Shown: piece after piece, positions 1-64,000 of the stretch | Layout of the letters: the number at the start of each line of letters is the position of its first letter | How positions within the stretch are numbered: the stretch's first letter is position 1 | Program-made: the position numbers and the translations under genes | Notes under the pieces: model-generated | What the model saw: the letters and a program-made list of their open reading frames with translations, nothing else | Told to the model about the DNA's origin: nothing | The model's database searches: none | Assembly (NCBI GenBank): GCA_963626345.1 | Contig: CAVFXI010000037.1 | Location: forward strand, 1,616 to 65,615 | Source of the DNA: Gemmiger formicilis | Lineage (GTDB): Bacteria; Bacillota_I; Bacilli_A; RFN20; CAG-826 | Reading direction: 5' to 3' | DNA: 64,000 nucleotides

Positions 1-1
1 T

Positions 2-1042
2 TTACTTTGTAACTGGAGGATTATTTGGAGATAAGGTTTTCATGCTTAACCACATGATTCTAAATCCGAATGTCATAACAAATAACATTACTTGATATTG
101 AGATAGCCAGAAGCCAAGAATTAAAGCAATAATGGCTGGAGTTGCTGTACACCAATAAGCAATGTTGAAACATTGTTGGAATTTAATTCCTCTATTAGGA
201 TTATTTTTACCTCTTGTTAATAAGAAGACTACTAAACCCATTAATAAGACAATACCAGAATTAACTGCAGCAATAATTCCTGTTTGAGTCCAGGTAACTG
301 TTTTTCTAGTATTGATATAGATTTCATCAACTAATCCTTTATAGTTTGTTAAGGTTGAACTAACGTTTTCAAGTCTTGTTGAACCTTTAGAAACATATAA
401 ATCACTTAATTTAGTGTGTTCGCTGCTTAAATTTTCATAATCACCATAAATGCCACCAGCAGTACTATAAACACCAGGTCTATATAATCTAGTAGTAAAT
501 GATTTTGTAGTGAAAATAATAAAAGATGCATCTCTTCCTGTTCCTGTTGGATTAACTTTCGTTTCTGAAATTGTATTCAATAAAGTATTAACATATTCAT
601 TAGTTAACGATGTTGTATCAACATAATAAACTTGAAAATCAACAAAATCTGCGCCATCACTTTTCTTAATTTCGTGTTGATAAAGTAAATACGTATTACT
701 TGAATCTGTAGTAACGCCAGTTAAGGAGCTCGTTCCATCTTTAAAAGTAATATCATATCCTTTTTCTTTTGCATCTTCTAAGAAACTATAAAAACCTTCA
801 TCATAGTTATAAACATATGAACTGCTTAAAAATGAACTTCCTTTTGAGGTTCCAGCAGTAACTGTAATTGGTACTAAAGAAACAAGAACAGAAATAACGG
901 CAACAATAACAGCAACATACCATTTTTTATTTAAACCAAATTGTGTAGCTGTTTGGTTACTCCATAAACAACGTAAATAATTTACAATATTAGCCCATCC
1001 GAACTTCTTTTTAGGCTTAATAATTTTAGCTTTTTGACTCAT
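2..1042 (-). CDS. Hypothetical polytopic membrane protein (N-terminal TM, ~200-aa Ser/Thr/Tyr-rich extracytoplasmic region, C-terminal TM bundle)
   Basis: ORF 2..1063. I prefer the ATG at 1042 (MSQKAKII...) because GAAGGAA lies a few nt upstream on the minus strand. Stop TAA is at 2-4. Hydrophobic segments are VAVIVAVISVLVSLVPITV and the last ~100 aa. No family recognised with confidence. Confidence 0.6.
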   Translation of the reverse strand: MSQKAKIIKPKKKFGWANIVNYLRCLWSNQTATQFGLNKKWYVAVIVAVISVLVSLVPITVTAGTSKGSSFLSSSYVYNYDEGFYSFLEDAKEKGYDITFKDGTSSLTGVTTDSSNTYLLYQHEIKKSDGADFVDFQVYYVDTTSLTNEYVNTLLNTISETKVNPTGTGRDASFIIFTTKSFTTRLYRPGVYSTAGGIYGDYENLSSEHTKLSDLYVSKGSTRLENVSSTLTNYKGLVDEIYINTRKTVTWTQTGIIAAVNSGIVLLMGLVVFLLTRGKNNPNRGIKFQQCFNIAYWCTATPAIIALILGFWLSQYQVMLFVMTFGFRIMWLSMKTLSPNNPPVTK

Positions 1043-1236
1043 AAAAATTCCTTCACAAAACAATTTGCTTTAATAGTATAAACTATTAAAGGTTTAAAAA
1101 CAAAACAATATGTCAAAAATGAATGCCTATCAGATTTTGTAAAATGTCATTGTTGGTTGCTTTAAGCAATAAAATTATGATTTATTAATGACAACAAATG
1201 ACAACAAAATAGAGAATTTTGAATTACCATCAATAT

Positions 1237-1521
1237 TTAAGTTCTTTTATTTATCACCAATTGCTTATATTCCTGATGTTTTTCAATGTAATGAATCACA
1301 AAAGAACATAAAGGTTTAATTTTAAAATTATTATTTTTTGCATACCCTAATATTTCTTTAATTAGAGTTGAAGCCATTCCTTTTCCTTGATATTTTTCAT
1401 AAATCACAGTTGAAATAATTATGATTGTATCATCCTTTATTTCAAAAGATATATAACCAATATCTTCGTTATTTTCTTCATCAATTAATCTAAGTTTTCT
1501 TTCTTCATAAATAAATTTCAT
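1237..1521 (-). CDS. Small GNAT-family N-acetyltransferase (YjdJ-like, ~94 aa)
   Basis: The 94-aa ORF has the core YQGKGMASTLIKEILGYAKNNNFKIKPLCSF, which matches the Q/RxxGxG/A acetyl-CoA loop and the C-terminal pattern of short stand-alone GNATs. Confidence 0.7.
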   Translation of the reverse strand: MKFIYEERKLRLIDEENNEDIGYISFEIKDDTIIIISTVIYEKYQGKGMASTLIKEILGYAKNNNFKIKPLCSFVIHYIEKHQEYKQLVINKRT

Positions 1522-1578
1522 AACTTAAATATAAAGGAATTCTAGTTATTTTCATAATAATATGCTTTATGAGATTAA

Positions 1579-1607
1579 TTGAATAATAAACTAACTTGTG
1601 ATATAAA
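1579..1607 (+). promoter_or_regulatory. Sigma-70-type promoter for ssrA
   Basis: TTGAAT (1579-1584), a 17-nt spacer, then an extended -10 TGaTATAAA (1599-1607), about 10 nt upstream of the tmRNA 5' end. Confidence 0.55.
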
Positions 1608-1617
1608 TATTCGTGCT

Positions 1618-1996
1618 GGGGATGTCTTGGTTTCGACATATGTTTGCAGGGCATGAAGTGCAAGTCGCTTGGAAACGTTATATTCCAAAAACAAAATTAA
1701 TTGCCGATAATCGACAAACACTCGCATTCGCTGCTTAGTTCAGCCGACATAGTTTCGTCCTTCAATTAATAGGAGGTGCGCGGATCTTATCTTGTTAGCT
1801 TCTTAAAGATAATGTATCCGTCATAAAAGAAGATAGGCATAGATGATGATTATAAGTCTATGAAGAAAATTTCTATAATCTAAGTGAGTGAATGTTTGTG
1901 TTATTTAGTTCCTCACAATAACAAAATAACACTAAACTTGTAGAGTTTATGTGTGGCAGCATATGGACCGGAGTTCAATTCTCCGCATCTCCACCA
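1618..1996 (+). ncRNA. ssrA: tmRNA (transfer-messenger RNA)
   Basis: The 5' GGGGAUG pairs with the 3' CAUCUCC followed by ACCA, with a G3:U pair (alanine identity). The T-arm-like GGAGTTCAATTCTCC sits just before the 3' end. An internal tag reading frame GCC GAT AAT CGA CAA ACA CTC GCA TTC GCT GCT TAG (1703-1738) encodes ADNRQTLAFAA*, which has a canonical hydrophobic xAFAA end. Confidence 0.93.
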
Positions 1997-2009
1997 AGGT
2001 TTAAAAGTT

Positions 2010-2041
2010 GACACTTTTAGGAAACTAAGAGTGTCTTTTTT
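2010..2041 (+). terminator. Rho-independent terminator after ssrA
   Basis: A 9-bp stem (GACACTTTT / AAGAGTGTC), an 8-nt loop, then TTTTTT. Confidence 0.7.
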
Positions 2042-2091
2042 ATAAATGAAATGGCGACTTTTTTGCTAAATATGGTCCAATTATATCAATA

Positions 2092-2289
2092 ATGGAATTT
2101 GAAAATATGGCAAATGAAGCAATAAACGTTAGTTTAATCAAAGATAATAAAGCAATTATTGAAGAATCTAAGAAGTTAGTTACTAGAAATGTAAATACTG
2201 TTATGCTTCAAACATATTGGAATATCGGGGGAAGAATTATTGAAGAAGAGCAAAATGGAAATGATAAAGTGAGCTATAGGGAATATTAG
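2092..2289 (+). pseudogene. N-terminal fragment of a DUF1016/YhcG-type PDDEXK-nuclease-family protein
   Basis: The 65-aa ORF has ...VNTVMLQTYWNIGGRIIEEEQNGNDKVSY..., which matches the conserved N-terminal helix region of YhcG-like proteins (full length ~340 aa). It ends abruptly at a block of 11-mer repeats. Confidence 0.6.
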
Positions 2290-2344
2290 GATACATGATG
2301 GGAACATGATGGGAACATGATGTTGAAAAGACGGGGAACATGAT
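2289..2344. repeat. Four copies of an 11-mer (GGGAACATGAT; first copy degenerate GGATACATGAT)
   Basis: Copies at 2289-2299, 2300-2310 and 2311-2321 are tandem. A fourth copy at 2334-2344 follows a 12-nt spacer. Confidence 0.9.
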
Positions 2345-2372
2345 ATGCAATTAAACTACAAAAGGTGTAATC

Positions 2373-3755
2373 ATGAAATATTTGGTAGAAATTTTAGATA
2401 AGTTGAAATTTGAAAACGAGGAATATGAATATATACTAAAATTAGATTCCGATCTTGGGAAAATTGAAAAATGGGCGAAAACAATCGCTGCTTTTTCGAA
2501 TTGTATAGGAGGTGTCATTTTTGTTGGAGTTAACAATGATGGCGTGGCAGTTGGACTATCAAAAAAAGAAATAGATGAAACAAAAAATTAGTTTTAAAAA
2601 CTATAGATAGGTATATTTTTCCACATGTTGAAGTTAAATTTGAAATTTACAAAATTGATGAATTTCTCTATGTATTGGGCATAAATGTCGAATATGCGAA
2701 TGAAATTGTGATATTTAAGGCTGGTGATTACAATGAGAAAGTTTATGTGAGGGAAAATGGCTCTTCGGTTCCTGCATCTGTTTCAAGAATTCTTAAAATG
2801 GGTAAAAGAAAATTTGGCATAGATAGCCAAATATTAAATGAGCAATATCAAAAGAATAAATTCAAAACGTACAACGATCTAGCTAAGCGTTATAGGCTGG
2901 ATAAGAAGGAGCCAACGGTTGAACTTCTTATGAGCAATGAAGTCGTCAATAAAGACGGCAGAATCACTCAAGGTCTAAAAATGTTTTCTGATGATTATAA
3001 AAATGATGACACTTTGCTCGTTTGCAGGCTTTGGAACGGCTATGATAAGGGAACAAACGAGGCTTTAGACATCAAAGAATTAAAAGGATCGTTATCTTAT
3101 GTTTTTAATGAAACAATAAAGTTTGTATTTCGCAACTCACGAAGTGGCTTCATTAAGATGAGTAATGGCGGAAGGTTGGATACTTTATCGTATCCTGAAA
3201 TTGCGATTAGAGAAGCTGTTGTCAATGCTATAGCACATAGAGATTATTCAATCGAAGGCACGCAAATAGATGTTGATATATATAAGAATAGACTTGAAAT
3301 AACATCACCTGGATCATGGTTGTTGGATAGAAAAGTCTCCGAATTTGATTTGAGGCATATACCTTCAATTAGAAGGAACAAAATTATCTGCAATTGCTTT
3401 CAAAGTATTGGTCTTATGGAAAAAAGTGGTAGTGGGATTAAAAAGATTGTTGATTGTTACAAAGATTTTAAGGAACCTAAACTGGAAGGGAATGACGACT
3501 TTTTTATAATTACTCTATTTTGATATACTGGCTGAGCAAAAAGAAAACGATATTTTACAAACAAAATACGATGAAATAATATTGAAGTTCTGCGATGGCG
3601 TCGCAAGAAGCAGAGAAGAAATTCAAGAATACATAGGTTATTCAAGTCGTGGGCATTTTATGTCCGACATCCTAAAACCTTTAATGGAAAAAGGATTGAT
3701 TATGCAAACAGCACCTTCAAAATCAAAAAATCAAAAATATTTAACAAAAAAATGA
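2373..3755 (+). pseudogene. AlbA_2 (Schlafen-type) / HATPase_c_4 / C-terminal wHTH 'ATP-binding putative regulator', disrupted by two frameshifts
   Basis: There are three collinear pieces. Piece 1 is 2373-2591 (AAFSNCIGGVIFVGVNNDGVAVGL, the AlbA_2 motif). Piece 2 is open in frame from ~2582 to 3523 (REAVVNAIAHRDYSIEGTQIDVDIYKNRLEITSPG, the RecG-C/HATPase_c_4 motif). Piece 3 is 3522-3755 (DILAEQKEND...NQKYLTKK*, the wHTH tail). Frame changes sit at an A6 run (2582-2587) and a T4 run (3517-3520). Confidence 0.75.
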
Positions 3756-3925
3756 ATAGATTAAAACCTGAAAATATTGGATAAATGAATATGTATGTTA
3801 ATTATTATTGGAGATGAGACTTCCATTACGTTTTATGCTATTTATCGGCCAATTAAAAAGAAAATTTATGACTTCATAAAGCTTGCAAGATAATATGACT
3901 TTTATCATTAAGAAAAGTAGGAAAA

Positions 3926-5212
3926 CTAATCAGTTTGCTCTTTCTTATTAATGTGGTCTACTAGTTTCCTAACACCAAAAGTAACACTCCAAGTAAGTGA
4001 TGAAACAGCAAAGAATCCACTCATGTAGATTAAAATGAAGATAGGATAAGGAACATGTGGCTGAATAAGATTTAAGATAGGTATTGAAGTTGGATGATGA
4101 TTTGAAATAAAGAAGAAATCCGCAGCATCACCAACGCTTTTTTCGTACACCTTGATTAAACAACCTACGAGAGCAGATTCGTTATAAGCGTTTACTGGAA
4201 CGATATTTATTGTTTCATTATCAAATGTTATAAAATAATCCTCTCCTTTTATATTCATCGTAAAAACGGATTTGTCTGAAGTTAACTGATACCATTTCCA
4301 ATTATTCGTTGGTTTATCTACAAGAATAAGGTTTTTATTGTTGTTTATTTCAATATATTTAATGTTTTCATTTTTATCGCAGTATGCGAGGTTGTAACTT
4401 GTATTTGTTTTATCTTCTTTAGGAGATTCAATACAAAAATTAATTCTTTCTTTATGATTTGAAGTGACAGTAAATATTCCATCTTCTTCTTTAATGAAGT
4501 GATATAAATCATCTTTTAGATAACCATAGCTAAGTTCATCATTAGAAACTGGGTTGGTTTTTATAGCAAAACTTGGAGTTTGTCTAGGTTTTAGATAAGC
4601 GTGATAAAAGACTTCATTTAGTCCAATTGCTATTAAACTACAACAAACGAATATACAGAATGGAGGAATAACTTCTTTTTTATAAGATCGACCATATCCC
4701 TTTGCAAATATTAAATAAAGGGCCATTGCAACAAGCAGCGTATGCCAAAACATTGTTTGAAATGAGATATAAATTAATTTGGTATGAAGTGTAATTGGGT
4801 ATATCATGGCGCTTAAGCCACCGATAATTCCATAAAAGGCAAGAAATGTGTAACAAACATTTTTGACCTTGTTATTTTTAACTAATGATCCAACGAAAGC
4901 GACATATAAAGGAATTGAACAAAATGCGAAAGGTAAAACATCAATACGGAAATAACCATAATAACTAAATTGGTACATTATTAGTTTTAAAATATCTGTA
5001 ATTAAGAGAACTATATCGATGACAAGAATAGTTCTATCAACAGCTTTTGGAGAATTAAATTTTTTTGCATAGAAATATGATCCAACACATAATGCGACCA
5101 TAATCACGAGCCAAATTATATGGAAATAACTATACATTTCTGGGCCATAGTGGTTTGGTGTATTCCATTTCCAATTCATAAAGTCAAATAAAATCATAAA
5201 TATTTTTCGCAC
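3926..5212 (-). CDS. YwaF/TMEM164-family integral membrane protein with a ~155-aa soluble insertion
   Basis: Blocks LPFAFCSIPLYVAF, FWHTLLVAMALYLIF, DFFFISNHHPT and PILNLIQPHVPYPIFIL parallel Bacillus YwaF (MPLQLCSI..., FFITHGAIV..., NYLFLSHKP, PLDFLGPWPWYIL). The start could also be the ATG at 5197. Confidence 0.6.
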   Translation of the reverse strand: MRKIFMILFDFMNWKWNTPNHYGPEMYSYFHIIWLVIMVALCVGSYFYAKKFNSPKAVDRTILVIDIVLLITDILKLIMYQFSYYGYFRIDVLPFAFCSIPLYVAFVGSLVKNNKVKNVCYTFLAFYGIIGGLSAMIYPITLHTKLIYISFQTMFWHTLLVAMALYLIFAKGYGRSYKKEVIPPFCIFVCCSLIAIGLNEVFYHAYLKPRQTPSFAIKTNPVSNDELSYGYLKDDLYHFIKEEDGIFTVTSNHKERINFCIESPKEDKTNTSYNLAYCDKNENIKYIEINNNKNLILVDKPTNNWKWYQLTSDKSVFTMNIKGEDYFITFDNETINIVPVNAYNESALVGCLIKVYEKSVGDAADFFFISNHHPTSIPILNLIQPHVPYPIFILIYMSGFFAVSSLTWSVTFGVRKLVDHINKKEQTD

Positions 5213-5290
5213 CTTAAATACTATTAAAATAAGTACTTATTCCTTTCATCAATCGTTTTTTTCTTGGAAATAATAGTTGTATTTTTAAAT

Positions 5291-6646
5291 CTAGAAATCA
5301 TATTTAATTTTCCCCAATGCAAATGTTAAATAATGAGGAATAGTGATTATGTCTCCTTCTTCACTTACATTATAATCGCCAATTTTAATTAATTTAGTTT
5401 TCCCATAATGTTCTGGGTGCTTCATTACAGTTTTACTGGATTTAGTATTACCTGTTTTTGTTTTTGCTTCAACTAATGTAGCGAATCCTTTATATGATAT
5501 TACAAAATCTATTTCTAATCCGCTCTTTTTTGCAAAGTAATATGTCTCTATACCAGCTTTATTTAGTGAATCAAATACCAAAGCTTCATAAATTGCATCT
5601 TTTATTTGACCAAGATTTCCTTCGTTTATAGCGATTAAGGTTTCTATACCTTGCATCGATGTTAAAATCCCAATATCTTCAGGGAATAACTTGAATTGAG
5701 AAATGATTTTTTCACACGCTAAAGGAAGCGATGGGATGTTTAAATTATAAACTTTAGAAACAATATGAGATTGTATTAGGCATTCAATTGCAGCATTTTT
5801 ATCATATTGGGTGCCACCTTTAATTTTTGAAACAACGAATCTTTTACTTTTTTTGTTTAAAAAAGATGGTATTAAATCATAAGCATTTTGAATTCTTGCA
5901 AGTTCGGCAGGTCGAAAAATTATATTTCCATTTCTATCTTTTCGCTTACCAAAATCACCTTTTATATCTGACAAAATGTTTTTAGTTTCATTGAAAGCAT
6001 CGATTATTTTATTTGTTTTAAGATATTGCGTTATTGCTTTTGGGAATCCGCCAATGCAGGCATATTTTAAAAATAATAATTTATAAGTATTATGAATATT
6101 TTCTGAAATAGGTCTTCTATTATTAAAACATTCTAATAAGTAATCAATTTGCTTTTCTTGATATCCATTTGCCCACAAAAATTCTTCAAAATCCATTGTT
6201 TTCATTTGAATAATTTCTTCTGCACCAACAGGAATTGGTGTTACATCTCCAATAATATAATCATAAATATCCAAACATGATCCGCTTGCTATAACATTAT
6301 ATCTTCCATCTTCTTTAAAAAATTTTAATGATAATCTAGCTCTTGGACATTCTTGAATTTCATCAAAAAATATCAAAGTTTTTTCTTTATTAAAAGTTTT
6401 TGAAGAGAATCTTAAAGAAATATTCGATATCAAAGTGTCGATATTTAAAGTACGCTCAAAATCGTTTGAATATTTAGGGTTTTTCCTAAAGTTTATGTTT
6501 ATTAATTCCAAATTATTTCTTCTTGCGAATTCTTTGATAGATTCAGTTTTGCCACATTGGCGGATTCCCACAATTAAAATCGGTGTTTTTGCACCGTTCT
6601 TTAACCAACGATCAAGTTCACTATCTATCTTTCTTTTGAAATACAT
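5291..6646 (-). CDS. AAA+ ATPase (AAA_14) with C-terminal DUF4143 / PD-(D/E)xK nuclease-like domain (COG1373 type)
   Basis: Walker A is GIRQCGKT and Walker B is LIFFDEIQECP. The C-terminal LEIDFVI...ATLVEAKTK fits a D...ExK nuclease-fold signature. Confidence 0.8.
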   Translation of the reverse strand: MYFKRKIDSELDRWLKNGAKTPILIVGIRQCGKTESIKEFARRNNLELININFRKNPKYSNDFERTLNIDTLISNISLRFSSKTFNKEKTLIFFDEIQECPRARLSLKFFKEDGRYNVIASGSCLDIYDYIIGDVTPIPVGAEEIIQMKTMDFEEFLWANGYQEKQIDYLLECFNNRRPISENIHNTYKLLFLKYACIGGFPKAITQYLKTNKIIDAFNETKNILSDIKGDFGKRKDRNGNIIFRPAELARIQNAYDLIPSFLNKKSKRFVVSKIKGGTQYDKNAAIECLIQSHIVSKVYNLNIPSLPLACEKIISQFKLFPEDIGILTSMQGIETLIAINEGNLGQIKDAIYEALVFDSLNKAGIETYYFAKKSGLEIDFVISYKGFATLVEAKTKTGNTKSSKTVMKHPEHYGKTKLIKIGDYNVSEEGDIITIPHYLTFALGKIKYDF

Positions 6647-6664
6647 TTATATACCTTACACAAT

Positions 6665-6797
6665 AAAAGCAAGCGAGTTTTCGAAAACAATATAACAAAA
6701 AGTGAGTGACTTTTCAATATGCACATAATAAAAAGCAAGCGACTTTTAGAGTATGCTCTTAACATAAGAGTGAGTTACAATTTGTATGTGTTTTTGC
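6665..6797. repeat. Four phased ~33-bp direct repeats (core AAAAG-YRAG-YGA-STTTT) in the divergent intergenic region
   Basis: Units start at 6665, 6698, 6731 and 6765. R1 is AAAAGCAAGCGAGTTTT, R2 is AAAAGTGAGTGACTTTT, R3 is AAAAGCAAGCGACTTTT, and R4 is the degenerate ATAAGAGTGAGTTAC. R1 also contains the 12-bp palindrome GTTTTCGAAAAC (6677-6688). Confidence 0.8.
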
Positions 6798-6895
6798 ATT
6801 AAACTAGCTAGAAGAAACAAGAAATGAGAACAAAATTATATTAAATAATAATGCTATTTCATAATTATTAAAGTAAAATAAGTTAAGGTGAAAAC

Positions 6896-8611
6896 ATGAA
6901 AAACAAAAGAAAAATTATTTTATTAATTACGGGGATTTTCTCGTTAATAGTGGCTTTTATCATGACAATACTTCCCGTGTCTTCTAGTTTTGGAAGTAAG
7001 AATCTTTCTTTTAAATCGTCATATAAAGAGAATGAAGTTACATTAAAAGCAACTTATTACGAAAAGAAGGATGCAGAATATGCAGTTTTAATTTGCCCTG
7101 GGTATTCTTGTGATAGAGCAAAATGGCGACCAATGGCAAATGTATTTTTGGCAAATAATATTTCAGTGATGACATTTGATTATTCGGGACAGGGCGGTTC
7201 ATATGGGAAAATTGGTTTTGATAATGCAAAAACTGATGATATTCCTACACAAATAGATGATGCGTTAGTTTATCTTCATGAAATTTCTAATATTGATTAT
7301 GAAAATATAATTCTTATGGGGCATTCAATGGGTGGAAGAGCAATATTGAGACTGATGTATGACTATAATATTGAAAATGCTGATACAAAATTAATTAAGA
7401 AGAACGTTAAGAATATTATTCTTTTTTCGCCAGAGGTTAATTATGGGCATAATGCTCAAGCTAGTTTATTTGCAGGTACGGATGATGCAAATGATTATCC
7501 ATGGAAGGATTATTCTTCTAAGGCTGTAGATGGAGTTAATGTTTACCTTTTTGGATCAACTGCAGATGATGTAGTTTCTGATTATGATATTTTAAGAATT
7601 TCTGAAAGATTGAGCGATAAAAAAGTACAAGAGAGTGGGACTGCAGATTTTGTAATTTATAAGGAAGATGACTGTATTATTAAAGTTGGAGTAACTTCTT
7701 TAGTTCTTCATTCATATCAAATGTATTCAACTAGATTTGCTTCATATCTTACTTCATCTATTACAAACATTACTGGAGTGGTTTCAACTTATCCAACTAT
7801 ATATTTATCGTTTATATATATTGGTTGGGGTTTATCGCTTGTTGGAATAGGTCTTGTTTTATATACTTTACTTAGCGTGAAAACAAGCGTGGAAAATAAC
7901 ACAAATGAAATTCCAACGATTACTAGTGAAAAATCATTCCTATTAAGAAAATTATTATTATGGATTCCTGGTTTGATAATGGGATTTATTATTTGCTGTT
8001 TTTGTATGGTCTTTCCGTTTGGATCGCCAGTTATGAATATTCCTTATATGTGCTGCATAGCTGGTTATGGAATTGTAATGTTGATTTTTTATTTAAAGAA
8101 AAAAGTAAAAGGTGTTGAAGGGACTCTTCCAAAAATTTCTTTTAAAATTAAAACTGATAAAAAAGAAATAATGAAATGTATTATTGTTTCTCTTGTTTTT
8201 ATAGCTTATGTTTGGTTTATATTAAAACTAACAATGTATAATTTAATTCCATTTAACATCCGTATTTTTTGGTTGATTTTTGCAACGATATTAATGTCTG
8301 TTGGTTATTATATTTCTGGTATTGAAAATGATATGTTAAAGAAAATAAACGCAAGTAAATGGACGTATATTTTATATAATTTAATTCAATATATTGCGTT
8401 ATTTTTGTTTGTTTTATTTTATTTAATGATTAAGAGCTATTCTGGATTTATAGGGCAAATGCAAAATATGATTTTAATGTATATATTTACAATTCCTTTA
8501 GGGAATTATATTCAAAAGAAATTAAATAATAGAATTTATGGAGCAATTGTATCAAGTTTTTTATTCCAAGCAATAATGATTACTTCGGCTGCAATTATAT
8601 CCTTTTTCTAA
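6896..8611 (+). CDS. Alpha/beta-hydrolase domain fused to a C-terminal polytopic membrane domain
   Basis: An N-terminal TM/signal anchor is followed by the nucleophile elbow GHSMGG and then about 8 hydrophobic helices over the last ~280 aa. RBS AAGGTG lies upstream of the ATG. Confidence 0.75.
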   Translation: MKNKRKIILLITGIFSLIVAFIMTILPVSSSFGSKNLSFKSSYKENEVTLKATYYEKKDAEYAVLICPGYSCDRAKWRPMANVFLANNISVMTFDYSGQGGSYGKIGFDNAKTDDIPTQIDDALVYLHEISNIDYENIILMGHSMGGRAILRLMYDYNIENADTKLIKKNVKNIILFSPEVNYGHNAQASLFAGTDDANDYPWKDYSSKAVDGVNVYLFGSTADDVVSDYDILRISERLSDKKVQESGTADFVIYKEDDCIIKVGVTSLVLHSYQMYSTRFASYLTSSITNITGVVSTYPTIYLSFIYIGWGLSLVGIGLVLYTLLSVKTSVENNTNEIPTITSEKSFLLRKLLLWIPGLIMGFIICCFCMVFPFGSPVMNIPYMCCIAGYGIVMLIFYLKKKVKGVEGTLPKISFKIKTDKKEIMKCIIVSLVFIAYVWFILKLTMYNLIPFNIRIFWLIFATILMSVGYYISGIENDMLKKINASKWTYILYNLIQYIALFLFVLFYLMIKSYSGFIGQMQNMILMYIFTIPLGNYIQKKLNNRIYGAIVSSFLFQAIMITSAAIISFF

Positions 8612-8626
8612 ATTTAAGGAGATATT

Positions 8627-9103
8627 ATGTTTAGAGAGATTAGAAGAGAAAAGAATGAATTAAATGTAGAAGACGTGAAACAATTGCTTAAAACAGCAAA
8701 AAGAGGAGTTTTAGCAATTAATAGTGAAGATGGATATCCTTATGGACTACCTATTAATTATTTTTATGATGAAGAAAATAAGAAAATATATTTTCATAGT
8801 TCAAAAGTAGGTTATAAGGTTGAATTATTAAAGAAGTCTGATAAAGTTTCGTTTACTATTTTTGGTGAAGAAATTTTTAAAGAAGAATCTTGGGCGCCTT
8901 ATGTTAGAAGTGTTATTGTTTTTGGAAAATGTCATCCAATTAACGATAATAATGAAGCATTAAAAGCAATTTATAAGTTCGCTTTGAAATATTATCCAAA
9001 TAAAGAAATGGTTGACGAAGAAGTTAACCAAGATTTTAAGGCAGTTCAAATGTATGAAATAGAAATTGAGCATGTTAGTGGTAAGCAAGTACATGAAAAA
9101 TAA
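8627..9103 (+). CDS. Pyridoxamine 5'-phosphate oxidase-family FMN-binding protein (NimA-like split barrel)
   Basis: RGVLAINSEDGYPYGLPINYFYDEENKKIYFHSSKVGYKVELLKK is typical of the COG3467/PNPOx-like family. RBS AAGGAG is present. Confidence 0.75.
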   Translation: MFREIRREKNELNVEDVKQLLKTAKRGVLAINSEDGYPYGLPINYFYDEENKKIYFHSSKVGYKVELLKKSDKVSFTIFGEEIFKEESWAPYVRSVIVFGKCHPINDNNEALKAIYKFALKYYPNKEMVDEEVNQDFKAVQMYEIEIEHVSGKQVHEK

Positions 9104-9127
9104 GCATATATTAGGAAACAAATTATT

Positions 9128-9754
9128 ATGAAACCATATAAATTTAAAACAATATTAAACAAAGGCAGGTTTAAAGAATATTTTTATTCATTGTCAAAAG
9201 AAGAACAAAATGATATTCAAAAAAAGGTTATTGAATATGCTATTAAATATGCAAAATATTCTGACTCTAAAAATCTTGAATTTTTAGTTAATTTGCTATT
9301 TGTTTTAGGAGCTTTCGATGCATTAAAAAGTAGAAGAGAAAACACTGATGTTTTAGTTGAAGAGCTTTCTAATGCAATGTTTATATTTCTAAAAAAGAAA
9401 GTTGAATCATTTAATAAAGCTTTTAAGAATAATTTCATTTATAAAATCTTAAAGAAAGCAATTAGTAAAAAAATGATTGGATTTAATGGTCATGGTTGGG
9501 AAATAATCGTTCCTAAAACAAAAGACAATAATATTTATATTGAAGTTAGAAAATGCTTGGTTTATGAAATTTTAAAAGAAGAAAATAAATTAGAACTAGG
9601 AAAAATGTTTTGTAATGCAGATTTAATTTTGTATATGCATTTAGGAAAAACAGAATTTAAACGCACTGAAACATTAATTAAAGGTGGATCGATGTGTGAT
9701 ATGCATTTTATCAGACATAATGATGACAACTTTGAACGTTACGATAGTATTTAA
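9128..9754 (+). CDS. L-2-amino-thiazoline-4-carboxylic acid hydrolase-like (ATC_hydrolase family) protein
   Basis: The C-terminal pattern C-x...FCNADL...FKRTETLIKGGSMCDMHF resembles the conserved Cys-containing end of that family. It is third in an apparent operon with the two preceding genes. Confidence 0.5.
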   Translation: MKPYKFKTILNKGRFKEYFYSLSKEEQNDIQKKVIEYAIKYAKYSDSKNLEFLVNLLFVLGAFDALKSRRENTDVLVEELSNAMFIFLKKKVESFNKAFKNNFIYKILKKAISKKMIGFNGHGWEIIVPKTKDNNIYIEVRKCLVYEILKEENKLELGKMFCNADLILYMHLGKTEFKRTETLIKGGSMCDMHFIRHNDDNFERYDSI

Positions 9755-9851
9755 ATCTCTATTTTTTGATTTTTAATTCTTTATTTGATATTTATTTTTA
9801 AACATACTTCTTTTTTAATTTATAATATTATTCATAGGGAAGGTTTTTATT

Positions 9852-12800
9852 ATGGAAGAATTAAAAATCAATATTACAGCTAATGTTTCAAGTTCAATAT
9901 CATATGTTACTAGACAATGCGAAATTTATCTTGCTAACAAATATCATAATTTCAATGAAACAAATTCATTTTCGTTTGTGAGAAATATTAGGATTTTAAA
10001 TAGTACTGAAAACGATATTTTTGATGCAACTTTGAAAATTGAATTTAATACTCCTGAAATTAAAGATTCTTCTATAAATATTTCTTGTTTAGATAAAAAT
10101 AAAATTATTGAAATAACTAGTAATTTAAGTTTTGAAGTCGATCCTGCAAAATTATATGAGTTAAATGAAGTTAAACTAATTAATTTAACACTTAATTTAT
10201 TTGATAAAGATAACAATTTAATTGCTTCTAAGGTTTATCCTTTAAAATTAATGCCTTTAAATCAAATTTCAAGCGGTGTAAAAGGTGAATATTTTGTTCC
10301 TGAAATGCTTACTTGTTTTGTAACACCAAATGATGATTATGTTAATGAAGTTGCAAGAAAAGCAGCAAAAATTTTACAAGATGAATTTGAAGGTTCATTT
10401 ATGGGTTACCAAGTAAATGATCCTAACTATGTCATTCATGAACTTGATTCAATTTATAAAGCTATACGTAATGAAGGTATAGCTTACTCAATGCCTCCTG
10501 CAAGTTTTGAAAAGATATTTCAAAGAGTAAGATTACCTCAAGAAGTTTTAAAATTAAAACAAGGCACATGTTTAGATACTGTTATTCTTTTTGCTAGTGT
10601 TATTGAAAATGTTGGTTTGCATCCTATTATCTTTTTATTTAATAAACATGCATTTGTTGGGTGTTGGCTTGAAGAAAACCTTCAATCTGGAACTAGAGAA
10701 GATAATAGTGCAATTTTTAGCGAAGCAAGTGAAAAGGGTATTGGAAAATTAGCATTAATTGAAACTACACTTATTTGTAGCGGTCAGAATGCATCATTTA
10801 ATGATGCAATGGATGTTGCAAGGCACACATTACTCAACTCTATTTTTGAATATGCAATTGATGTTAGATCTTGCAGAAACACTGATATTTATAAGCCAAT
10901 TCCAACCGCAAAAATTGATGGAATTACAGAAATACATTTTGATGTTGTTGACATTTTAAATGAAAAACCAGTTGAGGTAGATACAAGTTTAAGAGATAAA
11001 TATATTAGAAAAGATAAGGAAAAAGATAAATTTGATTTATGGGAAAGAAAACTTTTAGATCTTAGTCTTTCTAATAAACTTATTAATTGCAAATCAAGAA
11101 AGAATTCATTAAATGTTTTAGTGGATAACTCACAAAATTTATTAGTATCTCTTGCTCAAAAAGATAAATTTAATTTAGTTGGGTTTTCAGCAAAAGAGAA
11201 GGGAATTGATACGGATATTTTAAATTATAAAGATAAAAACTATATCGGAAGTGCCCTCAATAATGGAAAACTCATTCTTGAAACTGAAGCAACCAAATTT
11301 GATGATGAAGTTAAAAAACTCGCAAGAAGAAGTAATTCTGCATTTGAAGAAAGCGGAAGTAATATTTTATTTTTAGCAGTTGGTTTAATTGAATGGTATC
11401 CAAATGAAAGTTCTATTTATCCAAATTATGCGCCATTACTTTTAATTCCTGCTCAATTAAGTCAAAGAAAAGTTGGGAGATTTTTTACTGCAGATTTTTT
11501 CCTTGATGAAGCAAGATTAAATATTACCTTTTTAGAATATGCAAAACAAAATTTTAATTTAAATATTGATTTAAATGGCAGAGATCTTTCTTTAGATTCA
11601 AATGGAATTATAGGATACGATGAAATTTGTAATACATTAACTAGAGAATTAAACATTAAAAATTGGAAGATTATTAAAGATAAAGCATTTATTGATACCT
11701 TTTCATTTTCACACTTTGTTATGTGGGAAGATATTTATAATAGAAAAGACTTATTGTTAAAAAACCCTGTCATTTCTTCGCTCTATTATGGTAATAATGA
11801 AAAATTAGTTAATAAAAACGAAGAAGAAATAAATATTGATAAAGATATTAAACCAAAAGATTTAGCGACACCTTTAAGTGCTGATTCAAGTCAAATTGAA
11901 GCCATTTTAAGCTGTGCTAAAGGGGATTCGTTTGTTCTTTTTGGTCCTCCTGGAACTGGCAAATCTCAAACAATCGCTAATATGATTGTTAATTTAATGT
12001 ATCAAGGAAAATCGGTTTTGTTTGTTGCTGAAAAAATGGTTGCCCTTGAAGTTGTTAAACACAGATTAGATGAAATTGGTTTAGGGAACTTTTGTGTGCA
12101 AATTCATTCTAATAAAATTTCAAAAACTGAAGTTTTAAATCAAATTGATAATTCTTTGCAAATGCAAAACATTGAAGAACCAAAAGAAGCCGAAATCAAT
12201 GCTCAAAAATTATTAGATTCAAGAAACGAACTTAATGAACGACTTGAAAAAATGCATTCAAATAAGAAATATTTTGCATCTCTTTATGATTCGATTTTGC
12301 TATACGAAGATTTAAAACAAAAAGGTTGCGAAAAAACTATTCAAATTGACACTGAATATATAAATACTTTGTCAAAAGATATATTTAATGATAGTGTTTC
12401 TAAATTAAAAAATTTAGAAATTGCAGCTAATGAAGCTGGTGGATATAAAGACAATCCATTTAATTTTTACAAAGGAATTGCATACAATTTATCCATTAGA
12501 AATGAAGTCGAAAATAAGATTAAAGCATTATCTCCAAAGATTGAAGAAATTATTAAATTTGATAATTCATTCGCAAAACAATATGGTTTTAGACAAATTA
12601 AAGATGTTAAAGATCTTTTAGATTTTGATAATTTACTTAAGCTTCTTTTAAATAAAGATTCGTTAAATTTTGCATCTTTAATTGATTATGATTATGAAGA
12701 AAAAGAACAAGCATCTTTGGTTTATTTAGACTCTAAGATTCAAGAATTAGGGTACAAAGAAAAAATTACTAGAAGATTTAGTAAGAATATTTTTGATGTT

Positions 12801-15641
12801 GATGAAGAATCTCTATTAGATGGTTTAGAAAGCGTTCAAAAATCTAATTTTATCAAAAGATTTATATATAAAAACAAAATTGTTAAACAACTTTCTGTAT
12901 ATTCTTTAGCTCCAGAACAAAAAATAAAAAGAAAAGAATTAGATGATATCTTAGATAACATTAGAAAATATAAAGAATTTAAAGAAATTAACAACAAAGT
13001 AGATAAATCAGTTTTTTATCATTTTGATAAATTCAAGAATGAAACATCAGATGATTATTTAGAAACTAAAAAGATGTTTATTAATACCAATGAATTTTAT
13101 AAAGAGCTTAAGAAAACGAGTTTTTATAAAGAAGAGGATATTAAGTCATTTGATAAATTATATGAAAACAAGGAAAAACTTTTCTCTACCGAAATTACTA
13201 AATATATCGAATTTAATGAAAATTTCTATAACGAATTAAAAGTATTAAATAATGAAGACAATATTGATTTTATATCTTTAAATATTTCGTTTGATGAAAT
13301 GGTTTTAAAAATCAAAAAGGCTGTAAAGAATATTGGCAAATTTAATCTTTGGATTTTATTGAATAACGCTTTAAATGAAGCAAACAATTTGAATTTAAGC
13401 TTTATTACTAATGAATTCAAATTAGGAAATTTAGAAATTGATCGAATTGCTTTAACATATCAATTTTCAATATATTCAAAGTTAATATCTTTATATTTTG
13501 ATATTTATGATTTTAACGAATTCACAAAACCAACAGTTGAAAAGAACATTCAAGAATATGAAAAATTAATTGAAGAATATTCTCGATTAACAATTGAAAA
13601 TGTTGCTGCAAAAATAACTCAAAACTCGCCAATAATTGATTCGGAATATGTTAAATCTAGCGAGCCAGCTATGATAAGAAAACTCATAAAGAGCAATGGT
13701 AGAGGGACGAGTTTAAGACAAATAATGAATAATCTTGGAGACTTTATTAAAAAGATTTGTCCATGTTTCCTCATGTCTCCATTATCAATTGCTCAATATA
13801 TCGACCCAGAAAAGATGCATTTTGATGTAGTTATTTTTGATGAAGCTTCTCAAATTCCAACAAGTGAAGCGGTAGGGGCAATTGCTAGAGGCGATTCAGT
13901 AGTTATTGCTGGTGATTATAATCAAATGCCACCAACAAGTTTCTTTAAAACTCAAATTGATAATGATGTTTCCTTTTTTGAAAACGAGACTGATTTAGAT
14001 AGTTTGCTTGATGATTGCATAAGTGTTGGTTTACCTCAAAGAAATCTATTATGGCATTATCGAAGTCATCACGAATCTTTAATTGCATTCTCAAATAACA
14101 AATTCTATAAAAACAACTTATATACGTTCCCATCACCATCAAATTTAATTAGTAATGTTAAATTTATTAATGTACATGGTACTTATGAAAGGAATAAAGG
14201 TATTAATAAAGAAGAAGCAAATGCAATTGTTAAAGAAATAATTAGAAGATTAAAGGATCCTGTTCTTTCAAAAAAGAGTATTGGTGTTGTAACCTTCAAT
14301 CAAAAACAACAAAATTTAATTCAAGATATGCTTGAAGCAGAATATGATAAAAATCCTGATTTAAATTTATATCCTGGAAATGAGTCAATATTTGTTAAAA
14401 ATCTTGAAAATGTTCAAGGCGATGAAAGAGATGTAATTTTATTCTCAATTTGTTTTGCTAAAAGAAAAGATGGTGAGTTAAGTTTGAACTTCGGACCTTT
14501 ATCATTAGAAAAAGGCGAAAGAAGATTAAATGTTGCGGTTTCTAGATCAAGAGATGAAATGATTATTTATTCATCAATTGAACCAATGGATATTAATCCA
14601 AATAATGCAAAAAATGATGGCGCTGGATATTTAAGGGATCTTTTAGAATATGCAAAATATGGCGTTAAAACATTAACAAGAAATGTAAACAATAAAGATA
14701 AACAATTTGATCCAAGTGTTGCTGAATTCATTAAAAACGATTTAGAAGATTTGGGATACAAGTGCGATTTAAATATTGGTTCCAGTAATTTCCGTGTTGA
14801 TATTGCAATTAAAAACGAAAAAGAAGATGCCTATTGTTTGGGCGTAATTTGTGATTCTTCTTTCTACTATGATGCAAAAACTTGCAGGGATAGAAATATT
14901 CTACATTACAACATTCTTTCTAAATTAGGTTGGAATATTGTTAGAGTTTGGACATTAGATTACTATGATCATCCAAAAGAAGTTATTAATCAAATTGTCG
15001 AAAAACTTAATGAAGTTAAAGATGGCAAGGCTATTAATGATGAAAAGAAACCAAAAAAGGCATTAAAAGAAACAATTACTTTTAAAAAGAAAGCAGAAAA
15101 TTCATGGATGAAAAATAACATGCCATATGTGAAATATAGCGGAGCTATAGCATACTTTGAAAATGATAGAGAAGTAATTTTAGCTTTAAAAGGTCTTATT
15201 AATAAAGAAGCACCAGTAACCTATACTTATGTAAAAAATTCGATTAGGAAAATGGCTGGTTTATCAAAAATCGGTCCAAAAATGAATAATAATTTAATTA
15301 ATTTATTAACTCAAATTGGTTATTATCATACGATGTCTCCTGATACTTATTGGAAAGATAGAGAACAATATTTGTCTTATGTAAATTATAGAGAGTGTAA
15401 GAATTTTGAGATTACTGAAATTCCATATGAAGAGTTAGGTAATTTATTTGTTGATGTTGTTAGTGATCTTAGAAAAGTTCAAAAGAATGATTTATTTAAA
15501 TTCGTTAGTGTTTTCTATGGATATAAAACAATGACACAAAAAACAATAAACTATTTAGAAGAGGCAACTCATTATTTAACGATTAAAAATTATAGAGGCT
15601 TATCACAAAGTGGTGATTTAATAACTATAAAAAATAAATAA
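9852..15641 (+). CDS. Giant multidomain helicase-nuclease: N-terminal transglutaminase-like module / DUF4011 / SF1 (Upf1/DNA2-like AAA_11+AAA_12) helicase / Vsr-like (MTES_1575) endonuclease fold / DUF3320; Hhe-like
   Basis: GTCLD...KHAFVGCW lies around aa 240-270. DLWERKLLDLSLSNKLIN (DUF4011-like) is at ~aa 394. Walker A GPPGTGKS is at aa 698-705 and VIFDEASQ at aa ~1327-1334. Further helicase motifs are GDYNQMPPTSFF, LLWHYRSHHESLIAFSNNKFY, VQGDERDVILFS and RRLNVAVSRSRDEM. FRVDIAIKN...LGVICDSSFYY...GWNIVRVWTLDYY lies at ~aa 1634-1710. The gene has its own -10/RBS upstream and a terminator downstream. Confidence 0.8.
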   Translation: MEELKINITANVSSSISYVTRQCEIYLANKYHNFNETNSFSFVRNIRILNSTENDIFDATLKIEFNTPEIKDSSINISCLDKNKIIEITSNLSFEVDPAKLYELNEVKLINLTLNLFDKDNNLIASKVYPLKLMPLNQISSGVKGEYFVPEMLTCFVTPNDDYVNEVARKAAKILQDEFEGSFMGYQVNDPNYVIHELDSIYKAIRNEGIAYSMPPASFEKIFQRVRLPQEVLKLKQGTCLDTVILFASVIENVGLHPIIFLFNKHAFVGCWLEENLQSGTREDNSAIFSEASEKGIGKLALIETTLICSGQNASFNDAMDVARHTLLNSIFEYAIDVRSCRNTDIYKPIPTAKIDGITEIHFDVVDILNEKPVEVDTSLRDKYIRKDKEKDKFDLWERKLLDLSLSNKLINCKSRKNSLNVLVDNSQNLLVSLAQKDKFNLVGFSAKEKGIDTDILNYKDKNYIGSALNNGKLILETEATKFDDEVKKLARRSNSAFEESGSNILFLAVGLIEWYPNESSIYPNYAPLLLIPAQLSQRKVGRFFTADFFLDEARLNITFLEYAKQNFNLNIDLNGRDLSLDSNGIIGYDEICNTLTRELNIKNWKIIKDKAFIDTFSFSHFVMWEDIYNRKDLLLKNPVISSLYYGNNEKLVNKNEEEINIDKDIKPKDLATPLSADSSQIEAILSCAKGDSFVLFGPPGTGKSQTIANMIVNLMYQGKSVLFVAEKMVALEVVKHRLDEIGLGNFCVQIHSNKISKTEVLNQIDNSLQMQNIEEPKEAEINAQKLLDSRNELNERLEKMHSNKKYFASLYDSILLYEDLKQKGCEKTIQIDTEYINTLSKDIFNDSVSKLKNLEIAANEAGGYKDNPFNFYKGIAYNLSIRNEVENKIKALSPKIEEIIKFDNSFAKQYGFRQIKDVKDLLDFDNLLKLLLNKDSLNFASLIDYDYEEKEQASLVYLDSKIQELGYKEKITRRFSKNIFDVDEESLLDGLESVQKSNFIKRFIYKNKIVKQLSVYSLAPEQKIKRKELDDILDNIRKYKEFKEINNKVDKSVFYHFDKFKNETSDDYLETKKMFINTNEFYKELKKTSFYKEEDIKSFDKLYENKEKLFSTEITKYIEFNENFYNELKVLNNEDNIDFISLNISFDEMVLKIKKAVKNIGKFNLWILLNNALNEANNLNLSFITNEFKLGNLEIDRIALTYQFSIYSKLISLYFDIYDFNEFTKPTVEKNIQEYEKLIEEYSRLTIENVAAKITQNSPIIDSEYVKSSEPAMIRKLIKSNGRGTSLRQIMNNLGDFIKKICPCFLMSPLSIAQYIDPEKMHFDVVIFDEASQIPTSEAVGAIARGDSVVIAGDYNQMPPTSFFKTQIDNDVSFFENETDLDSLLDDCISVGLPQRNLLWHYRSHHESLIAFSNNKFYKNNLYTFPSPSNLISNVKFINVHGTYERNKGINKEEANAIVKEIIRRLKDPVLSKKSIGVVTFNQKQQNLIQDMLEAEYDKNPDLNLYPGNESIFVKNLENVQGDERDVILFSICFAKRKDGELSLNFGPLSLEKGERRLNVAVSRSRDEMIIYSSIEPMDINPNNAKNDGAGYLRDLLEYAKYGVKTLTRNVNNKDKQFDPSVAEFIKNDLEDLGYKCDLNIGSSNFRVDIAIKNEKEDAYCLGVICDSSFYYDAKTCRDRNILHYNILSKLGWNIVRVWTLDYYDHPKEVINQIVEKLNEVKDGKAINDEKKPKKALKETITFKKKAENSWMKNNMPYVKYSGAIAYFENDREVILALKGLINKEAPVTYTYVKNSIRKMAGLSKIGPKMNNNLINLLTQIGYYHTMSPDTYWKDREQYLSYVNYRECKNFEITEIPYEELGNLFVDVVSDLRKVQKNDLFKFVSVFYGYKTMTQKTINYLEEATHYLTIKNYRGLSQSGDLITIKNK

Positions 15642-15670
15642 GGTTTAGCAAAATCACACATTATTCAATT

Positions 15671-15715
15671 AAGGTTCATTCAAAAAAATAGCAAATCAAG
15701 AATGAACCTTTTTAT
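15671..15715 (+). terminator. Rho-independent terminator after the helicase gene
   Basis: AAGGTTCATTC ... GAATGAACCTT stem (long A-rich loop) followed by TTTT. Confidence 0.55.
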
Positions 15716-15970
15716 CTTGCTTTTTTTCACGAGTGATTTTGTATCGATTAGGCTATTTTTATTAGAATTTTTAATTTACCTAGTTATTAATACTAGATAA
15801 TCGTGTAATTTATATTATAATAAGTTGTCTTTAAATTATTTTGAAAGATTTATCTTAAGGAAAAGTGCTTGTTTGTGGGTCGTGATGTAGAGGAAAGTTG
15901 ATAATAGATGCGAAATAAGATAAATGCTTGGTATAGATATTAAAAAAGTAAGTTAAGGAGGTTGTATTTG

Positions 15971-16858
15971 ATGTCTAGTTATATTTTAAGTTGTTGCTCA
16001 ACGAGTGATTTAACTCCTGAACAATATAAAAAAAGAAACATTAAAGTCTTGTATTATCATTTCTTTTTAGGAAATGACGAGTATGTTGATAATTTTGGTG
16101 AATCTATCTCGTATCAAGAATTTTATGATCGTATGAGAAAAGGCGAGATGACCAAAACATCACAAATTAATACAGAAAGATTTATTGAATTCTTTGAACC
16201 ATTTTTAAAGAAAGGTAATGATGTTTTACACATTTGTTTCTCAAGTGGGTTAAGTGGAACATACCAAAGTGCAATGATTGCAAAAGATATGTTAAAAGAA
16301 AAATATCCTGACCGTAAATTATTAATTGTCGACTCTCTTTGTGCATCTACTGGTTATGGAATGTTTGTTACAAAAATTGCTGATTTAAGAGATGAAGGAA
16401 AGACAATAGAAGAAGCATTTGAATGGGCTAATGAACATAATAGAACAGTTCATCATTGGTTTTTTTCAACTGATTTAACATTCTATGTTAGAGGTGGAAG
16501 AATTTCAAAAACTGCAGGTTTAATTGGTAATGTTTTACATCTTTGCCCAGTTATGAATGTTAATTTTGAAGGAAAACTTATTCCAAGGAAAAAAATTATT
16601 GGAAAGAAGAGAGCAATTGATGATGTAATTCAAGAAATGATTGAAAATGCAGATAATGGTCTTGATTATGATGATTATTGTTATGTTTCGCATTCTGAAT
16701 GTATTGATGATGCAAATAGACTTAAAGAAAAAATTGAGGAAAATTTCCATAATTTAAAAGGGAAAGTTCAAATTTATAATATTGGAACAACTATTGGAAG
16801 TCATTCGGGACCAGGAACCGCAGCAATTTATTTCTTTGGGAAGAAAAGAGTAGATTAA
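15971..16858 (+). CDS. DegV-family fatty-acid-binding protein
   Basis: MSSYILSCCSTSDL..., ...TSQINTERF... and ICFSSGLSGTYQSA are typical DegV blocks. AGGAGG lies 9 nt before the ATG at 15971, so I prefer that start over the track start at 15962. Confidence 0.85.
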   Translation: MSSYILSCCSTSDLTPEQYKKRNIKVLYYHFFLGNDEYVDNFGESISYQEFYDRMRKGEMTKTSQINTERFIEFFEPFLKKGNDVLHICFSSGLSGTYQSAMIAKDMLKEKYPDRKLLIVDSLCASTGYGMFVTKIADLRDEGKTIEEAFEWANEHNRTVHHWFFSTDLTFYVRGGRISKTAGLIGNVLHLCPVMNVNFEGKLIPRKKIIGKKRAIDDVIQEMIENADNGLDYDDYCYVSHSECIDDANRLKEKIEENFHNLKGKVQIYNIGTTIGSHSGPGTAAIYFFGKKRVD

Positions 16859-17001
16859 ATAATAAAATTTGTTTATTTTTCATAATTTTAAAGAAATTTT
16901 TGGATTGTAAAAACGAAATATTTTCGTATAATGAAAATGATTTTTGGGTTACCTCCGAAAATTAGGCGCTATCTTGTATAGCGTTTTCAAATAAAAAGAA
17001 G

Positions 17002-17027
17002 AGCCATCCTCTAAAGGATGGCTTTTT
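17002..17027. terminator. Bidirectional hairpin terminator between convergent degV and the ABC ATPase gene
   Basis: A 9-bp stem AGCCATCCT/AGGATGGCT with a 4-nt loop and T-runs on both strands. The loop contains the stop codon of the minus-strand gene. A weaker hairpin CGCTAT/ATAGCG+TTTT lies at 16967-16987. Confidence 0.7.
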
Positions 17028-18645
17028 CTGTTTCTTTATCAAAGAAGTGTATTTTATTTAGATTGAAGCAAACTTTAATTTTGTCGCCAGCATTAATTGG
17101 CTTGGATGTTTCAAGTTTAATAATAAGGTCTTTTCCTGCAAAATCAGTATGAATATAATATTCACTTCCAAGTAATTCAGCTATTTTAACTTCAAGTTCA
17201 ACGATTGACTCTGGGAATTGTTTTGCATGTTCTCCTTCACCTGGGTGAATATCTTCTGGACGAATACCAAATATCACAGTTTCAGGTATGTTTTTGCCTT
17301 TTGTAATTTCTTTAGGAATTTTAATTGTAGTGCCCCCTTCAAATCTAACTTCATTATTTTTGTATTCGACATTGAAGAAATTCATTGCTGGTGATCCTAT
17401 AAATCCTGCTACGAATAAATTTGCTGGATGTTGATATATCTCTTTTGGGGCCCCTATTTGTTGGATATGCCCAGCTTTCATAATGACAATTCTACTTGCC
17501 ATAGTCATAGCTTCGGTTTGATCATGAGTAACATAAATTGTAGTTGCACTTAATTGGTTATGAAGTCTAACAATTTCACTTCTCATTTGGACACGAAGTT
17601 TTGCATCAAGATTTGATAATGGTTCGTCCATTAAGAATACTTTTGCATTTCGAACAATAGCACGACCTAAAGCAACTCTTTGACGTTGGCCGCCTGATAA
17701 TGCTTTTGGTTTTCTATCAAGGTATTGTTCGATTTGGAGAATTCTTGCGGCTTCATGCACTCTACGATTAATTTCACTTTTTGGAATATGCTTATAAACA
17801 GTAACAGGAACCTTAGTTTCTTGGGCATATTTAAGTTGAGCTCTAATTTTGTCTAATTCTTCAGCATCTTTGCCTTCGTTTTCTGATTTGAGTAAGAGTT
17901 TTTCAAGTTCAGCAATCTTTTTCTTATCATAATCATAAACGTATTCAGCTGATTTTCTTGCTGCTGATAATTTTTCGCTTAAAGTTTCGATTTTTGAATG
18001 ATAACCATTTAATTCCTCTCTAGTTGATTCATAGTCTACGAGTTTTGGTTCAAGTTTATCAATTTTCTTTTTAAATTTTGCAGCCTTTTTAGGATCTTTA
18101 ATGGTTTCATAATCTCTAAGAGCATTATCACGTTCAGTTTTAATTCTAGTTAAGTCATCAAATTTGTTGTTTACCTTACTAAAACCTTTATAAAGTTCGT
18201 TAAGTTCATTTTCGATTACGCCAATTTTTTCAGCACTTTCTGGTGTTAAAACTTTTTGATGCACTTTATTTATTTTTAATGAAAAAGCCATGTTGTCAAA
18301 TACTGACATATGTGGATAGAGTGCATAACTTTGGAAGACCATTGCGATATTTCTATCTTTTGGCGATACATCATTAACATATTCGCCATCAATAAATAAG
18401 TTTCCAGCAGTAATGTTCTCTAAACCTGCAACCATTCTTAAAGTGGTGGATTTGCCACAACCAGATGGTCCAACAAAAACGATAAATTCATGTTTTTTGA
18501 TATCTAAATTGAAATCAAAAACCGCTTGAACTCCATTATCATATACTTTGTCAATATGTTGTAATGAAACATATGCATCTTTAGGGCAAGTTAATATTCT
18601 TACACCTTCTTTAGCTTCAACATTGTTAATTTTCTTTTCTTCCAT
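17011..18645 (-). CDS. Sugar ABC-importer ATPase (MsmK/MalK/UgpC type) carrying a ~160-aa coiled-coil insertion
   Basis: Walker A GPSGCGKST, signature LSGGQRQRVALGRA, Walker B FLMDEPLSNLD, and a C-terminal TOBE-like region. A Lys/Glu-rich block of aa ~128-287 interrupts the helical subdomain, where canonical MalK has only ~10 aa. Confidence 0.85.
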   Translation of the reverse strand: MEEKKINNVEAKEGVRILTCPKDAYVSLQHIDKVYDNGVQAVFDFNLDIKKHEFIVFVGPSGCGKSTTLRMVAGLENITAGNLFIDGEYVNDVSPKDRNIAMVFQSYALYPHMSVFDNMAFSLKINKVHQKVLTPESAEKIGVIENELNELYKGFSKVNNKFDDLTRIKTERDNALRDYETIKDPKKAAKFKKKIDKLEPKLVDYESTREELNGYHSKIETLSEKLSAARKSAEYVYDYDKKKIAELEKLLLKSENEGKDAEELDKIRAQLKYAQETKVPVTVYKHIPKSEINRRVHEAARILQIEQYLDRKPKALSGGQRQRVALGRAIVRNAKVFLMDEPLSNLDAKLRVQMRSEIVRLHNQLSATTIYVTHDQTEAMTMASRIVIMKAGHIQQIGAPKEIYQHPANLFVAGFIGSPAMNFFNVEYKNNEVRFEGGTTIKIPKEITKGKNIPETVIFGIRPEDIHPGEGEHAKQFPESIVELEVKIAELLGSEYYIHTDFAGKDLIIKLETSKPINAGDKIKVCFNLNKIHFFDKETEKAIL

Positions 18646-18658
18646 ATTAGGTTACCTC

Positions 18659-21082
18659 CTAGATAGACAACACAACTTCATAGACTTTTTTATCTTTATT
18701 GAATGGAATGATATTTCCTTCAATTAGATGACCATCAACATATAATCCTTTTTCTTTTGAACCATCATTTAAAATAAGAATGTTATATTTTGCTTCTCTA
18801 AAGATTCTAGTAACTTGAACTTGTTTGAATTCTTTAGAAAGACATGGTTCAATTTTTAATCCGTCGATTTCTGGTTTTATGCCAAGCAAACCTTGAGAGA
18901 GAACCACAAATGACCAACTGGCTGTTCCTGTTAACCAAGAATTTTTTGCTGATCCATAATGTGGGCTATCTCTACCAGCAATCGTTTGAGAATAAACATA
19001 AGGTTCGGTCTGATGAATTTCACTTATGCTTTCAATATATGCTGGTGAATTTTTCTTATATAAAGCGAATGCTTTTTCTGGTTCATTTTCAACGCAATAA
19101 GCCAATGTTATCCATGGATTATTGTGGCAGAAGACACTACCATTTTCTTTATGTCCTGGTGGATAACTTGAAATTTCACCTAGTTCTAAATGATATTTTT
19201 TATAAGTTGGATATAAAACTTCAATTCCATAATCATTTTCAAGATATTTTTCTACGCTCTTTAAAGCAAGTTTTCCATAACCTAATTCATGACCTACCAT
19301 AGCATATGTACAGAAACCATTTGATTCTATAAATATCTTGCCATCTTCGCATTCTTTACTTCCTATTTTTTGTGAGAAAGCATCGTAAGCACGAATGAAC
19401 CATTCGCCATCCCATCCATCTTTTAAGATAGCATCATTGATAATTCCAAGATATTTTTCCGTCTTTTTAACATCGCTTTCTTTTCCATAGTGTTTTGCAA
19501 TTTCGATAAATTCTTTTGCATATTTTATAAACATTCCGGCAATGAAAACGGATTCTGCTTTATGTGATTCTTTATTGCTTGTTGTTTGGAATGATTCTCC
19601 TGGAACTGAACTAAAGCAATTCAAATTTAGACAATCGTTCCAGTCGGCCCTTCCAATCAAAGGAAGATTATGTGGACCTAGATTGTTTTCGGTAAATTCA
19701 ATGCTTCTTACAAGATGTTCGTAAAGTGGTTTTTCGCTTCCTTCAACATTATTAAATGGAGTTGGAACATCTAAAATTGAAAAATCACCTGTTTCTTTAA
19801 TGTATGCGCTAGTTGCTGCAATAAGCCATAATGGATCATCATTGAAACCACAACCAACATCAGCATTTCCCCTTTTTGTTAATGGTTGATATTGGTGATA
19901 TGTTGATCCATCTTCAAATTGAATTGAAGCAATATCAATAATTCTCTGTTTAGCTTTTTCTGGAATCAAATGAACAAAACCCAATAAATCTTGACAGGAA
20001 TCTCTAAAGCCCATTCCTCTACCAGTTCCGCTTTCAAAATATGAGGCGCTTCTTGACATACAATAAGTCATCATACATTGATATTGGTTCCAAATATTTG
20101 CCATTCTATTGAATTTATCATCTTCAGATTTGACAGAAAAAATACTTAATAAATTTTCCCAATATTTCGCTAAATCATTAAACGCTTTATCAACTTTTTC
20201 TTCAGAATTATATTTATTCATTAATTCATATGCTTTTTCTTTATTAATAACATTTGGAGCAATGAATTTTTCTTCATCTTTGTTTTCAACATAACCCAGA
20301 ATAAAAATTATAGTTTTAGTTTCGTTTGGCTGAAGTTTAATTGAAAAATGATGGCATCCAATTGGTTCATTTCCATAACAGATTTCGTTTTTTGTTTTAT
20401 TATCTTCTATAACTTCTGGACTATCCCATCCATTAAGTGAACCTAAAAATGATTCTCTTTCAGTATCAAATCCATTGTGTTTTTGGTTTGCATAAAAGAA
20501 ACAATAGTGGTTTCTTCTTTCTCTATATTCGGTTTTATGATAAATAGTATTTTCATCTACCTCAACTTCAGCGATGTTTAAATTGCGTTGGAAGTTTGTT
20601 GAATCATCGATTGTGTTATATAAACAAAATTCAACTACTCCATAGAGGTCGATATTTCTTGTTTTATTGGAAACGTTTGTCAATTTAAGTTCATTAATTT
20701 CACAATTTGAACCTAATGGAACGAAACAAAGGAGATTACAGGAAATATCGTTCTTGGAGCTTAAGAATCTAGAGTAGTTAAGACCATGATGACATTCATA
20801 TGAGTCAAGCATGGTTTTTGTAGGAAGGAAACCAGGATTCCATACACACTCTTCATCTTTAATATAATAAAAACGTGCACCAGTATCGCGAGGAACGTTA
20901 TTATATCTAAATCTAGTTAACCTACGAAGTTTTGCATCCTTATAAAAAGAGTATCCTCCGCAAGTATTACTAATTAAACTGAAAAATTCTTCATTACCTA
21001 AATAATTGATCCATGGCAATGGTGTATTTGGGGTATTAATAACATATTCTTTTGCTTTATCATCAAAATATCCATATTTCAT
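18659..21082 (-). CDS. GH94 glycoside phosphorylase (cellobiose/chitobiose phosphorylase type, 807 aa)
   Basis: The N-terminus MKYGYFDDKAKEYVINTPNTPLPWINYLGNEEFFSLISNTCGGYSFYKDAKLRRLTRFRYNNVP and the catalytic-region RADWNDCLNL are hallmark GH94 blocks. Confidence 0.88.
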   Translation of the reverse strand: MKYGYFDDKAKEYVINTPNTPLPWINYLGNEEFFSLISNTCGGYSFYKDAKLRRLTRFRYNNVPRDTGARFYYIKDEECVWNPGFLPTKTMLDSYECHHGLNYSRFLSSKNDISCNLLCFVPLGSNCEINELKLTNVSNKTRNIDLYGVVEFCLYNTIDDSTNFQRNLNIAEVEVDENTIYHKTEYRERRNHYCFFYANQKHNGFDTERESFLGSLNGWDSPEVIEDNKTKNEICYGNEPIGCHHFSIKLQPNETKTIIFILGYVENKDEEKFIAPNVINKEKAYELMNKYNSEEKVDKAFNDLAKYWENLLSIFSVKSEDDKFNRMANIWNQYQCMMTYCMSRSASYFESGTGRGMGFRDSCQDLLGFVHLIPEKAKQRIIDIASIQFEDGSTYHQYQPLTKRGNADVGCGFNDDPLWLIAATSAYIKETGDFSILDVPTPFNNVEGSEKPLYEHLVRSIEFTENNLGPHNLPLIGRADWNDCLNLNCFSSVPGESFQTTSNKESHKAESVFIAGMFIKYAKEFIEIAKHYGKESDVKKTEKYLGIINDAILKDGWDGEWFIRAYDAFSQKIGSKECEDGKIFIESNGFCTYAMVGHELGYGKLALKSVEKYLENDYGIEVLYPTYKKYHLELGEISSYPPGHKENGSVFCHNNPWITLAYCVENEPEKAFALYKKNSPAYIESISEIHQTEPYVYSQTIAGRDSPHYGSAKNSWLTGTASWSFVVLSQGLLGIKPEIDGLKIEPCLSKEFKQVQVTRIFREAKYNILILNDGSKEKGLYVDGHLIEGNIIPFNKDKKVYEVVLSI

Positions 21083-21108
21083 AAAATTTTCAGCCCTTCT
21101 TCGAAATA

Positions 21109-21120
21109 GTAAGCGCTTAC
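21109..21120. promoter_or_regulatory. Perfect 12-bp palindrome GTAAGCGCTTAC (LacI/CcpA-type operator candidate)
   Basis: Located 27 nt upstream of the GH94 start codon. A near-copy GAAAGCGCTTAC lies in front of the LacI-family gene. Confidence 0.55.
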
Positions 21121-21298
21121 ATTACTTAAATATAATTACTTAAACGATTTCGTTAATATGCTTTTATTTTATTCATATATAGACTAAATTCAACAAAAAT
21201 AAAACGAAATAATTTCGAAAAATATTCGATAGAATCGACATATATTATATTAATATAATATATAAGGATTTTCGTAAAAAATTTAAATTTTTAATTTG

Positions 21299-21328
21299 TT
21301 GACATTCGAAAGAAGTAATATTTATAAT
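21299..21328 (+). promoter_or_regulatory. Near-consensus sigma-70 promoter of the LacI-family regulator gene
   Basis: TTGACA (21299-21304), an 18-nt spacer, then TATAAT (21323-21328). Confidence 0.65.
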
Positions 21329-21332
21329 AATA

Positions 21333-21358
21333 TCGAAATCGATTTCGAAAGCGCTTAC
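21333..21358. promoter_or_regulatory. Operator-like palindromes overlapping the regulator's leader
   Basis: A 16-bp perfect palindrome TCGAAATCGATTTCGA (21333-21348) abuts GAAAGCGCTTAC (21347-21358), immediately before the ATG at 21362. Confidence 0.5.
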
Positions 21359-21361
21359 ATT

Positions 21362-22372
21362 ATGATTAGAGTAAAAGATATCGCAAAAAAATGTGGAGTA
21401 TCAACAGCCACAGTTTCTAAAGCATTACACAATAGTAAGGAATTGAATCCTGATACTATTTCTTTAGTTTGTAAGACCGCTAAAGAAATGGGATACATTC
21501 CAAACGCTACTGCAAGATCTCTAAAATTAAGAAAAACTTATAGTATTGGTGTCTTGTTTGTTGATAAAACTGGAACCGGGTTAGAGCACGAATACTTTTC
21601 TTCTATTTTAGAAGCTATAAAGGCAGAGGCGGAAGCATTAGGATATGATATTACTTTTATTTCAGATAACTTAGGCAACGCAAGAACTTCATATTTAGAG
21701 CACGCGCGTTATAGAAGTATTGATGGTGTAGTTATAGCTTCAGCTGATTATGATAGCGATAAGGTTATTGAATTAGTTAATAGTGAGATTCCTACGGTAA
21801 CTATCGATTACATCTACAATAAATCAAGCGCGGTTATGTCAGATAACGTCGAAGGATTAGAAAGTATTGTTAAATATGCAGCAAGTAAAGGTCATAAAAA
21901 AATTGCATTTATACATGGCGAAATTACTGATGTTACAAATAAACGTATTGCAGGTTTCCATAAAGCAATGAGCGAATTAAATTTGGTAGTCGATAAAGAA
22001 TATATTAGAGAAGGAATTTACCATGATCCTAAATCTAGTGGTAGAGAAACCAAAAAATTATTAAGTCTTGATGAAAGACCAACATGCATCATTTATCCTG
22101 ATGATATTTCATTAATTGGTGGAATGACCGCAATTCAACAAGCTGGTCTTAAGGTTCCAGAAGATATAAGCGTAGTTGGATATGATGGAACTAATATTTC
22201 AAGGATATTAAGACCAATTCTTACTTCATACATTCAAAATAGTGTGGAACTTGGTAAATGTGCAGTTAAAAATTTAATCGAAAGAATTGAAAACCCTAAA
22301 GTTTTTGTCCCTACAATAATTCATATTAAAGGAACATTACAAGAGGGGCAAACAGTCGTTGATGTTAAATAA
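21362..22372 (+). CDS. LacI-family transcriptional regulator
   Basis: MIRVKDIAKKCGVSTATVSKALHNS (HTH_LacI) followed by a periplasmic-binding-fold domain. The ATG at 21362 is preferred over the upstream TTG at 21296, which lies inside the promoter. Confidence 0.88.
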   Translation: MIRVKDIAKKCGVSTATVSKALHNSKELNPDTISLVCKTAKEMGYIPNATARSLKLRKTYSIGVLFVDKTGTGLEHEYFSSILEAIKAEAEALGYDITFISDNLGNARTSYLEHARYRSIDGVVIASADYDSDKVIELVNSEIPTVTIDYIYNKSSAVMSDNVEGLESIVKYAASKGHKKIAFIHGEITDVTNKRIAGFHKAMSELNLVVDKEYIREGIYHDPKSSGRETKKLLSLDERPTCIIYPDDISLIGGMTAIQQAGLKVPEDISVVGYDGTNISRILRPILTSYIQNSVELGKCAVKNLIERIENPKVFVPTIIHIKGTLQEGQTVVDVK

Positions 22373-22432
22373 AGGTTATAAATGCGTCGAGCATTATAAT
22401 AGATAACTTGATTTTCGGAGGTAAACAAAAAT

Positions 22433-23851
22433 ATGAAAAAATCAGTTAAATTATTAATGAGTTTAGCAGCTATATCACTTCTTGGTGGAGCAGTCACAGG
22501 TTGTGGAGGATCTACAAATTGTCCAGAATGCCCAGAATGCCCAGACACTCCAGTTACACCAGATGAAGATAAGAGCGGAGCTATTCTCAACATTAGATGC
22601 TGGAACAATGAATTCCAAAACAGATTCAGATCATACTATCCAGATTATGTAAAAACAGAAGGTGACTATGATATTTTAAGAGATGGAACTAAAGTTAAAT
22701 GGATTATCGTCGCTAATGATGGTGGTGCTTATCAAACAGCTTTAGATGAAGCTTTAAAGAATCAAGATTCAGTTAAAGATGATGAAAAGGTTGATATTTT
22801 CCTTTCAGAAGCTGACTATATTACAAAATATAAAGATTCTGAATATACTCTTGATGTCATTAAAGATGTTGGTTTATCAACAAGCGATATTAATGATCAA
22901 TATGCCTATACTCAAGAAGTTGCTACAAGTAGTAGTGGTTCATTAAAGGGCGTTACATGGCAAGCAGCTCCTGGTTTATTTGCTTATCGTAGAGATTTAG
23001 CTAAGAAAGTTTTTGGAACTGATGATCCAGTAAAAGTTCAAGAACAATTATCAAGCTGGGATAAATTTAATGCCGCTGCCGCAAAAGCAAAAGAAAAAGG
23101 CGTTTATATGTTATCAGGTTATGATGATTCATATCGTACCTATAGCAATAACATGGGTCAAAAATGGGTTAGTGATGATGGCGTCTTATCAATTGCTCCA
23201 AAAATGAAACAATGGGTCGATGACACAAAGAACTTTGTTGATAAAGGATATTGTGGAACTTCAACATTATGGAGTGGTCAATGGGCAGCTGATCAAGGTC
23301 CAAATGGTAACCCAGTTTTAGGTTTCTTCTATTCAACTTGGGGTATTAACTTCACACTTTTAGGAAATTCTCTTGCTGATTCAAGTGCTCCTCAACAAGT
23401 TGGTAATGGTTTGTTTGGTCAATATGCAGTTTGTGAAGGACCAGAATCATATTATTGGGGTGGAACATGGATCCACGCAGCAAAAGGTACAGATAATATT
23501 AAGCAAATTAAAGATATTATGCTTAATCTTACTTGCTCAAGAACAGTTATGAGCTCAATTACAAAGATTGAACAAGATTATACAAATACTGTTTCTGGTA
23601 TGGATACAATCGCTAACGATAAATCATTCGGTAGTGCTTTCTTAGGCGGACAAAACCATATCGCATTATTTGCTAAATCAGCAGCTAAGATTGATTGCTC
23701 AAATATGAGTGGTTATGACCAAGCTTGTAACGAAGGTTTCCAAAATGCAATGCACGATTACTTTGCTGGAACAGTTTCTTACGAAAAAGCACTCGCTAAC
23801 TTCAAATCAACAATTAGCGAAAAACACCCAGAAGTTACATTTAATTTCTAG
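22433..23851 (+). CDS. Carbohydrate ABC-transporter substrate-binding lipoprotein
   Basis: A signal peptide with lipobox VTG-C, then a CPECPECP/Pro-Asp-Thr linker, then a ~420-aa SBP_bac_1-like body. It is followed by two permease genes. Confidence 0.8.
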   Translation: MKKSVKLLMSLAAISLLGGAVTGCGGSTNCPECPECPDTPVTPDEDKSGAILNIRCWNNEFQNRFRSYYPDYVKTEGDYDILRDGTKVKWIIVANDGGAYQTALDEALKNQDSVKDDEKVDIFLSEADYITKYKDSEYTLDVIKDVGLSTSDINDQYAYTQEVATSSSGSLKGVTWQAAPGLFAYRRDLAKKVFGTDDPVKVQEQLSSWDKFNAAAAKAKEKGVYMLSGYDDSYRTYSNNMGQKWVSDDGVLSIAPKMKQWVDDTKNFVDKGYCGTSTLWSGQWAADQGPNGNPVLGFFYSTWGINFTLLGNSLADSSAPQQVGNGLFGQYAVCEGPESYYWGGTWIHAAKGTDNIKQIKDIMLNLTCSRTVMSSITKIEQDYTNTVSGMDTIANDKSFGSAFLGGQNHIALFAKSAAKIDCSNMSGYDQACNEGFQNAMHDYFAGTVSYEKALANFKSTISEKHPEVTFNF

Positions 23852-23935
23852 TAAGTTTAAAAAAAATAGTTATTTTTCCTAGGGCAAAAAAAGCCCTAGG
23901 AAAATGTTTTTATAAAAATAATGAAAGGAGATTTT

Positions 23936-25015
23936 ATGGCGAAATCAAAGTCTAGTTTAGTCGGCGAACTTGTTATTATGCCTAATGGCACTACGCGTAG
24001 AATTAACAAAAATGTTTCATATAGTAAATGGGGATACATATTTTTAATTCCTTTTTTCGTTATTTTTATAATTTTCCAATTTGTGCCATTATTTGAAACA
24101 GTTTTTTATTCAATGTTTGAATATTATTTCAAGTTAGGCATACATCAAGTTGGTCCAAATTGGAATAATTTTGGGAATTTTGGGAAATTATTTACTAATC
24201 CAGATTTTTATAAATATTTTGGAAATACATTAGTTTTGTGGATTATAGGCGCAATTCCTCAATTTGTTTTTGCACTTTTATTTGCTGTTTGGTTTACAGA
24301 TCAAAGATTAAAACTTAAATGTTCAGGCTTCTTCAAAGCTGTTGTTTATATGCCAAATTTAATTATGGCTTCAGCTTTTGGTTATTTATTCTATATGTTA
24401 TTTGGTTTAAATGGACCATTTACGATGATAGCGAGAGCTTTAGGTAGCGATATTATTTTTGGTGAAAGTATTTGGGCAACAAGACTTATTATTGCCGGAA
24501 TTAATATCTTAATGTGGACTGGAAATACTTGTATTTTATTAATGTCTGGTATTATGGGGATTGATGAATCCGTTTTTGAATCTGCAAGACTTGATGGTGC
24601 GGGTGGATTTAGAACATTTAAAAATATTACAATGCCTCTTTTGATGCCTATCTTCGTTTATGTATTTATAACATCTATGATAGGTGGTATTCAAATGTTT
24701 GATGCTGCACAAATTTATACGCAAACAACTGGCGGACCAAATATGTCTAGCAAGACCTTAATTATGTATTTAAACAACTTAATTATGACGTCTAAAAATT
24801 ATGGTATGGCTGGTGCTTTAAGTGTTGTTTTGTTTATCATCACAGGTATTTTATCTATCTTTGTCTTTAAAACTTTAACTCCTGTTTATAATGCCGCAAA
24901 AGCTGAAAAGAAGGAAAGAAAGAAGAGACAACTTTGGAATAAGATGAACAATAAGGAATATGGGGAGGTAATCATTTATGAGTCAAGAGATGTTACAAAT
25001 AGAAGCTCGAAATAA
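23936..25015 (+). CDS. Carbohydrate ABC-transporter permease (MalF/UgpA type)
   Basis: Six TM helices and the EAA-like loop ESARLDGAGGFRTFKNITMPLL. AAGGAG lies 6 nt before the ATG at 23936. Confidence 0.85.
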   Translation: MAKSKSSLVGELVIMPNGTTRRINKNVSYSKWGYIFLIPFFVIFIIFQFVPLFETVFYSMFEYYFKLGIHQVGPNWNNFGNFGKLFTNPDFYKYFGNTLVLWIIGAIPQFVFALLFAVWFTDQRLKLKCSGFFKAVVYMPNLIMASAFGYLFYMLFGLNGPFTMIARALGSDIIFGESIWATRLIIAGINILMWTGNTCILLMSGIMGIDESVFESARLDGAGGFRTFKNITMPLLMPIFVYVFITSMIGGIQMFDAAQIYTQTTGGPNMSSKTLIMYLNNLIMTSKNYGMAGALSVVLFIITGILSIFVFKTLTPVYNAAKAEKKERKKRQLWNKMNNKEYGEVIIYESRDVTNRSSK

Positions 25016-25889
25016 ATCACATAAAAGCGAAAAATTCACTTTAAATTTGTATAGATTCTTTGTTTATATTGTTTTAATTATAATGGCAATTACTTGCTTG
25101 TTTCCTTTCTATATAATGCTTGTAAATTGCACAAGAACTAATATTGAAATTCAAAGAGAAGTTTCGTTTTGGTTTGGAACAAATTTTATTAACAATCTTG
25201 TTAATTTATTTAATAATGATCAAGTTCCAATTGCATCAGCAATGAAAAATAGTTTATTTGTTGCTACAATTTCAGCGACACTTACTACTTATTTCAGCGC
25301 CTTAACTGCTTATGCTACACATATTTATAACTTTAAGGGCAAAAAATTTATTACTACATTCATCATGGCAATAATGATGATTCCTACACAAGTTTCGGCA
25401 ATTGGTAGTTTATTAATGTATTATCAAATTCAAGCTGCAATTCCTGGACTAAAATTACTTGATACTTTCTGGCCTTTAACAATTCCTGCAATTTGCGCAC
25501 CTGTAACTTATTTCTATATTAAGCAATATATGGATAGTGTTTTACCAACAGAAGTTATTGAAGCTGCTAGAGTTGATGGAAGTTCGGAAATTGGTATATT
25601 CCATAGAATGGTTTTACCAATGATTAAACCAGCTTTATCTGTTCAATTTATATTTGCTTTCGTTTCAAATTGGAATAATTATTTCTTCCCAGGATTAATT
25701 CTTACAAGTAAAAATAAGTACACACTTCCAATTTTAATTTCTCAATTGAAATCTAGTGATCCTACAACATTTGATTATGGGCAAATCTATTGCTTAATGA
25801 CAATTGTTGTTCTTCCATTAATTATTGTTTACTTTATACTTTCAAAGAATATTATTAAGGGTTTAACTTCGGGGGCAGTTAAAGGTTAA
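24978..25889 (+). CDS. Carbohydrate ABC-transporter permease (MalG/UgpE type)
   Basis: EAA loop EAARVDGSSEIGIFHRMVLPMIKPAL. GGAGG RBS. It overlaps the preceding gene by 38 nt. Confidence 0.85.
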   Translation: MSQEMLQIEARNKSHKSEKFTLNLYRFFVYIVLIIMAITCLFPFYIMLVNCTRTNIEIQREVSFWFGTNFINNLVNLFNNDQVPIASAMKNSLFVATISATLTTYFSALTAYATHIYNFKGKKFITTFIMAIMMIPTQVSAIGSLLMYYQIQAAIPGLKLLDTFWPLTIPAICAPVTYFYIKQYMDSVLPTEVIEAARVDGSSEIGIFHRMVLPMIKPALSVQFIFAFVSNWNNYFFPGLILTSKNKYTLPILISQLKSSDPTTFDYGQIYCLMTIVVLPLIIVYFILSKNIIKGLTSGAVKG

Positions 25890-25959
25890 AAATTAATTAA
25901 TAATCATTCTAATTATCAATTTAGTTAGAATGATTTTTTTATTCGAAAAGGAGTGGTTT

Positions 25960-28869
25960 ATGAAAATTGAAGGGGTTTCTGCACGTGAATTTTTAAAAAG
26001 TGCATATGTGAAAGCAACTGAAATTTATAAAGAATACTATGTTTCTGATGCTCAATATTTAGATTTTAATAATGAAGTTTTATTGTGTATTTCATATAAA
26101 AATAAAAGAGCACCTTTTATATATGAATTATTAAAAAATGAAGTTGTTCATAATTATATTAATACCATTGATGAAACATGTTTAATTTATATTGATGAAA
26201 AGGACTCATTTTTCATTGATGAATGTAAAATTCATCATCAAATCCCACATGAAATTCATTTGTGCATATTAAAATGCATACACGAACTTGATAGCTTTGG
26301 TGGCTTTTTAAACGAGAAAAATGAACACATTATTGATTTAAAGAGTAAAAGAGTTGGGCCACATTATGATGTTAATTTACTTTTAGGAGATAGAACAAAA
26401 TTTGAGGAGCCATTATTGTCTACTCCGAAATCAGTAGTTAATTCGCTTGGGTTTGGGAGCTTTAGAGCTGATTCTAATTATCAAGTTTTATCAACAAGAT
26501 GGGATATTAGGCCTGAAGAAAATGGAAACCCATTCAATAGACAGTTTTATATATTAGAAAATTCAAAAATAATATTTTATAGCGGTGAAATTTCAGAGGA
26601 TATTATAGAAGCGCATTGTAAGCATGGAGTTAACAAAACTATAATTTTTTATAGAACCAAAGACTTAGAAATAAAAAGAACTATATTTTTAATTCCTCAA
26701 GAAAAGAGTCTTCCAACAGCAGTTGAAACACAAATTATCGAAGTTAAAAATTTAACAAAATTAGATAGGGATTTAGAAATTGTTTGTACTGGAATGTTTG
26801 GCTTATCAAATCCAAGTTGTCAAGAGGTTGATATTATTTATCAAACAGTTATTACTCAATCAAGAATTTTAAAGATAAACAACAAAATTGCTGCCATTAT
26901 TCCTGATTATTATCCAATTTATTTTAAGGATCATATTAGATTTGCAACAATTAAAGATGATAGTGGATTCTTTGAGGAATTTACACAAGATTCTACTGGA
27001 TTTTTAGGGAATGGGAATATTAATCGACCAGAAGGAATCAACTCTTTTGACAATCAGTTAAGAATGACTGGAAGCAGTTTTTTTGCTTTGAAAAAGAAAT
27101 TCACCTTAAAATCAAAAGATTCACACAATATTATTGAATTTGTTGGGTGCACGATGGCTGAGAAGTCGGATGATATTTATGAAAAAATTGATAATGAATT
27201 CTTAAATTTAGTTTCTAAATATAATGATTATAAAAAAGTTTACAAAATATTAATAAACAAGGAAAAGAGTTTTGAAAATTACAAAAACTATTTGCAAATT
27301 AAAACAGATGATAAAATTTTTGATTCTTATGTAAACAACACATTACCATTTCAAGTTTTATACCAAACTTTTATTTCTAGAAGTTTTGCGCAAACTCAAA
27401 AAGGTTATAGAGAAATTGGATTTAGAGAGATACAAGACTTATATGGTTCATTACCATATTTAATAACTTCTGGACAAGCAAAATTAGCTGAAGCTTTATT
27501 ATCAAAATGGATTGAAAATGTATATGAATTCGGTTATGCAAATCATAATTTTTACTATAAAGGGAAAGAACCTGGGATGTGTAGTGATGATCAAATTTGG
27601 TTGTTAGAAGCTGTTTTTAAATATGTTTCGTTAACAAATAATAAAGATTTTTTAGATAAGAAATTTAAGATTGCAGGAAAAAATAAGAAAAGAAAATTAA
27701 TAGATACTTTAAAAGCAATTATTCTTTATAGCTCAGAAATAAGTGTAGGAAAACATGGTTTGCCTCTTTTGGATTGTGCAGACTGGAACGATTGTTTAAA
27801 AATCGATGACGATTATTTAGATGGCCCTACAAAAGAAAAAAATTATTTAAAACAATTAAAGAAAAATAATTCTAAATTTGGAGTTAAGTTTGAGTCGAAT
27901 TATAGTGAGTCAATAATGAATGCATTTCTTTTGATTAACGGCATGAAAGATCTTTTGTTGGTTATTGATGAAGATGACTTTAAAAAGACTTTGAATTATG
28001 AAATTAATAAACTTACTGATGCCGTCAATAAAAGTGCATATGTGAATGGTTATTATGTTAGAGTGTTAATTAATAAACCAAATATGAACAATATAAAATT
28101 TATTGGAAGCAAAGGTGACAATCTTTCGGAAGATTCATCGATTTTAAATGGTTCATATTATTTAAATAGTTTTTCGTGGAGTTTATTAAGTGATACAGCT
28201 GATGAAGTAAAAATTAGTGAAATGCTTGATGCGATTGAGTCAAAACTTAAAACGGAAGCAGGTTTCATGCTTTGTTCTAAACATAACTTAAAACTTGCAG
28301 GTTCTACATCTGCATCGACTGACCATTATTTCTTGGGAGATAGAGAAAATGGAGGTGTATTTAAGCATGCAACTATGATGTTTACGGCATCTTTATTAAA
28401 GAAAGCTAAAACTGTGGAATGTGATAAATTGAGAGAAAGAATGTTAGATGATGCATTTTATATGTTAGATAGAGTTTTGCCTTATAAAACACTAGAGAAT
28501 CCATATATGTTAAAAGGAAATCCAAGATTTTGTACACAATATAATAACTCAATAACAAATGAAAATATTGGACCTATTTTGAGTGGAACAGCAACGTGGT
28601 TAACTTTGACAATAATGGAAATGATTGGTGTGTCATATTCTAAGAAATACTTGTTGATTAGACCTGAACTGCCAAAAAACTTTACACATTTAAATGTGAA
28701 AATTAGATTGGATCAAAAAACGTACTTGGAAATCGATATGAACAAACCAAAAGATACATATTCAAATTATAAGAATGCTATATATATTTTAGATAATGAA
28801 GCATCGAATTTTGAGATTCCTAAGTTTGATGATGGGAAGGTTCATAAGTTAATCATAAATTTTAAGTAA
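25960..28869 (+). CDS. Divergent GH94-clan glycoside phosphorylase-like enzyme (~970 aa)
   Basis: It shares catalytic-domain blocks with the 807-aa GH94 in this window: LPLLDCADWNDCLKI vs LPLIGRADWNDCLNL, GYREIGFREIQDL vs GMGFRDSCQDL, ENGGVFKHA vs ENGSVFCHN, and ILSGTATW vs WLTGTASW. AGGAG RBS precedes the ATG at 25960. Confidence 0.65.
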   Translation: MKIEGVSAREFLKSAYVKATEIYKEYYVSDAQYLDFNNEVLLCISYKNKRAPFIYELLKNEVVHNYINTIDETCLIYIDEKDSFFIDECKIHHQIPHEIHLCILKCIHELDSFGGFLNEKNEHIIDLKSKRVGPHYDVNLLLGDRTKFEEPLLSTPKSVVNSLGFGSFRADSNYQVLSTRWDIRPEENGNPFNRQFYILENSKIIFYSGEISEDIIEAHCKHGVNKTIIFYRTKDLEIKRTIFLIPQEKSLPTAVETQIIEVKNLTKLDRDLEIVCTGMFGLSNPSCQEVDIIYQTVITQSRILKINNKIAAIIPDYYPIYFKDHIRFATIKDDSGFFEEFTQDSTGFLGNGNINRPEGINSFDNQLRMTGSSFFALKKKFTLKSKDSHNIIEFVGCTMAEKSDDIYEKIDNEFLNLVSKYNDYKKVYKILINKEKSFENYKNYLQIKTDDKIFDSYVNNTLPFQVLYQTFISRSFAQTQKGYREIGFREIQDLYGSLPYLITSGQAKLAEALLSKWIENVYEFGYANHNFYYKGKEPGMCSDDQIWLLEAVFKYVSLTNNKDFLDKKFKIAGKNKKRKLIDTLKAIILYSSEISVGKHGLPLLDCADWNDCLKIDDDYLDGPTKEKNYLKQLKKNNSKFGVKFESNYSESIMNAFLLINGMKDLLLVIDEDDFKKTLNYEINKLTDAVNKSAYVNGYYVRVLINKPNMNNIKFIGSKGDNLSEDSSILNGSYYLNSFSWSLLSDTADEVKISEMLDAIESKLKTEAGFMLCSKHNLKLAGSTSASTDHYFLGDRENGGVFKHATMMFTASLLKKAKTVECDKLRERMLDDAFYMLDRVLPYKTLENPYMLKGNPRFCTQYNNSITNENIGPILSGTATWLTLTIMEMIGVSYSKKYLLIRPELPKNFTHLNVKIRLDQKTYLEIDMNKPKDTYSNYKNAIYILDNEASNFEIPKFDDGKVHKLIINFK

Positions 28870-28890
28870 AAATCAAAATTTAATTAGAAA

Positions 28891-28916
28891 AATACCTCTA
28901 TATTGAGGTATTTTTT
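28891..28916 (+). terminator. Rho-independent terminator after the sugar-utilisation operon
   Basis: AATACCTC / GAGGTATT stem, a 6-nt loop, then TTTT. Confidence 0.7.
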
Positions 28917-29077
28917 GTAGTATTTTGATTAAAACAAATCTTAAATTATTTCGAATATAGCAGTATTATTTTTGATAGCAATTTGTTTTGTAAATTTTTT
29001 CTTCGTCATATCAGTAAAAAAATATTGATATAAACCAAAATCCATTATACAATTTAGAAGTAAAACTGGAGGTAATT

Positions 29078-29734
29078 ATGGAAAAGCTTAAAACAGTAAC
29101 CATGAAACAACTAAGCCGTTACCCTGTTTATCTTAGATTCCTTTTAAATCAAAGAGATGAAGGATTCAAGACAACGAGTGCACCAATAATTGCTAAAGGA
29201 TTGGGTTTTAATGAAGAAAAAGTTCGTAAAGATTTACAAGTTGTTGCAACTAGTTCAGGAAAACCTAAATCTGGAAGAAACATTGATGAAATAATTAACG
29301 ACATTGAAACGTTTCTTGGGTATAACGACACAAATGATGCAATTATTGTTGGAACAGGTCATTTAGGTCAAGCATTTCTCAATTATCATGGTTTTGATGA
29401 TTACGGATTAAACATTCTTGTTGGATTCGATATTGATCCTAAAGTTGTTGATACCGAAGTAAATGGGAAGAGAATCTATTCCATATATAAAATGGAAAAC
29501 TTGATTCCAAGATTAAATGTTCATATCGCAATTCTTACAGTTCCAAGTGAAGCTGCTCAAGAAATTGTTGATAAACTCGTTAATGTTGGAATTAAAGCAA
29601 TATGGAATTTTGTTCCTGTTCACTTAGATGTTCCAGATGATGTTGTAGTTGAAAATGTTAATCTTGCAAGTTCTTTAGCAATTTTGTCTCATAAGTTAAA
29701 AGATAGAGAACTCAAAAAGATTAACGAAAAGTAG
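29078..29734 (+). CDS. rex: Redox-sensing transcriptional repressor Rex
   Basis: An N-terminal wHTH (LSRYPVYLRFL...) and the Rossmann motif VGTGHLGQAFLNYHGF, which are typical Rex blocks. Confidence 0.9.
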   Translation: MEKLKTVTMKQLSRYPVYLRFLLNQRDEGFKTTSAPIIAKGLGFNEEKVRKDLQVVATSSGKPKSGRNIDEIINDIETFLGYNDTNDAIIVGTGHLGQAFLNYHGFDDYGLNILVGFDIDPKVVDTEVNGKRIYSIYKMENLIPRLNVHIAILTVPSEAAQEIVDKLVNVGIKAIWNFVPVHLDVPDDVVVENVNLASSLAILSHKLKDRELKKINEK

Positions 29735-29768
29735 TAACCAAAATTAGGGAGAATTAGGGAGAGAAAAA

Positions 29769-32390
29769 ATGGAAGAAAAAGAATTAAATCAAGAAGCTGT
29801 TAAAGAAGTTGATGAACTTGTCAAAAAAGGTCAAGTAGCCTTAGATGAATTTTTAAAGCTTAATCAAGAGCAAGTTGATTATATTGTTGCAAAATGTAGT
29901 GTTGCTGGTCTTGATCATCATGGTGATTTAGCAGCTGCCGCAATTAACGAAACAAAGCGTGGTATTTTTGAAGATAAGGCAACTAAAAATTTATTTGCTT
30001 GCGAATATATTGTAAACAATATGCGTCATCTTAAAACTGTTGGTGTTATTAGTAGTGATCCTGTTACTGGAATTACTGAAATTGCAGATCCACTTGGTGT
30101 TATTTGTGGTATTACTCCTGTTACCAACCCAACTAGTACAGTTATTTTTAAATCATTAATTTGTTTAAAAACAAGAAATCCAATTATTTTTGCATTCCAT
30201 CCAAATGCACAAAATTGTTCAAAGATGGCTGCACAAATCATGCGTGACGCTGCTGTTGCAGCTGGTGCACCAAAAGATTGTATTCAATGGATTGAACATC
30301 CATCGATGGACGCAACAAGTGCTTTAATGAATCATCCAGGAATCGCAACAATTTTAGCAACTGGTGGTAATTCAATGGTTAAAGCAGCTTATAGTTGTGG
30401 GAAACCTGCAATGGGTGTTGGTGCGGGAAACGTTCCTTGCTATATAAATAAATCAGCAAATGTTGAACAAGCTGTTAATGATGTTGTTATTTCAAAATCA
30501 TTTGATAATGGTATGATTTGCGCTTCTGAATCAGCATGTTTTGTTGATAAAGAAATTTATGATGAAGCTGTAAAATTATTTAAGAGATTTAAAGTTTATT
30601 TTGCTACTGAAGAAGAAAAACTCAAACTTGAAAAATTCATGTTTGGCGTAACTTCAAAAGAAGCAGATTATGAAAATAAAGCTAGACTTAATCCAATAGT
30701 TGCTGGTATGAGTCCACAAAATATTGCAAAAAATGCAGGTATTGAGGTTCCTGATGATTGCGTAATTATTGCGGTTAAATGCAAACATGTTGGGCCTAAA
30801 GAAATTATGTCTAGAGAAAAACTTTCACCAGTTCTTGCTTTCTACAAAGTTGAAGATGAAGTTGAAGGTTTCAAAAAGTGCAAGGAAATGCTCGAATTTA
30901 ATGGTTTAGGTCATACTGCAGCAATTCATTGTAAAGAACAACAAATGGCAGATGATTTTGGTGAAAATTGTGCTGCTTTACGTATTGTTTGGAATTCTCC
31001 ATCCACTTTTGGTGGTATTGGTAATGTTTATAACTCATTCTTACCATCACTTACTTTAGGTTGTGGTTCTTATGGACACAATTCAATTGGTGGTAACGTT
31101 AGTGCTGTTAATTTACTTAATGTTAAGAAAGTTGGAAAGAGGAGAAATACAATGCAATGGTTTAAGGTTCCACAAAAAATCTATTTTGAAAGAAATTCAA
31201 TTCAATATTTGCAAAGTTGCAAGAGTGTAGGAAAAGTCTTTATTGTTACAGATCGTTCAATGGTTGATTTAGGATTTGTTAACAAAATTACTGAACAACT
31301 TAATTTAAGAAGAGACCCAGTTCAAATTCAACTTTTCTGCGATGTTGAACCAGATCCAGATATTTCAACAGTTAAAAAAGGTGTTGAATTAATGAACAAC
31401 TTTAGACCTGATACAATTATTGCATTGGGTGGAGGTAGTCCAATGGATGCTGCAAAAGGTATGTGGTTATTCTATGAACATCCAGAAGTTAACTTTGATG
31501 ATTTAAAACAAAAATTTATGGATATTCGTAAGAGAGCATTCAAATATCCTGAACTTGGTCGTAAGTCAAAATTAATCTGTATCCCAACCACTTCAGGTAC
31601 TGGTAGTGAAGTTACTCCATTTGCTGTTATTAGTGATAAAGCACACTTTAAGAAATATCCATTGACTGATTATAGTCTTACTCCAACTATTGCAATTGTT
31701 GATCCAGAATTCACAACAAATATTCCTGCAAAATCAACAGCAATGACTGGTATGGATGTCTTAACTCATGCTATCGAAGCTTATACAAGTGTTCTTGCAA
31801 GCGACTTTACAGATGGTCTTGCATTACAAGCTATCAAACTTGTATTTGAATATTTACCAAGAGCTGTTAAAGATGGGTCACATGACTTAGTTGCAAGAGA
31901 AAAGATGCACAATGCCGCTACTATTGCAGGTATGGCATTTGCAAATGCTTTCCTTGGTATGACACACTCACTTGCACATAAAGTTGGTGCTGAATTCCAT
32001 ACAGTTCATGGTTATACATGTAGTGTATTACTTCCATATGTCATTAGATATAATGGTCAAGTTCCAACCAAACTTAGTGTTTGGCCAAAATATAATGAAT
32101 ATTGCTGCGATAAAAAGTATTTAGATATTTGTAATTTACTTGGTATCAAAGCAGATTCGCCTGCCGATGCAACTAATAAGCTTGCTGATGCAGTTACAAA
32201 CTTAGCCAAAGAAATTGGCTTAGGAACAAGCTTTAAAGAAATGGGAATTGATAAGAAAGAATTTGAAAGCAAGATTCAAGAAATTGCAGTTTTAGCTTAT
32301 GAAGATCAATGTTCCCCAGCAAACCCAAGAGTTCCAATTGTTAAAGATATGGAAATCATTTTAGAAAAGAGTTACGAAGGAGTAAAATAG
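29769..32390 (+). CDS. adhE: Bifunctional acetaldehyde-CoA / alcohol dehydrogenase
   Basis: 873 aa. The ALDH half has catalytic Cys in GMICASE. The Fe-ADH half has GGGSPMDAAK and the His-rich THSLAHKVG. It starts only 34 nt after rex. Confidence 0.95.
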   Translation: MEEKELNQEAVKEVDELVKKGQVALDEFLKLNQEQVDYIVAKCSVAGLDHHGDLAAAAINETKRGIFEDKATKNLFACEYIVNNMRHLKTVGVISSDPVTGITEIADPLGVICGITPVTNPTSTVIFKSLICLKTRNPIIFAFHPNAQNCSKMAAQIMRDAAVAAGAPKDCIQWIEHPSMDATSALMNHPGIATILATGGNSMVKAAYSCGKPAMGVGAGNVPCYINKSANVEQAVNDVVISKSFDNGMICASESACFVDKEIYDEAVKLFKRFKVYFATEEEKLKLEKFMFGVTSKEADYENKARLNPIVAGMSPQNIAKNAGIEVPDDCVIIAVKCKHVGPKEIMSREKLSPVLAFYKVEDEVEGFKKCKEMLEFNGLGHTAAIHCKEQQMADDFGENCAALRIVWNSPSTFGGIGNVYNSFLPSLTLGCGSYGHNSIGGNVSAVNLLNVKKVGKRRNTMQWFKVPQKIYFERNSIQYLQSCKSVGKVFIVTDRSMVDLGFVNKITEQLNLRRDPVQIQLFCDVEPDPDISTVKKGVELMNNFRPDTIIALGGGSPMDAAKGMWLFYEHPEVNFDDLKQKFMDIRKRAFKYPELGRKSKLICIPTTSGTGSEVTPFAVISDKAHFKKYPLTDYSLTPTIAIVDPEFTTNIPAKSTAMTGMDVLTHAIEAYTSVLASDFTDGLALQAIKLVFEYLPRAVKDGSHDLVAREKMHNAATIAGMAFANAFLGMTHSLAHKVGAEFHTVHGYTCSVLLPYVIRYNGQVPTKLSVWPKYNEYCCDKKYLDICNLLGIKADSPADATNKLADAVTNLAKEIGLGTSFKEMGIDKKEFESKIQEIAVLAYEDQCSPANPRVPIVKDMEIILEKSYEGVK

Positions 32391-32391
32391 T

Positions 32392-32643
32392 ATGGTAAAC
32401 GTTGCAGTTTGTGTAGGTAGTTCTTGCCACTTAAACGGCAGTTATGATGTTATTGAAGCTATGAAAAAAGCCTTAAAGGACAACAATATTGAAGATAAAG
32501 TTGTCCTTAAAGGGACTTTCTGCTTGAATAAATGCGGAAATCATGGTGTAAATATCAAAGTAGATGATGAAATTATTACTGGCGTTACTTTAGATAATTT
32601 TGAGGAAGTTTTTAAAAAATACATTTTAAGTAAGGTTCAGTAA
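32392..32643 (+). CDS. Thioredoxin-like [2Fe-2S] ferredoxin (HfsA-like)
   Basis: 83 aa with the Cys pattern C-x4-C ... C-x3-C (VCVGSSCHLNG ... FCLNKCGNHG). The ATG lies 1 nt after the adhE stop, and its RBS AAGGAG is inside the adhE 3' end. Confidence 0.7.
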   Translation: MVNVAVCVGSSCHLNGSYDVIEAMKKALKDNNIEDKVVLKGTFCLNKCGNHGVNIKVDDEIITGVTLDNFEEVFKKYILSKVQ

Positions 32644-32663
32644 GGAAAGTCTGAAGGAACCTT

Positions 32664-34352
32664 ATGAAATATTGCTTAATTAGTGAGAAAAACAATTGTA
32701 AGAGTTGTTACAAATGTATTCGTAATTGTCCTACTAAATCAATTTCGTTTAGTGATAATCAAGCCTCAATTATTCATGATGAATGTATTTTATGTGGGCA
32801 TTGTTATTTGGTTTGCCCTCAAAATATTAAAGTCATTCGTGATGATTTAGTTAGAGTTAAAGAACTAATTGGCAGTGGTAAAAAAGTAATAGCTTCTATT
32901 GCACCATCTTTCATTGTTGAATATGGTGTAAGTTTTGAAAAAATGAAAGAAGCATTATTGAAACTTGGTTTTTATGATGCTGAAGAAACTGCAATTGGTG
33001 CAACAATTGTCAAGAATGCATATGATGAAATGTTAAATAAAAATGATAGAGATATCATTATTTCATCATGCTGTCATAGCATTAATTTATTAATGCAAAA
33101 ACACTATCAAGATCTTCTTCCTTTTCTTGCAGATACAATGTCACCAATGGTGGCTCATGGTCAAGATATTAAAAGAAGATATCCTGAAGCAAATGTGGTT
33201 TTTATTGGACCATGTATTGCAAAGAAGGATGAATCAGATAAAAACAATAAATATGTTGATGCTGTCCTAACATTTATTGAATTTTCAAAATGGTTAGAAG
33301 AATCTAATATTAAATTAGAAAAAGAAGAAAAACCTTTAGTTATTGAAAAGAGTAAAGCAAGACTTTTCCCAACTAGTGGAGGAGTTTTGAATACAATGGA
33401 TAAAGCAAATAAAGAATATGATTATCTTGTTGTTGATGGAATGGATAATGTTTTAAATGCTTTAAAAGATATTAGAGAAGGCAAAGTTCATAAATGTTTT
33501 ATTGAAATGTCAGCATGTAGTGGAAGTTGTATTAATGGGCCTGCAATCAATGATTCGTCACGCGCGCTTGTGGCAAATTATTTAACTATACATAAATTTG
33601 CAGGTAATAAAGATTTTGATGTTAATAAAGAAATTAAATATGAAAATATTAAAAGACCATACAATCCGATTTTAACGACTAAAGCTATGCCTAGTGAAAC
33701 TGAAATTCAAGAGTGTTTAAAGAAAATGGGCAAATCTAGCAAAAATAAGGAATTAAATTGTGGGTGTTGTGGGTATAACACTTGTCGAGATAAGGCAATT
33801 GCAATTATTGAAGGAAAAGCTGTTAAAGAAATGTGTCTACCATATTTAATGGAAAAGGCTGAAAGTTTTAGTGATAACATCGTTAGCAATACTCCAAATG
33901 GTTTAATGGTTTTAAACGAATCTTTAAACATTGAATTAATTAATAAAGCCATGTTAAGAATAATTGGTTTAGAAGATTCTAGAGATGTTATAGGTAAAAA
34001 TATTACAACTATTATGGATCCTGAAGATTTCGTGAGTTGTTTAGATGGAATGGATACTATTAAAGGCAAGAAAGAATATTTAAGTGAATACAATAAATAT
34101 ATCGAAGAAACTCTTGTTCATGATGAAAAATTCCATTTAATTTATTGTGTTATTAGAGATGTAACTGAAGAAGAAATTGCAAAACAGCAAAAAGATGAAC
34201 TTGTTCAAAAGTCAGTTGATATTGCAAATAAAGTTATTGATAAGAATATGAGAAGCGTCCAAGAAATTGCTTCATTACTTGGCGAAACTGCAGCTGAAAC
34301 TAAAGTTGCATTAAGTGCATTAAAGGATACTTTAAAAGATGACAATCAATAA
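32664..34352 (+). CDS. Sensory-type [FeFe]-hydrogenase homolog with C-terminal FeS + PAS domains (HydS/HfsB-like, group C)
   Basis: An N-terminal 2x[4Fe-4S] ferredoxin (CKSCYKCIRNCP, CILCGHCYLVCP). H-cluster motifs are SSCCHS, GPCIAKKDE and EMSACSGSCINGP. Extra Cys cluster CGCCGYNTCRDKA. A PAS-like tail (NGLMVLNESLNIELINKAMLRIIGLED...). Confidence 0.8.
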   Translation: MKYCLISEKNNCKSCYKCIRNCPTKSISFSDNQASIIHDECILCGHCYLVCPQNIKVIRDDLVRVKELIGSGKKVIASIAPSFIVEYGVSFEKMKEALLKLGFYDAEETAIGATIVKNAYDEMLNKNDRDIIISSCCHSINLLMQKHYQDLLPFLADTMSPMVAHGQDIKRRYPEANVVFIGPCIAKKDESDKNNKYVDAVLTFIEFSKWLEESNIKLEKEEKPLVIEKSKARLFPTSGGVLNTMDKANKEYDYLVVDGMDNVLNALKDIREGKVHKCFIEMSACSGSCINGPAINDSSRALVANYLTIHKFAGNKDFDVNKEIKYENIKRPYNPILTTKAMPSETEIQECLKKMGKSSKNKELNCGCCGYNTCRDKAIAIIEGKAVKEMCLPYLMEKAESFSDNIVSNTPNGLMVLNESLNIELINKAMLRIIGLEDSRDVIGKNITTIMDPEDFVSCLDGMDTIKGKKEYLSEYNKYIEETLVHDEKFHLIYCVIRDVTEEEIAKQQKDELVQKSVDIANKVIDKNMRSVQEIASLLGETAAETKVALSALKDTLKDDNQ

Positions 34353-35517
34353 TTATGTGACCGAAGTTGGCGGGTTAAGTTATAACCATGTTGGTGAACA
34401 ACTTTGTGGTGATCATTATCAAGTTGTAAGACCTGATGAAAACACCACAGTTATTGTTTTGGCTGATGGATTAGGAAGTGGCGTTAAAGCCTCTATTTTA
34501 TCTACGCTCACGAGTGAAATTATATCGACAATGATGGCGAATAACCTCTCAATTGAGGAATGCGTTAAAACAATTGCAGAAACACTTCCTGTTTGTAAAG
34601 AAAGAGGAATTGCATATTCTACTTTTACCATTTTAAAGATATCTAATAACAAATTTGTTCAAATATATAATTTCGATAATCCGGAACCAATTTTATTAAG
34701 GGATGGAAAAGAAGAAAAAATTCCAACTTCTGTAATAGAAATTGAAGGCAAGAAAATTTATCGCGGAGAAATTGAAGCAAGATTATATGACACATTTATT
34801 TTATTAAGTGATGGTACAATTCATGCAGGACTTGGTGCATCAATGAACTTTGGTTGGGAAAGACCACAGATTGTCGATTATATGTGTGCTTTATACAATG
34901 AAAGCTATAGTAGCAAAACATTAGCAACCGAACTTGTAAGCCATTGTAATGATTTATATGGTGGTAAACCTGGCGATGATACGACCGCACTTGTCTTAAG
35001 AATTAGAAAAAGACAACAAGTAAATTTATTAATGGGTCCTGCAAGTAATATTGATGATGATAAAAATATGTTAAGTTTATTTTTTGCTAAAGAAGGTAAA
35101 CATATAGTTTGTGGAGGATCAACCAGTAATATGGTTGCAAAATATTTAAATAAGCCATTAGTTATGAATACTGACTATATTGATAAAGAAATTCCTCCAA
35201 CTAGCACCTTAGAAGGTGTAGACTTAGTAACTGAAGGAATAATTACGATTAATAAAGTATTGTCATACGCAAAAAATACTTTAGAGGACAATCAAGATTA
35301 TTTCGAGTGGTGCTTTAAACAGGATGGTGCAAGTGAAATTGCTAGGATGTTGTTTGAGGAAGCAACCGACATTAATTTCTTTGTTGGTTGTGCTGTAAAC
35401 CCAGCACATCAGCAGCCAGGAGTTAAAATAAATTTCACAATTAAGATGCAACTTATTGACCAACTCGCAAAAACCCTTAAAATAATGGGGAAACGCATTA
35501 AAGTTAGTTATTTCTAG
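34339..35517 (+). CDS. PP2C/SpoIIE-family serine phosphatase (HfsC-like)
   Basis: GDHYQVV...VLADGLGSGVKASILS and DDTTALVL are PP2C/SpoIIE metal-site motifs. It overlaps the HydS-like gene by 14 nt. Confidence 0.8.
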   Translation: MTINNYVTEVGGLSYNHVGEQLCGDHYQVVRPDENTTVIVLADGLGSGVKASILSTLTSEIISTMMANNLSIEECVKTIAETLPVCKERGIAYSTFTILKISNNKFVQIYNFDNPEPILLRDGKEEKIPTSVIEIEGKKIYRGEIEARLYDTFILLSDGTIHAGLGASMNFGWERPQIVDYMCALYNESYSSKTLATELVSHCNDLYGGKPGDDTTALVLRIRKRQQVNLLMGPASNIDDDKNMLSLFFAKEGKHIVCGGSTSNMVAKYLNKPLVMNTDYIDKEIPPTSTLEGVDLVTEGIITINKVLSYAKNTLEDNQDYFEWCFKQDGASEIARMLFEEATDINFFVGCAVNPAHQQPGVKINFTIKMQLIDQLAKTLKIMGKRIKVSYF

Positions 35518-35528
35518 GAGAATGAATT

Positions 35529-36956
35529 ATGCTTAAATTTGACACAAACGTACAAGAACTTAAATACAAGGTCTTAAGGGAAGTAGCAAGATCTACTTTT
35601 AAAGGAACATTATTAGAAGATTATAACGAAATTCCAAAGATTATTGTTCCAGGGCCAAAACCATCAATGCGTTGCTGCATTTATAAAGAAAGAGCAATTG
35701 TTTTAGAAAGAATGAAACTTGCTACTGGCGGCAATAAAGAAAGAGATAATGTTGTCGAAGTTATGAATATAGCTTGTGATGAATGTCCAGTCGGTGGTTA
35801 TACTGTTACTCACAATTGTAGAGGTTGTATTGCTCATAGATGTGAAAAAGCATGTATGAGACACTGTATTTCATTTGACCCAGAAACTAGACAAGCAAAA
35901 ATTGATAAAACAAAATGTGTTAATTGTGGTCTTTGTGCAAAGGCATGTCAATATGGTGCAATTTTGAACTTCAAGAGACCTTGCGAATCTGCATGTAAAG
36001 TGAATGCAATTTCAATGGGCGAAGATTTTGCTGCAAAAATTGATGATTCAAAGTGTATTCAATGTGGAAGTTGTGTTTCACAATGTCCATTTGGTGCAAT
36101 TATGGATAAATCATCAATTGTCGATGTAATTAATACAATTAAAGATAGTGATTTCAGCAAGAAATATAACATTTATGCTGTTGTTGCTCCTTCAATTTCA
36201 AGTCAATTTAAATATGCAACATTAGGGCAAGTTGTTAGTGCAATCAAAGAACTTGGTTTCCATAGTGTTGTTGAGGCTGCATTAGGTGCGGATATGGTTG
36301 CTTATAGTGAAGCTCATGAACTTGCAGAAAGAGGGAAATTAACATCTTCTTGCTGTCCTGTATTTGTTAATTTCATTAATAAAAAATATCCTGAACTTGT
36401 GCCATATATTTCAAGCAATTTATCACCAATGGCTGCTATCTCAGAATATTTAAAGAAAGTTGATCCAACATGTAAGATTGTATTTGTTGGACCATGTATT
36501 GGTAAGAAAGGCGAAATTAAGAAAGATAGAGTTAAACCACTTGTTGATTACGTTTTAACTTTTGAAGAATTACAAGCTTTAATTGATAGTAGGGATATTG
36601 ATTGTTCTAAACTTGAAGAAAGCAAACTTGATAATGCTTCATATTATGGAAGAATTTTTGCAAGATGTGGTGGATTAACTGATGCTGTTAAAGAAGCATT
36701 GAAAGAATCAAATGTTGAATTTGAAGTTAAAGGTGCTCAATGTGACGGAATTCAAAATTGCAAGGCTGCTTTAGACAAACTTAAAGCAGGAACTGAAGAT
36801 TTCAACTTTATTGAAGGTATGGCTTGCGTTAATGGTTGTATTGGTGGTCCATGTTGTTTAACTCATGAATTTAGAGATAAAGCAGAAGTTGATAAATATG
36901 GTATGCAAGCTAAAGAAAAGACAATTTTAGATGCTATAAAAGCTGTTAAACAATAA
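35529..36956 (+). CDS. [FeFe]-hydrogenase catalytic-domain protein with multiple N-terminal Fe-S clusters (HfsD-like, group B)
   Basis: H-cluster motifs TSSCCPVF, GPCIGKKGE and EGMACVNGCIGGPC. Ferredoxin motifs CVNCGLCAKACQ and CIQCGSCVSQCP. Confidence 0.85.
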   Translation: MLKFDTNVQELKYKVLREVARSTFKGTLLEDYNEIPKIIVPGPKPSMRCCIYKERAIVLERMKLATGGNKERDNVVEVMNIACDECPVGGYTVTHNCRGCIAHRCEKACMRHCISFDPETRQAKIDKTKCVNCGLCAKACQYGAILNFKRPCESACKVNAISMGEDFAAKIDDSKCIQCGSCVSQCPFGAIMDKSSIVDVINTIKDSDFSKKYNIYAVVAPSISSQFKYATLGQVVSAIKELGFHSVVEAALGADMVAYSEAHELAERGKLTSSCCPVFVNFINKKYPELVPYISSNLSPMAAISEYLKKVDPTCKIVFVGPCIGKKGEIKKDRVKPLVDYVLTFEELQALIDSRDIDCSKLEESKLDNASYYGRIFARCGGLTDAVKEALKESNVEFEVKGAQCDGIQNCKAALDKLKAGTEDFNFIEGMACVNGCIGGPCCLTHEFRDKAEVDKYGMQAKEKTILDAIKAVKQ

Positions 36957-36968
36957 ATATAATAAAAT

Positions 36969-37000
36969 AAGCGCTACCCGAATAAGGCGGCGCTTTTTTT
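36969..37000. terminator. Terminator hairpin between convergent genes
   Basis: AAGCGCTACC ... GGCGGCGCTT imperfect stem followed by T7. An A/T-rich run lies on the opposite side. Confidence 0.6.
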
Positions 37001-37005
37001 GATAT

Positions 37006-37935
37006 TTAGAATTTAACACTAATCTTGAAGAATGTTGATTCCTTCGAATCAAGATAGAGTGTGAACTTATTTTGTTCAATTATGGTTTTTAATGTTTCAA
37101 GGTTGACATTTGTTGTTACAGATGATGGATGAGTACCAACTTTTGAATAAAATGCTTCATAAACTTGTTCTTTATTTTCTTCTTTAATTTTGCAACCTGA
37201 ATTATAAACAGAAAAATAAGTATTTCCATTATCTTTAAATAATGCAACTTGGATAATTCCATTAAAATCTACATTTTTAATAGCGTTTTCAATTAATATC
37301 TTTGTTAATGTAGAAACGTCTTTTTTATCACTACTTAACATTATTTTTGGTTCAATATTTTTGACAAATTCAACATGATTATTAAAGCAAATTGCATCAT
37401 AAGAAACAGAAATTTGTTCAACCAAGTTACTTAAATCGAATTCTTCTTTAATAATTTCCTCGGGTTGTTCTTCTTGAACTATCTTGTGTTCGACTGGATT
37501 TGGATTTCCAATATCTTCGACAATTAAATACATATTATTTGTTTCGTTTAAGATATTTTGCACCCATCGATTTTTCTCGTTTGTGCTTTTTAAAGTTAAA
37601 GCATTTTCTTTAATATTGTTTATTGGGGTTTTGATATTATTTTTTATTCTTCCAATATATTGCTCTTTATCTTTTTCGGCTTTTAAAATAGGTTTAATAA
37701 TCATTTTGGTTAAAGATATACTCAAAATAAAAACGATAATCCAAGCAACAAAAAGACATATTGAAAGCGGAATTATATTGATTAAACTTGTCTCTAAATC
37801 TACTTTTAAAACAAAATAGTTATATGCAAAATAACCACAATCTAATAATAAAAATAAAAAGAAAGTTGTAAGGCAAATTACAAGCCCAATTTTTCTTCTA
37901 ATTGCGCTAATCATTTCAGTGTTTTCGTTTTCCAT
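37006..37935 (-). CDS. Membrane-anchored histidine-kinase-like protein lacking the phospho-acceptor His (pseudo-kinase?)
   Basis: Two N-terminal TMs. The DHp-like IGRIKNNIKTPINNIKE aligns to the xSHELKTPLxxI H-box with Asn in place of His. The N-box LIENAIKN is present, while the G1/G2 boxes are degenerate. No response regulator is adjacent. Confidence 0.55.
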   Translation of the reverse strand: MENENTEMISAIRRKIGLVICLTTFFLFLLLDCGYFAYNYFVLKVDLETSLINIIPLSICLFVAWIIVFILSISLTKMIIKPILKAEKDKEQYIGRIKNNIKTPINNIKENALTLKSTNEKNRWVQNILNETNNMYLIVEDIGNPNPVEHKIVQEEQPEEIIKEEFDLSNLVEQISVSYDAICFNNHVEFVKNIEPKIMLSSDKKDVSTLTKILIENAIKNVDFNGIIQVALFKDNGNTYFSVYNSGCKIKEENKEQVYEAFYSKVGTHPSSVTTNVNLETLKTIIEQNKFTLYLDSKESTFFKISVKF

Positions 37936-38049
37936 TTTAAGTTCCTCGATTTAACAATAATTATTATACATTTTAAAAGAAACTTATTTTTATTTTTCTT
38001 CTTTATAAGTGTGAAAAATATTAAAATATTAATTGGAAGGTGATACATA

Positions 38050-40434
38050 ATGGAAAGAAAAGATATTGAAAAATTAACATTGAAAGAAAAGTGCTATTTT
38101 TTAAGTGGTGCTAATAATTGGGAAACAGTTGAATTAAAGAAAATTGGATTGAAATCTATCTTAATGACTGATGGTCCTTATGGAATTAGAAAAGTTTTAA
38201 AGGGTAGTGGAATTGGTGATGAACAATCTGTTAAAGCAACTGCTTTTCCAACGAATGTTGTTCTTGGATCTACTTTTAATAAAGAACTAGCATATAAGTT
38301 TGGTCATGCATTAGGGGAAGAAGCAAAACATTATAATGTTGATATGGTTTTGGGTCCTGGTATTTGTATTAAAAGAAGCCCATTATGTGGTAGAAATTTT
38401 GAATATATATCGGAAGATCCATATGTTGCAGGATTATTAGCAAGCGAATATATTAATGGTCTTCAGGATAATGGTGTTGGTTGTTCATTAAAACATTTTG
38501 CATGCAATAATCAAGAAACTTATAGATCAATGATTGACGAAGTCGTTGATGAAAGAGCGTTGAGAGAAATATATTTAAAAGGATTTGAAATCGCTGTTAA
38601 AAATGGTCAACCTATGTCGATTATGACAAGTTATAATAAAATTAATGGTGTATTTTCTAGCGATAATAAATGGTTATTGACGGATGTTGCAAGAAATGAG
38701 TGGGGTTTTAAAGGCTTTTTTGTGAGTGACTGGGGAGGTTGCGCTCATAGAGACTTAGCAGTATTAGCGGGCGAAGATTTAGAGATGCCTTGTAGTGGCA
38801 AAAAAGCACCTGAAATGCTAATCCAAGCGGTAAATGATGGGAAAATTGATGAGAGTGTCATCAATGACAGGGTATATTGTTTAGCAAATTCATTAATGGC
38901 AGCACAAAATAGGCGAGTTGAAAATTATAAATGTGATTTTGAAAAAGACCATGATATAGCTAAAGAAGTATCTGATGAAGGTATGGTTTTACTTAAAAAC
39001 AATAATGAGATACTTCCACTTAAAAAAGATGAGAAAGTTTTGTTTGTTGGTGATTTCTTAAATTTTGATAAATTTGAAGCCAGCGGATCGAGTACTGTTA
39101 ATGCAATAAATGTTATTGGGATTAAAAAGGCCATAGGTGATAATAAGAGTGTCACATATGCAACCGGCTATTCCATGAATGAAAAAGAAGACACAGTATC
39201 TTTAGAAAATGAATGTCTTACTAAAGCTAAGCAAGTCGATAAAGTTGTATTATTAATGGGACTTGGGGAATATGATGAATCAGAGAGTTATGACAGAAAG
39301 ACTTTAGATTTGCCTAAGAACCAAGTTAAACTACTTAATAAAATTTATGAAGTAAATAAAAATATTATTGTTGTTTTAATTAATGGCGCACCAGTTACAA
39401 TGCCATTTATAAATAAAGTTGAAGCCATTTTAGAAGCTTATCTTGGCGGCGAAGCTTATGGTCAATCAATAGTTGATATTCTTTATGGGAAAGTTAATCC
39501 TAGTGGTAGACTCGCTGAGAGTTTTCCAATCAGTATAAAAGATACTCCATGTTATAAATATTTCCCTGGTGGAACAAATGCATCTTATTATAAAGAATCA
39601 ATTTTTGTTGGCTATAGATATTACTCAACTTTCAAAAAACCTACTCTTTTCCCATTCGGATTTGGTTTAAGCTATTCAAAATTTAAATATAGAAATATGA
39701 ATATTGTACTTAATGATGGAAAGCTTTCTATTACTTGCAAAATTAAAAACATTAGTAAAGTTGATGGAAAAGAAGTTGTTCAAATATATGTTGGTGGGCC
39801 ACAAACAACTGTTTTTAAGCCATTAAAAGAATTAAAAGATTTTACTAAGGTTTTCTTAAAAGCAGGAGAAGAAAAGCAAATTCATATGGAAATCCCATTT
39901 GAAAATTTAAAATATTTTAACTTTAAAGAAAAAAAGTGGGTATTAGAAACTGGAAATTATACCGTTTATGTTGGTGGTGATAGCGAAAACAATATGTTAA
40001 GCAAAGATTTCTATATTCAATCAAATGAAAAGATAGAATCTCCATATTATCGTTCACAAGTTATCTCATATTTTAATGGTAAAATCCAAAAAGTTCCAAA
40101 CCATGAATTTGAGACAATATGCGGAAATAAACTTCCTAAATATAATTTAAGCAAGTTTAAAATAACTGACAATCATTGTTTTAGAACAAGTAGAGGCAGA
40201 CTTATTGGAAGAATAATTTATAGGGCAATTCTTTCTCAAAAGGAACTAAAAAAGAATCCATTCTATTTAGAAATTGCACTAACAACTCCATATAGACAAA
40301 TGTTCTTGTTTAGTGGTGATGATGTAAGTTATGAAGAGCAAAAGATTATTCTAAAAGTTATGAATGGTCACGTTAGAAAAAAATATATAAAAACTTATAT
40401 AGAAGTTCTTAAAAAAATGGCAGGTTTGAAATAA
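38050..40434 (+). CDS. GH3 beta-glucosidase/beta-hexosaminidase-type glycoside hydrolase
   Basis: KHFACNNQE, the nucleophile region GFFVSDWGG, a GH3 C-terminal domain, and an Fn3-like region (VVQIYVG...). Confidence 0.88.
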   Translation: MERKDIEKLTLKEKCYFLSGANNWETVELKKIGLKSILMTDGPYGIRKVLKGSGIGDEQSVKATAFPTNVVLGSTFNKELAYKFGHALGEEAKHYNVDMVLGPGICIKRSPLCGRNFEYISEDPYVAGLLASEYINGLQDNGVGCSLKHFACNNQETYRSMIDEVVDERALREIYLKGFEIAVKNGQPMSIMTSYNKINGVFSSDNKWLLTDVARNEWGFKGFFVSDWGGCAHRDLAVLAGEDLEMPCSGKKAPEMLIQAVNDGKIDESVINDRVYCLANSLMAAQNRRVENYKCDFEKDHDIAKEVSDEGMVLLKNNNEILPLKKDEKVLFVGDFLNFDKFEASGSSTVNAINVIGIKKAIGDNKSVTYATGYSMNEKEDTVSLENECLTKAKQVDKVVLLMGLGEYDESESYDRKTLDLPKNQVKLLNKIYEVNKNIIVVLINGAPVTMPFINKVEAILEAYLGGEAYGQSIVDILYGKVNPSGRLAESFPISIKDTPCYKYFPGGTNASYYKESIFVGYRYYSTFKKPTLFPFGFGLSYSKFKYRNMNIVLNDGKLSITCKIKNISKVDGKEVVQIYVGGPQTTVFKPLKELKDFTKVFLKAGEEKQIHMEIPFENLKYFNFKEKKWVLETGNYTVYVGGDSENNMLSKDFYIQSNEKIESPYYRSQVISYFNGKIQKVPNHEFETICGNKLPKYNLSKFKITDNHCFRTSRGRLIGRIIYRAILSQKELKKNPFYLEIALTTPYRQMFLFSGDDVSYEEQKIILKVMNGHVRKKYIKTYIEVLKKMAGLK

Positions 40435-40435
40435 C

Positions 40436-41461
40436 CTACCATTTATTAACGACTCTTTCAGCCATTCCTAAAGCATCATTAATTTTGATGCTTTTCTTTT
40501 TGTATTTGATTTCTCCATTAAATCGACCAAATACTTGATGTTGCAAAGAACAAAGAACTCCTAAATTTGTGTCAACATTACGGTCAACAATAGGAGTAAA
40601 AGTCATATTTATATCACCTTTTTCGCTAATAATTTTCCATTGTTCTTCGTATTTATAATTTCCTTTTTCGTCTTTAGGAATAAGGAATTGAACATCATTT
40701 AATTTATAAGCTTCTTTGTTAACAAATAACATATTTTCGCTTGCTGCACTTGTATCGCCAAATCCATAGCCAAGATTAAAACCTTTTATTGTTCCGTCTT
40801 TATCTTTATAAGAAAGCGATCCCCAATACCATGTATTGCTATATGTCCAAACTCCTCTTCCCCAATCTAAAACGCCTAATGCATCTTCGAATTTATACTT
40901 TCTTTCACCAATCGAGAAAGTTCCATTGCAAAGTAAATTATTGATTTTTTGATTGTAATAGAAATGTTTTTCTTTTTTAAATGGTGTAGCAATGACCATA
41001 GATTTATCACTTGTTTGAGTAACCACAAAATCACATTTGAAATCGCTATGTTTTGTGAAGTTTTTAAGATAAACAACAAGATGTCTTTCGGTTCCATTAT
41101 TTAAGAATTTAAAGCTAAAGTTTTTCCCATCTTCGTAAATTACATCTCCTTTTTTAGAAGTTGATGGGAAACCAATTTTGCCAAAACTAAAGAATTTAAT
41201 AATGCTTTTATTCATATGTTTTTTGAATTTAAAATCCATGAAATTAACACTAACAAGAGACATGTATGAATTGTCAGCAATTGTTAAACCAACTCCAAAA
41301 TCATCATTTAAAAATAGATAATAATCCCATTCTTTAATTCTTGATTTTAAACCTTTTATATCTTTACGATTATATTCTCTAACAAGATCATAACTAAAAC
41401 CACATTCTCTTAAATTGCCTTTATTGTCTAATAATTTACCTTCGCTTAAAATTTTATCCAT
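40436..41461 (-). CDS. DUF2804-family protein
   Basis: Size of ~340 aa, with WDYY and DWGRGVWTYSNTWYWGS blocks that resemble DUF2804. Confidence 0.5.
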   Translation of the reverse strand: MDKILSEGKLLDNKGNLRECGFSYDLVREYNRKDIKGLKSRIKEWDYYLFLNDDFGVGLTIADNSYMSLVSVNFMDFKFKKHMNKSIIKFFSFGKIGFPSTSKKGDVIYEDGKNFSFKFLNNGTERHLVVYLKNFTKHSDFKCDFVVTQTSDKSMVIATPFKKEKHFYYNQKINNLLCNGTFSIGERKYKFEDALGVLDWGRGVWTYSNTWYWGSLSYKDKDGTIKGFNLGYGFGDTSAASENMLFVNKEAYKLNDVQFLIPKDEKGNYKYEEQWKIISEKGDINMTFTPIVDRNVDTNLGVLCSLQHQVFGRFNGEIKYKKKSIKINDALGMAERVVNKW

Positions 41462-41473
41462 AACGTTCTCCTA

Positions 41474-42679
41474 TTATTTAGTCATTAATGATTCATATAT
41501 CTCTTTAAAGTCTCGTTCATTAAATAAAACGGGACAAGGATATAGTGGGATTGCTTCTTTATATGAAGCATGGGCTAAGTTATAAATATCTTCCTTTTTT
41601 ATTTCTTTAATATATGTAGGGAGACCAAATTTAGCATTCATGTCTTCGATCCACTTTATTAATAAATTCGTATTTGTTATTTCTGAATTGCTTGGTTTTC
41701 CTAAACCTATATATACTGCAATTTTTGACATTTTTTTAAGGCCTTTATTTCGATTTTTATATATATCTAAAACTTTTGGCAAGATTATTGCATTTAAATA
41801 TCCATGTGGTAAATCGTATTTTCCACCGATTGCATGGGCAATTGCATGGACATTTCCAACCATACTTCTTGTAAAAGCCTTTCCTGCTAAAAATGATGCT
41901 TTTAACATTTCATTTTTTGCAGCTAGATCGTTTTTATCATTATATCCTTGAAGTAAATTATCTTTTATTAATTTGCACGCTTCTAATGAATATTTTTTAG
42001 TTTTTGGAGTTGTATCAATATTTAAATATGCTTCAATGGCATGAGTTAAGGCATCCATTCCTGTTGTTGCAAATGTCATAGGTGGTAAATTTATAAGCAT
42101 ATTGCCATCCAGGAATGCATAATTTGGTACAAGTTTCATTGATTCTATTGGGAATTTTTCGCCAGTTTTTTCATTTCTAACAACAGCAGCAACTGTTGTC
42201 TCGCTTCCGCTTCCAGATGTGGTTGGGAAAGCTATCATAAATGGCATTTTGTGTCTGACCTTAAATAGACCTTTAAATTTTTCTATATCACCTTTATTTT
42301 TGACCAAAACACCTATAGTTTTGCAACAATCCATGACACTTCCGCCACCTATAGCAATTAAACCATTACATTTATTTTCTAAATATACTTTTTTACCTTC
42401 ATAACAGTTTTCAAAAGTTGGGTTGTTTGAAACATTTGTGAATTCAAAAAAACTAATCCCAGCAGAAGAAAGTGCATCTTTGCAAGATTGAGTTAAACCA
42501 TGTTTTGAAATATTAGGACCGGAAACAAGCAAAATATTTGTTATTTTGTGTTTTTTTAAAATGTTTACCATTTCATCATATTTAGTAATAACTTTAGGTT
42601 CTGGCCAATATAAAAAATATTCCACTAAAGCTAATGAATAATTAACTATTCTAACCCCTAATCTTTGCAAAGGTTTCAT
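41474..42679 (-). CDS. Iron-containing (class III) alcohol dehydrogenase
   Basis: GGGSVMDCCK, TTSGSGSE, and the His cluster VHAIAHAIGGKYDLPHG. Confidence 0.88.
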   Translation of the reverse strand: MKPLQRLGVRIVNYSLALVEYFLYWPEPKVITKYDEMVNILKKHKITNILLVSGPNISKHGLTQSCKDALSSAGISFFEFTNVSNNPTFENCYEGKKVYLENKCNGLIAIGGGSVMDCCKTIGVLVKNKGDIEKFKGLFKVRHKMPFMIAFPTTSGSGSETTVAAVVRNEKTGEKFPIESMKLVPNYAFLDGNMLINLPPMTFATTGMDALTHAIEAYLNIDTTPKTKKYSLEACKLIKDNLLQGYNDKNDLAAKNEMLKASFLAGKAFTRSMVGNVHAIAHAIGGKYDLPHGYLNAIILPKVLDIYKNRNKGLKKMSKIAVYIGLGKPSNSEITNTNLLIKWIEDMNAKFGLPTYIKEIKKEDIYNLAHASYKEAIPLYPCPVLFNERDFKEIYESLMTK

Positions 42680-43152
42680 AATTTACCTCCCATCTTTTCA
42701 ATAAATTTAATACTATTTATCTGACCACTTATTTTTATGTAATCCTTTAAATATCCAATTCTATATTTTTTATTATCAGTTGTTTTTAAAACTATTGCTC
42801 CTGAATTATGAACGAATATTCCAAAGAAAGTAAAAGAGATTGTTGAATCCACTAATTTTTCAAAAGGAATAATTATTGTTTCTTTTTTTGATCTATTTAA
42901 AACTAATGTTTTTCCATCAATTTCAATTAAATTAACTGGCCTTCTTTTAAAGTTAATAAATAGAATAATTAAAATAACATCAAAAATAATGAAAATAATT
43001 GACGTAATTAAATAAGGCCAAGATTCTTTAAAATCCACTCTTAAAACAGGCAAATACATAATAATTGCAACTATTGTCGATAAAATAAAAGCAATAGTGT
43101 ATGCAAAAGTATATTGATTTGATTTAACACCTAAAATTTTGTTGTTTTCCAT
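42676..43152 (-). CDS. Small membrane protein (2 TM + PH-like soluble tail), function unknown
   Basis: Two hydrophobic helices followed by a ~90-aa soluble domain. Its stop overlaps the start of the downstream ADH gene by 4 nt. Confidence 0.5.
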   Translation of the reverse strand: MENNKILGVKSNQYTFAYTIAFILSTIVAIIMYLPVLRVDFKESWPYLITSIIFIIFDVILIILFINFKRRPVNLIEIDGKTLVLNRSKKETIIIPFEKLVDSTISFTFFGIFVHNSGAIVLKTTDNKKYRIGYLKDYIKISGQINSIKFIEKMGGKL

Positions 43153-43299
43153 AAAAATATTTTACTATTTTAAAGGAAATAATTACATTATTTTTAGTAT
43201 GCCATAAATGATTTTATTACGAACATATACTGATTTTTTTGTTTCAAGTTTGAAAAAATATTTACAACGAAAGTTTGATCTTTTGTAGATTTAAATAAA

Positions 43300-44667
43300 T
43301 CACAAATTTTGAGATTTCTTTTCTTTATGTTTAAAAATAAAGAAATATAGTAAACATACAATTAATGAAAATAGTGCAGAAAAAACAAGAGCAAGACCCA
43401 TATTAAATAGATTTGGTTCCATTACATATGTTGCTAAATATAAATATGGTATTTTTACCAAGAGTATTGCACATATACCTTGGATCATAACAAATCTTGT
43501 TTTGCCTCTTCCATTTAAATAACCCATAAAGCAATAGGCTATACAAAATAGAAAGCATTCAATTGAAGTAGTTTTTAAAAATAAACCTGAGTCTTTGATT
43601 GTTTCGGTTGCATTTTCAATTGTTTTATCAATAAAAATAGTCGATAAAGATTCTCCAAAAAAGAAAATTATTATAGAAACAATAGTTCCTAAAATAACAG
43701 CTAGAATTAATCCGACACCTAGAATTTTATCGGCTCTTTTTATGTTGTTTGCGCCTATATTTTGCGCAACCATAGCAGAAATAGATTGCATAAATGTGTT
43801 TGGAATTAATAAAACAAATATAACAATTTTTTCAGCGATTCCAACTCCAGCAGAGGCTACAAGACCAAGCACATTAACAAATGCAAATAATAAAAGATAA
43901 GAAACTTCGCTGCAAAAATCTTGGAAACCAACTGGAAGACCAATTTTGGCTATAGTCTTTGTAGTGGATTTATCAAATTTTAATGAATCTTTTTCAAATA
44001 CAAATGCTGATTTCTTAAGCTTGAAATATACTAAAGACAGCAATACGCTTAATGCTTGAGAAGCAACAGTAGCAATTGCGGCTCCTACCGCTCCCATTTT
44101 AAAGTTATATATTAAAACTAAATCGCCAACTATATTTACTACAGCAGCAATAAAAACAAAAAGTAATGGAGATTTGGAGTCTCCTAATCCTCTAAAGATA
44201 GCACTTAATAAATTATAAGCAGCTATACAAATTGATCCGCCACCACAAATTTGTATATATCTAATTGTTGGCTCGAGGGCCTCTTCAGGTGTATTCATTA
44301 AAATCGCTATTGGTTTTGCGAGAAAAACCATTAAGATACTAATTAAAAAACCAAGGATTAAAAACAGAATAATACTTGAAACGATTGTTTTTGATGCACC
44401 TTTATAATCTTTTTCTCCTATTTTTTTACCTAGTATTACAGTGACACCGGTTGCTAAGCCTGTAAGGAAACCAGTTATTATTTGAATGGTTTGACTGCCA
44501 ATTGCGACTGCTGAAATATTAGCAGTTGATGAAAATCTTCCGACCGTCCAAAGATCAACAACGCCATACAAAGCTTGCAAAATTAACGCAAATAGAATTG
44601 GTAAGGAAAACTTAATAAAACCTTTAAAAACACTACCTTCTATGATATTACTTCTAACATTTTCCAT
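43300..44667 (-). CDS. MATE-family efflux transporter
   Basis: 455 aa, 12 TM. The N-terminal FKGFIKFSLPILFALILQALYGVVDLWTVGRF is typical of MATE/NorM. Confidence 0.88.
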   Translation of the reverse strand: MENVRSNIIEGSVFKGFIKFSLPILFALILQALYGVVDLWTVGRFSSTANISAVAIGSQTIQIITGFLTGLATGVTVILGKKIGEKDYKGASKTIVSSIILFLILGFLISILMVFLAKPIAILMNTPEEALEPTIRYIQICGGGSICIAAYNLLSAIFRGLGDSKSPLLFVFIAAVVNIVGDLVLIYNFKMGAVGAAIATVASQALSVLLSLVYFKLKKSAFVFEKDSLKFDKSTTKTIAKIGLPVGFQDFCSEVSYLLLFAFVNVLGLVASAGVGIAEKIVIFVLLIPNTFMQSISAMVAQNIGANNIKRADKILGVGLILAVILGTIVSIIIFFFGESLSTIFIDKTIENATETIKDSGLFLKTTSIECFLFCIAYCFMGYLNGRGKTRFVMIQGICAILLVKIPYLYLATYVMEPNLFNMGLALVFSALFSLIVCLLYFFIFKHKEKKSQNL

Positions 44668-44776
44668 AGTTTCTCCTTTCTAATTTCCTTAAATTTAGCA
44701 AATGAAATATCGCAAAACGGAGGGCTAAAGTCAATAGTTTTTAATGTAATTCATTCTTATATAGTTTATTATATTT

Positions 44777-45466
44777 ATGTTTTATAAAAAAATGTCGAGG
44801 TTAATTATGTCTAGAAAAAAATTATCAAATAGTTACTCTATTGCGACGATAGGTATGGTTCTTTCAACTATATATATTGTTTTGCTTTTGGTCCAATTAG
44901 TTTTAGCAATTGCCACAAACTCACTTAACGCATCTGGTTTTGTTATTGGATTAATGAATTATGCAATTAATGTCCTTTTCTATTTAATCATTTGCAGTTA
45001 TTTTGCAAGAGGTAGATCGAATCCTGTATTTATATATATAGGAATTTGTATGTTGTTGCTTAGTTCGTATGTTATTCCTGCTATTTTTCAAGTGATTCGA
45101 AATCTTTCTGGCTTAATGATTAATTGGAGAAACCCACAAATTTATTTCTTATCATTAGGTACTATTTTAGGGATTGTTTATTTTATTTTTCTTGCTTTAA
45201 ATACAAAAGAAAGAAGAAAGGGCTACACAACTGCTTTAATTGTTTTTGGAACAATTATGTTCGTTCTTGCAATTCTTACTTCGGTTTCTTTAATTTTTAC
45301 AACAGTTGAAGGAATTAAAGCAATTGTTGCAAATGCAACTGAACTAGGTGCTAGTGGAGTCGCTTCAATGATTATATTAATTCTTGAAGTGTTGATGTCG
45401 TTAACAAGCACCGCTTTTGCTCTTATTTATTTCTTATATCCAATTTATCTTAAAAATTCTTATTAA
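44777..45466 (+). CDS. Polytopic membrane protein, function unknown
   Basis: 229 aa with about 6 hydrophobic helices. No recognisable motif. The start is ambiguous (44777, 44792 or 44807). Confidence 0.5.
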   Translation: MFYKKMSRLIMSRKKLSNSYSIATIGMVLSTIYIVLLLVQLVLAIATNSLNASGFVIGLMNYAINVLFYLIICSYFARGRSNPVFIYIGICMLLLSSYVIPAIFQVIRNLSGLMINWRNPQIYFLSLGTILGIVYFIFLALNTKERRKGYTTALIVFGTIMFVLAILTSVSLIFTTVEGIKAIVANATELGASGVASMIILILEVLMSLTSTAFALIYFLYPIYLKNSY

Positions 45467-45486
45467 ATTAAATCGAGGTCATAACT

Positions 45487-47082
45487 ATGTATAGAATTGT
45501 TATTGCTGATGATGAAATTACCGTTAGAGAACGATTACTTTCTTTATTAAAAAAGTTAGATAACAATTTTGAAGTTGTTGGTTCTTTTGAAAATGGTTAT
45601 GATGCACTTTTAGGAATTACCAAGTTACAACCAGATTTATTAATTACCGATATAAAAATGCCATATATTAATGGTATTGATTTAATTAAGCAAGCTAAGT
45701 TTGAAGTTCCATTACTTCAATCCATAATTATTTCTGGATATGATTCTTTTGAGTTTGCAAAGCAAGCAATTGATTTACGAGTTGTTGGATATTTAACGAA
45801 ACCAATAAGTTTTGAAGAATTAAAGGAAGTTATTTATAAGGCTAAAGAAGAAACCGAAAAAATATTAATTGCTGATAAAAACGAAGAAAACTTAAAGAGA
45901 CAAGTTAATGAAAATTTAACTTTGTTACAAGAAGATGATTTAACAAGTTTGGTTCAATTAAAAACCATAAGTGAAAGTTTTAAAGCCAAACTTGAAAATG
46001 ATGGGATTGACCTTGATTATGAATATCAATTCATTGTTATTTTTGATACAGATCAAGAAACTGAAACATTGTCATATGAAAAAAATGAATATTTTAGAGT
46101 TTTAATTTCTAAATATTTTGAAGAGGAATTTAATGGCACAGGAATTAAAAAATATTCATTTATTACAGGATCTGAATTTGTTTCTTTATGTGTTTCAAAT
46201 GATGTTTTTGATAAAGAAGTCTTTGTTGATAAAGTTAAAACCATAAATGCTAAACTTATGAAAATAGCAAATTTAAGTGTTTCTTGCGGCATTTCTGATT
46301 TAATGAAAAAGGAAGAAGTTAATTATCGTAAAATGTTTAGACATGCCAAAAGATGTTTAGAATATCGAACTGTTGTTGGCAAGAATTTAGTCATGGTTTT
46401 TGATGACTTAGAAAATGAAGGAAAACATTTAGTTGGAAAAATTGATGAAAATGAATACAAATCAATTAGCTATGATATTTTATATGGGAAAGCAGAAGAA
46501 ACAAAAAATATTATTCATAAAATAATAGATCAAATATCTACGCAATCTTATAAGGATACACACGATTTTATTTTAGGCAATATTTTTGATTCATTGTTAA
46601 AATCATGCGTTGATTTATCTAAGCTATATAGTGGGTATAGAAGACATACTGATTTAGTTAACAGTTTATATTCTTTAAAAACAAGTGAATCTATTATAGA
46701 ATTTTTTGATAATTTGATTGATAAAATTATCGAAATTAATGAATCTTCACGTACTGATAAAGTTCAAAGTTCTTTTGATCAAATTAAAAAATATATAGAA
46801 AATAATTATTCAAATTCTTGTCTTTGTCTTGAAGATATTGCTAATGAGTTATGTTATTCAGTTTCGTATATTAGTGCAATTTTAAAGAAAAATGATTCTT
46901 CTTTTACAAAATATTTGACTGATGTTCGTATGGAAAAGGCTAGAATATTATTAATGGAAAGCAATAATAAACTTTTAACAATTGCGAATGCTGTTGGTTA
47001 TGAAGATCCTTATTATTTCAGTCATTGTTTTAAAAAATATTATGGAGTAAGCCCACTTGAGTACAAAAACAAAAAAGAATAA
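45487..47082 (+). CDS. Response regulator with AraC-type HTH output (YesN-like)
   Basis: The receiver domain has DLLITDIKMPYINGIDL. The C-terminal HTH_AraC has GYEDPYYFSHCFKKYYGVSPLEYK. Confidence 0.88.
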   Translation: MYRIVIADDEITVRERLLSLLKKLDNNFEVVGSFENGYDALLGITKLQPDLLITDIKMPYINGIDLIKQAKFEVPLLQSIIISGYDSFEFAKQAIDLRVVGYLTKPISFEELKEVIYKAKEETEKILIADKNEENLKRQVNENLTLLQEDDLTSLVQLKTISESFKAKLENDGIDLDYEYQFIVIFDTDQETETLSYEKNEYFRVLISKYFEEEFNGTGIKKYSFITGSEFVSLCVSNDVFDKEVFVDKVKTINAKLMKIANLSVSCGISDLMKKEEVNYRKMFRHAKRCLEYRTVVGKNLVMVFDDLENEGKHLVGKIDENEYKSISYDILYGKAEETKNIIHKIIDQISTQSYKDTHDFILGNIFDSLLKSCVDLSKLYSGYRRHTDLVNSLYSLKTSESIIEFFDNLIDKIIEINESSRTDKVQSSFDQIKKYIENNYSNSCLCLEDIANELCYSVSYISAILKKNDSSFTKYLTDVRMEKARILLMESNNKLLTIANAVGYEDPYYFSHCFKKYYGVSPLEYKNKKE

Positions 47083-48787
47083 ACGTATTTCATTAAAAAC
47101 AGAATTAATTGTTCCAGCAACAATTCTGTTTATATTTTTTAGTGTTGGCATTTCAATTGTTGCATCATTTACTTATTCAAATAAGATGACACAATTGAAT
47201 AATAATCAAATTAAATCAATGTCTCAGCAAGTATTATCAAATTACGATACTTACTTTGAAGGCGTTATGACAATCAGTCAAAAAACTCAATCAAAAATAG
47301 ATAATATAGATTTAAACAACGAAAATTCAAATAATGAAATCATTTCCTATTTTGACGAAGTCATGGACCTTAAAAATGAAATTTTAAGTATGGCTATTTA
47401 TGATACTAGTGGTTTAAAAATTGTATCAAATTCTAAAAATTTAACAGTAAAGGCTCCCGATAATAGCGAATGGTTAGAAGTTGCAAAAGATAATCCTTTG
47501 GTCAATATTTTTTCACGTGTGGAATATACAGGGAGCACGTATGAATTTACTCTTTCAAAATACGTAAATTTTAATAAAGGCATTAGTAATGGAATTTTAA
47601 AAATAGATTTTGATTTTAATAAGATAGTTAGCTTAATTGCACAAACAGATCTTGGAGATGGCGGGCATATTACAATTTATGATAGAGATTACAATATTGT
47701 TTACGCGTCAACTTATAAGGTTACTGATGAAGAGACTGAAAAAGTTAAAGAATTAGTAATGGGCATAACCCAAATAAGATTAGACCATGATTATTTTTTG
47801 TTTGCTTCAACTATCACTAATACTACATGGAGAGTTGCTATTTTAACGAATAACGATGCATTAAATGCTACTTTAATCAATTTTTTTGGAAATGTTTTTA
47901 CAGCTACAACAGTTGTTATTTTTATATTCATTGTTTTTATGATTATATTAGGTAATTCAATAGTTAGTCCTCTTGTAAGGCTTCAAAAAGAGATGATTAA
48001 GGTTGAAAATTTTGATTATCAAATTGACCAAGATTTCCAAGCTGGCGGAAATAGGGAAATTCAAAATCTTGGTAGATCATTTAATCAAATGATGCAAAGA
48101 ATTAAAACATTAATGCAGAAAGTTTTAGAGGAACAAGAAGAACAAAGAAAATCTGAACTTAAAGCTCTTCAAAACCAAATTAACCCACACTTTTTATATA
48201 ATACTTTTGATTCGATTATCTATTTGATTGAAGAAAACGAAAATGAAAAGGCCGAACAAATGATTGTTGCGCTTTCAAAATTTTTTAGAATATCTGTTTC
48301 TAAAGGAAAAAATATCATCCCTCTTGATAAGGAGATTGAACATGTTAAATATTATTTGCAAATTCAAAAAATTAAATTTGGCAACAACTTTAATTTCGAA
48401 ATAAATACTAAAGACGACTTGAATAAATACTTTGTTATCAAATTAATTCTTCAACCAATCGTTGAAAATGCAATCATGCATGGAATTAGTGAGATGTCTT
48501 CCAAAGGTGGATTGATTAAAATTAATGAATATATAAAAGATGACCTAATTCACCTAGAAGTAATTGATAATGGTTATGGTATTCTACCTGAAAAAATAGA
48601 AGAAATATATGTATCTTTTAATGATAAAAACGCCCATAATGGAGTAGGAATTAAGAATGTTTATGAACGTATAAAAATCTATTATGGCGAAAAGGCAAAT
48701 ATTTTAATTGAATCCGAACTTGATGTTGGAACAAAGATTACAATATTAATTCCGGTAGAAGGAGCATTAAAAAATGAAGAAAAATAG
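47057..48787 (+). CDS. Sensor histidine kinase (YesM/LytS-like; His_kinase PF06580-type + HATPase)
   Basis: TM, a ~250-aa extracytoplasmic domain, TM, HAMP, LKALQNQINPHFLYNTFDSI (H-box), and VENAIMHG...DNGYGI...GVGIKNV. It has a TTG start that overlaps the regulator's end. Confidence 0.85.
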   Translation: MSTKTKKNKRISLKTELIVPATILFIFFSVGISIVASFTYSNKMTQLNNNQIKSMSQQVLSNYDTYFEGVMTISQKTQSKIDNIDLNNENSNNEIISYFDEVMDLKNEILSMAIYDTSGLKIVSNSKNLTVKAPDNSEWLEVAKDNPLVNIFSRVEYTGSTYEFTLSKYVNFNKGISNGILKIDFDFNKIVSLIAQTDLGDGGHITIYDRDYNIVYASTYKVTDEETEKVKELVMGITQIRLDHDYFLFASTITNTTWRVAILTNNDALNATLINFFGNVFTATTVVIFIFIVFMIILGNSIVSPLVRLQKEMIKVENFDYQIDQDFQAGGNREIQNLGRSFNQMMQRIKTLMQKVLEEQEEQRKSELKALQNQINPHFLYNTFDSIIYLIEENENEKAEQMIVALSKFFRISVSKGKNIIPLDKEIEHVKYYLQIQKIKFGNNFNFEINTKDDLNKYFVIKLILQPIVENAIMHGISEMSSKGGLIKINEYIKDDLIHLEVIDNGYGILPEKIEEIYVSFNDKNAHNGVGIKNVYERIKIYYGEKANILIESELDVGTKITILIPVEGALKNEEK

Positions 48788-49790
48788 TATTTTAAGTTTA
48801 TCATTTTTGAGTTTGCTTTTACTTGCAAGTTGTGGAGCCAAAGGAAAACAAGTATCTATATTTATTTATGCAAACGATGATACATTTATTCAAAGCGTAT
48901 CTAATTACCTTGATGAAGTATTTGAAGAAACTAACATAAAACTTAATAAATATAATGCAAATAGATCTCAATCTTTACAAAACGAACAAATAACTTCTGA
49001 AATTGAAAGCAAAGAAAATAATGTCTTAATTTTAAATACTGTTGATCGTTTAGCGGATTCAGCAATTATTGAAAAAGCAAAAAGATATGATACTCCTATT
49101 ATATTTTTTAATAGAGAACCTCTTGATAGAGATCTTCCTGATAATGGTCATTATTATTATGTGGGCAGTGATTTTTTAACTGAAGCAGAAATTCAAGCTA
49201 ATATGGTTAAGAATATTTTTGGAAAACCAAATGATTTGAACAAACAGTTCGACAAAAATGGCGACGGAATCATTCAATATGTTATCTTAAAAGGCGAACA
49301 AGGTCATCAAGATATGGAAAATAGAAGTAAATATTGTGTTGAAGCATTAAAAAATGGGGGTTATAACCTTGAACTTTTAACCAGCTCATATTGTGATTGG
49401 GATAGAAGTCTTGCGCAAACTAATTTTTCGAGTATCTATGAAGAATTTGGAGATCGAATTGAATTAATAATTTCTAATAATGATGATATGGCTTTAGGGG
49501 CAATTGATTATTTGCTCGAAAATAATATTTTTTCAAGTAGTGTAAGTAATGTTTTTGAACAACCTATTCAAATTGTGGGAGTTGATGCAACAGATGTTGC
49601 TAGGGAAGCAATTAAAAATAATTTAATGTATGGGACTGTTTTAAATGATGCAAAAAAACAAGCAGAAATAATTTTGAAATTAACTACAAAAATTATTAAC
49701 GAAGAAGAAATTGAATCAAGTTTATTCGATAATGGGCATAAAATTTACATTAAAGGTAAGGAAATTACATTAAATAATGTTGATGAATAA
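48774..49790 (+). CDS. MglB/RbsB-fold sugar-binding lipoprotein, probable co-sensor of the two-component system
   Basis: Lipobox LLAS-C. ISNNDDMALGAIDYL is typical of Peripla_BP_4 sugar binders. It overlaps the kinase gene's end and has no permease of its own. Confidence 0.75.
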   Translation: MKKNSILSLSFLSLLLLASCGAKGKQVSIFIYANDDTFIQSVSNYLDEVFEETNIKLNKYNANRSQSLQNEQITSEIESKENNVLILNTVDRLADSAIIEKAKRYDTPIIFFNREPLDRDLPDNGHYYYVGSDFLTEAEIQANMVKNIFGKPNDLNKQFDKNGDGIIQYVILKGEQGHQDMENRSKYCVEALKNGGYNLELLTSSYCDWDRSLAQTNFSSIYEEFGDRIELIISNNDDMALGAIDYLLENNIFSSSVSNVFEQPIQIVGVDATDVAREAIKNNLMYGTVLNDAKKQAEIILKLTTKIINEEEIESSLFDNGHKIYIKGKEITLNNVDE

Positions 49791-49800
49791 AAAACAACAT

Positions 49801-49835
49801 TAGAGATTTTTCAAGGATTTATAGAGATTTTTCAA
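49801..49835 (+). promoter_or_regulatory. Direct repeats TAGAGATTTTTCAA x2 spaced 21 bp (candidate YesN-like regulator sites)
   Basis: Copies at 49801-49814 and 49822-49835. A degenerate third copy, TAGAGATATTTC, lies at 49889-49900. All are upstream of the mglB-like gene. Confidence 0.45.
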
Positions 49836-49842
49836 TTCATTT

Positions 49843-49856
49843 TGAAAGCGCTTTCA
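49843..49856. promoter_or_regulatory. cre-like catabolite-responsive element TGAAAGCGCTTTCA
   Basis: A perfect 14-bp palindrome that fits the Firmicutes cre consensus TGWAANCGNTNWCA. It lies about 90 nt upstream of the transporter operon start. Confidence 0.6.
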
Positions 49857-49942
49857 TCCTATATTAAATATGCAATTAGAAATAATCGTAGAGATATTTC
49901 TTTTATTAATTGCGACAGGAATTATAGGAGGAAAAATATATA

Positions 49943-51214
49943 ATGAAAAAAAGATTAATTCCAACTCTTGCGTTTGCTGCTGCTACTTTTTTAGTCGCAA
50001 GCTGCGGAGGAAATGTTGCTAAAGAATGGAGCTATAGCGCTGCTACAGAAGATGGCGTTTTAAATTATGCTCTTTTAATCGGTCAAATCGACCACAATGA
50101 TAGTGCTGCTCGTACCGCGGGTATCCGTGATGCCTTAGGAACTCGTGGAACTAAGAAAACCAATCCAAATACTGAAGATCCAGTAGAAGGAAAATTAACA
50201 ATTGGTGGAAAGACCTACAAAGTTGTTGAAATTGAACACGCAGAACAAAAGAGTACTGGTGGTGCAACTTGGGATCAACAAACCGCAACCAATACCGCTG
50301 AAACATGGATTAATAAACATGCTGTAAAGACTGGTTATGGTAATGAAATTGATTTCTTCGTTTCAAATAACGATGGTATGTCAGTTGGTGCAATTGGTGC
50401 TTCAAACTGGATTAGTGGAATGCCAATCTTTGGTTATGATAGCAATGCTGATATGCTTGAATACATTTCTTCAGGCAAAACTCATGGAACAATTAACCAA
50501 AACGCAAGTGCTCAAGCCGCAGGTATCTTCATGGTCGCACGTAATGGTATTGATGGTTTAGATGCTGATGCTGTTGTTAAAGAAGGTTTCTCAACAAAGA
50601 GTTCAAAAGGTTATGGACAAATTTCATCAGAATATAATTTCCATTCAGATGATAAGTCAATGTTAGTTAACAACTTTGCTATTACTAAATCAAATGTTGC
50701 TGACTATTTAGGAAAACAACCAAAAGATTTATTAGATAGCGGAGTTAATAAAGGAACATCAGAAAAAGCTAAAGTTTGGATGAACTACTATTCACAATCT
50801 GATACATTCTTAAATTCAACAATGAAACCATTATTCGAATTATATGCTGATAAATTCAATTTCGATCTTACAGCAACTCAAGGTGATGGTACATCAGAAG
50901 CTACAGTTTTAGATAAATTACAAGCTGCAACCAATGATTATAAGGCTTATATTGTCAACATGATTAAGACAACTGCTACCGCCACTTACTTAGATGAAAT
51001 CGCTAAGAAGACCGGTGCAACAGAAGAAAATCCAACCAGTGTCCCAGTCGTCTTCTGGAATAGACAAGGAACAAATGCTGATGGAACAGTTGATCAAACA
51101 GTCATGAAAGACAAGAGATTCAAATATATCTATTATGTCGGTTTCGATGCAAATCAAGGTGGTCAATTACAAGGCAAAATGATCGTTGATTGGCTCCAAA
51201 ATGCCGCTAAATAA
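49943..51214 (+). CDS. Sugar ABC-transporter substrate-binding lipoprotein (MglB-like, extended)
   Basis: Lipobox VAS-C. FVSNNDGMSVGAIGA is an MglB-type block. Codon usage looks biased towards highly expressed genes. Confidence 0.8.
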   Translation: MKKRLIPTLAFAAATFLVASCGGNVAKEWSYSAATEDGVLNYALLIGQIDHNDSAARTAGIRDALGTRGTKKTNPNTEDPVEGKLTIGGKTYKVVEIEHAEQKSTGGATWDQQTATNTAETWINKHAVKTGYGNEIDFFVSNNDGMSVGAIGASNWISGMPIFGYDSNADMLEYISSGKTHGTINQNASAQAAGIFMVARNGIDGLDADAVVKEGFSTKSSKGYGQISSEYNFHSDDKSMLVNNFAITKSNVADYLGKQPKDLLDSGVNKGTSEKAKVWMNYYSQSDTFLNSTMKPLFELYADKFNFDLTATQGDGTSEATVLDKLQAATNDYKAYIVNMIKTTATATYLDEIAKKTGATEENPTSVPVVFWNRQGTNADGTVDQTVMKDKRFKYIYYVGFDANQGGQLQGKMIVDWLQNAAK

Positions 51215-51236
51215 ATTTAGTCTATAGAAATAATTT

Positions 51237-51264
51237 AGAGGCCCAACATTATGTTCGGGCCTCT
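51237..51264 (+). other. Strong intercistronic hairpin after the binding-protein gene (attenuator/stabiliser)
   Basis: AGAGGCCCAACA / TGTTCGGGCCTCT stem. There is no clear T-run, so it is probably not a full terminator. Confidence 0.5.
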
Positions 51265-51311
51265 ATTGAGTATTTATTTACTTGAAAAAGTAAGTATGGA
51301 GGAAGGGTATA

Positions 51312-52808
51312 ATGGACGCAAATTATATATTAGAAATTAACGGTTTATCCAAATCCTTCGGCAAAAATCAGGTTTTACGTGGTATTAATTTAAAAGTTAA
51401 ACCAGGGACTATTTTAGGTCTTATGGGCGAAAATGGTGCTGGTAAATCCACAATGATGAAATGTTTATTTGGGATTTATTCGATGGACTCTGGATCTATC
51501 TTATTTGATGGAAAAAGTGTCTCTTTTTCAGGTCCTAAAGAAGCACTAGAAAATGGAATTGCAATGGTTCACCAAGAACTTAATCAATGTCTTGATAGAA
51601 CGGTTGCTGATAATATGTTTTTGGGGAGATATATTGGTCCAGCTGGATTAGTTAATGATGGTTTAATGATTGCTAAATGCCGACAAATTTTTGCTGATTT
51701 AGATATGGATATTAATCCAAAAACCATAATGAGAACAATGTCAGTTTCTCAAAGACAAATGGTTGAAATTGCAAAATCAGTTAGTTATAACGCAAAATTA
51801 ATTGTTTTAGATGAACCTACTAGTTCTCTTTCAGAACGTGAAGTTAAAAGATTATTTAAGATTTTACGTGATTTAAGAGCGAAAGGTATCAGTTTTATTT
51901 TCATCTCTCATAAAATGGATGAAATTTTTGAATTATGTGATGAAGTCGTTATTTTGCGTGATGGGCAAGTTACTTTAGATAAACCTGTTAGTGATACAAA
52001 TCTTGATGAACTTGTTAAAGCAATGGTAGGACGAAGCTTGGAAAATCGTTTCCCACCATTAACAAATAAACCAGGAGATGTAGTTTTAACAGTTAAGAAT
52101 TTATCCACAAAATACAAACCACACCTTAAAAATGTCTCGTTTGACGTTAGAAAAGGTGAAATATTAGGAATTTATGGACTTGTTGGTGCAGGTAGAAGCG
52201 AACTTTTAGAAACTTTATTTGGCGCAAGAACAATGTCTGAAGGTGAAATTACATACAAGGGTAAGAGAATTGCTTTTAAAAATCCAAAAGAGGCAATGGA
52301 CAACAACTTTGCATTTATTACTGAAGAGAGAAAATTAAATGGAATGTTTGGCCTTGGAACCTTGAATTTTAATACATGTATTACTAACCTTGATAAATAT
52401 AAACAAGGTGGAATCTTATCAGATACACATATGGTTAAGGCCACTAAAAGAGAAATTAAATTAACACATGTCAAATGTAATGGGCCAGAAGATTTAATTT
52501 CAGCATTAAGTGGTGGTAATCAACAAAAAGTCATTATTGGTAAATGGCTTGAAAGACAACCTGACTTATTCTTAATGGATGAGCCTACTCGTGGTATTGA
52601 TATCATGGCTAAATATCAAGTTTATGAATTGATGATTCTTTTAGCAAATGAAGGAAAGAGCATCATCATGGTATCAAGTGAAATGCCAGAAATTTTGGGG
52701 GTCACAAATAGAATAGTTGTTATGTCGAATTACGAAGTTGCAGGAATTGTTAATACAAAAGAAACAAATCAAGAAGAATTAATGCGACTTTGTGCAAAGA
52801 ATTTATAG
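51312..52808 (+). CDS. Sugar ABC-transporter ATPase with duplicated ABC domains (MglA/RbsA type)
   Basis: Walker A GENGAGKST and GLVGAGRSE, plus the signature LSGGNQQKV. Confidence 0.9.
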   Translation: MDANYILEINGLSKSFGKNQVLRGINLKVKPGTILGLMGENGAGKSTMMKCLFGIYSMDSGSILFDGKSVSFSGPKEALENGIAMVHQELNQCLDRTVADNMFLGRYIGPAGLVNDGLMIAKCRQIFADLDMDINPKTIMRTMSVSQRQMVEIAKSVSYNAKLIVLDEPTSSLSEREVKRLFKILRDLRAKGISFIFISHKMDEIFELCDEVVILRDGQVTLDKPVSDTNLDELVKAMVGRSLENRFPPLTNKPGDVVLTVKNLSTKYKPHLKNVSFDVRKGEILGIYGLVGAGRSELLETLFGARTMSEGEITYKGKRIAFKNPKEAMDNNFAFITEERKLNGMFGLGTLNFNTCITNLDKYKQGGILSDTHMVKATKREIKLTHVKCNGPEDLISALSGGNQQKVIIGKWLERQPDLFLMDEPTRGIDIMAKYQVYELMILLANEGKSIIMVSSEMPEILGVTNRIVVMSNYEVAGIVNTKETNQEELMRLCAKNL

Positions 52809-52819
52809 GAGGCCATCTC

Positions 52820-54472
52820 ATGGAAAAGAAAAAAGAAATGAAAGTTTCTGAAACAGAATTATATGAAACTCCTGAATTTGAATCTTATTTAAAAGAACTT
52901 CAAGATTTAAGAAAAGATGGAGAAAATAAAATTTTAGCTTTGAGAAACGAAATTCGTGACTATAAGCTAAATAAACAACTTGATAAGGAAACAAAAAAGA
53001 AATTAATTGCTCATGATAAAGAATTAATTGAGCAAGCAAAAGTTGTTGAAGCAGAAAATAAAGAAAAAATTAAAGCTTTAATGAAAGAAGCATCTTTAAA
53101 AGCCGAAGAAGTTGGTAAAGCTGCTTATTTAGAAGCGAAAGAAGTTAAAAACAAAGAAGTTTTAGTTGCAAAAGAAGAATATCAAAAGGCAGTTGAAAAA
53201 GAAAAAGCAGATCACGCTAAGAGACTTTCTGCAATTAAACCTTTAGAAGCAAATGCAAGTAAAGAAGAAAAGAATGCTCATAAAATTGATGTTAGAGCAG
53301 AAAAAATCTTACATAGTTCTAAACTTAACGAAGCTAAAGCTAAATATAATGAAAAAGTTGATAAAGCAAAAACAAAATTATACGATTGTTATCTTGAAAA
53401 ATTTAACTATATAGGTAGAGTAAGAAATTCACATCATACAGTCTTACAAAGTGTTGAATTTAAGAGGAAAACCTATGCCTATAGTTTTGTATTCAAAGAT
53501 TTCATGATTAGAAATGCATTATATTTCATTATTATTGCATTCTTTGTTGCTTGTATTATTAAATCAGAAGGTAATTTATTGACTGAAAGTAACATTAGAG
53601 GAATTCTTTCCCAATCATCAACAAAGATGTTCTTCTCGCTTGGTGTTGCAGGTCTTATTTTAATTGCTGGTACTGACCTCTCGATTGGTCGTATGACTGG
53701 TATGGCCGCAAGTTTTGCATGCATGCTCCTAGCAAACAATGTATATTATGATAATTTTGGTGGTTCGATTAATATTACTACTCTTGGTTGGGGAGGAAGA
53801 ATCGTCATTGCATTGCTTGTATGTATATTTGTTTGTGTCTTGTTCTCGTCAATCGCTGGTTTCTTTACAGCAAAGTTCAAGATGCATCCATTCATTACCA
53901 CATTATCAACTCAACTCTTGATCTTTGGTATCATGATGGTTTTATATAACAATAACTCTGCTTTCAATATGAACCTTGATATTAAAAAGCAAATTAATGG
54001 TGATGGAAATATTAACTTAATTATTTATGCAATTATCGCAATTATCATTGTTTGGTTCATTTGGAATAAGACCAAATTTGGTAAATATATGTATGCTGTT
54101 GGTGGAAACGCTGAAGCTGCAAGCGTTAGCGGTATTTCAGTTTTCAAAGTTACACTTTTAATCTTCGTCATGGCTGGTGTCTTATATGGATTTGGTGGTT
54201 TCTTAGAAGGTTCGCGTGTTGGTAGCGCTAACCCAAATACTGCGTTTGGTACTGAACTTGATGCTATTGCTGCTTGCGTCATTGGCGGAATTTCTTTCTC
54301 TGGTGGTGTAGGAAAAATTAAAGGTGCTGTTATTGGTACAATTATCTTTGCTGGTATGACATATTGCTTAACCAATCTTGGTTTTGATGTCAATATTCAA
54401 TATATCTTCAAAGGTATTATCATTATGGCTGCTGTTTGTTTAGACTCAATTAAATACTTAAAGAAGAAATAG
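52820..54472 (+). CDS. Sugar ABC-transporter permease (MglC/RbsC type) with a ~225-aa Lys/Glu-rich N-terminal extension
   Basis: The C-terminal ~325 aa is a BPD_transp_2-like permease (...GTDLSIGRM..., ...AVGGNAEAASVSGI...). The N-terminal part is predicted coiled coil. GGAGG RBS lies 8 nt before the ATG at 52820. Confidence 0.82.
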   Translation: MEKKKEMKVSETELYETPEFESYLKELQDLRKDGENKILALRNEIRDYKLNKQLDKETKKKLIAHDKELIEQAKVVEAENKEKIKALMKEASLKAEEVGKAAYLEAKEVKNKEVLVAKEEYQKAVEKEKADHAKRLSAIKPLEANASKEEKNAHKIDVRAEKILHSSKLNEAKAKYNEKVDKAKTKLYDCYLEKFNYIGRVRNSHHTVLQSVEFKRKTYAYSFVFKDFMIRNALYFIIIAFFVACIIKSEGNLLTESNIRGILSQSSTKMFFSLGVAGLILIAGTDLSIGRMTGMAASFACMLLANNVYYDNFGGSINITTLGWGGRIVIALLVCIFVCVLFSSIAGFFTAKFKMHPFITTLSTQLLIFGIMMVLYNNNSAFNMNLDIKKQINGDGNINLIIYAIIAIIIVWFIWNKTKFGKYMYAVGGNAEAASVSGISVFKVTLLIFVMAGVLYGFGGFLEGSRVGSANPNTAFGTELDAIAACVIGGISFSGGVGKIKGAVIGTIIFAGMTYCLTNLGFDVNIQYIFKGIIIMAAVCLDSIKYLKKK

Positions 54473-54482
54473 TAGAGGAAAG

Positions 54483-54518
54483 AGGAAGAATGTTTATTAA
54501 TCTCCCATTCTTCCTTTT
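54483..54518 (+). terminator. Rho-independent terminator after the mgl-like operon
   Basis: A 10-bp stem AGGAAGAATG/CATTCTTCCT followed by TTTT. Confidence 0.7.
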
Positions 54519-54527
54519 ATTAAATTT

Positions 54528-54833
54528 ATGCCATTCCAATTTAGTTTTTATATATTAGTGGTTGTCATTATGTTTGGTTTATTAACTAATTATTTAGTTA
54601 TGATTTCACACATAAGAAGACTTAGAAATGATGGTGAGGGTTTTAAAAAAGGAGAAATACTTGCCACCACAATATTTTTTGGTGGGCCAATATTACTCCT
54701 ATACAATATTTACCAAGATGTAAGAGATGATGATCCAAAACATTTATATTTAATTTTTGGAATTATTTATACACTTTTACAAGCTTTATTGGTATTTTTA
54801 CTTATTTACTTTAAAGTTGTTATATTTAGTTAA
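54528..54833 (+). CDS. Small 3-TM membrane protein, unknown function
   Basis: 101 aa with three hydrophobic segments. No RBS or motif stands out. Confidence 0.35.
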   Translation: MPFQFSFYILVVVIMFGLLTNYLVMISHIRRLRNDGEGFKKGEILATTIFFGGPILLLYNIYQDVRDDDPKHLYLIFGIIYTLLQALLVFLLIYFKVVIFS

Positions 54834-55699
54834 TTTAAGGAAGTTTCAAAAATACCTAAAATTGAATTTAATTTATCATCCACTTTTCCAAAAATAATTG
54901 GAAAGTTATACCCTAACAAGATCGTTCCAAGCGATCTTGTTTTTTTATCTAAAGTATTTGCAGTTTGATCTTCAATAGGACTATAGAGTTTCTTGCCAAT
55001 TTTAACTAAAAATGTATCGTTAAATTTATCATTTTTTATTTTCTCGGTTGCTTCGAAAGATAATTTAAACCCTTCAAGTAAACCAGAAGCAAATGAACTT
55101 TTTGAAACAATAAAATCACAATCAGGATTCAAAAGTTCGGATGGTGAAAGTAAACCTTTATAATCAAAATCATCTGATAGTTGGTTATTTATTTCATTTG
55201 TGAACTTATCTTTTGAATCTAATAATTTATATGTTTTTTGTTTATGTTTGTCTTTTATATTTAAGTAGTCGTTAAATAAATCTATAGCATTTCTAATATC
55301 ATCAAAGGTTTCATTATTAATATCATCAACATTTACTAGGGTAACTGGTTTTTTATAATTAAATGTTTTTAAAGTTGCGCCCGTAACAAGAGTTTTCTCT
55401 TTTGTTTTAAAATCTAAAATATCAGATGCAATCTTAATTACATCATTTATGCTACTAAAGCATGTAAGAACATTATTCTTTTCTTTGGATAGAGATAAGG
55501 CTTTATTTATGGCTTCATTCTCATCTTTTTCGTCAATAATAGTAATCCCTTTTTCATCGTTAATTGTAAATAACTGATCGGTAGGCCCAATTAATGTAAA
55601 TGTAGTATTATTCTTGTCTTTTTTTAAAAATATTTTTATTGCTTGACTTATTTCTTTTATATTTTGATTTTTCTTTGTAAATTCAATAATGATATTCAT
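54830..55699 (-). CDS. Divergent PlsX-like (phosphate acyltransferase family) paralog lacking the N-terminal GGD motif
   Basis: ITIIDEKDENEAINKAL, LLNPDCDFIVSKSSFASGLLEGFK and GTILLGYNFPIIFGK parallel PlsX blocks (ITIIH..., [40 protein letters not shown]). The N-terminus is MNIIIEFTKKN instead of ...AVDAMGGD. Confidence 0.45.
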   Translation of the reverse strand: MNIIIEFTKKNQNIKEISQAIKIFLKKDKNNTTFTLIGPTDQLFTINDEKGITIIDEKDENEAINKALSLSKEKNNVLTCFSSINDVIKIASDILDFKTKEKTLVTGATLKTFNYKKPVTLVNVDDINNETFDDIRNAIDLFNDYLNIKDKHKQKTYKLLDSKDKFTNEINNQLSDDFDYKGLLSPSELLNPDCDFIVSKSSFASGLLEGFKLSFEATEKIKNDKFNDTFLVKIGKKLYSPIEDQTANTLDKKTRSLGTILLGYNFPIIFGKVDDKLNSILGIFETSLN

Positions 55700-55833
55700 G
55701 TTTTTTCTCCGTTTGCCTAATATTATTTTATAACATTTTAAACAGTTCTTATATTGAGAAAAATCTATAAATAATGGAATATTTTATTTATAAATAAAAC
55801 CCATCACTTATTAGATGATGAGTTATTTTTAAA

Positions 55834-56817
55834 TTAGAGTAATTTAATATTTTCCTTTTTAGCTTTTGCTTTTTCTTCTTCGTTCCAGATTGAAGATTGA
55901 ACTTCGCCAATATGTATTTTATTTAACATTACTAAACATAGTCTTGATTGGCCAATTCCTCCTCCTATAGATAATGGAAGTTCATCATTAATTAAAGCTT
56001 GATGAAATGGGAGTGAAAGTCTATCTAAATTATTTGTTAATTCAAGTTGTTTGACCAAAGAATTTTTATCGACTCTAATGCCCATTGAAGAAATTTCAAC
56101 GGCTTGTTCAAGAGGAGGATAATAAACTAAAATGTCGCCATTAAGTTTCCAGTCATCATAATCAGGAGCGCGTAAGTCATGCGGTTTTTTATTTGCTAAT
56201 TTGCCACCAATCCCAATTACGAAAACTGTTCCATACTTTTTACAGATCTCTGTTTCTCTTTCTTTAGGCGTCAAATTTGGGTATAAAGATAATAATTTTT
56301 TTGAAGTGATAAAAGTGATGTTTTTATCAAAAACCCTATCCAATTGTGGGTATTTTTCAAGTATGACACGTTGAGTTGCAAGTATGGCTTTATATATTTT
56401 CTTAACTGTTTTCTTTAAAAAAGGAATGTTTCGTTCCTTTTCATTTATATGTTTTTCCCAATCCCATTGATCAACATATATAGAATGCAAATTATCTTCT
56501 TTTTCATCCTTTCTAATAGCATTCATATCTGTATATATTCCTGAATCAATTGGAATATCATACACATTTAACGCATATCTTTTCCATTTAGCTAATGAAT
56601 GAACGATTTCAATTTCATCATCAACTCCAGCAATATTAAAAGAAACTGGTTTTTCTACACCATTTAAATTGTCGTTTAAACCGCTTGATTTATTAACAAA
56701 TAATGGACCTGAAACCCTTAATAAATTTAGTTCTTTTGCAAGGTTTTTCTCAAAAGAATCTTTGATAATTTTTATACCTTTTTCGGTATCTATTAAATTT
56801 AACTTTGTTGTATACAT
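55834..56817 (-). CDS. asnA: Aspartate--ammonia ligase (asparagine synthetase A)
   Basis: LLRVSGPLFV, SGLNDNLNGVEKPVSF, HSIYVDQWDWEK and GGGIGQSRLCLVML are diagnostic AsnA blocks. Confidence 0.92.
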   Translation of the reverse strand: MYTTKLNLIDTEKGIKIIKDSFEKNLAKELNLLRVSGPLFVNKSSGLNDNLNGVEKPVSFNIAGVDDEIEIVHSLAKWKRYALNVYDIPIDSGIYTDMNAIRKDEKEDNLHSIYVDQWDWEKHINEKERNIPFLKKTVKKIYKAILATQRVILEKYPQLDRVFDKNITFITSKKLLSLYPNLTPKERETEICKKYGTVFVIGIGGKLANKKPHDLRAPDYDDWKLNGDILVYYPPLEQAVEISSMGIRVDKNSLVKQLELTNNLDRLSLPFHQALINDELPLSIGGGIGQSRLCLVMLNKIHIGEVQSSIWNEEEKAKAKKENIKLL

Positions 56818-56919
56818 GTGATAAGTATAAGTTAAGTTTATTTTTTGAGAAGATGGAAGTTAATAATTTGTATATATTTTCGTTTTCATGAAAAGATGAA
56901 AATTTTTCCAAAAAAAGTG

Positions 56920-56947
56920 TTGACACTATTTTTGCTCATGATATTAT
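56920..56947 (+). promoter_or_regulatory. Near-consensus promoter for the 44-aa ORF
   Basis: TTGACA (56920-56925), a 16-nt spacer, then an extended -10 TGaTATTAT (56939-56947). A 9-bp leader hairpin follows at 56955-56980. Confidence 0.55.
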
Positions 56948-57013
56948 TTAGAACCCAAACGATTTTTACGGATTGTTTGGATTCCACACGAAAAGAAAAG
57001 GAGGAAATATTGT

Positions 57014-57148
57014 ATGGCAAAAATGATTAAAAAGATCGCCAAAACAATGGGATTCTCCAAAAAAAGTAAGATGAACGTAAGTCGTAGTTTTATTGATTTT
57101 GTTGATTCCTATGTAGAAAATGTTGATCCTAAAAATTTTAACTTCTAA
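57014..57148 (+). CDS. Unannotated small protein (44 aa, basic N-terminus, acidic C-terminus)
   Basis: ATG at 57014 is preceded by AAAGGAGG with 9-nt spacing. The product is MAKMIKKIAKTMGFSKKSKMNVSRSFIDFVDSYVENVDPKNFNF*. It has its own promoter and terminator. It falls below the ORF-track length cutoff. Confidence 0.55.
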   Translation: MAKMIKKIAKTMGFSKKSKMNVSRSFIDFVDSYVENVDPKNFNF

Positions 57149-57170
57149 GTTTGAAGGATTGATTAGCAAA

Positions 57171-57197
57171 AAAGACGCGTTATGGAGCGTCTTTTTT
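57171..57197. terminator. Bidirectional terminator (small ORF / GT2 gene)
   Basis: AAAGACGC / GCGTCTTT stem and an 8-nt loop, flanked by A6 on the left and T6 on the right. Confidence 0.75.
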
Positions 57198-57260
57198 AGT
57201 GGAGAAATTTCAATATTGATCCCTATAACTTATAATAGGTTAAGCTATAGATATTGATTT

Positions 57261-58889
57261 TTAGTCTTTAGCGAGTCTTTTATATTGCTTATTAATTGAG
57301 ACATTTATATTAGATAACGCAATTATAAATGGAGCAGAAGCGCAACCAACTACCAAAAATATAACTGGTAAAATACTGCCACAAGAGAGTATGGCAAATG
57401 TGCCTAATATTATTCCAAAAATTAATGAATCCAATGAATATTTAATTATTTCAATAAAGCTGAATTTTTCTGATTCTTTAGGTGTAACAATAAATTTGGC
57501 TTTTTTGCCTAATAAGCCGAGGAATAATGTTTTTAACATCATAGGAGCAAAAGAAGCATAAGTTGCAATATTTAATAAGAAATAAGGTATTAATAATAGT
57601 GCATTTTTTGTTCTTTTATAGACAAATAAATCAGGAATAAGTGGCGAGCATAAGAATACAATCATAATTAAATAAACAATTAAAGAATATTTAATAATTG
57701 GATATCCTAAAAATCCTAGGCAAATTGTACATAATGTTAATAAGAAACTTAATAATGGAACAATTGGCAAACTATAATGTGATAGTTTTATGTCAAGTTT
57801 TTCAAACCACGACATCTTGCTGTTATCAATGTCTTTGTTATATTTTCTCATATATTCAAGATTTCCTTGAGTCCATTTGCATTGTCTTTTCTTAAGAGAA
57901 ACATAATTAATAGGGAATTCTTCATAACAAAGAATGTCAGGCGCATAAATGATATCTAATCCAGCATTTTTAATTTCAACAGCGAATGATATATCTTCTG
58001 CAACAACCAAAGGGAATCCTCCAGTTTTTTCATAACATTCTTTGCTTATTGTCATTCCATGGCCAATTAAAGCGTTGGATCCATAGAAATTTTTAATAAC
58101 TTGGACTGTTTCGCCATTACTGCCAACACAAAGCCCCATTAATCTTTGGAATACATTTTCTCCTTTTTGTGCCTTGTGTTTTGCTTGGACTGCTCCACAG
58201 TTTTTGTTGTATGCAAAATATTTGAGCACTTGTCTTATATAATTTGATGGAATCACTTCATCGCTATCTAAAACAACGAAATAATCATAATCTGTTCTGC
58301 CTTTTAAATAATTGTTTAGATTTCCTGCTTTATATCCGATTTTATTTTTTCTTCGAATTACTTCAATGTCTTTATGAAGATTTTTAAAAGCATCTATTTC
58401 ATCAAGATATTTTTTATCTTTGCTATCATCTAAAATAATAGTTTTGAAGTTTGGATAATCTTGTTTCATACATTTTGATAAAGCAGTTTTATTGAAATCA
58501 TTGCATGTGCAATACAATAATAAAACACGTGGTGATGAATCTTTATCAAATGGTATTTCCTTTATTTTTGTGTATTCTTGATTTATTTTTTTGTGGAATA
58601 ATGCATAACTTAATGAGAATATAAAATCTTTAATGCTTCCTAACCATAACATTGAAAGAACAACGCTATTAATAGTTAATAAAGAGATGATAACAATTGT
58701 TTTAATGCTTGAAAAATCATCTAATTTTAAAATGATTCTTGTTAAAGATATACCTAATATAAGAATGCAAATAGCCCATAAAGTAAGAATAATAATATAG
58801 AGAGTTGGTTTCTTTTTCATAAAATATAGCTTTAAAGCTTCCTCCGTTTTTTCAATACATAGAACAAAAGAAGTTTTAATTTTGTCCAT
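57261..58889 (-). CDS. Membrane-embedded processive family-2 glycosyltransferase (cellulose/chitin/hyaluronan-synthase-like)
   Basis: D, D, D, QxxRW-type signature: LLLYCTCNDF, IILDDS, VVLDSDE, VAEDISF and RQCKWTQGN. TM helices lie at both ends. An alternative start is at M24. Confidence 0.82.
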   Translation of the reverse strand: MDKIKTSFVLCIEKTEEALKLYFMKKKPTLYIIILTLWAICILILGISLTRIILKLDDFSSIKTIVIISLLTINSVVLSMLWLGSIKDFIFSLSYALFHKKINQEYTKIKEIPFDKDSSPRVLLLYCTCNDFNKTALSKCMKQDYPNFKTIILDDSKDKKYLDEIDAFKNLHKDIEVIRRKNKIGYKAGNLNNYLKGRTDYDYFVVLDSDEVIPSNYIRQVLKYFAYNKNCGAVQAKHKAQKGENVFQRLMGLCVGSNGETVQVIKNFYGSNALIGHGMTISKECYEKTGGFPLVVAEDISFAVEIKNAGLDIIYAPDILCYEEFPINYVSLKKRQCKWTQGNLEYMRKYNKDIDNSKMSWFEKLDIKLSHYSLPIVPLLSFLLTLCTICLGFLGYPIIKYSLIVYLIMIVFLCSPLIPDLFVYKRTKNALLLIPYFLLNIATYASFAPMMLKTLFLGLLGKKAKFIVTPKESEKFSFIEIIKYSLDSLIFGIILGTFAILSCGSILPVIFLVVGCASAPFIIALSNINVSINKQYKRLAKD

Positions 58890-58965
58890 AAATTTGACTA
58901 AATATTTTGTTCTTTACAAGTTAATGCTATAAGAAATACAATAAAAATTAGGTTGGAGTATTTAA

Positions 58966-59499
58966 GTGAATAACGAATTGCATGAAAAAACTGAACAAGC
59001 ACTTTCTTTAATTAAAGAAGGTAAAGATAGTGGGGTTGATTTATTGTATTTTTCAATGGGTAAGGTAATGTTAGCTATTGCAAGAGGTATTATTAAAGAC
59101 TCTTTTGCTGCAGAAGATATCGTTCAAGAAAGTTTTCTTAAAATTGTGCAAAACATTGATAAATATAAAACTGGAACAAATGGGTATTCGTGGGTTTGTA
59201 TGGTCGTTAGAAATACCGCTTTGAATACTCTTAAAGAAAAACAGGGTTCTCAAGTAGATGATATTGATGAATTTTTTGCTATTTCAACGGATGAAGATAT
59301 TAAAGAAGAGACATCGACACAACTTTTGGTGGAAAAATTAATGAATTCATTAGCTCCGCCAATTGTTAAGAAGATGGTTTATATGAAATATTTTTTGGAT
59401 ATGACCGTTAGAGAAATTGCTAAAGAAGTAGGAAAATCAAAATCTTATGTTGCAAAAGAAATTGCTAAAGCAGAAGAATATATGAAAACTTTAATTTAA
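58966..59499 (+). CDS. ECF-type sigma-70 family RNA polymerase sigma factor
   Basis: Region 2 is EDIVQESFLKIVQNIDKY and region 4 HTH is VREIAKEVGKSKSYVAKEI. It has a GTG start with GGAG upstream. Confidence 0.8.
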   Translation: MNNELHEKTEQALSLIKEGKDSGVDLLYFSMGKVMLAIARGIIKDSFAAEDIVQESFLKIVQNIDKYKTGTNGYSWVCMVVRNTALNTLKEKQGSQVDDIDEFFAISTDEDIKEETSTQLLVEKLMNSLAPPIVKKMVYMKYFLDMTVREIAKEVGKSKSYVAKEIAKAEEYMKTLI

Positions 59500-59549
59500 G
59501 TGGACAAAAATAAATTTTAAATTGTTTTATATTACAAGGAGGCGACTAA

Positions 59550-60284
59550 ATGAAAAAGCATGATAAAAAAGATCAAAAACTAAATGCGATATTTTCTAAA
59601 TATATAGATGAAGGTAAAATGCCTTCTAAAAATGTTACTTGTGCGGCTAAAGATTATTTAAATAAAGAATGCGTAGTTGAAGAATCTTTAGTTCCTGCAA
59701 CAGCAACAACAAATAATCATGGTTTAAACAATTCCCTTAATAGTTCTAAAAACAATAAAATTATTTATTTAGTCGCCTTTATAATGTTTGCAATTTTAAT
59801 AGCTTTTACAAGTTATTATTTTACAAAAAAATCAATTAATTCAGTTCAAGGGGTTGGCTTAAGCCCAATTTCAATGAATGATCTAGATAAAAACTATGAA
59901 AATTATAAAACTAAAGAATTTCTACCATTTGTTGAAGAGAAAAAGGTTAAATCTTATATTGAATATAATTTAAAAGAAGATACAAGTTCTTATAAAGCCG
60001 GAGATACTGTGGCTTATTTTGTTGATTATAATAGTAGCGAAGATGTTGAAATTAGTTTATATATTGAAAAAAATGGAATATATCTTATTGATTTAGCCGA
60101 ATATAAAAAAGCAATTAGTAATGAAAAAATTAATGATATTACGTTCTTTTATAATTTCAAAACTGATGAATGTTTATATTATTTTAATCATAAAAATTAT
60201 GGATATAATTTAACAATCAATTCTTCTGATAAAACTTTAATCACAAATTATTTAACTTATATAACAGATTGTTTTAATAAATAA
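59550..60284 (+). CDS. Single-pass membrane protein, probable cognate anti-sigma factor
   Basis: It sits immediately downstream of the sigma gene. It has an ~80-aa cytoplasmic N-terminus, one TM (IIYLVAFIMFAILIAFTSYYF) and a ~140-aa external domain. Strong RBS AAGGAGG. Confidence 0.5.
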   Translation: MKKHDKKDQKLNAIFSKYIDEGKMPSKNVTCAAKDYLNKECVVEESLVPATATTNNHGLNNSLNSSKNNKIIYLVAFIMFAILIAFTSYYFTKKSINSVQGVGLSPISMNDLDKNYENYKTKEFLPFVEEKKVKSYIEYNLKEDTSSYKAGDTVAYFVDYNSSEDVEISLYIEKNGIYLIDLAEYKKAISNEKINDITFFYNFKTDECLYYFNHKNYGYNLTINSSDKTLITNYLTYITDCFNK

Positions 60285-60358
60285 ATTTTAGGTGTATTAA
60301 GTTTTATAAAGTTAGCATTTGTTTTGCTTATATATCATTTTTGGTTATAATAATTGCC

Positions 60359-61150
60359 ATGAAATTATTTGTATTTGATGTTGACGGAACTCTTGTCTAT
60401 TCTTTTGGAAGATTAAGAAAAAGAACTATTTCTAATTTAAATAATATTTTAGATAGAGGAGATGCAATAGCTATTGCTAGTGGTAGACCATATGTTGGAA
60501 TTAAGAAATTTTTAGATTTATTACATGATGGTAAAAAGTTTGCAATTGCTGCAAATGGTGGAGCGACTTATGACTATGAAGGGAATGTTTTAGAAACAGT
60601 TTCTTTAACATATAGGGATTTTGTGGAATTTAACAATAAATACGAACAAGAAGTAAAAAAATATAAAGGAGCAATATATTGCTATACAATTGACAAAATT
60701 GGTTATTTTTATAAAACTAGGAATACTGTAATGGAATCGATTTGTAATAGCAATATTGGATTACAAGATTTTAATAAAGAACCATTAAAAGATGATGATA
60801 TTATTTTAAAAATTATGGTATCAATGCAAAAAAATGAATTTGAAGCAATTGGTTTTAAAGAAGAAAAAAATAAATACCATTTTGTTGATAGTTCAGTTTT
60901 ATATCATGAATTCGTTAATAAGGATACAGATAAAGTTAGAGGTGTTAAAACGCTTGTAAAATTATTAAATATTAAAGATGAAGATTGCTATTGTTTCGGC
61001 GATGAAATGAATGATTATGAGATGATTAAAACATATAATGGTGTTGCGATGGGCAATGCAGTTTCACAAGTTAAAGAAGTAGCAAAGATATGCACTAAAG
61101 ATTGTAAAGAAGATGGCGTTTCTTACGCCTTAGAGGAATTAATTAAATAG
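60359..61150 (+). CDS. Cof-type HAD-IIB phosphatase
   Basis: FVFDVDGTL (DxDGT), ASGRP and FGDEMNDYEM motifs. Confidence 0.85.
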   Translation: MKLFVFDVDGTLVYSFGRLRKRTISNLNNILDRGDAIAIASGRPYVGIKKFLDLLHDGKKFAIAANGGATYDYEGNVLETVSLTYRDFVEFNNKYEQEVKKYKGAIYCYTIDKIGYFYKTRNTVMESICNSNIGLQDFNKEPLKDDDIILKIMVSMQKNEFEAIGFKEEKNKYHFVDSSVLYHEFVNKDTDKVRGVKTLVKLLNIKDEDCYCFGDEMNDYEMIKTYNGVAMGNAVSQVKEVAKICTKDCKEDGVSYALEELIK

Positions 61151-61153
61151 TTT

Positions 61154-62560
61154 ATGCTTGAATTTAAAGAATATGATTTAAAAGAGGTTAAAGAAAAATT
61201 TCACTCTTATTTTAAAAATGAAAATACATATTTAAGTTGTGATTATACACTTGGTGAAAAGTTGATGTGGCATAAGTATTTCAAAAGTAGTTATGCAATT
61301 GTTGATGAAACATTAACTTTTAAAGAAATATATGATGATAATTGCTATTCTTTTTATTATCCAATGGGTAAAAATATTGATAAAATGTTTTCTCTAATTA
61401 AAGAATATGAATTAAATAGCAAATGCAAAAAATTAGAATTTTGTTGCGTTGACGAATCGCATTTAGAAGATTTAAAGAAAAGATTTCCACATTCTGATTT
61501 TTATTTTGATAGAAACTGGTCTGACTATATTTATTTAAATAAAGACTTTCAAACTTTTGCAGGAGGGGCTTACTCAAGTAAAAGACATCATGTAAAACAA
61601 TTTAAAAAAGATTATCCTAATGCCATTTTTAGGAAATGTTCATCTATGGATAAAGATAAAATTATTAGTTTCATCCATGAATTTAGCAAGACCAAACCAA
61701 TAGATTCTGAAGAAGCTAAAAATGAACTTAATCAATCTATAACAATAGCAAATGATTTTGATGAACTTGGATTAGATTGCTTTTGTATTGAGATTGATAA
61801 TAAAATTATTGCAATTTCTATTTGTGAAATTTTAAATGATTGCATATATGATCATGTTGAAAAAGCTTTAAGGGAATACAAATCTGTTTACCCTTATTTT
61901 GTCCAATGTATCGCGAATTATTACAAGGATATAAAATATTTTAGTAGAGAAGACGATTCTGGCGATGAAGGTTTAAGATATTCAAAGCTTGAATATAAAC
62001 CAATTAAATTGGTAAATAAATATATGTTTTATGTTAGAAACAATTTAGATTTATTGAATGAGATCCCAACTTTAAAAGTGAATGATTTAATTTCGCTAAC
62101 AGAAATAAAAGAAGAAGACAAAGATGAATATTTTGATTTAAATGTAGATAAAGATTTAAATAAATATTGGGGATATGATTATACAAAAGATTTAAATGGG
62201 AAAGAATTAAATCCTGACTTCTTTTATAATATGGTTCAAGATGATTTTAATGACAAAACTTGGTTTAGTTTTGCTATAAGAAAAAATGGGAAATTAATTG
62301 GCGAAATTGTTCTAGGAGAGGTAAACAATAATAATGAATGCGAAGTTGGGTATCGCCTTATAAAGAGCGAGCGAAAACAAGGTTTCACATATGAATCTAT
62401 GCGTGTCATACTTGAATTTCTATATAGGAAAGTCGGTCTTTCTGGAGTTAAAGCAAAAGCATGTCAAGAAAATACCCCTTCAATTAATCTTTTAAAGAAG
62501 CTTGGTTTTGTAGAAGTTTCAAATGATGAAATTTTTAAATATTTTAAGTTTAATCGTTAG
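61154..62560 (+). CDS. DUF2156 (MprF C-terminal/LPG_synthase_C-like) domain fused to a C-terminal GNAT (RimJ/L-like) acetyltransferase domain
   Basis: The N-terminal ~300 aa has ...FAGGAYSSKRHHVKQFKKDYP..., typical of DUF2156. The C-terminal ~150 aa has ...VGYRLIKSERKQGFTYESMRVILEF... Confidence 0.6.
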   Translation: MLEFKEYDLKEVKEKFHSYFKNENTYLSCDYTLGEKLMWHKYFKSSYAIVDETLTFKEIYDDNCYSFYYPMGKNIDKMFSLIKEYELNSKCKKLEFCCVDESHLEDLKKRFPHSDFYFDRNWSDYIYLNKDFQTFAGGAYSSKRHHVKQFKKDYPNAIFRKCSSMDKDKIISFIHEFSKTKPIDSEEAKNELNQSITIANDFDELGLDCFCIEIDNKIIAISICEILNDCIYDHVEKALREYKSVYPYFVQCIANYYKDIKYFSREDDSGDEGLRYSKLEYKPIKLVNKYMFYVRNNLDLLNEIPTLKVNDLISLTEIKEEDKDEYFDLNVDKDLNKYWGYDYTKDLNGKELNPDFFYNMVQDDFNDKTWFSFAIRKNGKLIGEIVLGEVNNNNECEVGYRLIKSERKQGFTYESMRVILEFLYRKVGLSGVKAKACQENTPSINLLKKLGFVEVSNDEIFKYFKFNR

Positions 62561-62742
62561 ATTTAGTTAATTATTTATAGAATTATCAATACTTAAGTTT
62601 TAGAGTTGCAATGAATTATTATGGAAACAATAAAGTATTCATTTAGAAATTTTTAGATTGAATTTGATGTATTTTAGTAGATATAAATTTGCTTTTATTC
62701 TAGGAATAAAAGTGTAAAATATGCTTCGTGAGTTTAGGTGAA

Positions 62743-64000
62743 ATGATTAAAAAAAGATCTGAAATAGATCTTGTAAATGGTTCAACAAGCGAATTGGTAA
62801 AGAAAATGATTCTTTATACTCTTCCTATTGTTTTGGTTGGAATACTTCAACTTTTATATAATGCTTTTGACTTAATTGTTGTTCAAGGACATGATGGAAG
62901 TCTTGCAGCTGCAGCGGTTGGTGCGAATGGAAGTTTGATTAGTTTAATCACTGGTGGATTTTTGGGATTAGTTAATGGAACTAATGTTGTAATAGCACGT
63001 ACTTATGGAAAAGGTGACCGTGAAAACTGCCAAAAAGCATTACACACTTCTTTAGTTGTGGCTCTTTTTGGTGGAGTTGTTATTGGGATTATTGGATTTG
63101 TTTTTTCAAAATATTTTCTTAAATGGATGAATGTTGATGAATCATATATTGATTTAGCAAATACATATTTGAAAATATATTTTCTTGGACTTCCATTTTT
63201 AGCTTTATATAATTTTGGAACTGCAATTTTAAGGGGCGTTGGAAACAGTTTTGCCCCATTAATGTTCTTATTTATTGCTGGTGTCACAAATGTTGGCTTA
63301 AATTATATGTTTGTTTATGCATTTAATATGTCAGTTAGTGGTGTTGCTTTAGCCACAATAATTAGTGAGGGGTTAAGTGCGTTTTTAGTTTTAATTTATC
63401 TTTATTTTAATAAAGGATTTATTAGATTTAGATTTAAAGAATTAAAAGTTTCTTCAAATGTATTAAAAGAGATTTTAAGAATTGGCATTCCTAGTGGAAT
63501 TCAAGGAGTTGTTTTTTCAATTAGTAATGTTTTACTTCAAGCTTCAGTTAATACTTGGGGACCAGAAGTAGTTGCTGCAAATAGTGATGCTTCTTCTATT
63601 GAAGGTTTTACTTATATTTCTATGTTTTCTGTTTCTTCGACATCAAGTGCATTTATAAGCGCAAATTATGGTAGAGGTTATAAAGAAAATATAAAAAAGA
63701 TAATAATTACAACAAGTATTATGACCTTAGTAATTGGTCTGCTTGTTGGTGGAATCGAATTATTATTTAGTAGGCAATTACTTGAATTCTATATGGGAAA
63801 TAATGCTGATATTGAAGTTGAAGAATATGCTATGGCTAGACTTTTAGTTATTTTAACTACTTATTGGTTATGTGGATTAATGGATGTTGAGTGTGGAACT
63901 TTAAGAGGTCTTGGATATTCGATTTCTCCATTAATCATTACATTGAGTTTCTGCTGCTTATTCCGTGTATTTTGGAATTCGTGTATTTATTCAAATGATG
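62743..64000 (+). CDS. MATE-family efflux transporter (3'-truncated by window end; absent from the ORF track)
   Basis: An open frame runs from the ATG at 62743 to the window edge. MIKKRSEIDLVNGSTSELVKKMILYTLPIVLVGILQLLYNAFDLIVVQ... and IGIPSGIQGVVFSISNVLLQ are typical MATE blocks. Confidence 0.85.
   Translation, partial: MIKKRSEIDLVNGSTSELVKKMILYTLPIVLVGILQLLYNAFDLIVVQGHDGSLAAAAVGANGSLISLITGGFLGLVNGTNVVIARTYGKGDRENCQKALHTSLVVALFGGVVIGIIGFVFSKYFLKWMNVDESYIDLANTYLKIYFLGLPFLALYNFGTAILRGVGNSFAPLMFLFIAGVTNVGLNYMFVYAFNMSVSGVALATIISEGLSAFLVLIYLYFNKGFIRFRFKELKVSSNVLKEILRIGIPSGIQGVVFSISNVLLQASVNTWGPEVVAANSDASSIEGFTYISMFSVSSTSSAFISANYGRGYKENIKKIIITTSIMTLVIGLLVGGIELLFSRQLLEFYMGNNADIEVEEYAMARLLVILTTYWLCGLMDVECGTLRGLGYSISPLIITLSFCCLFRVFWNSCIYSND

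What the first reader, a model, noticed from the sequence alone, without database searches (positions are those of the whole stretch)
9852..15641. Stand-alone 1,929-aa helicase-nuclease (DUF4011 / SF1 helicase / Vsr-like REase / DUF3320): Hhe-like defence candidate with non-canonical additions
One ORF fills 5.8 kb. It has its own AT-rich promoter region and a terminator, and no translationally coupled partner.

The sequence shows these elements:
- a DUF4011-like block (DLWERKLLDLSLSNKLIN);
- a complete Upf1/DNA2-like SF1 motif set: GPPGTGKS, VIFDEASQ, GDYNQMPP, HYRSHHESLIAFSNNKFY, QGDERDVILFS and RRLNVAVSRSR;
- a Vsr/DUF559-like endonuclease fold (FRVDIAI...VICDSSFYY...GWNIVRVWTLDYY);
- a DUF3320-like tail.

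This domain chain is the one reported for the single-gene anti-phage system Hhe (HheA: DUF4011-helicase-Vsr endonuclease). Its mechanism is still essentially uncharacterised.

The gene lies about 8 kb from ssrA, beyond a run of decayed accessory genes, and its neighbours are metabolically unrelated. That context is consistent with an accessory or defence role.
Basis: partly seen in the sequence, partly recalled or inferred. Interest (0 to 1): 0.75.

Follow-up and report, generated by a model that had tools for sequence, protein, structure and literature searches.

The report
ProA-family anti-phage helicase, not Hhe
The 5.8-kb gene is real and encodes a giant helicase that a curated model labels an anti-phage protein, ProA; it is a relative of the defence protein Hhe, not Hhe itself, its nuclease-like domain lacks the residue Hhe needs for defence, and all six relatives recovered carry it at the same position.

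Summary
**Observation.** The ORF 9852-15641 (+), 1,929 aa, is real. It carries DUF4011, a complete Upf1-like SF1 helicase motif set and a Vsr-like (MTES_1575) fold.

**Family.** It is not Hhe.
- It scores 654 bits on NCBIfam's Hhe model, where the cutoff is 2000.
- It narrowly passes the equivalog model 'anti-phage protein ProA' (1543 against a cutoff of 1500).
- Its best PADLOC match is the candidate PDC-S37.

**The "additions" belong to the family.**
- The N-terminal 390 aa form a beta-sandwich plus a transglutaminase-like domain. Its Cys240 and His266 are invariant and Asp/Glu284 is nearly so.
- The tail is a tandem winged-helix region, homologous to DUF3320-bearing tails of relatives.

**Difference from Hhe.** Hhe has the nuclease motif E-C-D-G…H, and its glutamate is required for defence. 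This protein has I-C-D-S…Y, and so do nearly all of its close relatives.

**Context.** The gene is not obviously accessory here.
- All six related loci recovered carry it directly upstream of DegV (one is cut by a contig end, one has a possible frameshift).
- Its identity to those relatives tracks that of DegV.
- dN/dS is about 0.05.

Elsewhere, family members lie beside retron, AbiE and AbiU-like genes and on plasmids.

**Verdict.** New member of a known kind; moderate interest.

The parts
9797..9826 (+). Promoter-like site: TTTAAA, 18-nt spacer, TATAAT
   Evidence: This is a consensus match only. Such sites are not enriched over shuffles in this AT-rich region.
9837..9843 (+). Shine-Dalgarno-like GGGAAGG, 8 nt before the ATG
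   Evidence: Read directly from the sequence.
9852..15641 (+). Complete CDS, 1,929 aa, of a ProA-family (PDC-S37-type) helicase
   Evidence: dN/dS against the L003 orthologue is 0.048.
9864..10271 (+). N-terminal beta-sandwich (Ig-like) domain, residues ~5-140
   Evidence: AF2 model with mean pLDDT 80.8. Foldseek matches RhoGDI and Ig-like folds and the transglutaminase N-domains.
10299..10886 (+). Transglutaminase-like (papain-fold) domain, residues ~150-345, with predicted triad C240-H266-D284
   Evidence: Foldseek matches PNGase, factor XIII, TG2 and TG3 with probability up to 1.0. C240 and H266 are 45/45 and D/E284 is 43/45. Pfam DUF553 scores 18.9 bits, below the 20.5 cutoff, in this protein and 21.2 in P0006.
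11049..11537 (+). DUF4011 region, residues 400-562
   Evidence: Pfam PF13195, E = 7.3e-29.
11883..12311 (+). SF1 helicase RecA1, first part, residues 678-820, with Walker A GPPGTGKS (K704) at 11943-11966
   Evidence: Pfam AAA_11 and AAA_19. PDB sequence matches to Upf1 and IGHMBP2, E = 5e-9. Motif coordinates.
12312..13811 (+). Insertion of about 500 aa within the helicase core, residues 821-1320; the lowest GC (0.235) and the fastest-evolving segment
   Evidence: No Pfam hit. dN/dS is 0.06-0.39, the highest of the domains. GC.
13812..14651 (+). Rest of the helicase core, residues 1321-1600: motif II VIFDEASQ, III, IV, V and VI
   Evidence: Pfam AAA_12, E = 3.4e-21. Motifs located. Nearly invariant across 45 homologues.
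14730..15008 (+). Vsr-like (MTES_1575) endonuclease-fold domain, residues 1627-1719. It keeps D1650, D1668, D1680 and R1681 but lacks the Glu and His of Hhe's E-x-D-G…H motif (I1666, Y1673).
   Evidence: Pfam PF18741, E = 7.6e-21. Foldseek matches 3hrl and 3r3p with probability 1.0 and 0.99, TM 0.62-0.71. Column counts; alignment to Hhe.
15069..15638 (+). C-terminal tail, residues ~1740-1929: helical, tandem winged-helix-like, homologous to DUF3320-bearing tails
   Evidence: AF2 pLDDT is above 90 over residues 1750-1925. Foldseek gives weak winged-helix matches (cullin WHB, ESCRT-II, BlaI, kleisin). P1788, R1847 and E1861 are invariant. PF11784 maps to the aligned segment in P0093 but does not hit here.
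15671..15729 (+). Intrinsic-terminator-like hairpin: 11-bp stem, 18-nt loop, followed by a U-rich run
   Evidence: dG -14 kcal/mol, z = -3.03, 0 of 200 shuffles fold as well.

Best explanation
**What it is.** This is a single-gene, constitutively resident member of the ProA / PDC-S37 family of DUF4011 helicases, sister to Hhe. It most likely acts against phage or other invading nucleic acid.

**Proposed working.**
- The Upf1-like SF1B motor (K704 Walker A, DEAS 1330-1333, motifs III-VI intact) uses ATP to load on and translocate along foreign DNA or replication intermediates. The DUF4011 region and the 500-aa insertion act as family-specific gating modules.
- The C-terminal Vsr-fold domain and the tandem winged-helix tail bind DNA. 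In this branch the Vsr fold has lost the Glu and His of the E-x-D-G…H motif, so it probably recognises or holds DNA rather than cutting it by the canonical mechanism.
- The invariant Cys-His-Asp transglutaminase-like domain at the N-terminus is the likeliest second catalytic element. It could be a thiol peptidase, transglutaminase or deamidase, acting as an effector or as an activation switch.

**Shown here:** gene integrity, domain composition, family assignment, residue conservation, purifying selection and synteny.

**Inferred:** every enzymatic activity, the substrate, the trigger and the anti-phage phenotype of this particular protein.
For: **Family assignment**
- NCBIfam NF058533 'anti-phage protein ProA', an equivalog model: 1543.4 bits against a cutoff of 1500, collinear over 37-1892.
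- PADLOC PDC-S37: 1021.7 bits over 391-1909.
- More than 1,860 homologues, length-conserved at about 1,920-1,960 aa and covering 96-100% of the query.

**Domains intact**
- All SF1 motifs are present and nearly invariant.
- The nearest solved relatives are Upf1 and IGHMBP2.

**Transglutaminase-like domain**
- AF2 mean pLDDT is 80.8, and Foldseek matches PNGase, factor XIII and TG2.
- C240 and H266 are present in 45 of 45 sequences and D/E284 in 43 of 45. The 26/18-residue spacing resembles what I recall for PNGase (C191-H218-D235), which was not checked here.
- The domain matches 3,836 representative clusters at E <= 0.001. Of the 150 best hits, roughly two-thirds are proteins of at least 1,500 aa, and the shorter ones may be fragments.

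**Selection**
- dN/dS is 0.048 overall and 0.01-0.14 in every domain against the closest orthologue.

**Defence-type neighbourhoods of family members elsewhere**
- AbiEii, an integrase and a retron-type RT in Dysgonomonas.
- A retron-type RT in Bacteroides.
- An AbiU-like/AIPR gene in L011.
- Toxin-antitoxin (TA)-rich Acinetobacter plasmids and a conjugative P. aeruginosa plasmid.

**Local context**
- A PADLOC candidate, PDC-S01, lies 3.2 kb upstream in the window.
Against: **Synteny in relatives**
- The gene sits in the same place, directly upstream of DegV, in every relative recovered. These span 70-97.5% identity, and four of them were found through DegV alone. Defence genes usually show presence/absence variation.
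- Its GC3 equals that of AdhE and DegV.
- No integrase or att repeat bounds the region.

**Family membership is marginal**
- The ProA score is only 43 bits above the cutoff.
- I could not find the publication behind the ProA name in 10 literature searches, so I do not know what was shown for the exemplar.

**Nuclease motif**
- The Glu required for Hhe defence is absent, so the mechanism cannot simply be copied from Hhe.
- The best-scoring ProA member seen, from P. aeruginosa at 2372 bits, does have E-C-D-G…H. This protein may therefore differ functionally from the exemplar.

**No experiment.** There is no experimental test of any kind for this protein.
Confidence: 0.6

Rival explanations
1. 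It is an Hhe system: a DUF4011-helicase-Vsr nuclease that degrades phage DNA with its Vsr-like active site.
For: - It shares DUF4011, the SF1 core and the MTES_1575 fold.
- It is 32-35% identical to Klebsiella/E. coli Hhe over residues 493-796 and 1142-1769.
- PADLOC Hhe scores 469 bits and NCBIfam Hhe 654 bits.
Against: - It fails the curated Hhe cutoff by a wide margin (654 against 2000), while true Hhe scores 2730.
- Another model fits better over the full length.
- Hhe has no N-terminal transglutaminase-like module and no DUF3320-type tail.
- The Glu of E-C-D-G, equivalent to E1731 whose mutation abolishes Hhe defence, is Ile here. The His is Tyr.
Confidence: 0.04
2. In this lineage the protein is a housekeeping genome- or RNA-maintenance helicase, for example resolving replication-transcription conflicts, processing aberrant nucleic acids or controlling resident mobile DNA. 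Under this reading the 'anti-phage' family label does not describe its main role here.
For: - The gene is present and syntenic in all six relatives recovered. These span AdhE identities of 93-99.7% and DegV identities of 64-99.7%.
- Its identity to relatives tracks DegV.
- Purifying selection is strong in every domain.
- Codon composition is fully host-like, and there are no mobility genes or att sites.
- There is a precedent: a large DUF4011 gene is a core gene in every P. aeruginosa isolate and serves as the flank of defence hotspot cDHS1 (PMC10250203).
- The closest solved relatives, Upf1 and IGHMBP2, are quality-control helicases.
Against: - The family is patchy across phyla, occurs on plasmids and lies next to retron, Abi and toxin-antitoxin genes.
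- Two independent defence resources model it.
- The sample of relatives is small, six loci from one narrow clade of MAGs.
- One relative, L005, may carry a frameshift.
- Stable vertical inheritance of a defence gene is possible in small genomes.
Confidence: 0.22
3. It is a decaying or non-functional remnant of a defence gene: a long ORF kept by chance, with a dead nuclease.
For: - The Glu and His of the nuclease motif are lost.
- The ProA score is borderline.
- There is a possible frameshifted copy in L005.
Against: - A 5.8-kb ORF with no stop codon in 26% GC DNA is not a chance event.
- dN/dS is 0.048 against L003 and 0.12 against L001, and 0.02 in the nuclease-like domain itself.
- All family-invariant residues are retained.
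- Loss of the Glu and His is shared by nearly all close family members (179 of 182 motif-matched proteins), so it is an old, stable state.
Confidence: 0.02

Closest known systems
ProA (NCBIfam NF058533, 'anti-phage protein ProA'), which corresponds in part to the PADLOC candidate PDC-S37
   Same: - The protein is collinear with the model over its full length (37-1892 against 6-1902 of 1903) and scores above the curated cutoff.
- The domain order is the same: beta-sandwich, transglutaminase-like domain, DUF4011, SF1 helicase with a long insertion, Vsr-like fold, winged-helix tail.
- The length class is the same, about 1,930 aa.
   Different: - The score is only just above the cutoff, 1543 against 1500. 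Bacteroides, Dysgonomonas and P. aeruginosa members score about 2,200-2,400.
- The highest-scoring member seen, P. aeruginosa WP_003086141.1, has V-E-C-D-G-A-T-Y-H. This protein has V-I-C-D-S-S-F-Y-Y.
- The PDC-S37 model starts only at DUF4011 and does not include the N-terminal module.
- I could not read the primary ProA paper, so the tested phenotype of the exemplar is unknown to me.
Hhe (HheA; Gao et al. 2020; NCBIfam NF042953, PADLOC Hhe)
   Same: - Both are single-gene proteins with DUF4011, a Upf1-like SF1 helicase carrying a long insertion, and a C-terminal MTES_1575/Vsr-like fold.
- They are 32-35% identical over about 960 residues.
   Different: - Hhe has no transglutaminase-like N-terminus; its DUF4011 starts at residue 30.
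- Hhe has no DUF3320-type tail.
- Hhe keeps E-C-D-G…H and also hits DUF559.
- Its Glu is needed for defence.
- Hhe is patchy: 302 of 5,426 E. coli genomes carry it, and it occurs on Klebsiella plasmids beside DUF262 genes.
Upf1 / IGHMBP2 / DNA2-type SF1B helicases
   Same: - The Walker A region and flanking sequence align to Upf1 and IGHMBP2 structures, E = 5e-9.
- The TIGR00376 IGHMBP2-family model hits at 2.7e-27.
   Different: - The score is far below those models' cutoffs.
- This protein has a 500-aa insertion and four extra domains that they lack.
Vsr / DUF559 / EDxHD-type endonuclease fold (for example NGO0050, PDB 3hrl, and I-Bth0305I, PDB 3r3p)
   Same: - The fold matches with probability 0.99-1.0 and TM 0.62-0.71 on the target.
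- The first Asp (D1650) and the R-D-R segment are invariant.
   Different: - The Glu and His positions of the E-x-D-G-x-x-x-H motif are hydrophobic or Tyr.
- From my own knowledge, the equivalent His is catalytic in Vsr itself. I did not test this here.
Transglutaminase-fold enzymes (PNGase, factor XIII/TG2, bacterial transglutaminase-like cysteine peptidases)
   Same: - A beta-sandwich followed by a Cys-His-Asp core.
- The Cys sits at the start of a helix (H240-253) and the His on the next strand pair.
- Foldseek probability reaches 1.0.
   Different: - Sequence identity is only 8-14% and TM-scores are low (0.2-0.3) because of the two-domain query.
- The Pfam hit is below the cutoff in this protein.
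- No substrate is known.

Membership tests
Hhe (NCBIfam NF042953 / PADLOC Hhe) | Whole-protein score above the curated equivalog cutoff (2000 bits) | tested here: not met
   The score is 653.6 bits and only residues 1008-1750 align. The control Klebsiella Hhe scores 2730.2.
Hhe (NCBIfam NF042953 / PADLOC Hhe) | DUF4011 at the extreme N-terminus with no preceding domain | tested here: not met
   In Hhe, DUF4011 spans residues 30-308. Here it spans 400-562, after a 390-aa two-domain module.
Hhe (NCBIfam NF042953 / PADLOC Hhe) | Vsr-like nuclease motif E-C-D-G…H, with the Glu (E1731) required for defence | tested here: not met
   I1666 and Y1673 align to the Hhe Glu and His, which are E1727 (= E1731 from the upstream start) and H1734 in the annotated protein. 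The E1731A phenotype is reported in 10.1101/2022.06.16.496414.
Hhe (NCBIfam NF042953 / PADLOC Hhe) | Complete SF1 helicase motif set | tested here: met
ProA (NCBIfam NF058533) | Whole-protein score above the curated equivalog cutoff (1500 bits), with end-to-end alignment | tested here: met
   The score is 1543.4 bits, with residues 37-1892 matching model positions 6-1902 of 1903. The pass is marginal.
ProA (NCBIfam NF058533) | N-terminal transglutaminase-like module with conserved Cys and His | tested here: met
   C240 and H266 are invariant in 45 homologues. The module is present in the P. aeruginosa, Acinetobacter and Bacteroides members.
ProA (NCBIfam NF058533) | Nuclease motif as in the best-scoring member seen (P. 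aeruginosa: V-E-C-D-G-A-T-Y-H) | tested here: not met
   The window protein has V-I-C-D-S-S-F-Y-Y. Of 182 motif-matched relatives, 179 also lack the Glu. Whether this motif defines ProA is unknown, because the source paper was not found.
ProA (NCBIfam NF058533) | DUF3320-type C-terminal tail | tested here: inconclusive
   PF11784 gives no hit here. The tail aligns with DUF3320-positive homologues and shares invariant residues with them.
ProA (NCBIfam NF058533) | Protection against phage when expressed | not testable with these tools
   This needs an experiment. The publication behind the name was not found in 10 searches.
PADLOC PDC-S37 (candidate single-gene system) | Full-length match to the PDC-S37 model, as a stand-alone gene | tested here: met
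   The score is 1021.7 bits, with model positions 7-1533 of 1550 matching residues 391-1909. No coupled neighbour is present.
Defence-island resident (accessory gene) | Presence/absence variation among close relatives, or mobile-element boundaries | tested here: not met
   The gene is present at the same position in L001, L002, L003, L004, L005 and L018. No att repeat or integrase was found. The sample is small.
Transglutaminase-like / papain-fold enzymes | Cys-His-Asp triad on the transglutaminase core fold | tested here: met
   Fold. Triad conservation. The Pfam DUF553 score is below the cutoff here (18.9 against 20.5). Enzymatic activity was not tested.

The most novel reading that the evidence does not exclude
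In this large Firmicute/Bacteroidete branch of the ProA family, the Vsr-like domain has become a non-cutting DNA-recognition module. The invariant Cys-His-Asp transglutaminase-like domain is then the true effector. The protein would be a helicase-driven sensor coupled to a thiol peptidase, transglutaminase or deamidase output, which is a defence logic not described for Hhe-type proteins. It has also become a fixed, core-like immune gene in a small-genome gut lineage.
Probability: 0.25. Interest if true: 0.7.

Novelty: new member of a known kind. Interest (0 to 1): 0.35.

Why it matters
- **Correct naming.** The work puts the right name on a very large and abundant family of gut-microbiome proteins that are easily mis-filed as Hhe. 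There are more than 1,860 clusters at 90% identity, some with hundreds of member sequences.
- **A mechanistic split inside the DUF4011 helicases.** Hhe and the P. aeruginosa-type ProA keep the E-x-D-G…H nuclease motif. Most proteins that carry the transglutaminase-like N-terminus, including this one, have lost it but keep an invariant Cys-His-Asp triad. That points mutagenesis at C240 and H266 as well as K704, and away from a presumed 'nuclease core'.
- **An unusual pattern of inheritance.** The gene is stably and vertically inherited in its clade. For a defence gene this is uncommon, and it is relevant to how small-genome bacteria keep their immunity.

Tried and rejected
1. **Literature on ProA.** Ten full-text searches found no paper that names or characterises ProA or PDC-S37. 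Every 'ProA' hit I opened was an unrelated word (proactively, proaerolysin), and no listed title concerned this family. I therefore rely on the NCBIfam label alone.
2. **DUF3320 by HMM.** There is no hit even at E = 10 on the isolated tail.
3. **Solved structures.** None exists for the family. Only Upf1 and IGHMBP2 match, through the Walker A region.
4. **Pseudogenisation in a relative, as evidence of dispensability.** L005 has an N-run and one frameshift. L004 proved to be merely cut by a contig end. This is not conclusive.
5. **Island boundaries.** There is no direct repeat of the tmRNA 3' end and no integrase in 1600-30000.
6. **Structured RNAs near the gene.** Rfam finds only tmRNA in the whole window.
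7. **Phage carriage.** Only one unannotated faecal 'Bacteriophage sp.' contig carries a long homologue, so the gene is not a typical phage gene.
8. **The B. finegoldii 'plasmid' as evidence of mobility.** The record carries rpsA, glutamine synthetase and trxB and looks chromosomal.
9. **A simple 'effector swap' rule** (transglutaminase domain present means nuclease dead). I rejected it as absolute, because the P. aeruginosa protein has both.
10. **Organism identity.** The genome contigs titles disagree with each other. The only usable hint is 'Bacilli bacterium' for the 63%-identical P0006.
Full report
**1. The observation**

The window contains a single uninterrupted ORF from 9852 to 15641 on the + strand, 1,929 codons.

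Pfam confirms four domains:
- DUF4011 at residues 400-562, E = 7e-29;
- AAA_11 at 678-820;
- AAA_12 at 1384-1574;
- the MTES_1575 restriction-endonuclease-like fold at 1627-1719, E = 8e-21.

The signals around the gene are as follows.
- A GGGAAGG ribosome-binding site precedes the ATG by 8 nt.
- A promoter-like TTTAAA-18-TATAAT site lies at 9797-9826. Such sites are not enriched over shuffles in this AT-rich DNA.
- An 11-bp hairpin with a U-run follows the stop codon (dG -14 kcal/mol, z = -3.0).
- The gaps to the neighbouring genes are 97 bp and 320 bp, so no partner is translationally coupled.
- ssrA lies 7.9 kb upstream.

Two points in the description do not hold as written.
- DUF3320 does not hit this protein at any threshold.

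**2. Which family it belongs to**

Curated libraries separate this protein from Hhe.

| Model | Score (bits) | Cutoff | Region matched |
|---|---|---|---|
| NCBIfam Hhe (NF042953) | 653.6 | 2000 | residues 1008-1750 only |
| NCBIfam 'anti-phage protein ProA' (NF058533) | 1543.4 | 1500 | 37-1892 = model 6-1902 of 1903 |
| PADLOC PDC-S37 | 1021.7 | none | 391-1909 |
| PADLOC Hhe | 469.4 | none | partial |

As a control I took a PGAP-annotated Hhe from a Klebsiella plasmid. Over the 3' 1.26 kb used as query it is 99.8% identical in DNA to the E. coli gene, which 302 of 5,426 E. coli genomes carry. This control scores 2730 bits on the Hhe model and 1129 on ProA, below that model's cutoff. The two models therefore discriminate in both directions.

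A protein search found more than 1,860 clusters of homologues. Their length is strikingly constant at about 1,920-1,960 aa, and most listed hits cover 96-100% of the query, including the N-terminus. No member has a solved structure. The nearest solved proteins are Upf1 and IGHMBP2.

**3. The "non-canonical additions"**

*N-terminus.* An AlphaFold2 model of residues 1-420, built on 45 homologues, has a mean pLDDT of 80.8. It shows a beta-sandwich (about 5-140) followed by an alpha/beta domain (about 150-345).
- Foldseek matches the second domain to PNGase, factor XIII, TG2 and TG3, with probability up to 1.0. It matches the first to Ig-like sandwiches.
- In the alignment, C240 and H266 are present in 45 of 45 sequences. 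Position 284 is Asp or Glu in 43 of 45. Q224, R227, D242, E252 and D337 are also invariant.
- C240 sits at the start of a helix, as expected for a papain/transglutaminase-fold nucleophile.
- Pfam's transglutaminase-like DUF553 scores just below its cutoff here (18.9 against 20.5). It passes in the 63%-identical relative P0006.
- A search of 1.84 billion representative proteins with residues 1-390 found 3,836 clusters at E <= 0.001. Of the 150 best hits, roughly two-thirds are proteins of at least 1,500 aa, and the shorter ones may be fragments. The module therefore occurs mainly in this architecture.

*C-terminus.* The model of residues 1587-1929 has a mean pLDDT of 84.
- Its nuclease-like part matches the DUF559-type protein 3hrl and the Vsr-like homing endonuclease I-Bth0305I (probability 1.0 and 0.99, target TM 0.62-0.71).
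- The tail gives only weak matches, to winged-helix domains.
- In DUF3320-positive relatives, PF11784 maps to the first of these winged-helix units. The window protein aligns there and shares the invariant P1788, R1847 and E1861.

Both "additions" are thus standard features of the ProA family.

**4. The nuclease motif differs from Hhe**

- Hhe reads G-I-E-C-D-G-A-A-Y-H and also hits DUF559.
- Its Glu is residue 1727 in the annotated protein. An in-frame ATG four codons upstream makes it 1731. This matches the E1731A mutant reported to abolish Hhe defence (bioRxiv 10.1101/2022.06.16.496414).
- In the pairwise alignment, the window protein has I1666 at the Glu position and Y1673 at the His position.
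- None of the 45 aligned relatives has Glu there; the column reads I/L/S/M/V. D1650, D1680, R1681 and W1694 are invariant, and D1668 is present in 39 of 45.
- DUF4011 helicases without the transglutaminase module (Hhe, Ralstonia, Haloferax) keep E-C-D-G…H.
- The rule is not absolute. A 2,221-aa protein on a conjugative P. aeruginosa plasmid has both the Cys/His module and V-E-C-D-G-A-T-Y-H. It is also the highest ProA scorer I saw, at 2372 bits. An Acinetobacter plasmid member has the Cys/His module, lacks the Glu and His, and has no tail.

The window protein therefore belongs to a large branch of ProA in which the canonical nuclease residues are gone.

**5. Is the gene functional?**

Yes.
- Against the closest orthologue (L003, 97.5% amino-acid identity), dN/dS is 0.048 overall. 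It lies between 0.01 and 0.14 in every domain, including the transglutaminase-like domain (0.056), the nuclease-like domain (0.019) and the tail (0.036).
- Against L001 (80% identity) it is 0.12.

**6. Context and inheritance**

*The region between ssrA and the gene.* It holds:
- a likely remnant of a Schlafen/HATPase_c_4-type gene (2675-3523);
- a TMEM164-like membrane protein;
- an AAA_14/DUF4143 ATPase that matches PADLOC candidate PDC-S01 (8e-115);
- a hydrolase;
- a PNPOx-like protein;
- an ATC-hydrolase-like protein.

There is no integrase and no repeat of the tmRNA 3' end.

*Relatives.* They were retrieved in two ways: through the helicase (L001, L002) and, independently of it, through DegV (L003, L004, L005, L018).
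- All carry the helicase immediately upstream of DegV.
- Where the downstream flank was searched, Rex and AdhE follow (L001, L002, L003 and L018).
- The upstream side varies.

| Locus | Helicase identity (%) | DegV identity (%) |
|---|---|---|
| L003 | 97.5 | 99.7 |
| L004 | 93 | 93 |
| L005 | 86-90 | 91 |
| L001 | 80 | 79.5 |
| L018 | 71 | 64 |
| L002 | 70 | 65 |

- GC3 (0.151) equals that of AdhE and DegV.
- One copy, L005, has an N-run and a frameshift, which I cannot distinguish from assembly error.
- In this clade the gene therefore behaves like a stable, vertically inherited resident.

*Family members elsewhere.*
- In Dysgonomonas the homologue sits in an integrase/AbiEii island and abuts a convergent retron-type reverse transcriptase. 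A Bacteroides homologue abuts the same kind of RT.
- Another homologue neighbours an AbiU-like/AIPR gene.
- Others lie on toxin-antitoxin-rich Acinetobacter plasmids and on a conjugative P. aeruginosa plasmid.
- A large DUF4011 gene is also known as a core gene flanking a defence hotspot in P. aeruginosa (PMC10250203). Core-like behaviour is thus not unprecedented in this superfamily.

**7. Most likely mechanism**

I take the family-level defence assignment as the best-supported reading, with confidence 0.6.
- The Upf1-like motor supplies ATP-driven loading and translocation on foreign nucleic acid. This is inferred from family membership and intact motifs.
- The DUF4011 region and the 500-aa insertion are family-specific accessory modules shared with Hhe.
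- The Vsr fold and the winged-helix tail bind DNA. Because the Glu needed in Hhe and the aligned His are absent family-wide, while the domain is under very strong constraint, I infer that it recognises DNA rather than cutting it canonically. I put this step at about 0.65.
- The invariant Cys-His-Asp module is then the best candidate for a catalytic output or switch. I put this at about 0.4-0.5.

Nothing about activity, substrate, trigger or phenotype has been shown here.

The main rival is a housekeeping genome- or RNA-maintenance role in this lineage, at 0.22. It rests on the synteny and selection data.

**8. Novelty and score**

- The family is already modelled by NCBI and PADLOC, and this exact protein is already in public MAG data. 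The finding is therefore a new member of a known kind.
- What remains of interest is the loss of the nuclease residues alongside an invariant transglutaminase-type triad, and the core-like inheritance.
- Accessible literature gives no mechanism for Hhe and nothing at all on ProA.
- Interest: 0.35.

Noticed in passing
window 5291-6646 (-): A 451-aa AAA_14 + DUF4143 ATPase matches the PADLOC defence candidate PDC-S01 over its full length (8e-115). This is a second defence-candidate gene, 3.2 kb upstream of the helicase.
   Followed up: partly
window 2675-3523 (+): A TTG-start, 282-aa ORF lies just after tmRNA. It carries only the C-terminal HATPase_c_4 part of a Schlafen/AlbA_2-type protein and has weak similarity to pAgo-associated proteins. 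It is probably a gene remnant, and it is the only clearly decayed gene in the 'run of decayed accessory genes'.
   Followed up: partly
window 17011-28869: A block of about 12 kb for sugar uptake and glycoside hydrolysis (ABC ATPase, an 807-aa GH, a LacI-type regulator, a binding protein, two permeases, a 979-aa protein) is inserted between DegV and Rex. It is present in the window and, at least in part, in L004 and L005 (matching ORF lengths; the far end and Rex are not covered in either). It is absent from L001, L002, L003 and L018, where DegV is followed directly by Rex-AdhE.
   Followed up: partly
window 9852-15641 compared with L003 959-6745: Synonymous divergence is uneven along the gene: dS is 0.43-0.51 in the first 350 codons and 0.11-0.13 in the last 600. 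This suggests recombination within the gene between strains, affecting the N-terminal module.
   Followed up: no
L008 13822-14952 (-) and L009 13804-14970 (-): In Bacteroides finegoldii and Dysgonomonas termitidis, a retron-type reverse transcriptase (PADLOC RT_III-A, about 1e-104) lies convergent to the ProA homologue and within 2 bp of its stop codon. This could be a functional pairing or simply defence-island packing. There is no such gene in the window.
   Followed up: partly
L003, L004, L005 (genome contigs): Loci that are 91-99% identical at DegV, with about 28% GC, are titled Slackia isoflavoniconvertens, Parabacteroides goldsteinii and Acutalibacteraceae bacterium. These names cannot all be right, so the contigs are probably mis-binned MAG contigs. 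The source organism is an unnamed low-GC lineage; a 63%-identical relative is labelled 'Bacilli bacterium'.
   Followed up: no
L005 3958-9696: The helicase orthologue is interrupted by a run of N and by one frameshift near codon 1285. Whether this is an assembly artefact or a real pseudogene was not resolved.
   Followed up: partly
L008 (NZ_OY725931.1, 'plasmid 29' of B. finegoldii): The record is typed as a plasmid but carries rpsA, glutamine synthetase III and trxB. It looks like a chromosomal fragment and should not be counted as evidence that ProA is plasmid-borne.
   Followed up: no
window 1618-1996 (+): A tmRNA gene with tag peptide ADNRQTLAFAA (Rfam 134 bits). It is the only Rfam family detected in the whole 64-kb window.
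   Followed up: yes
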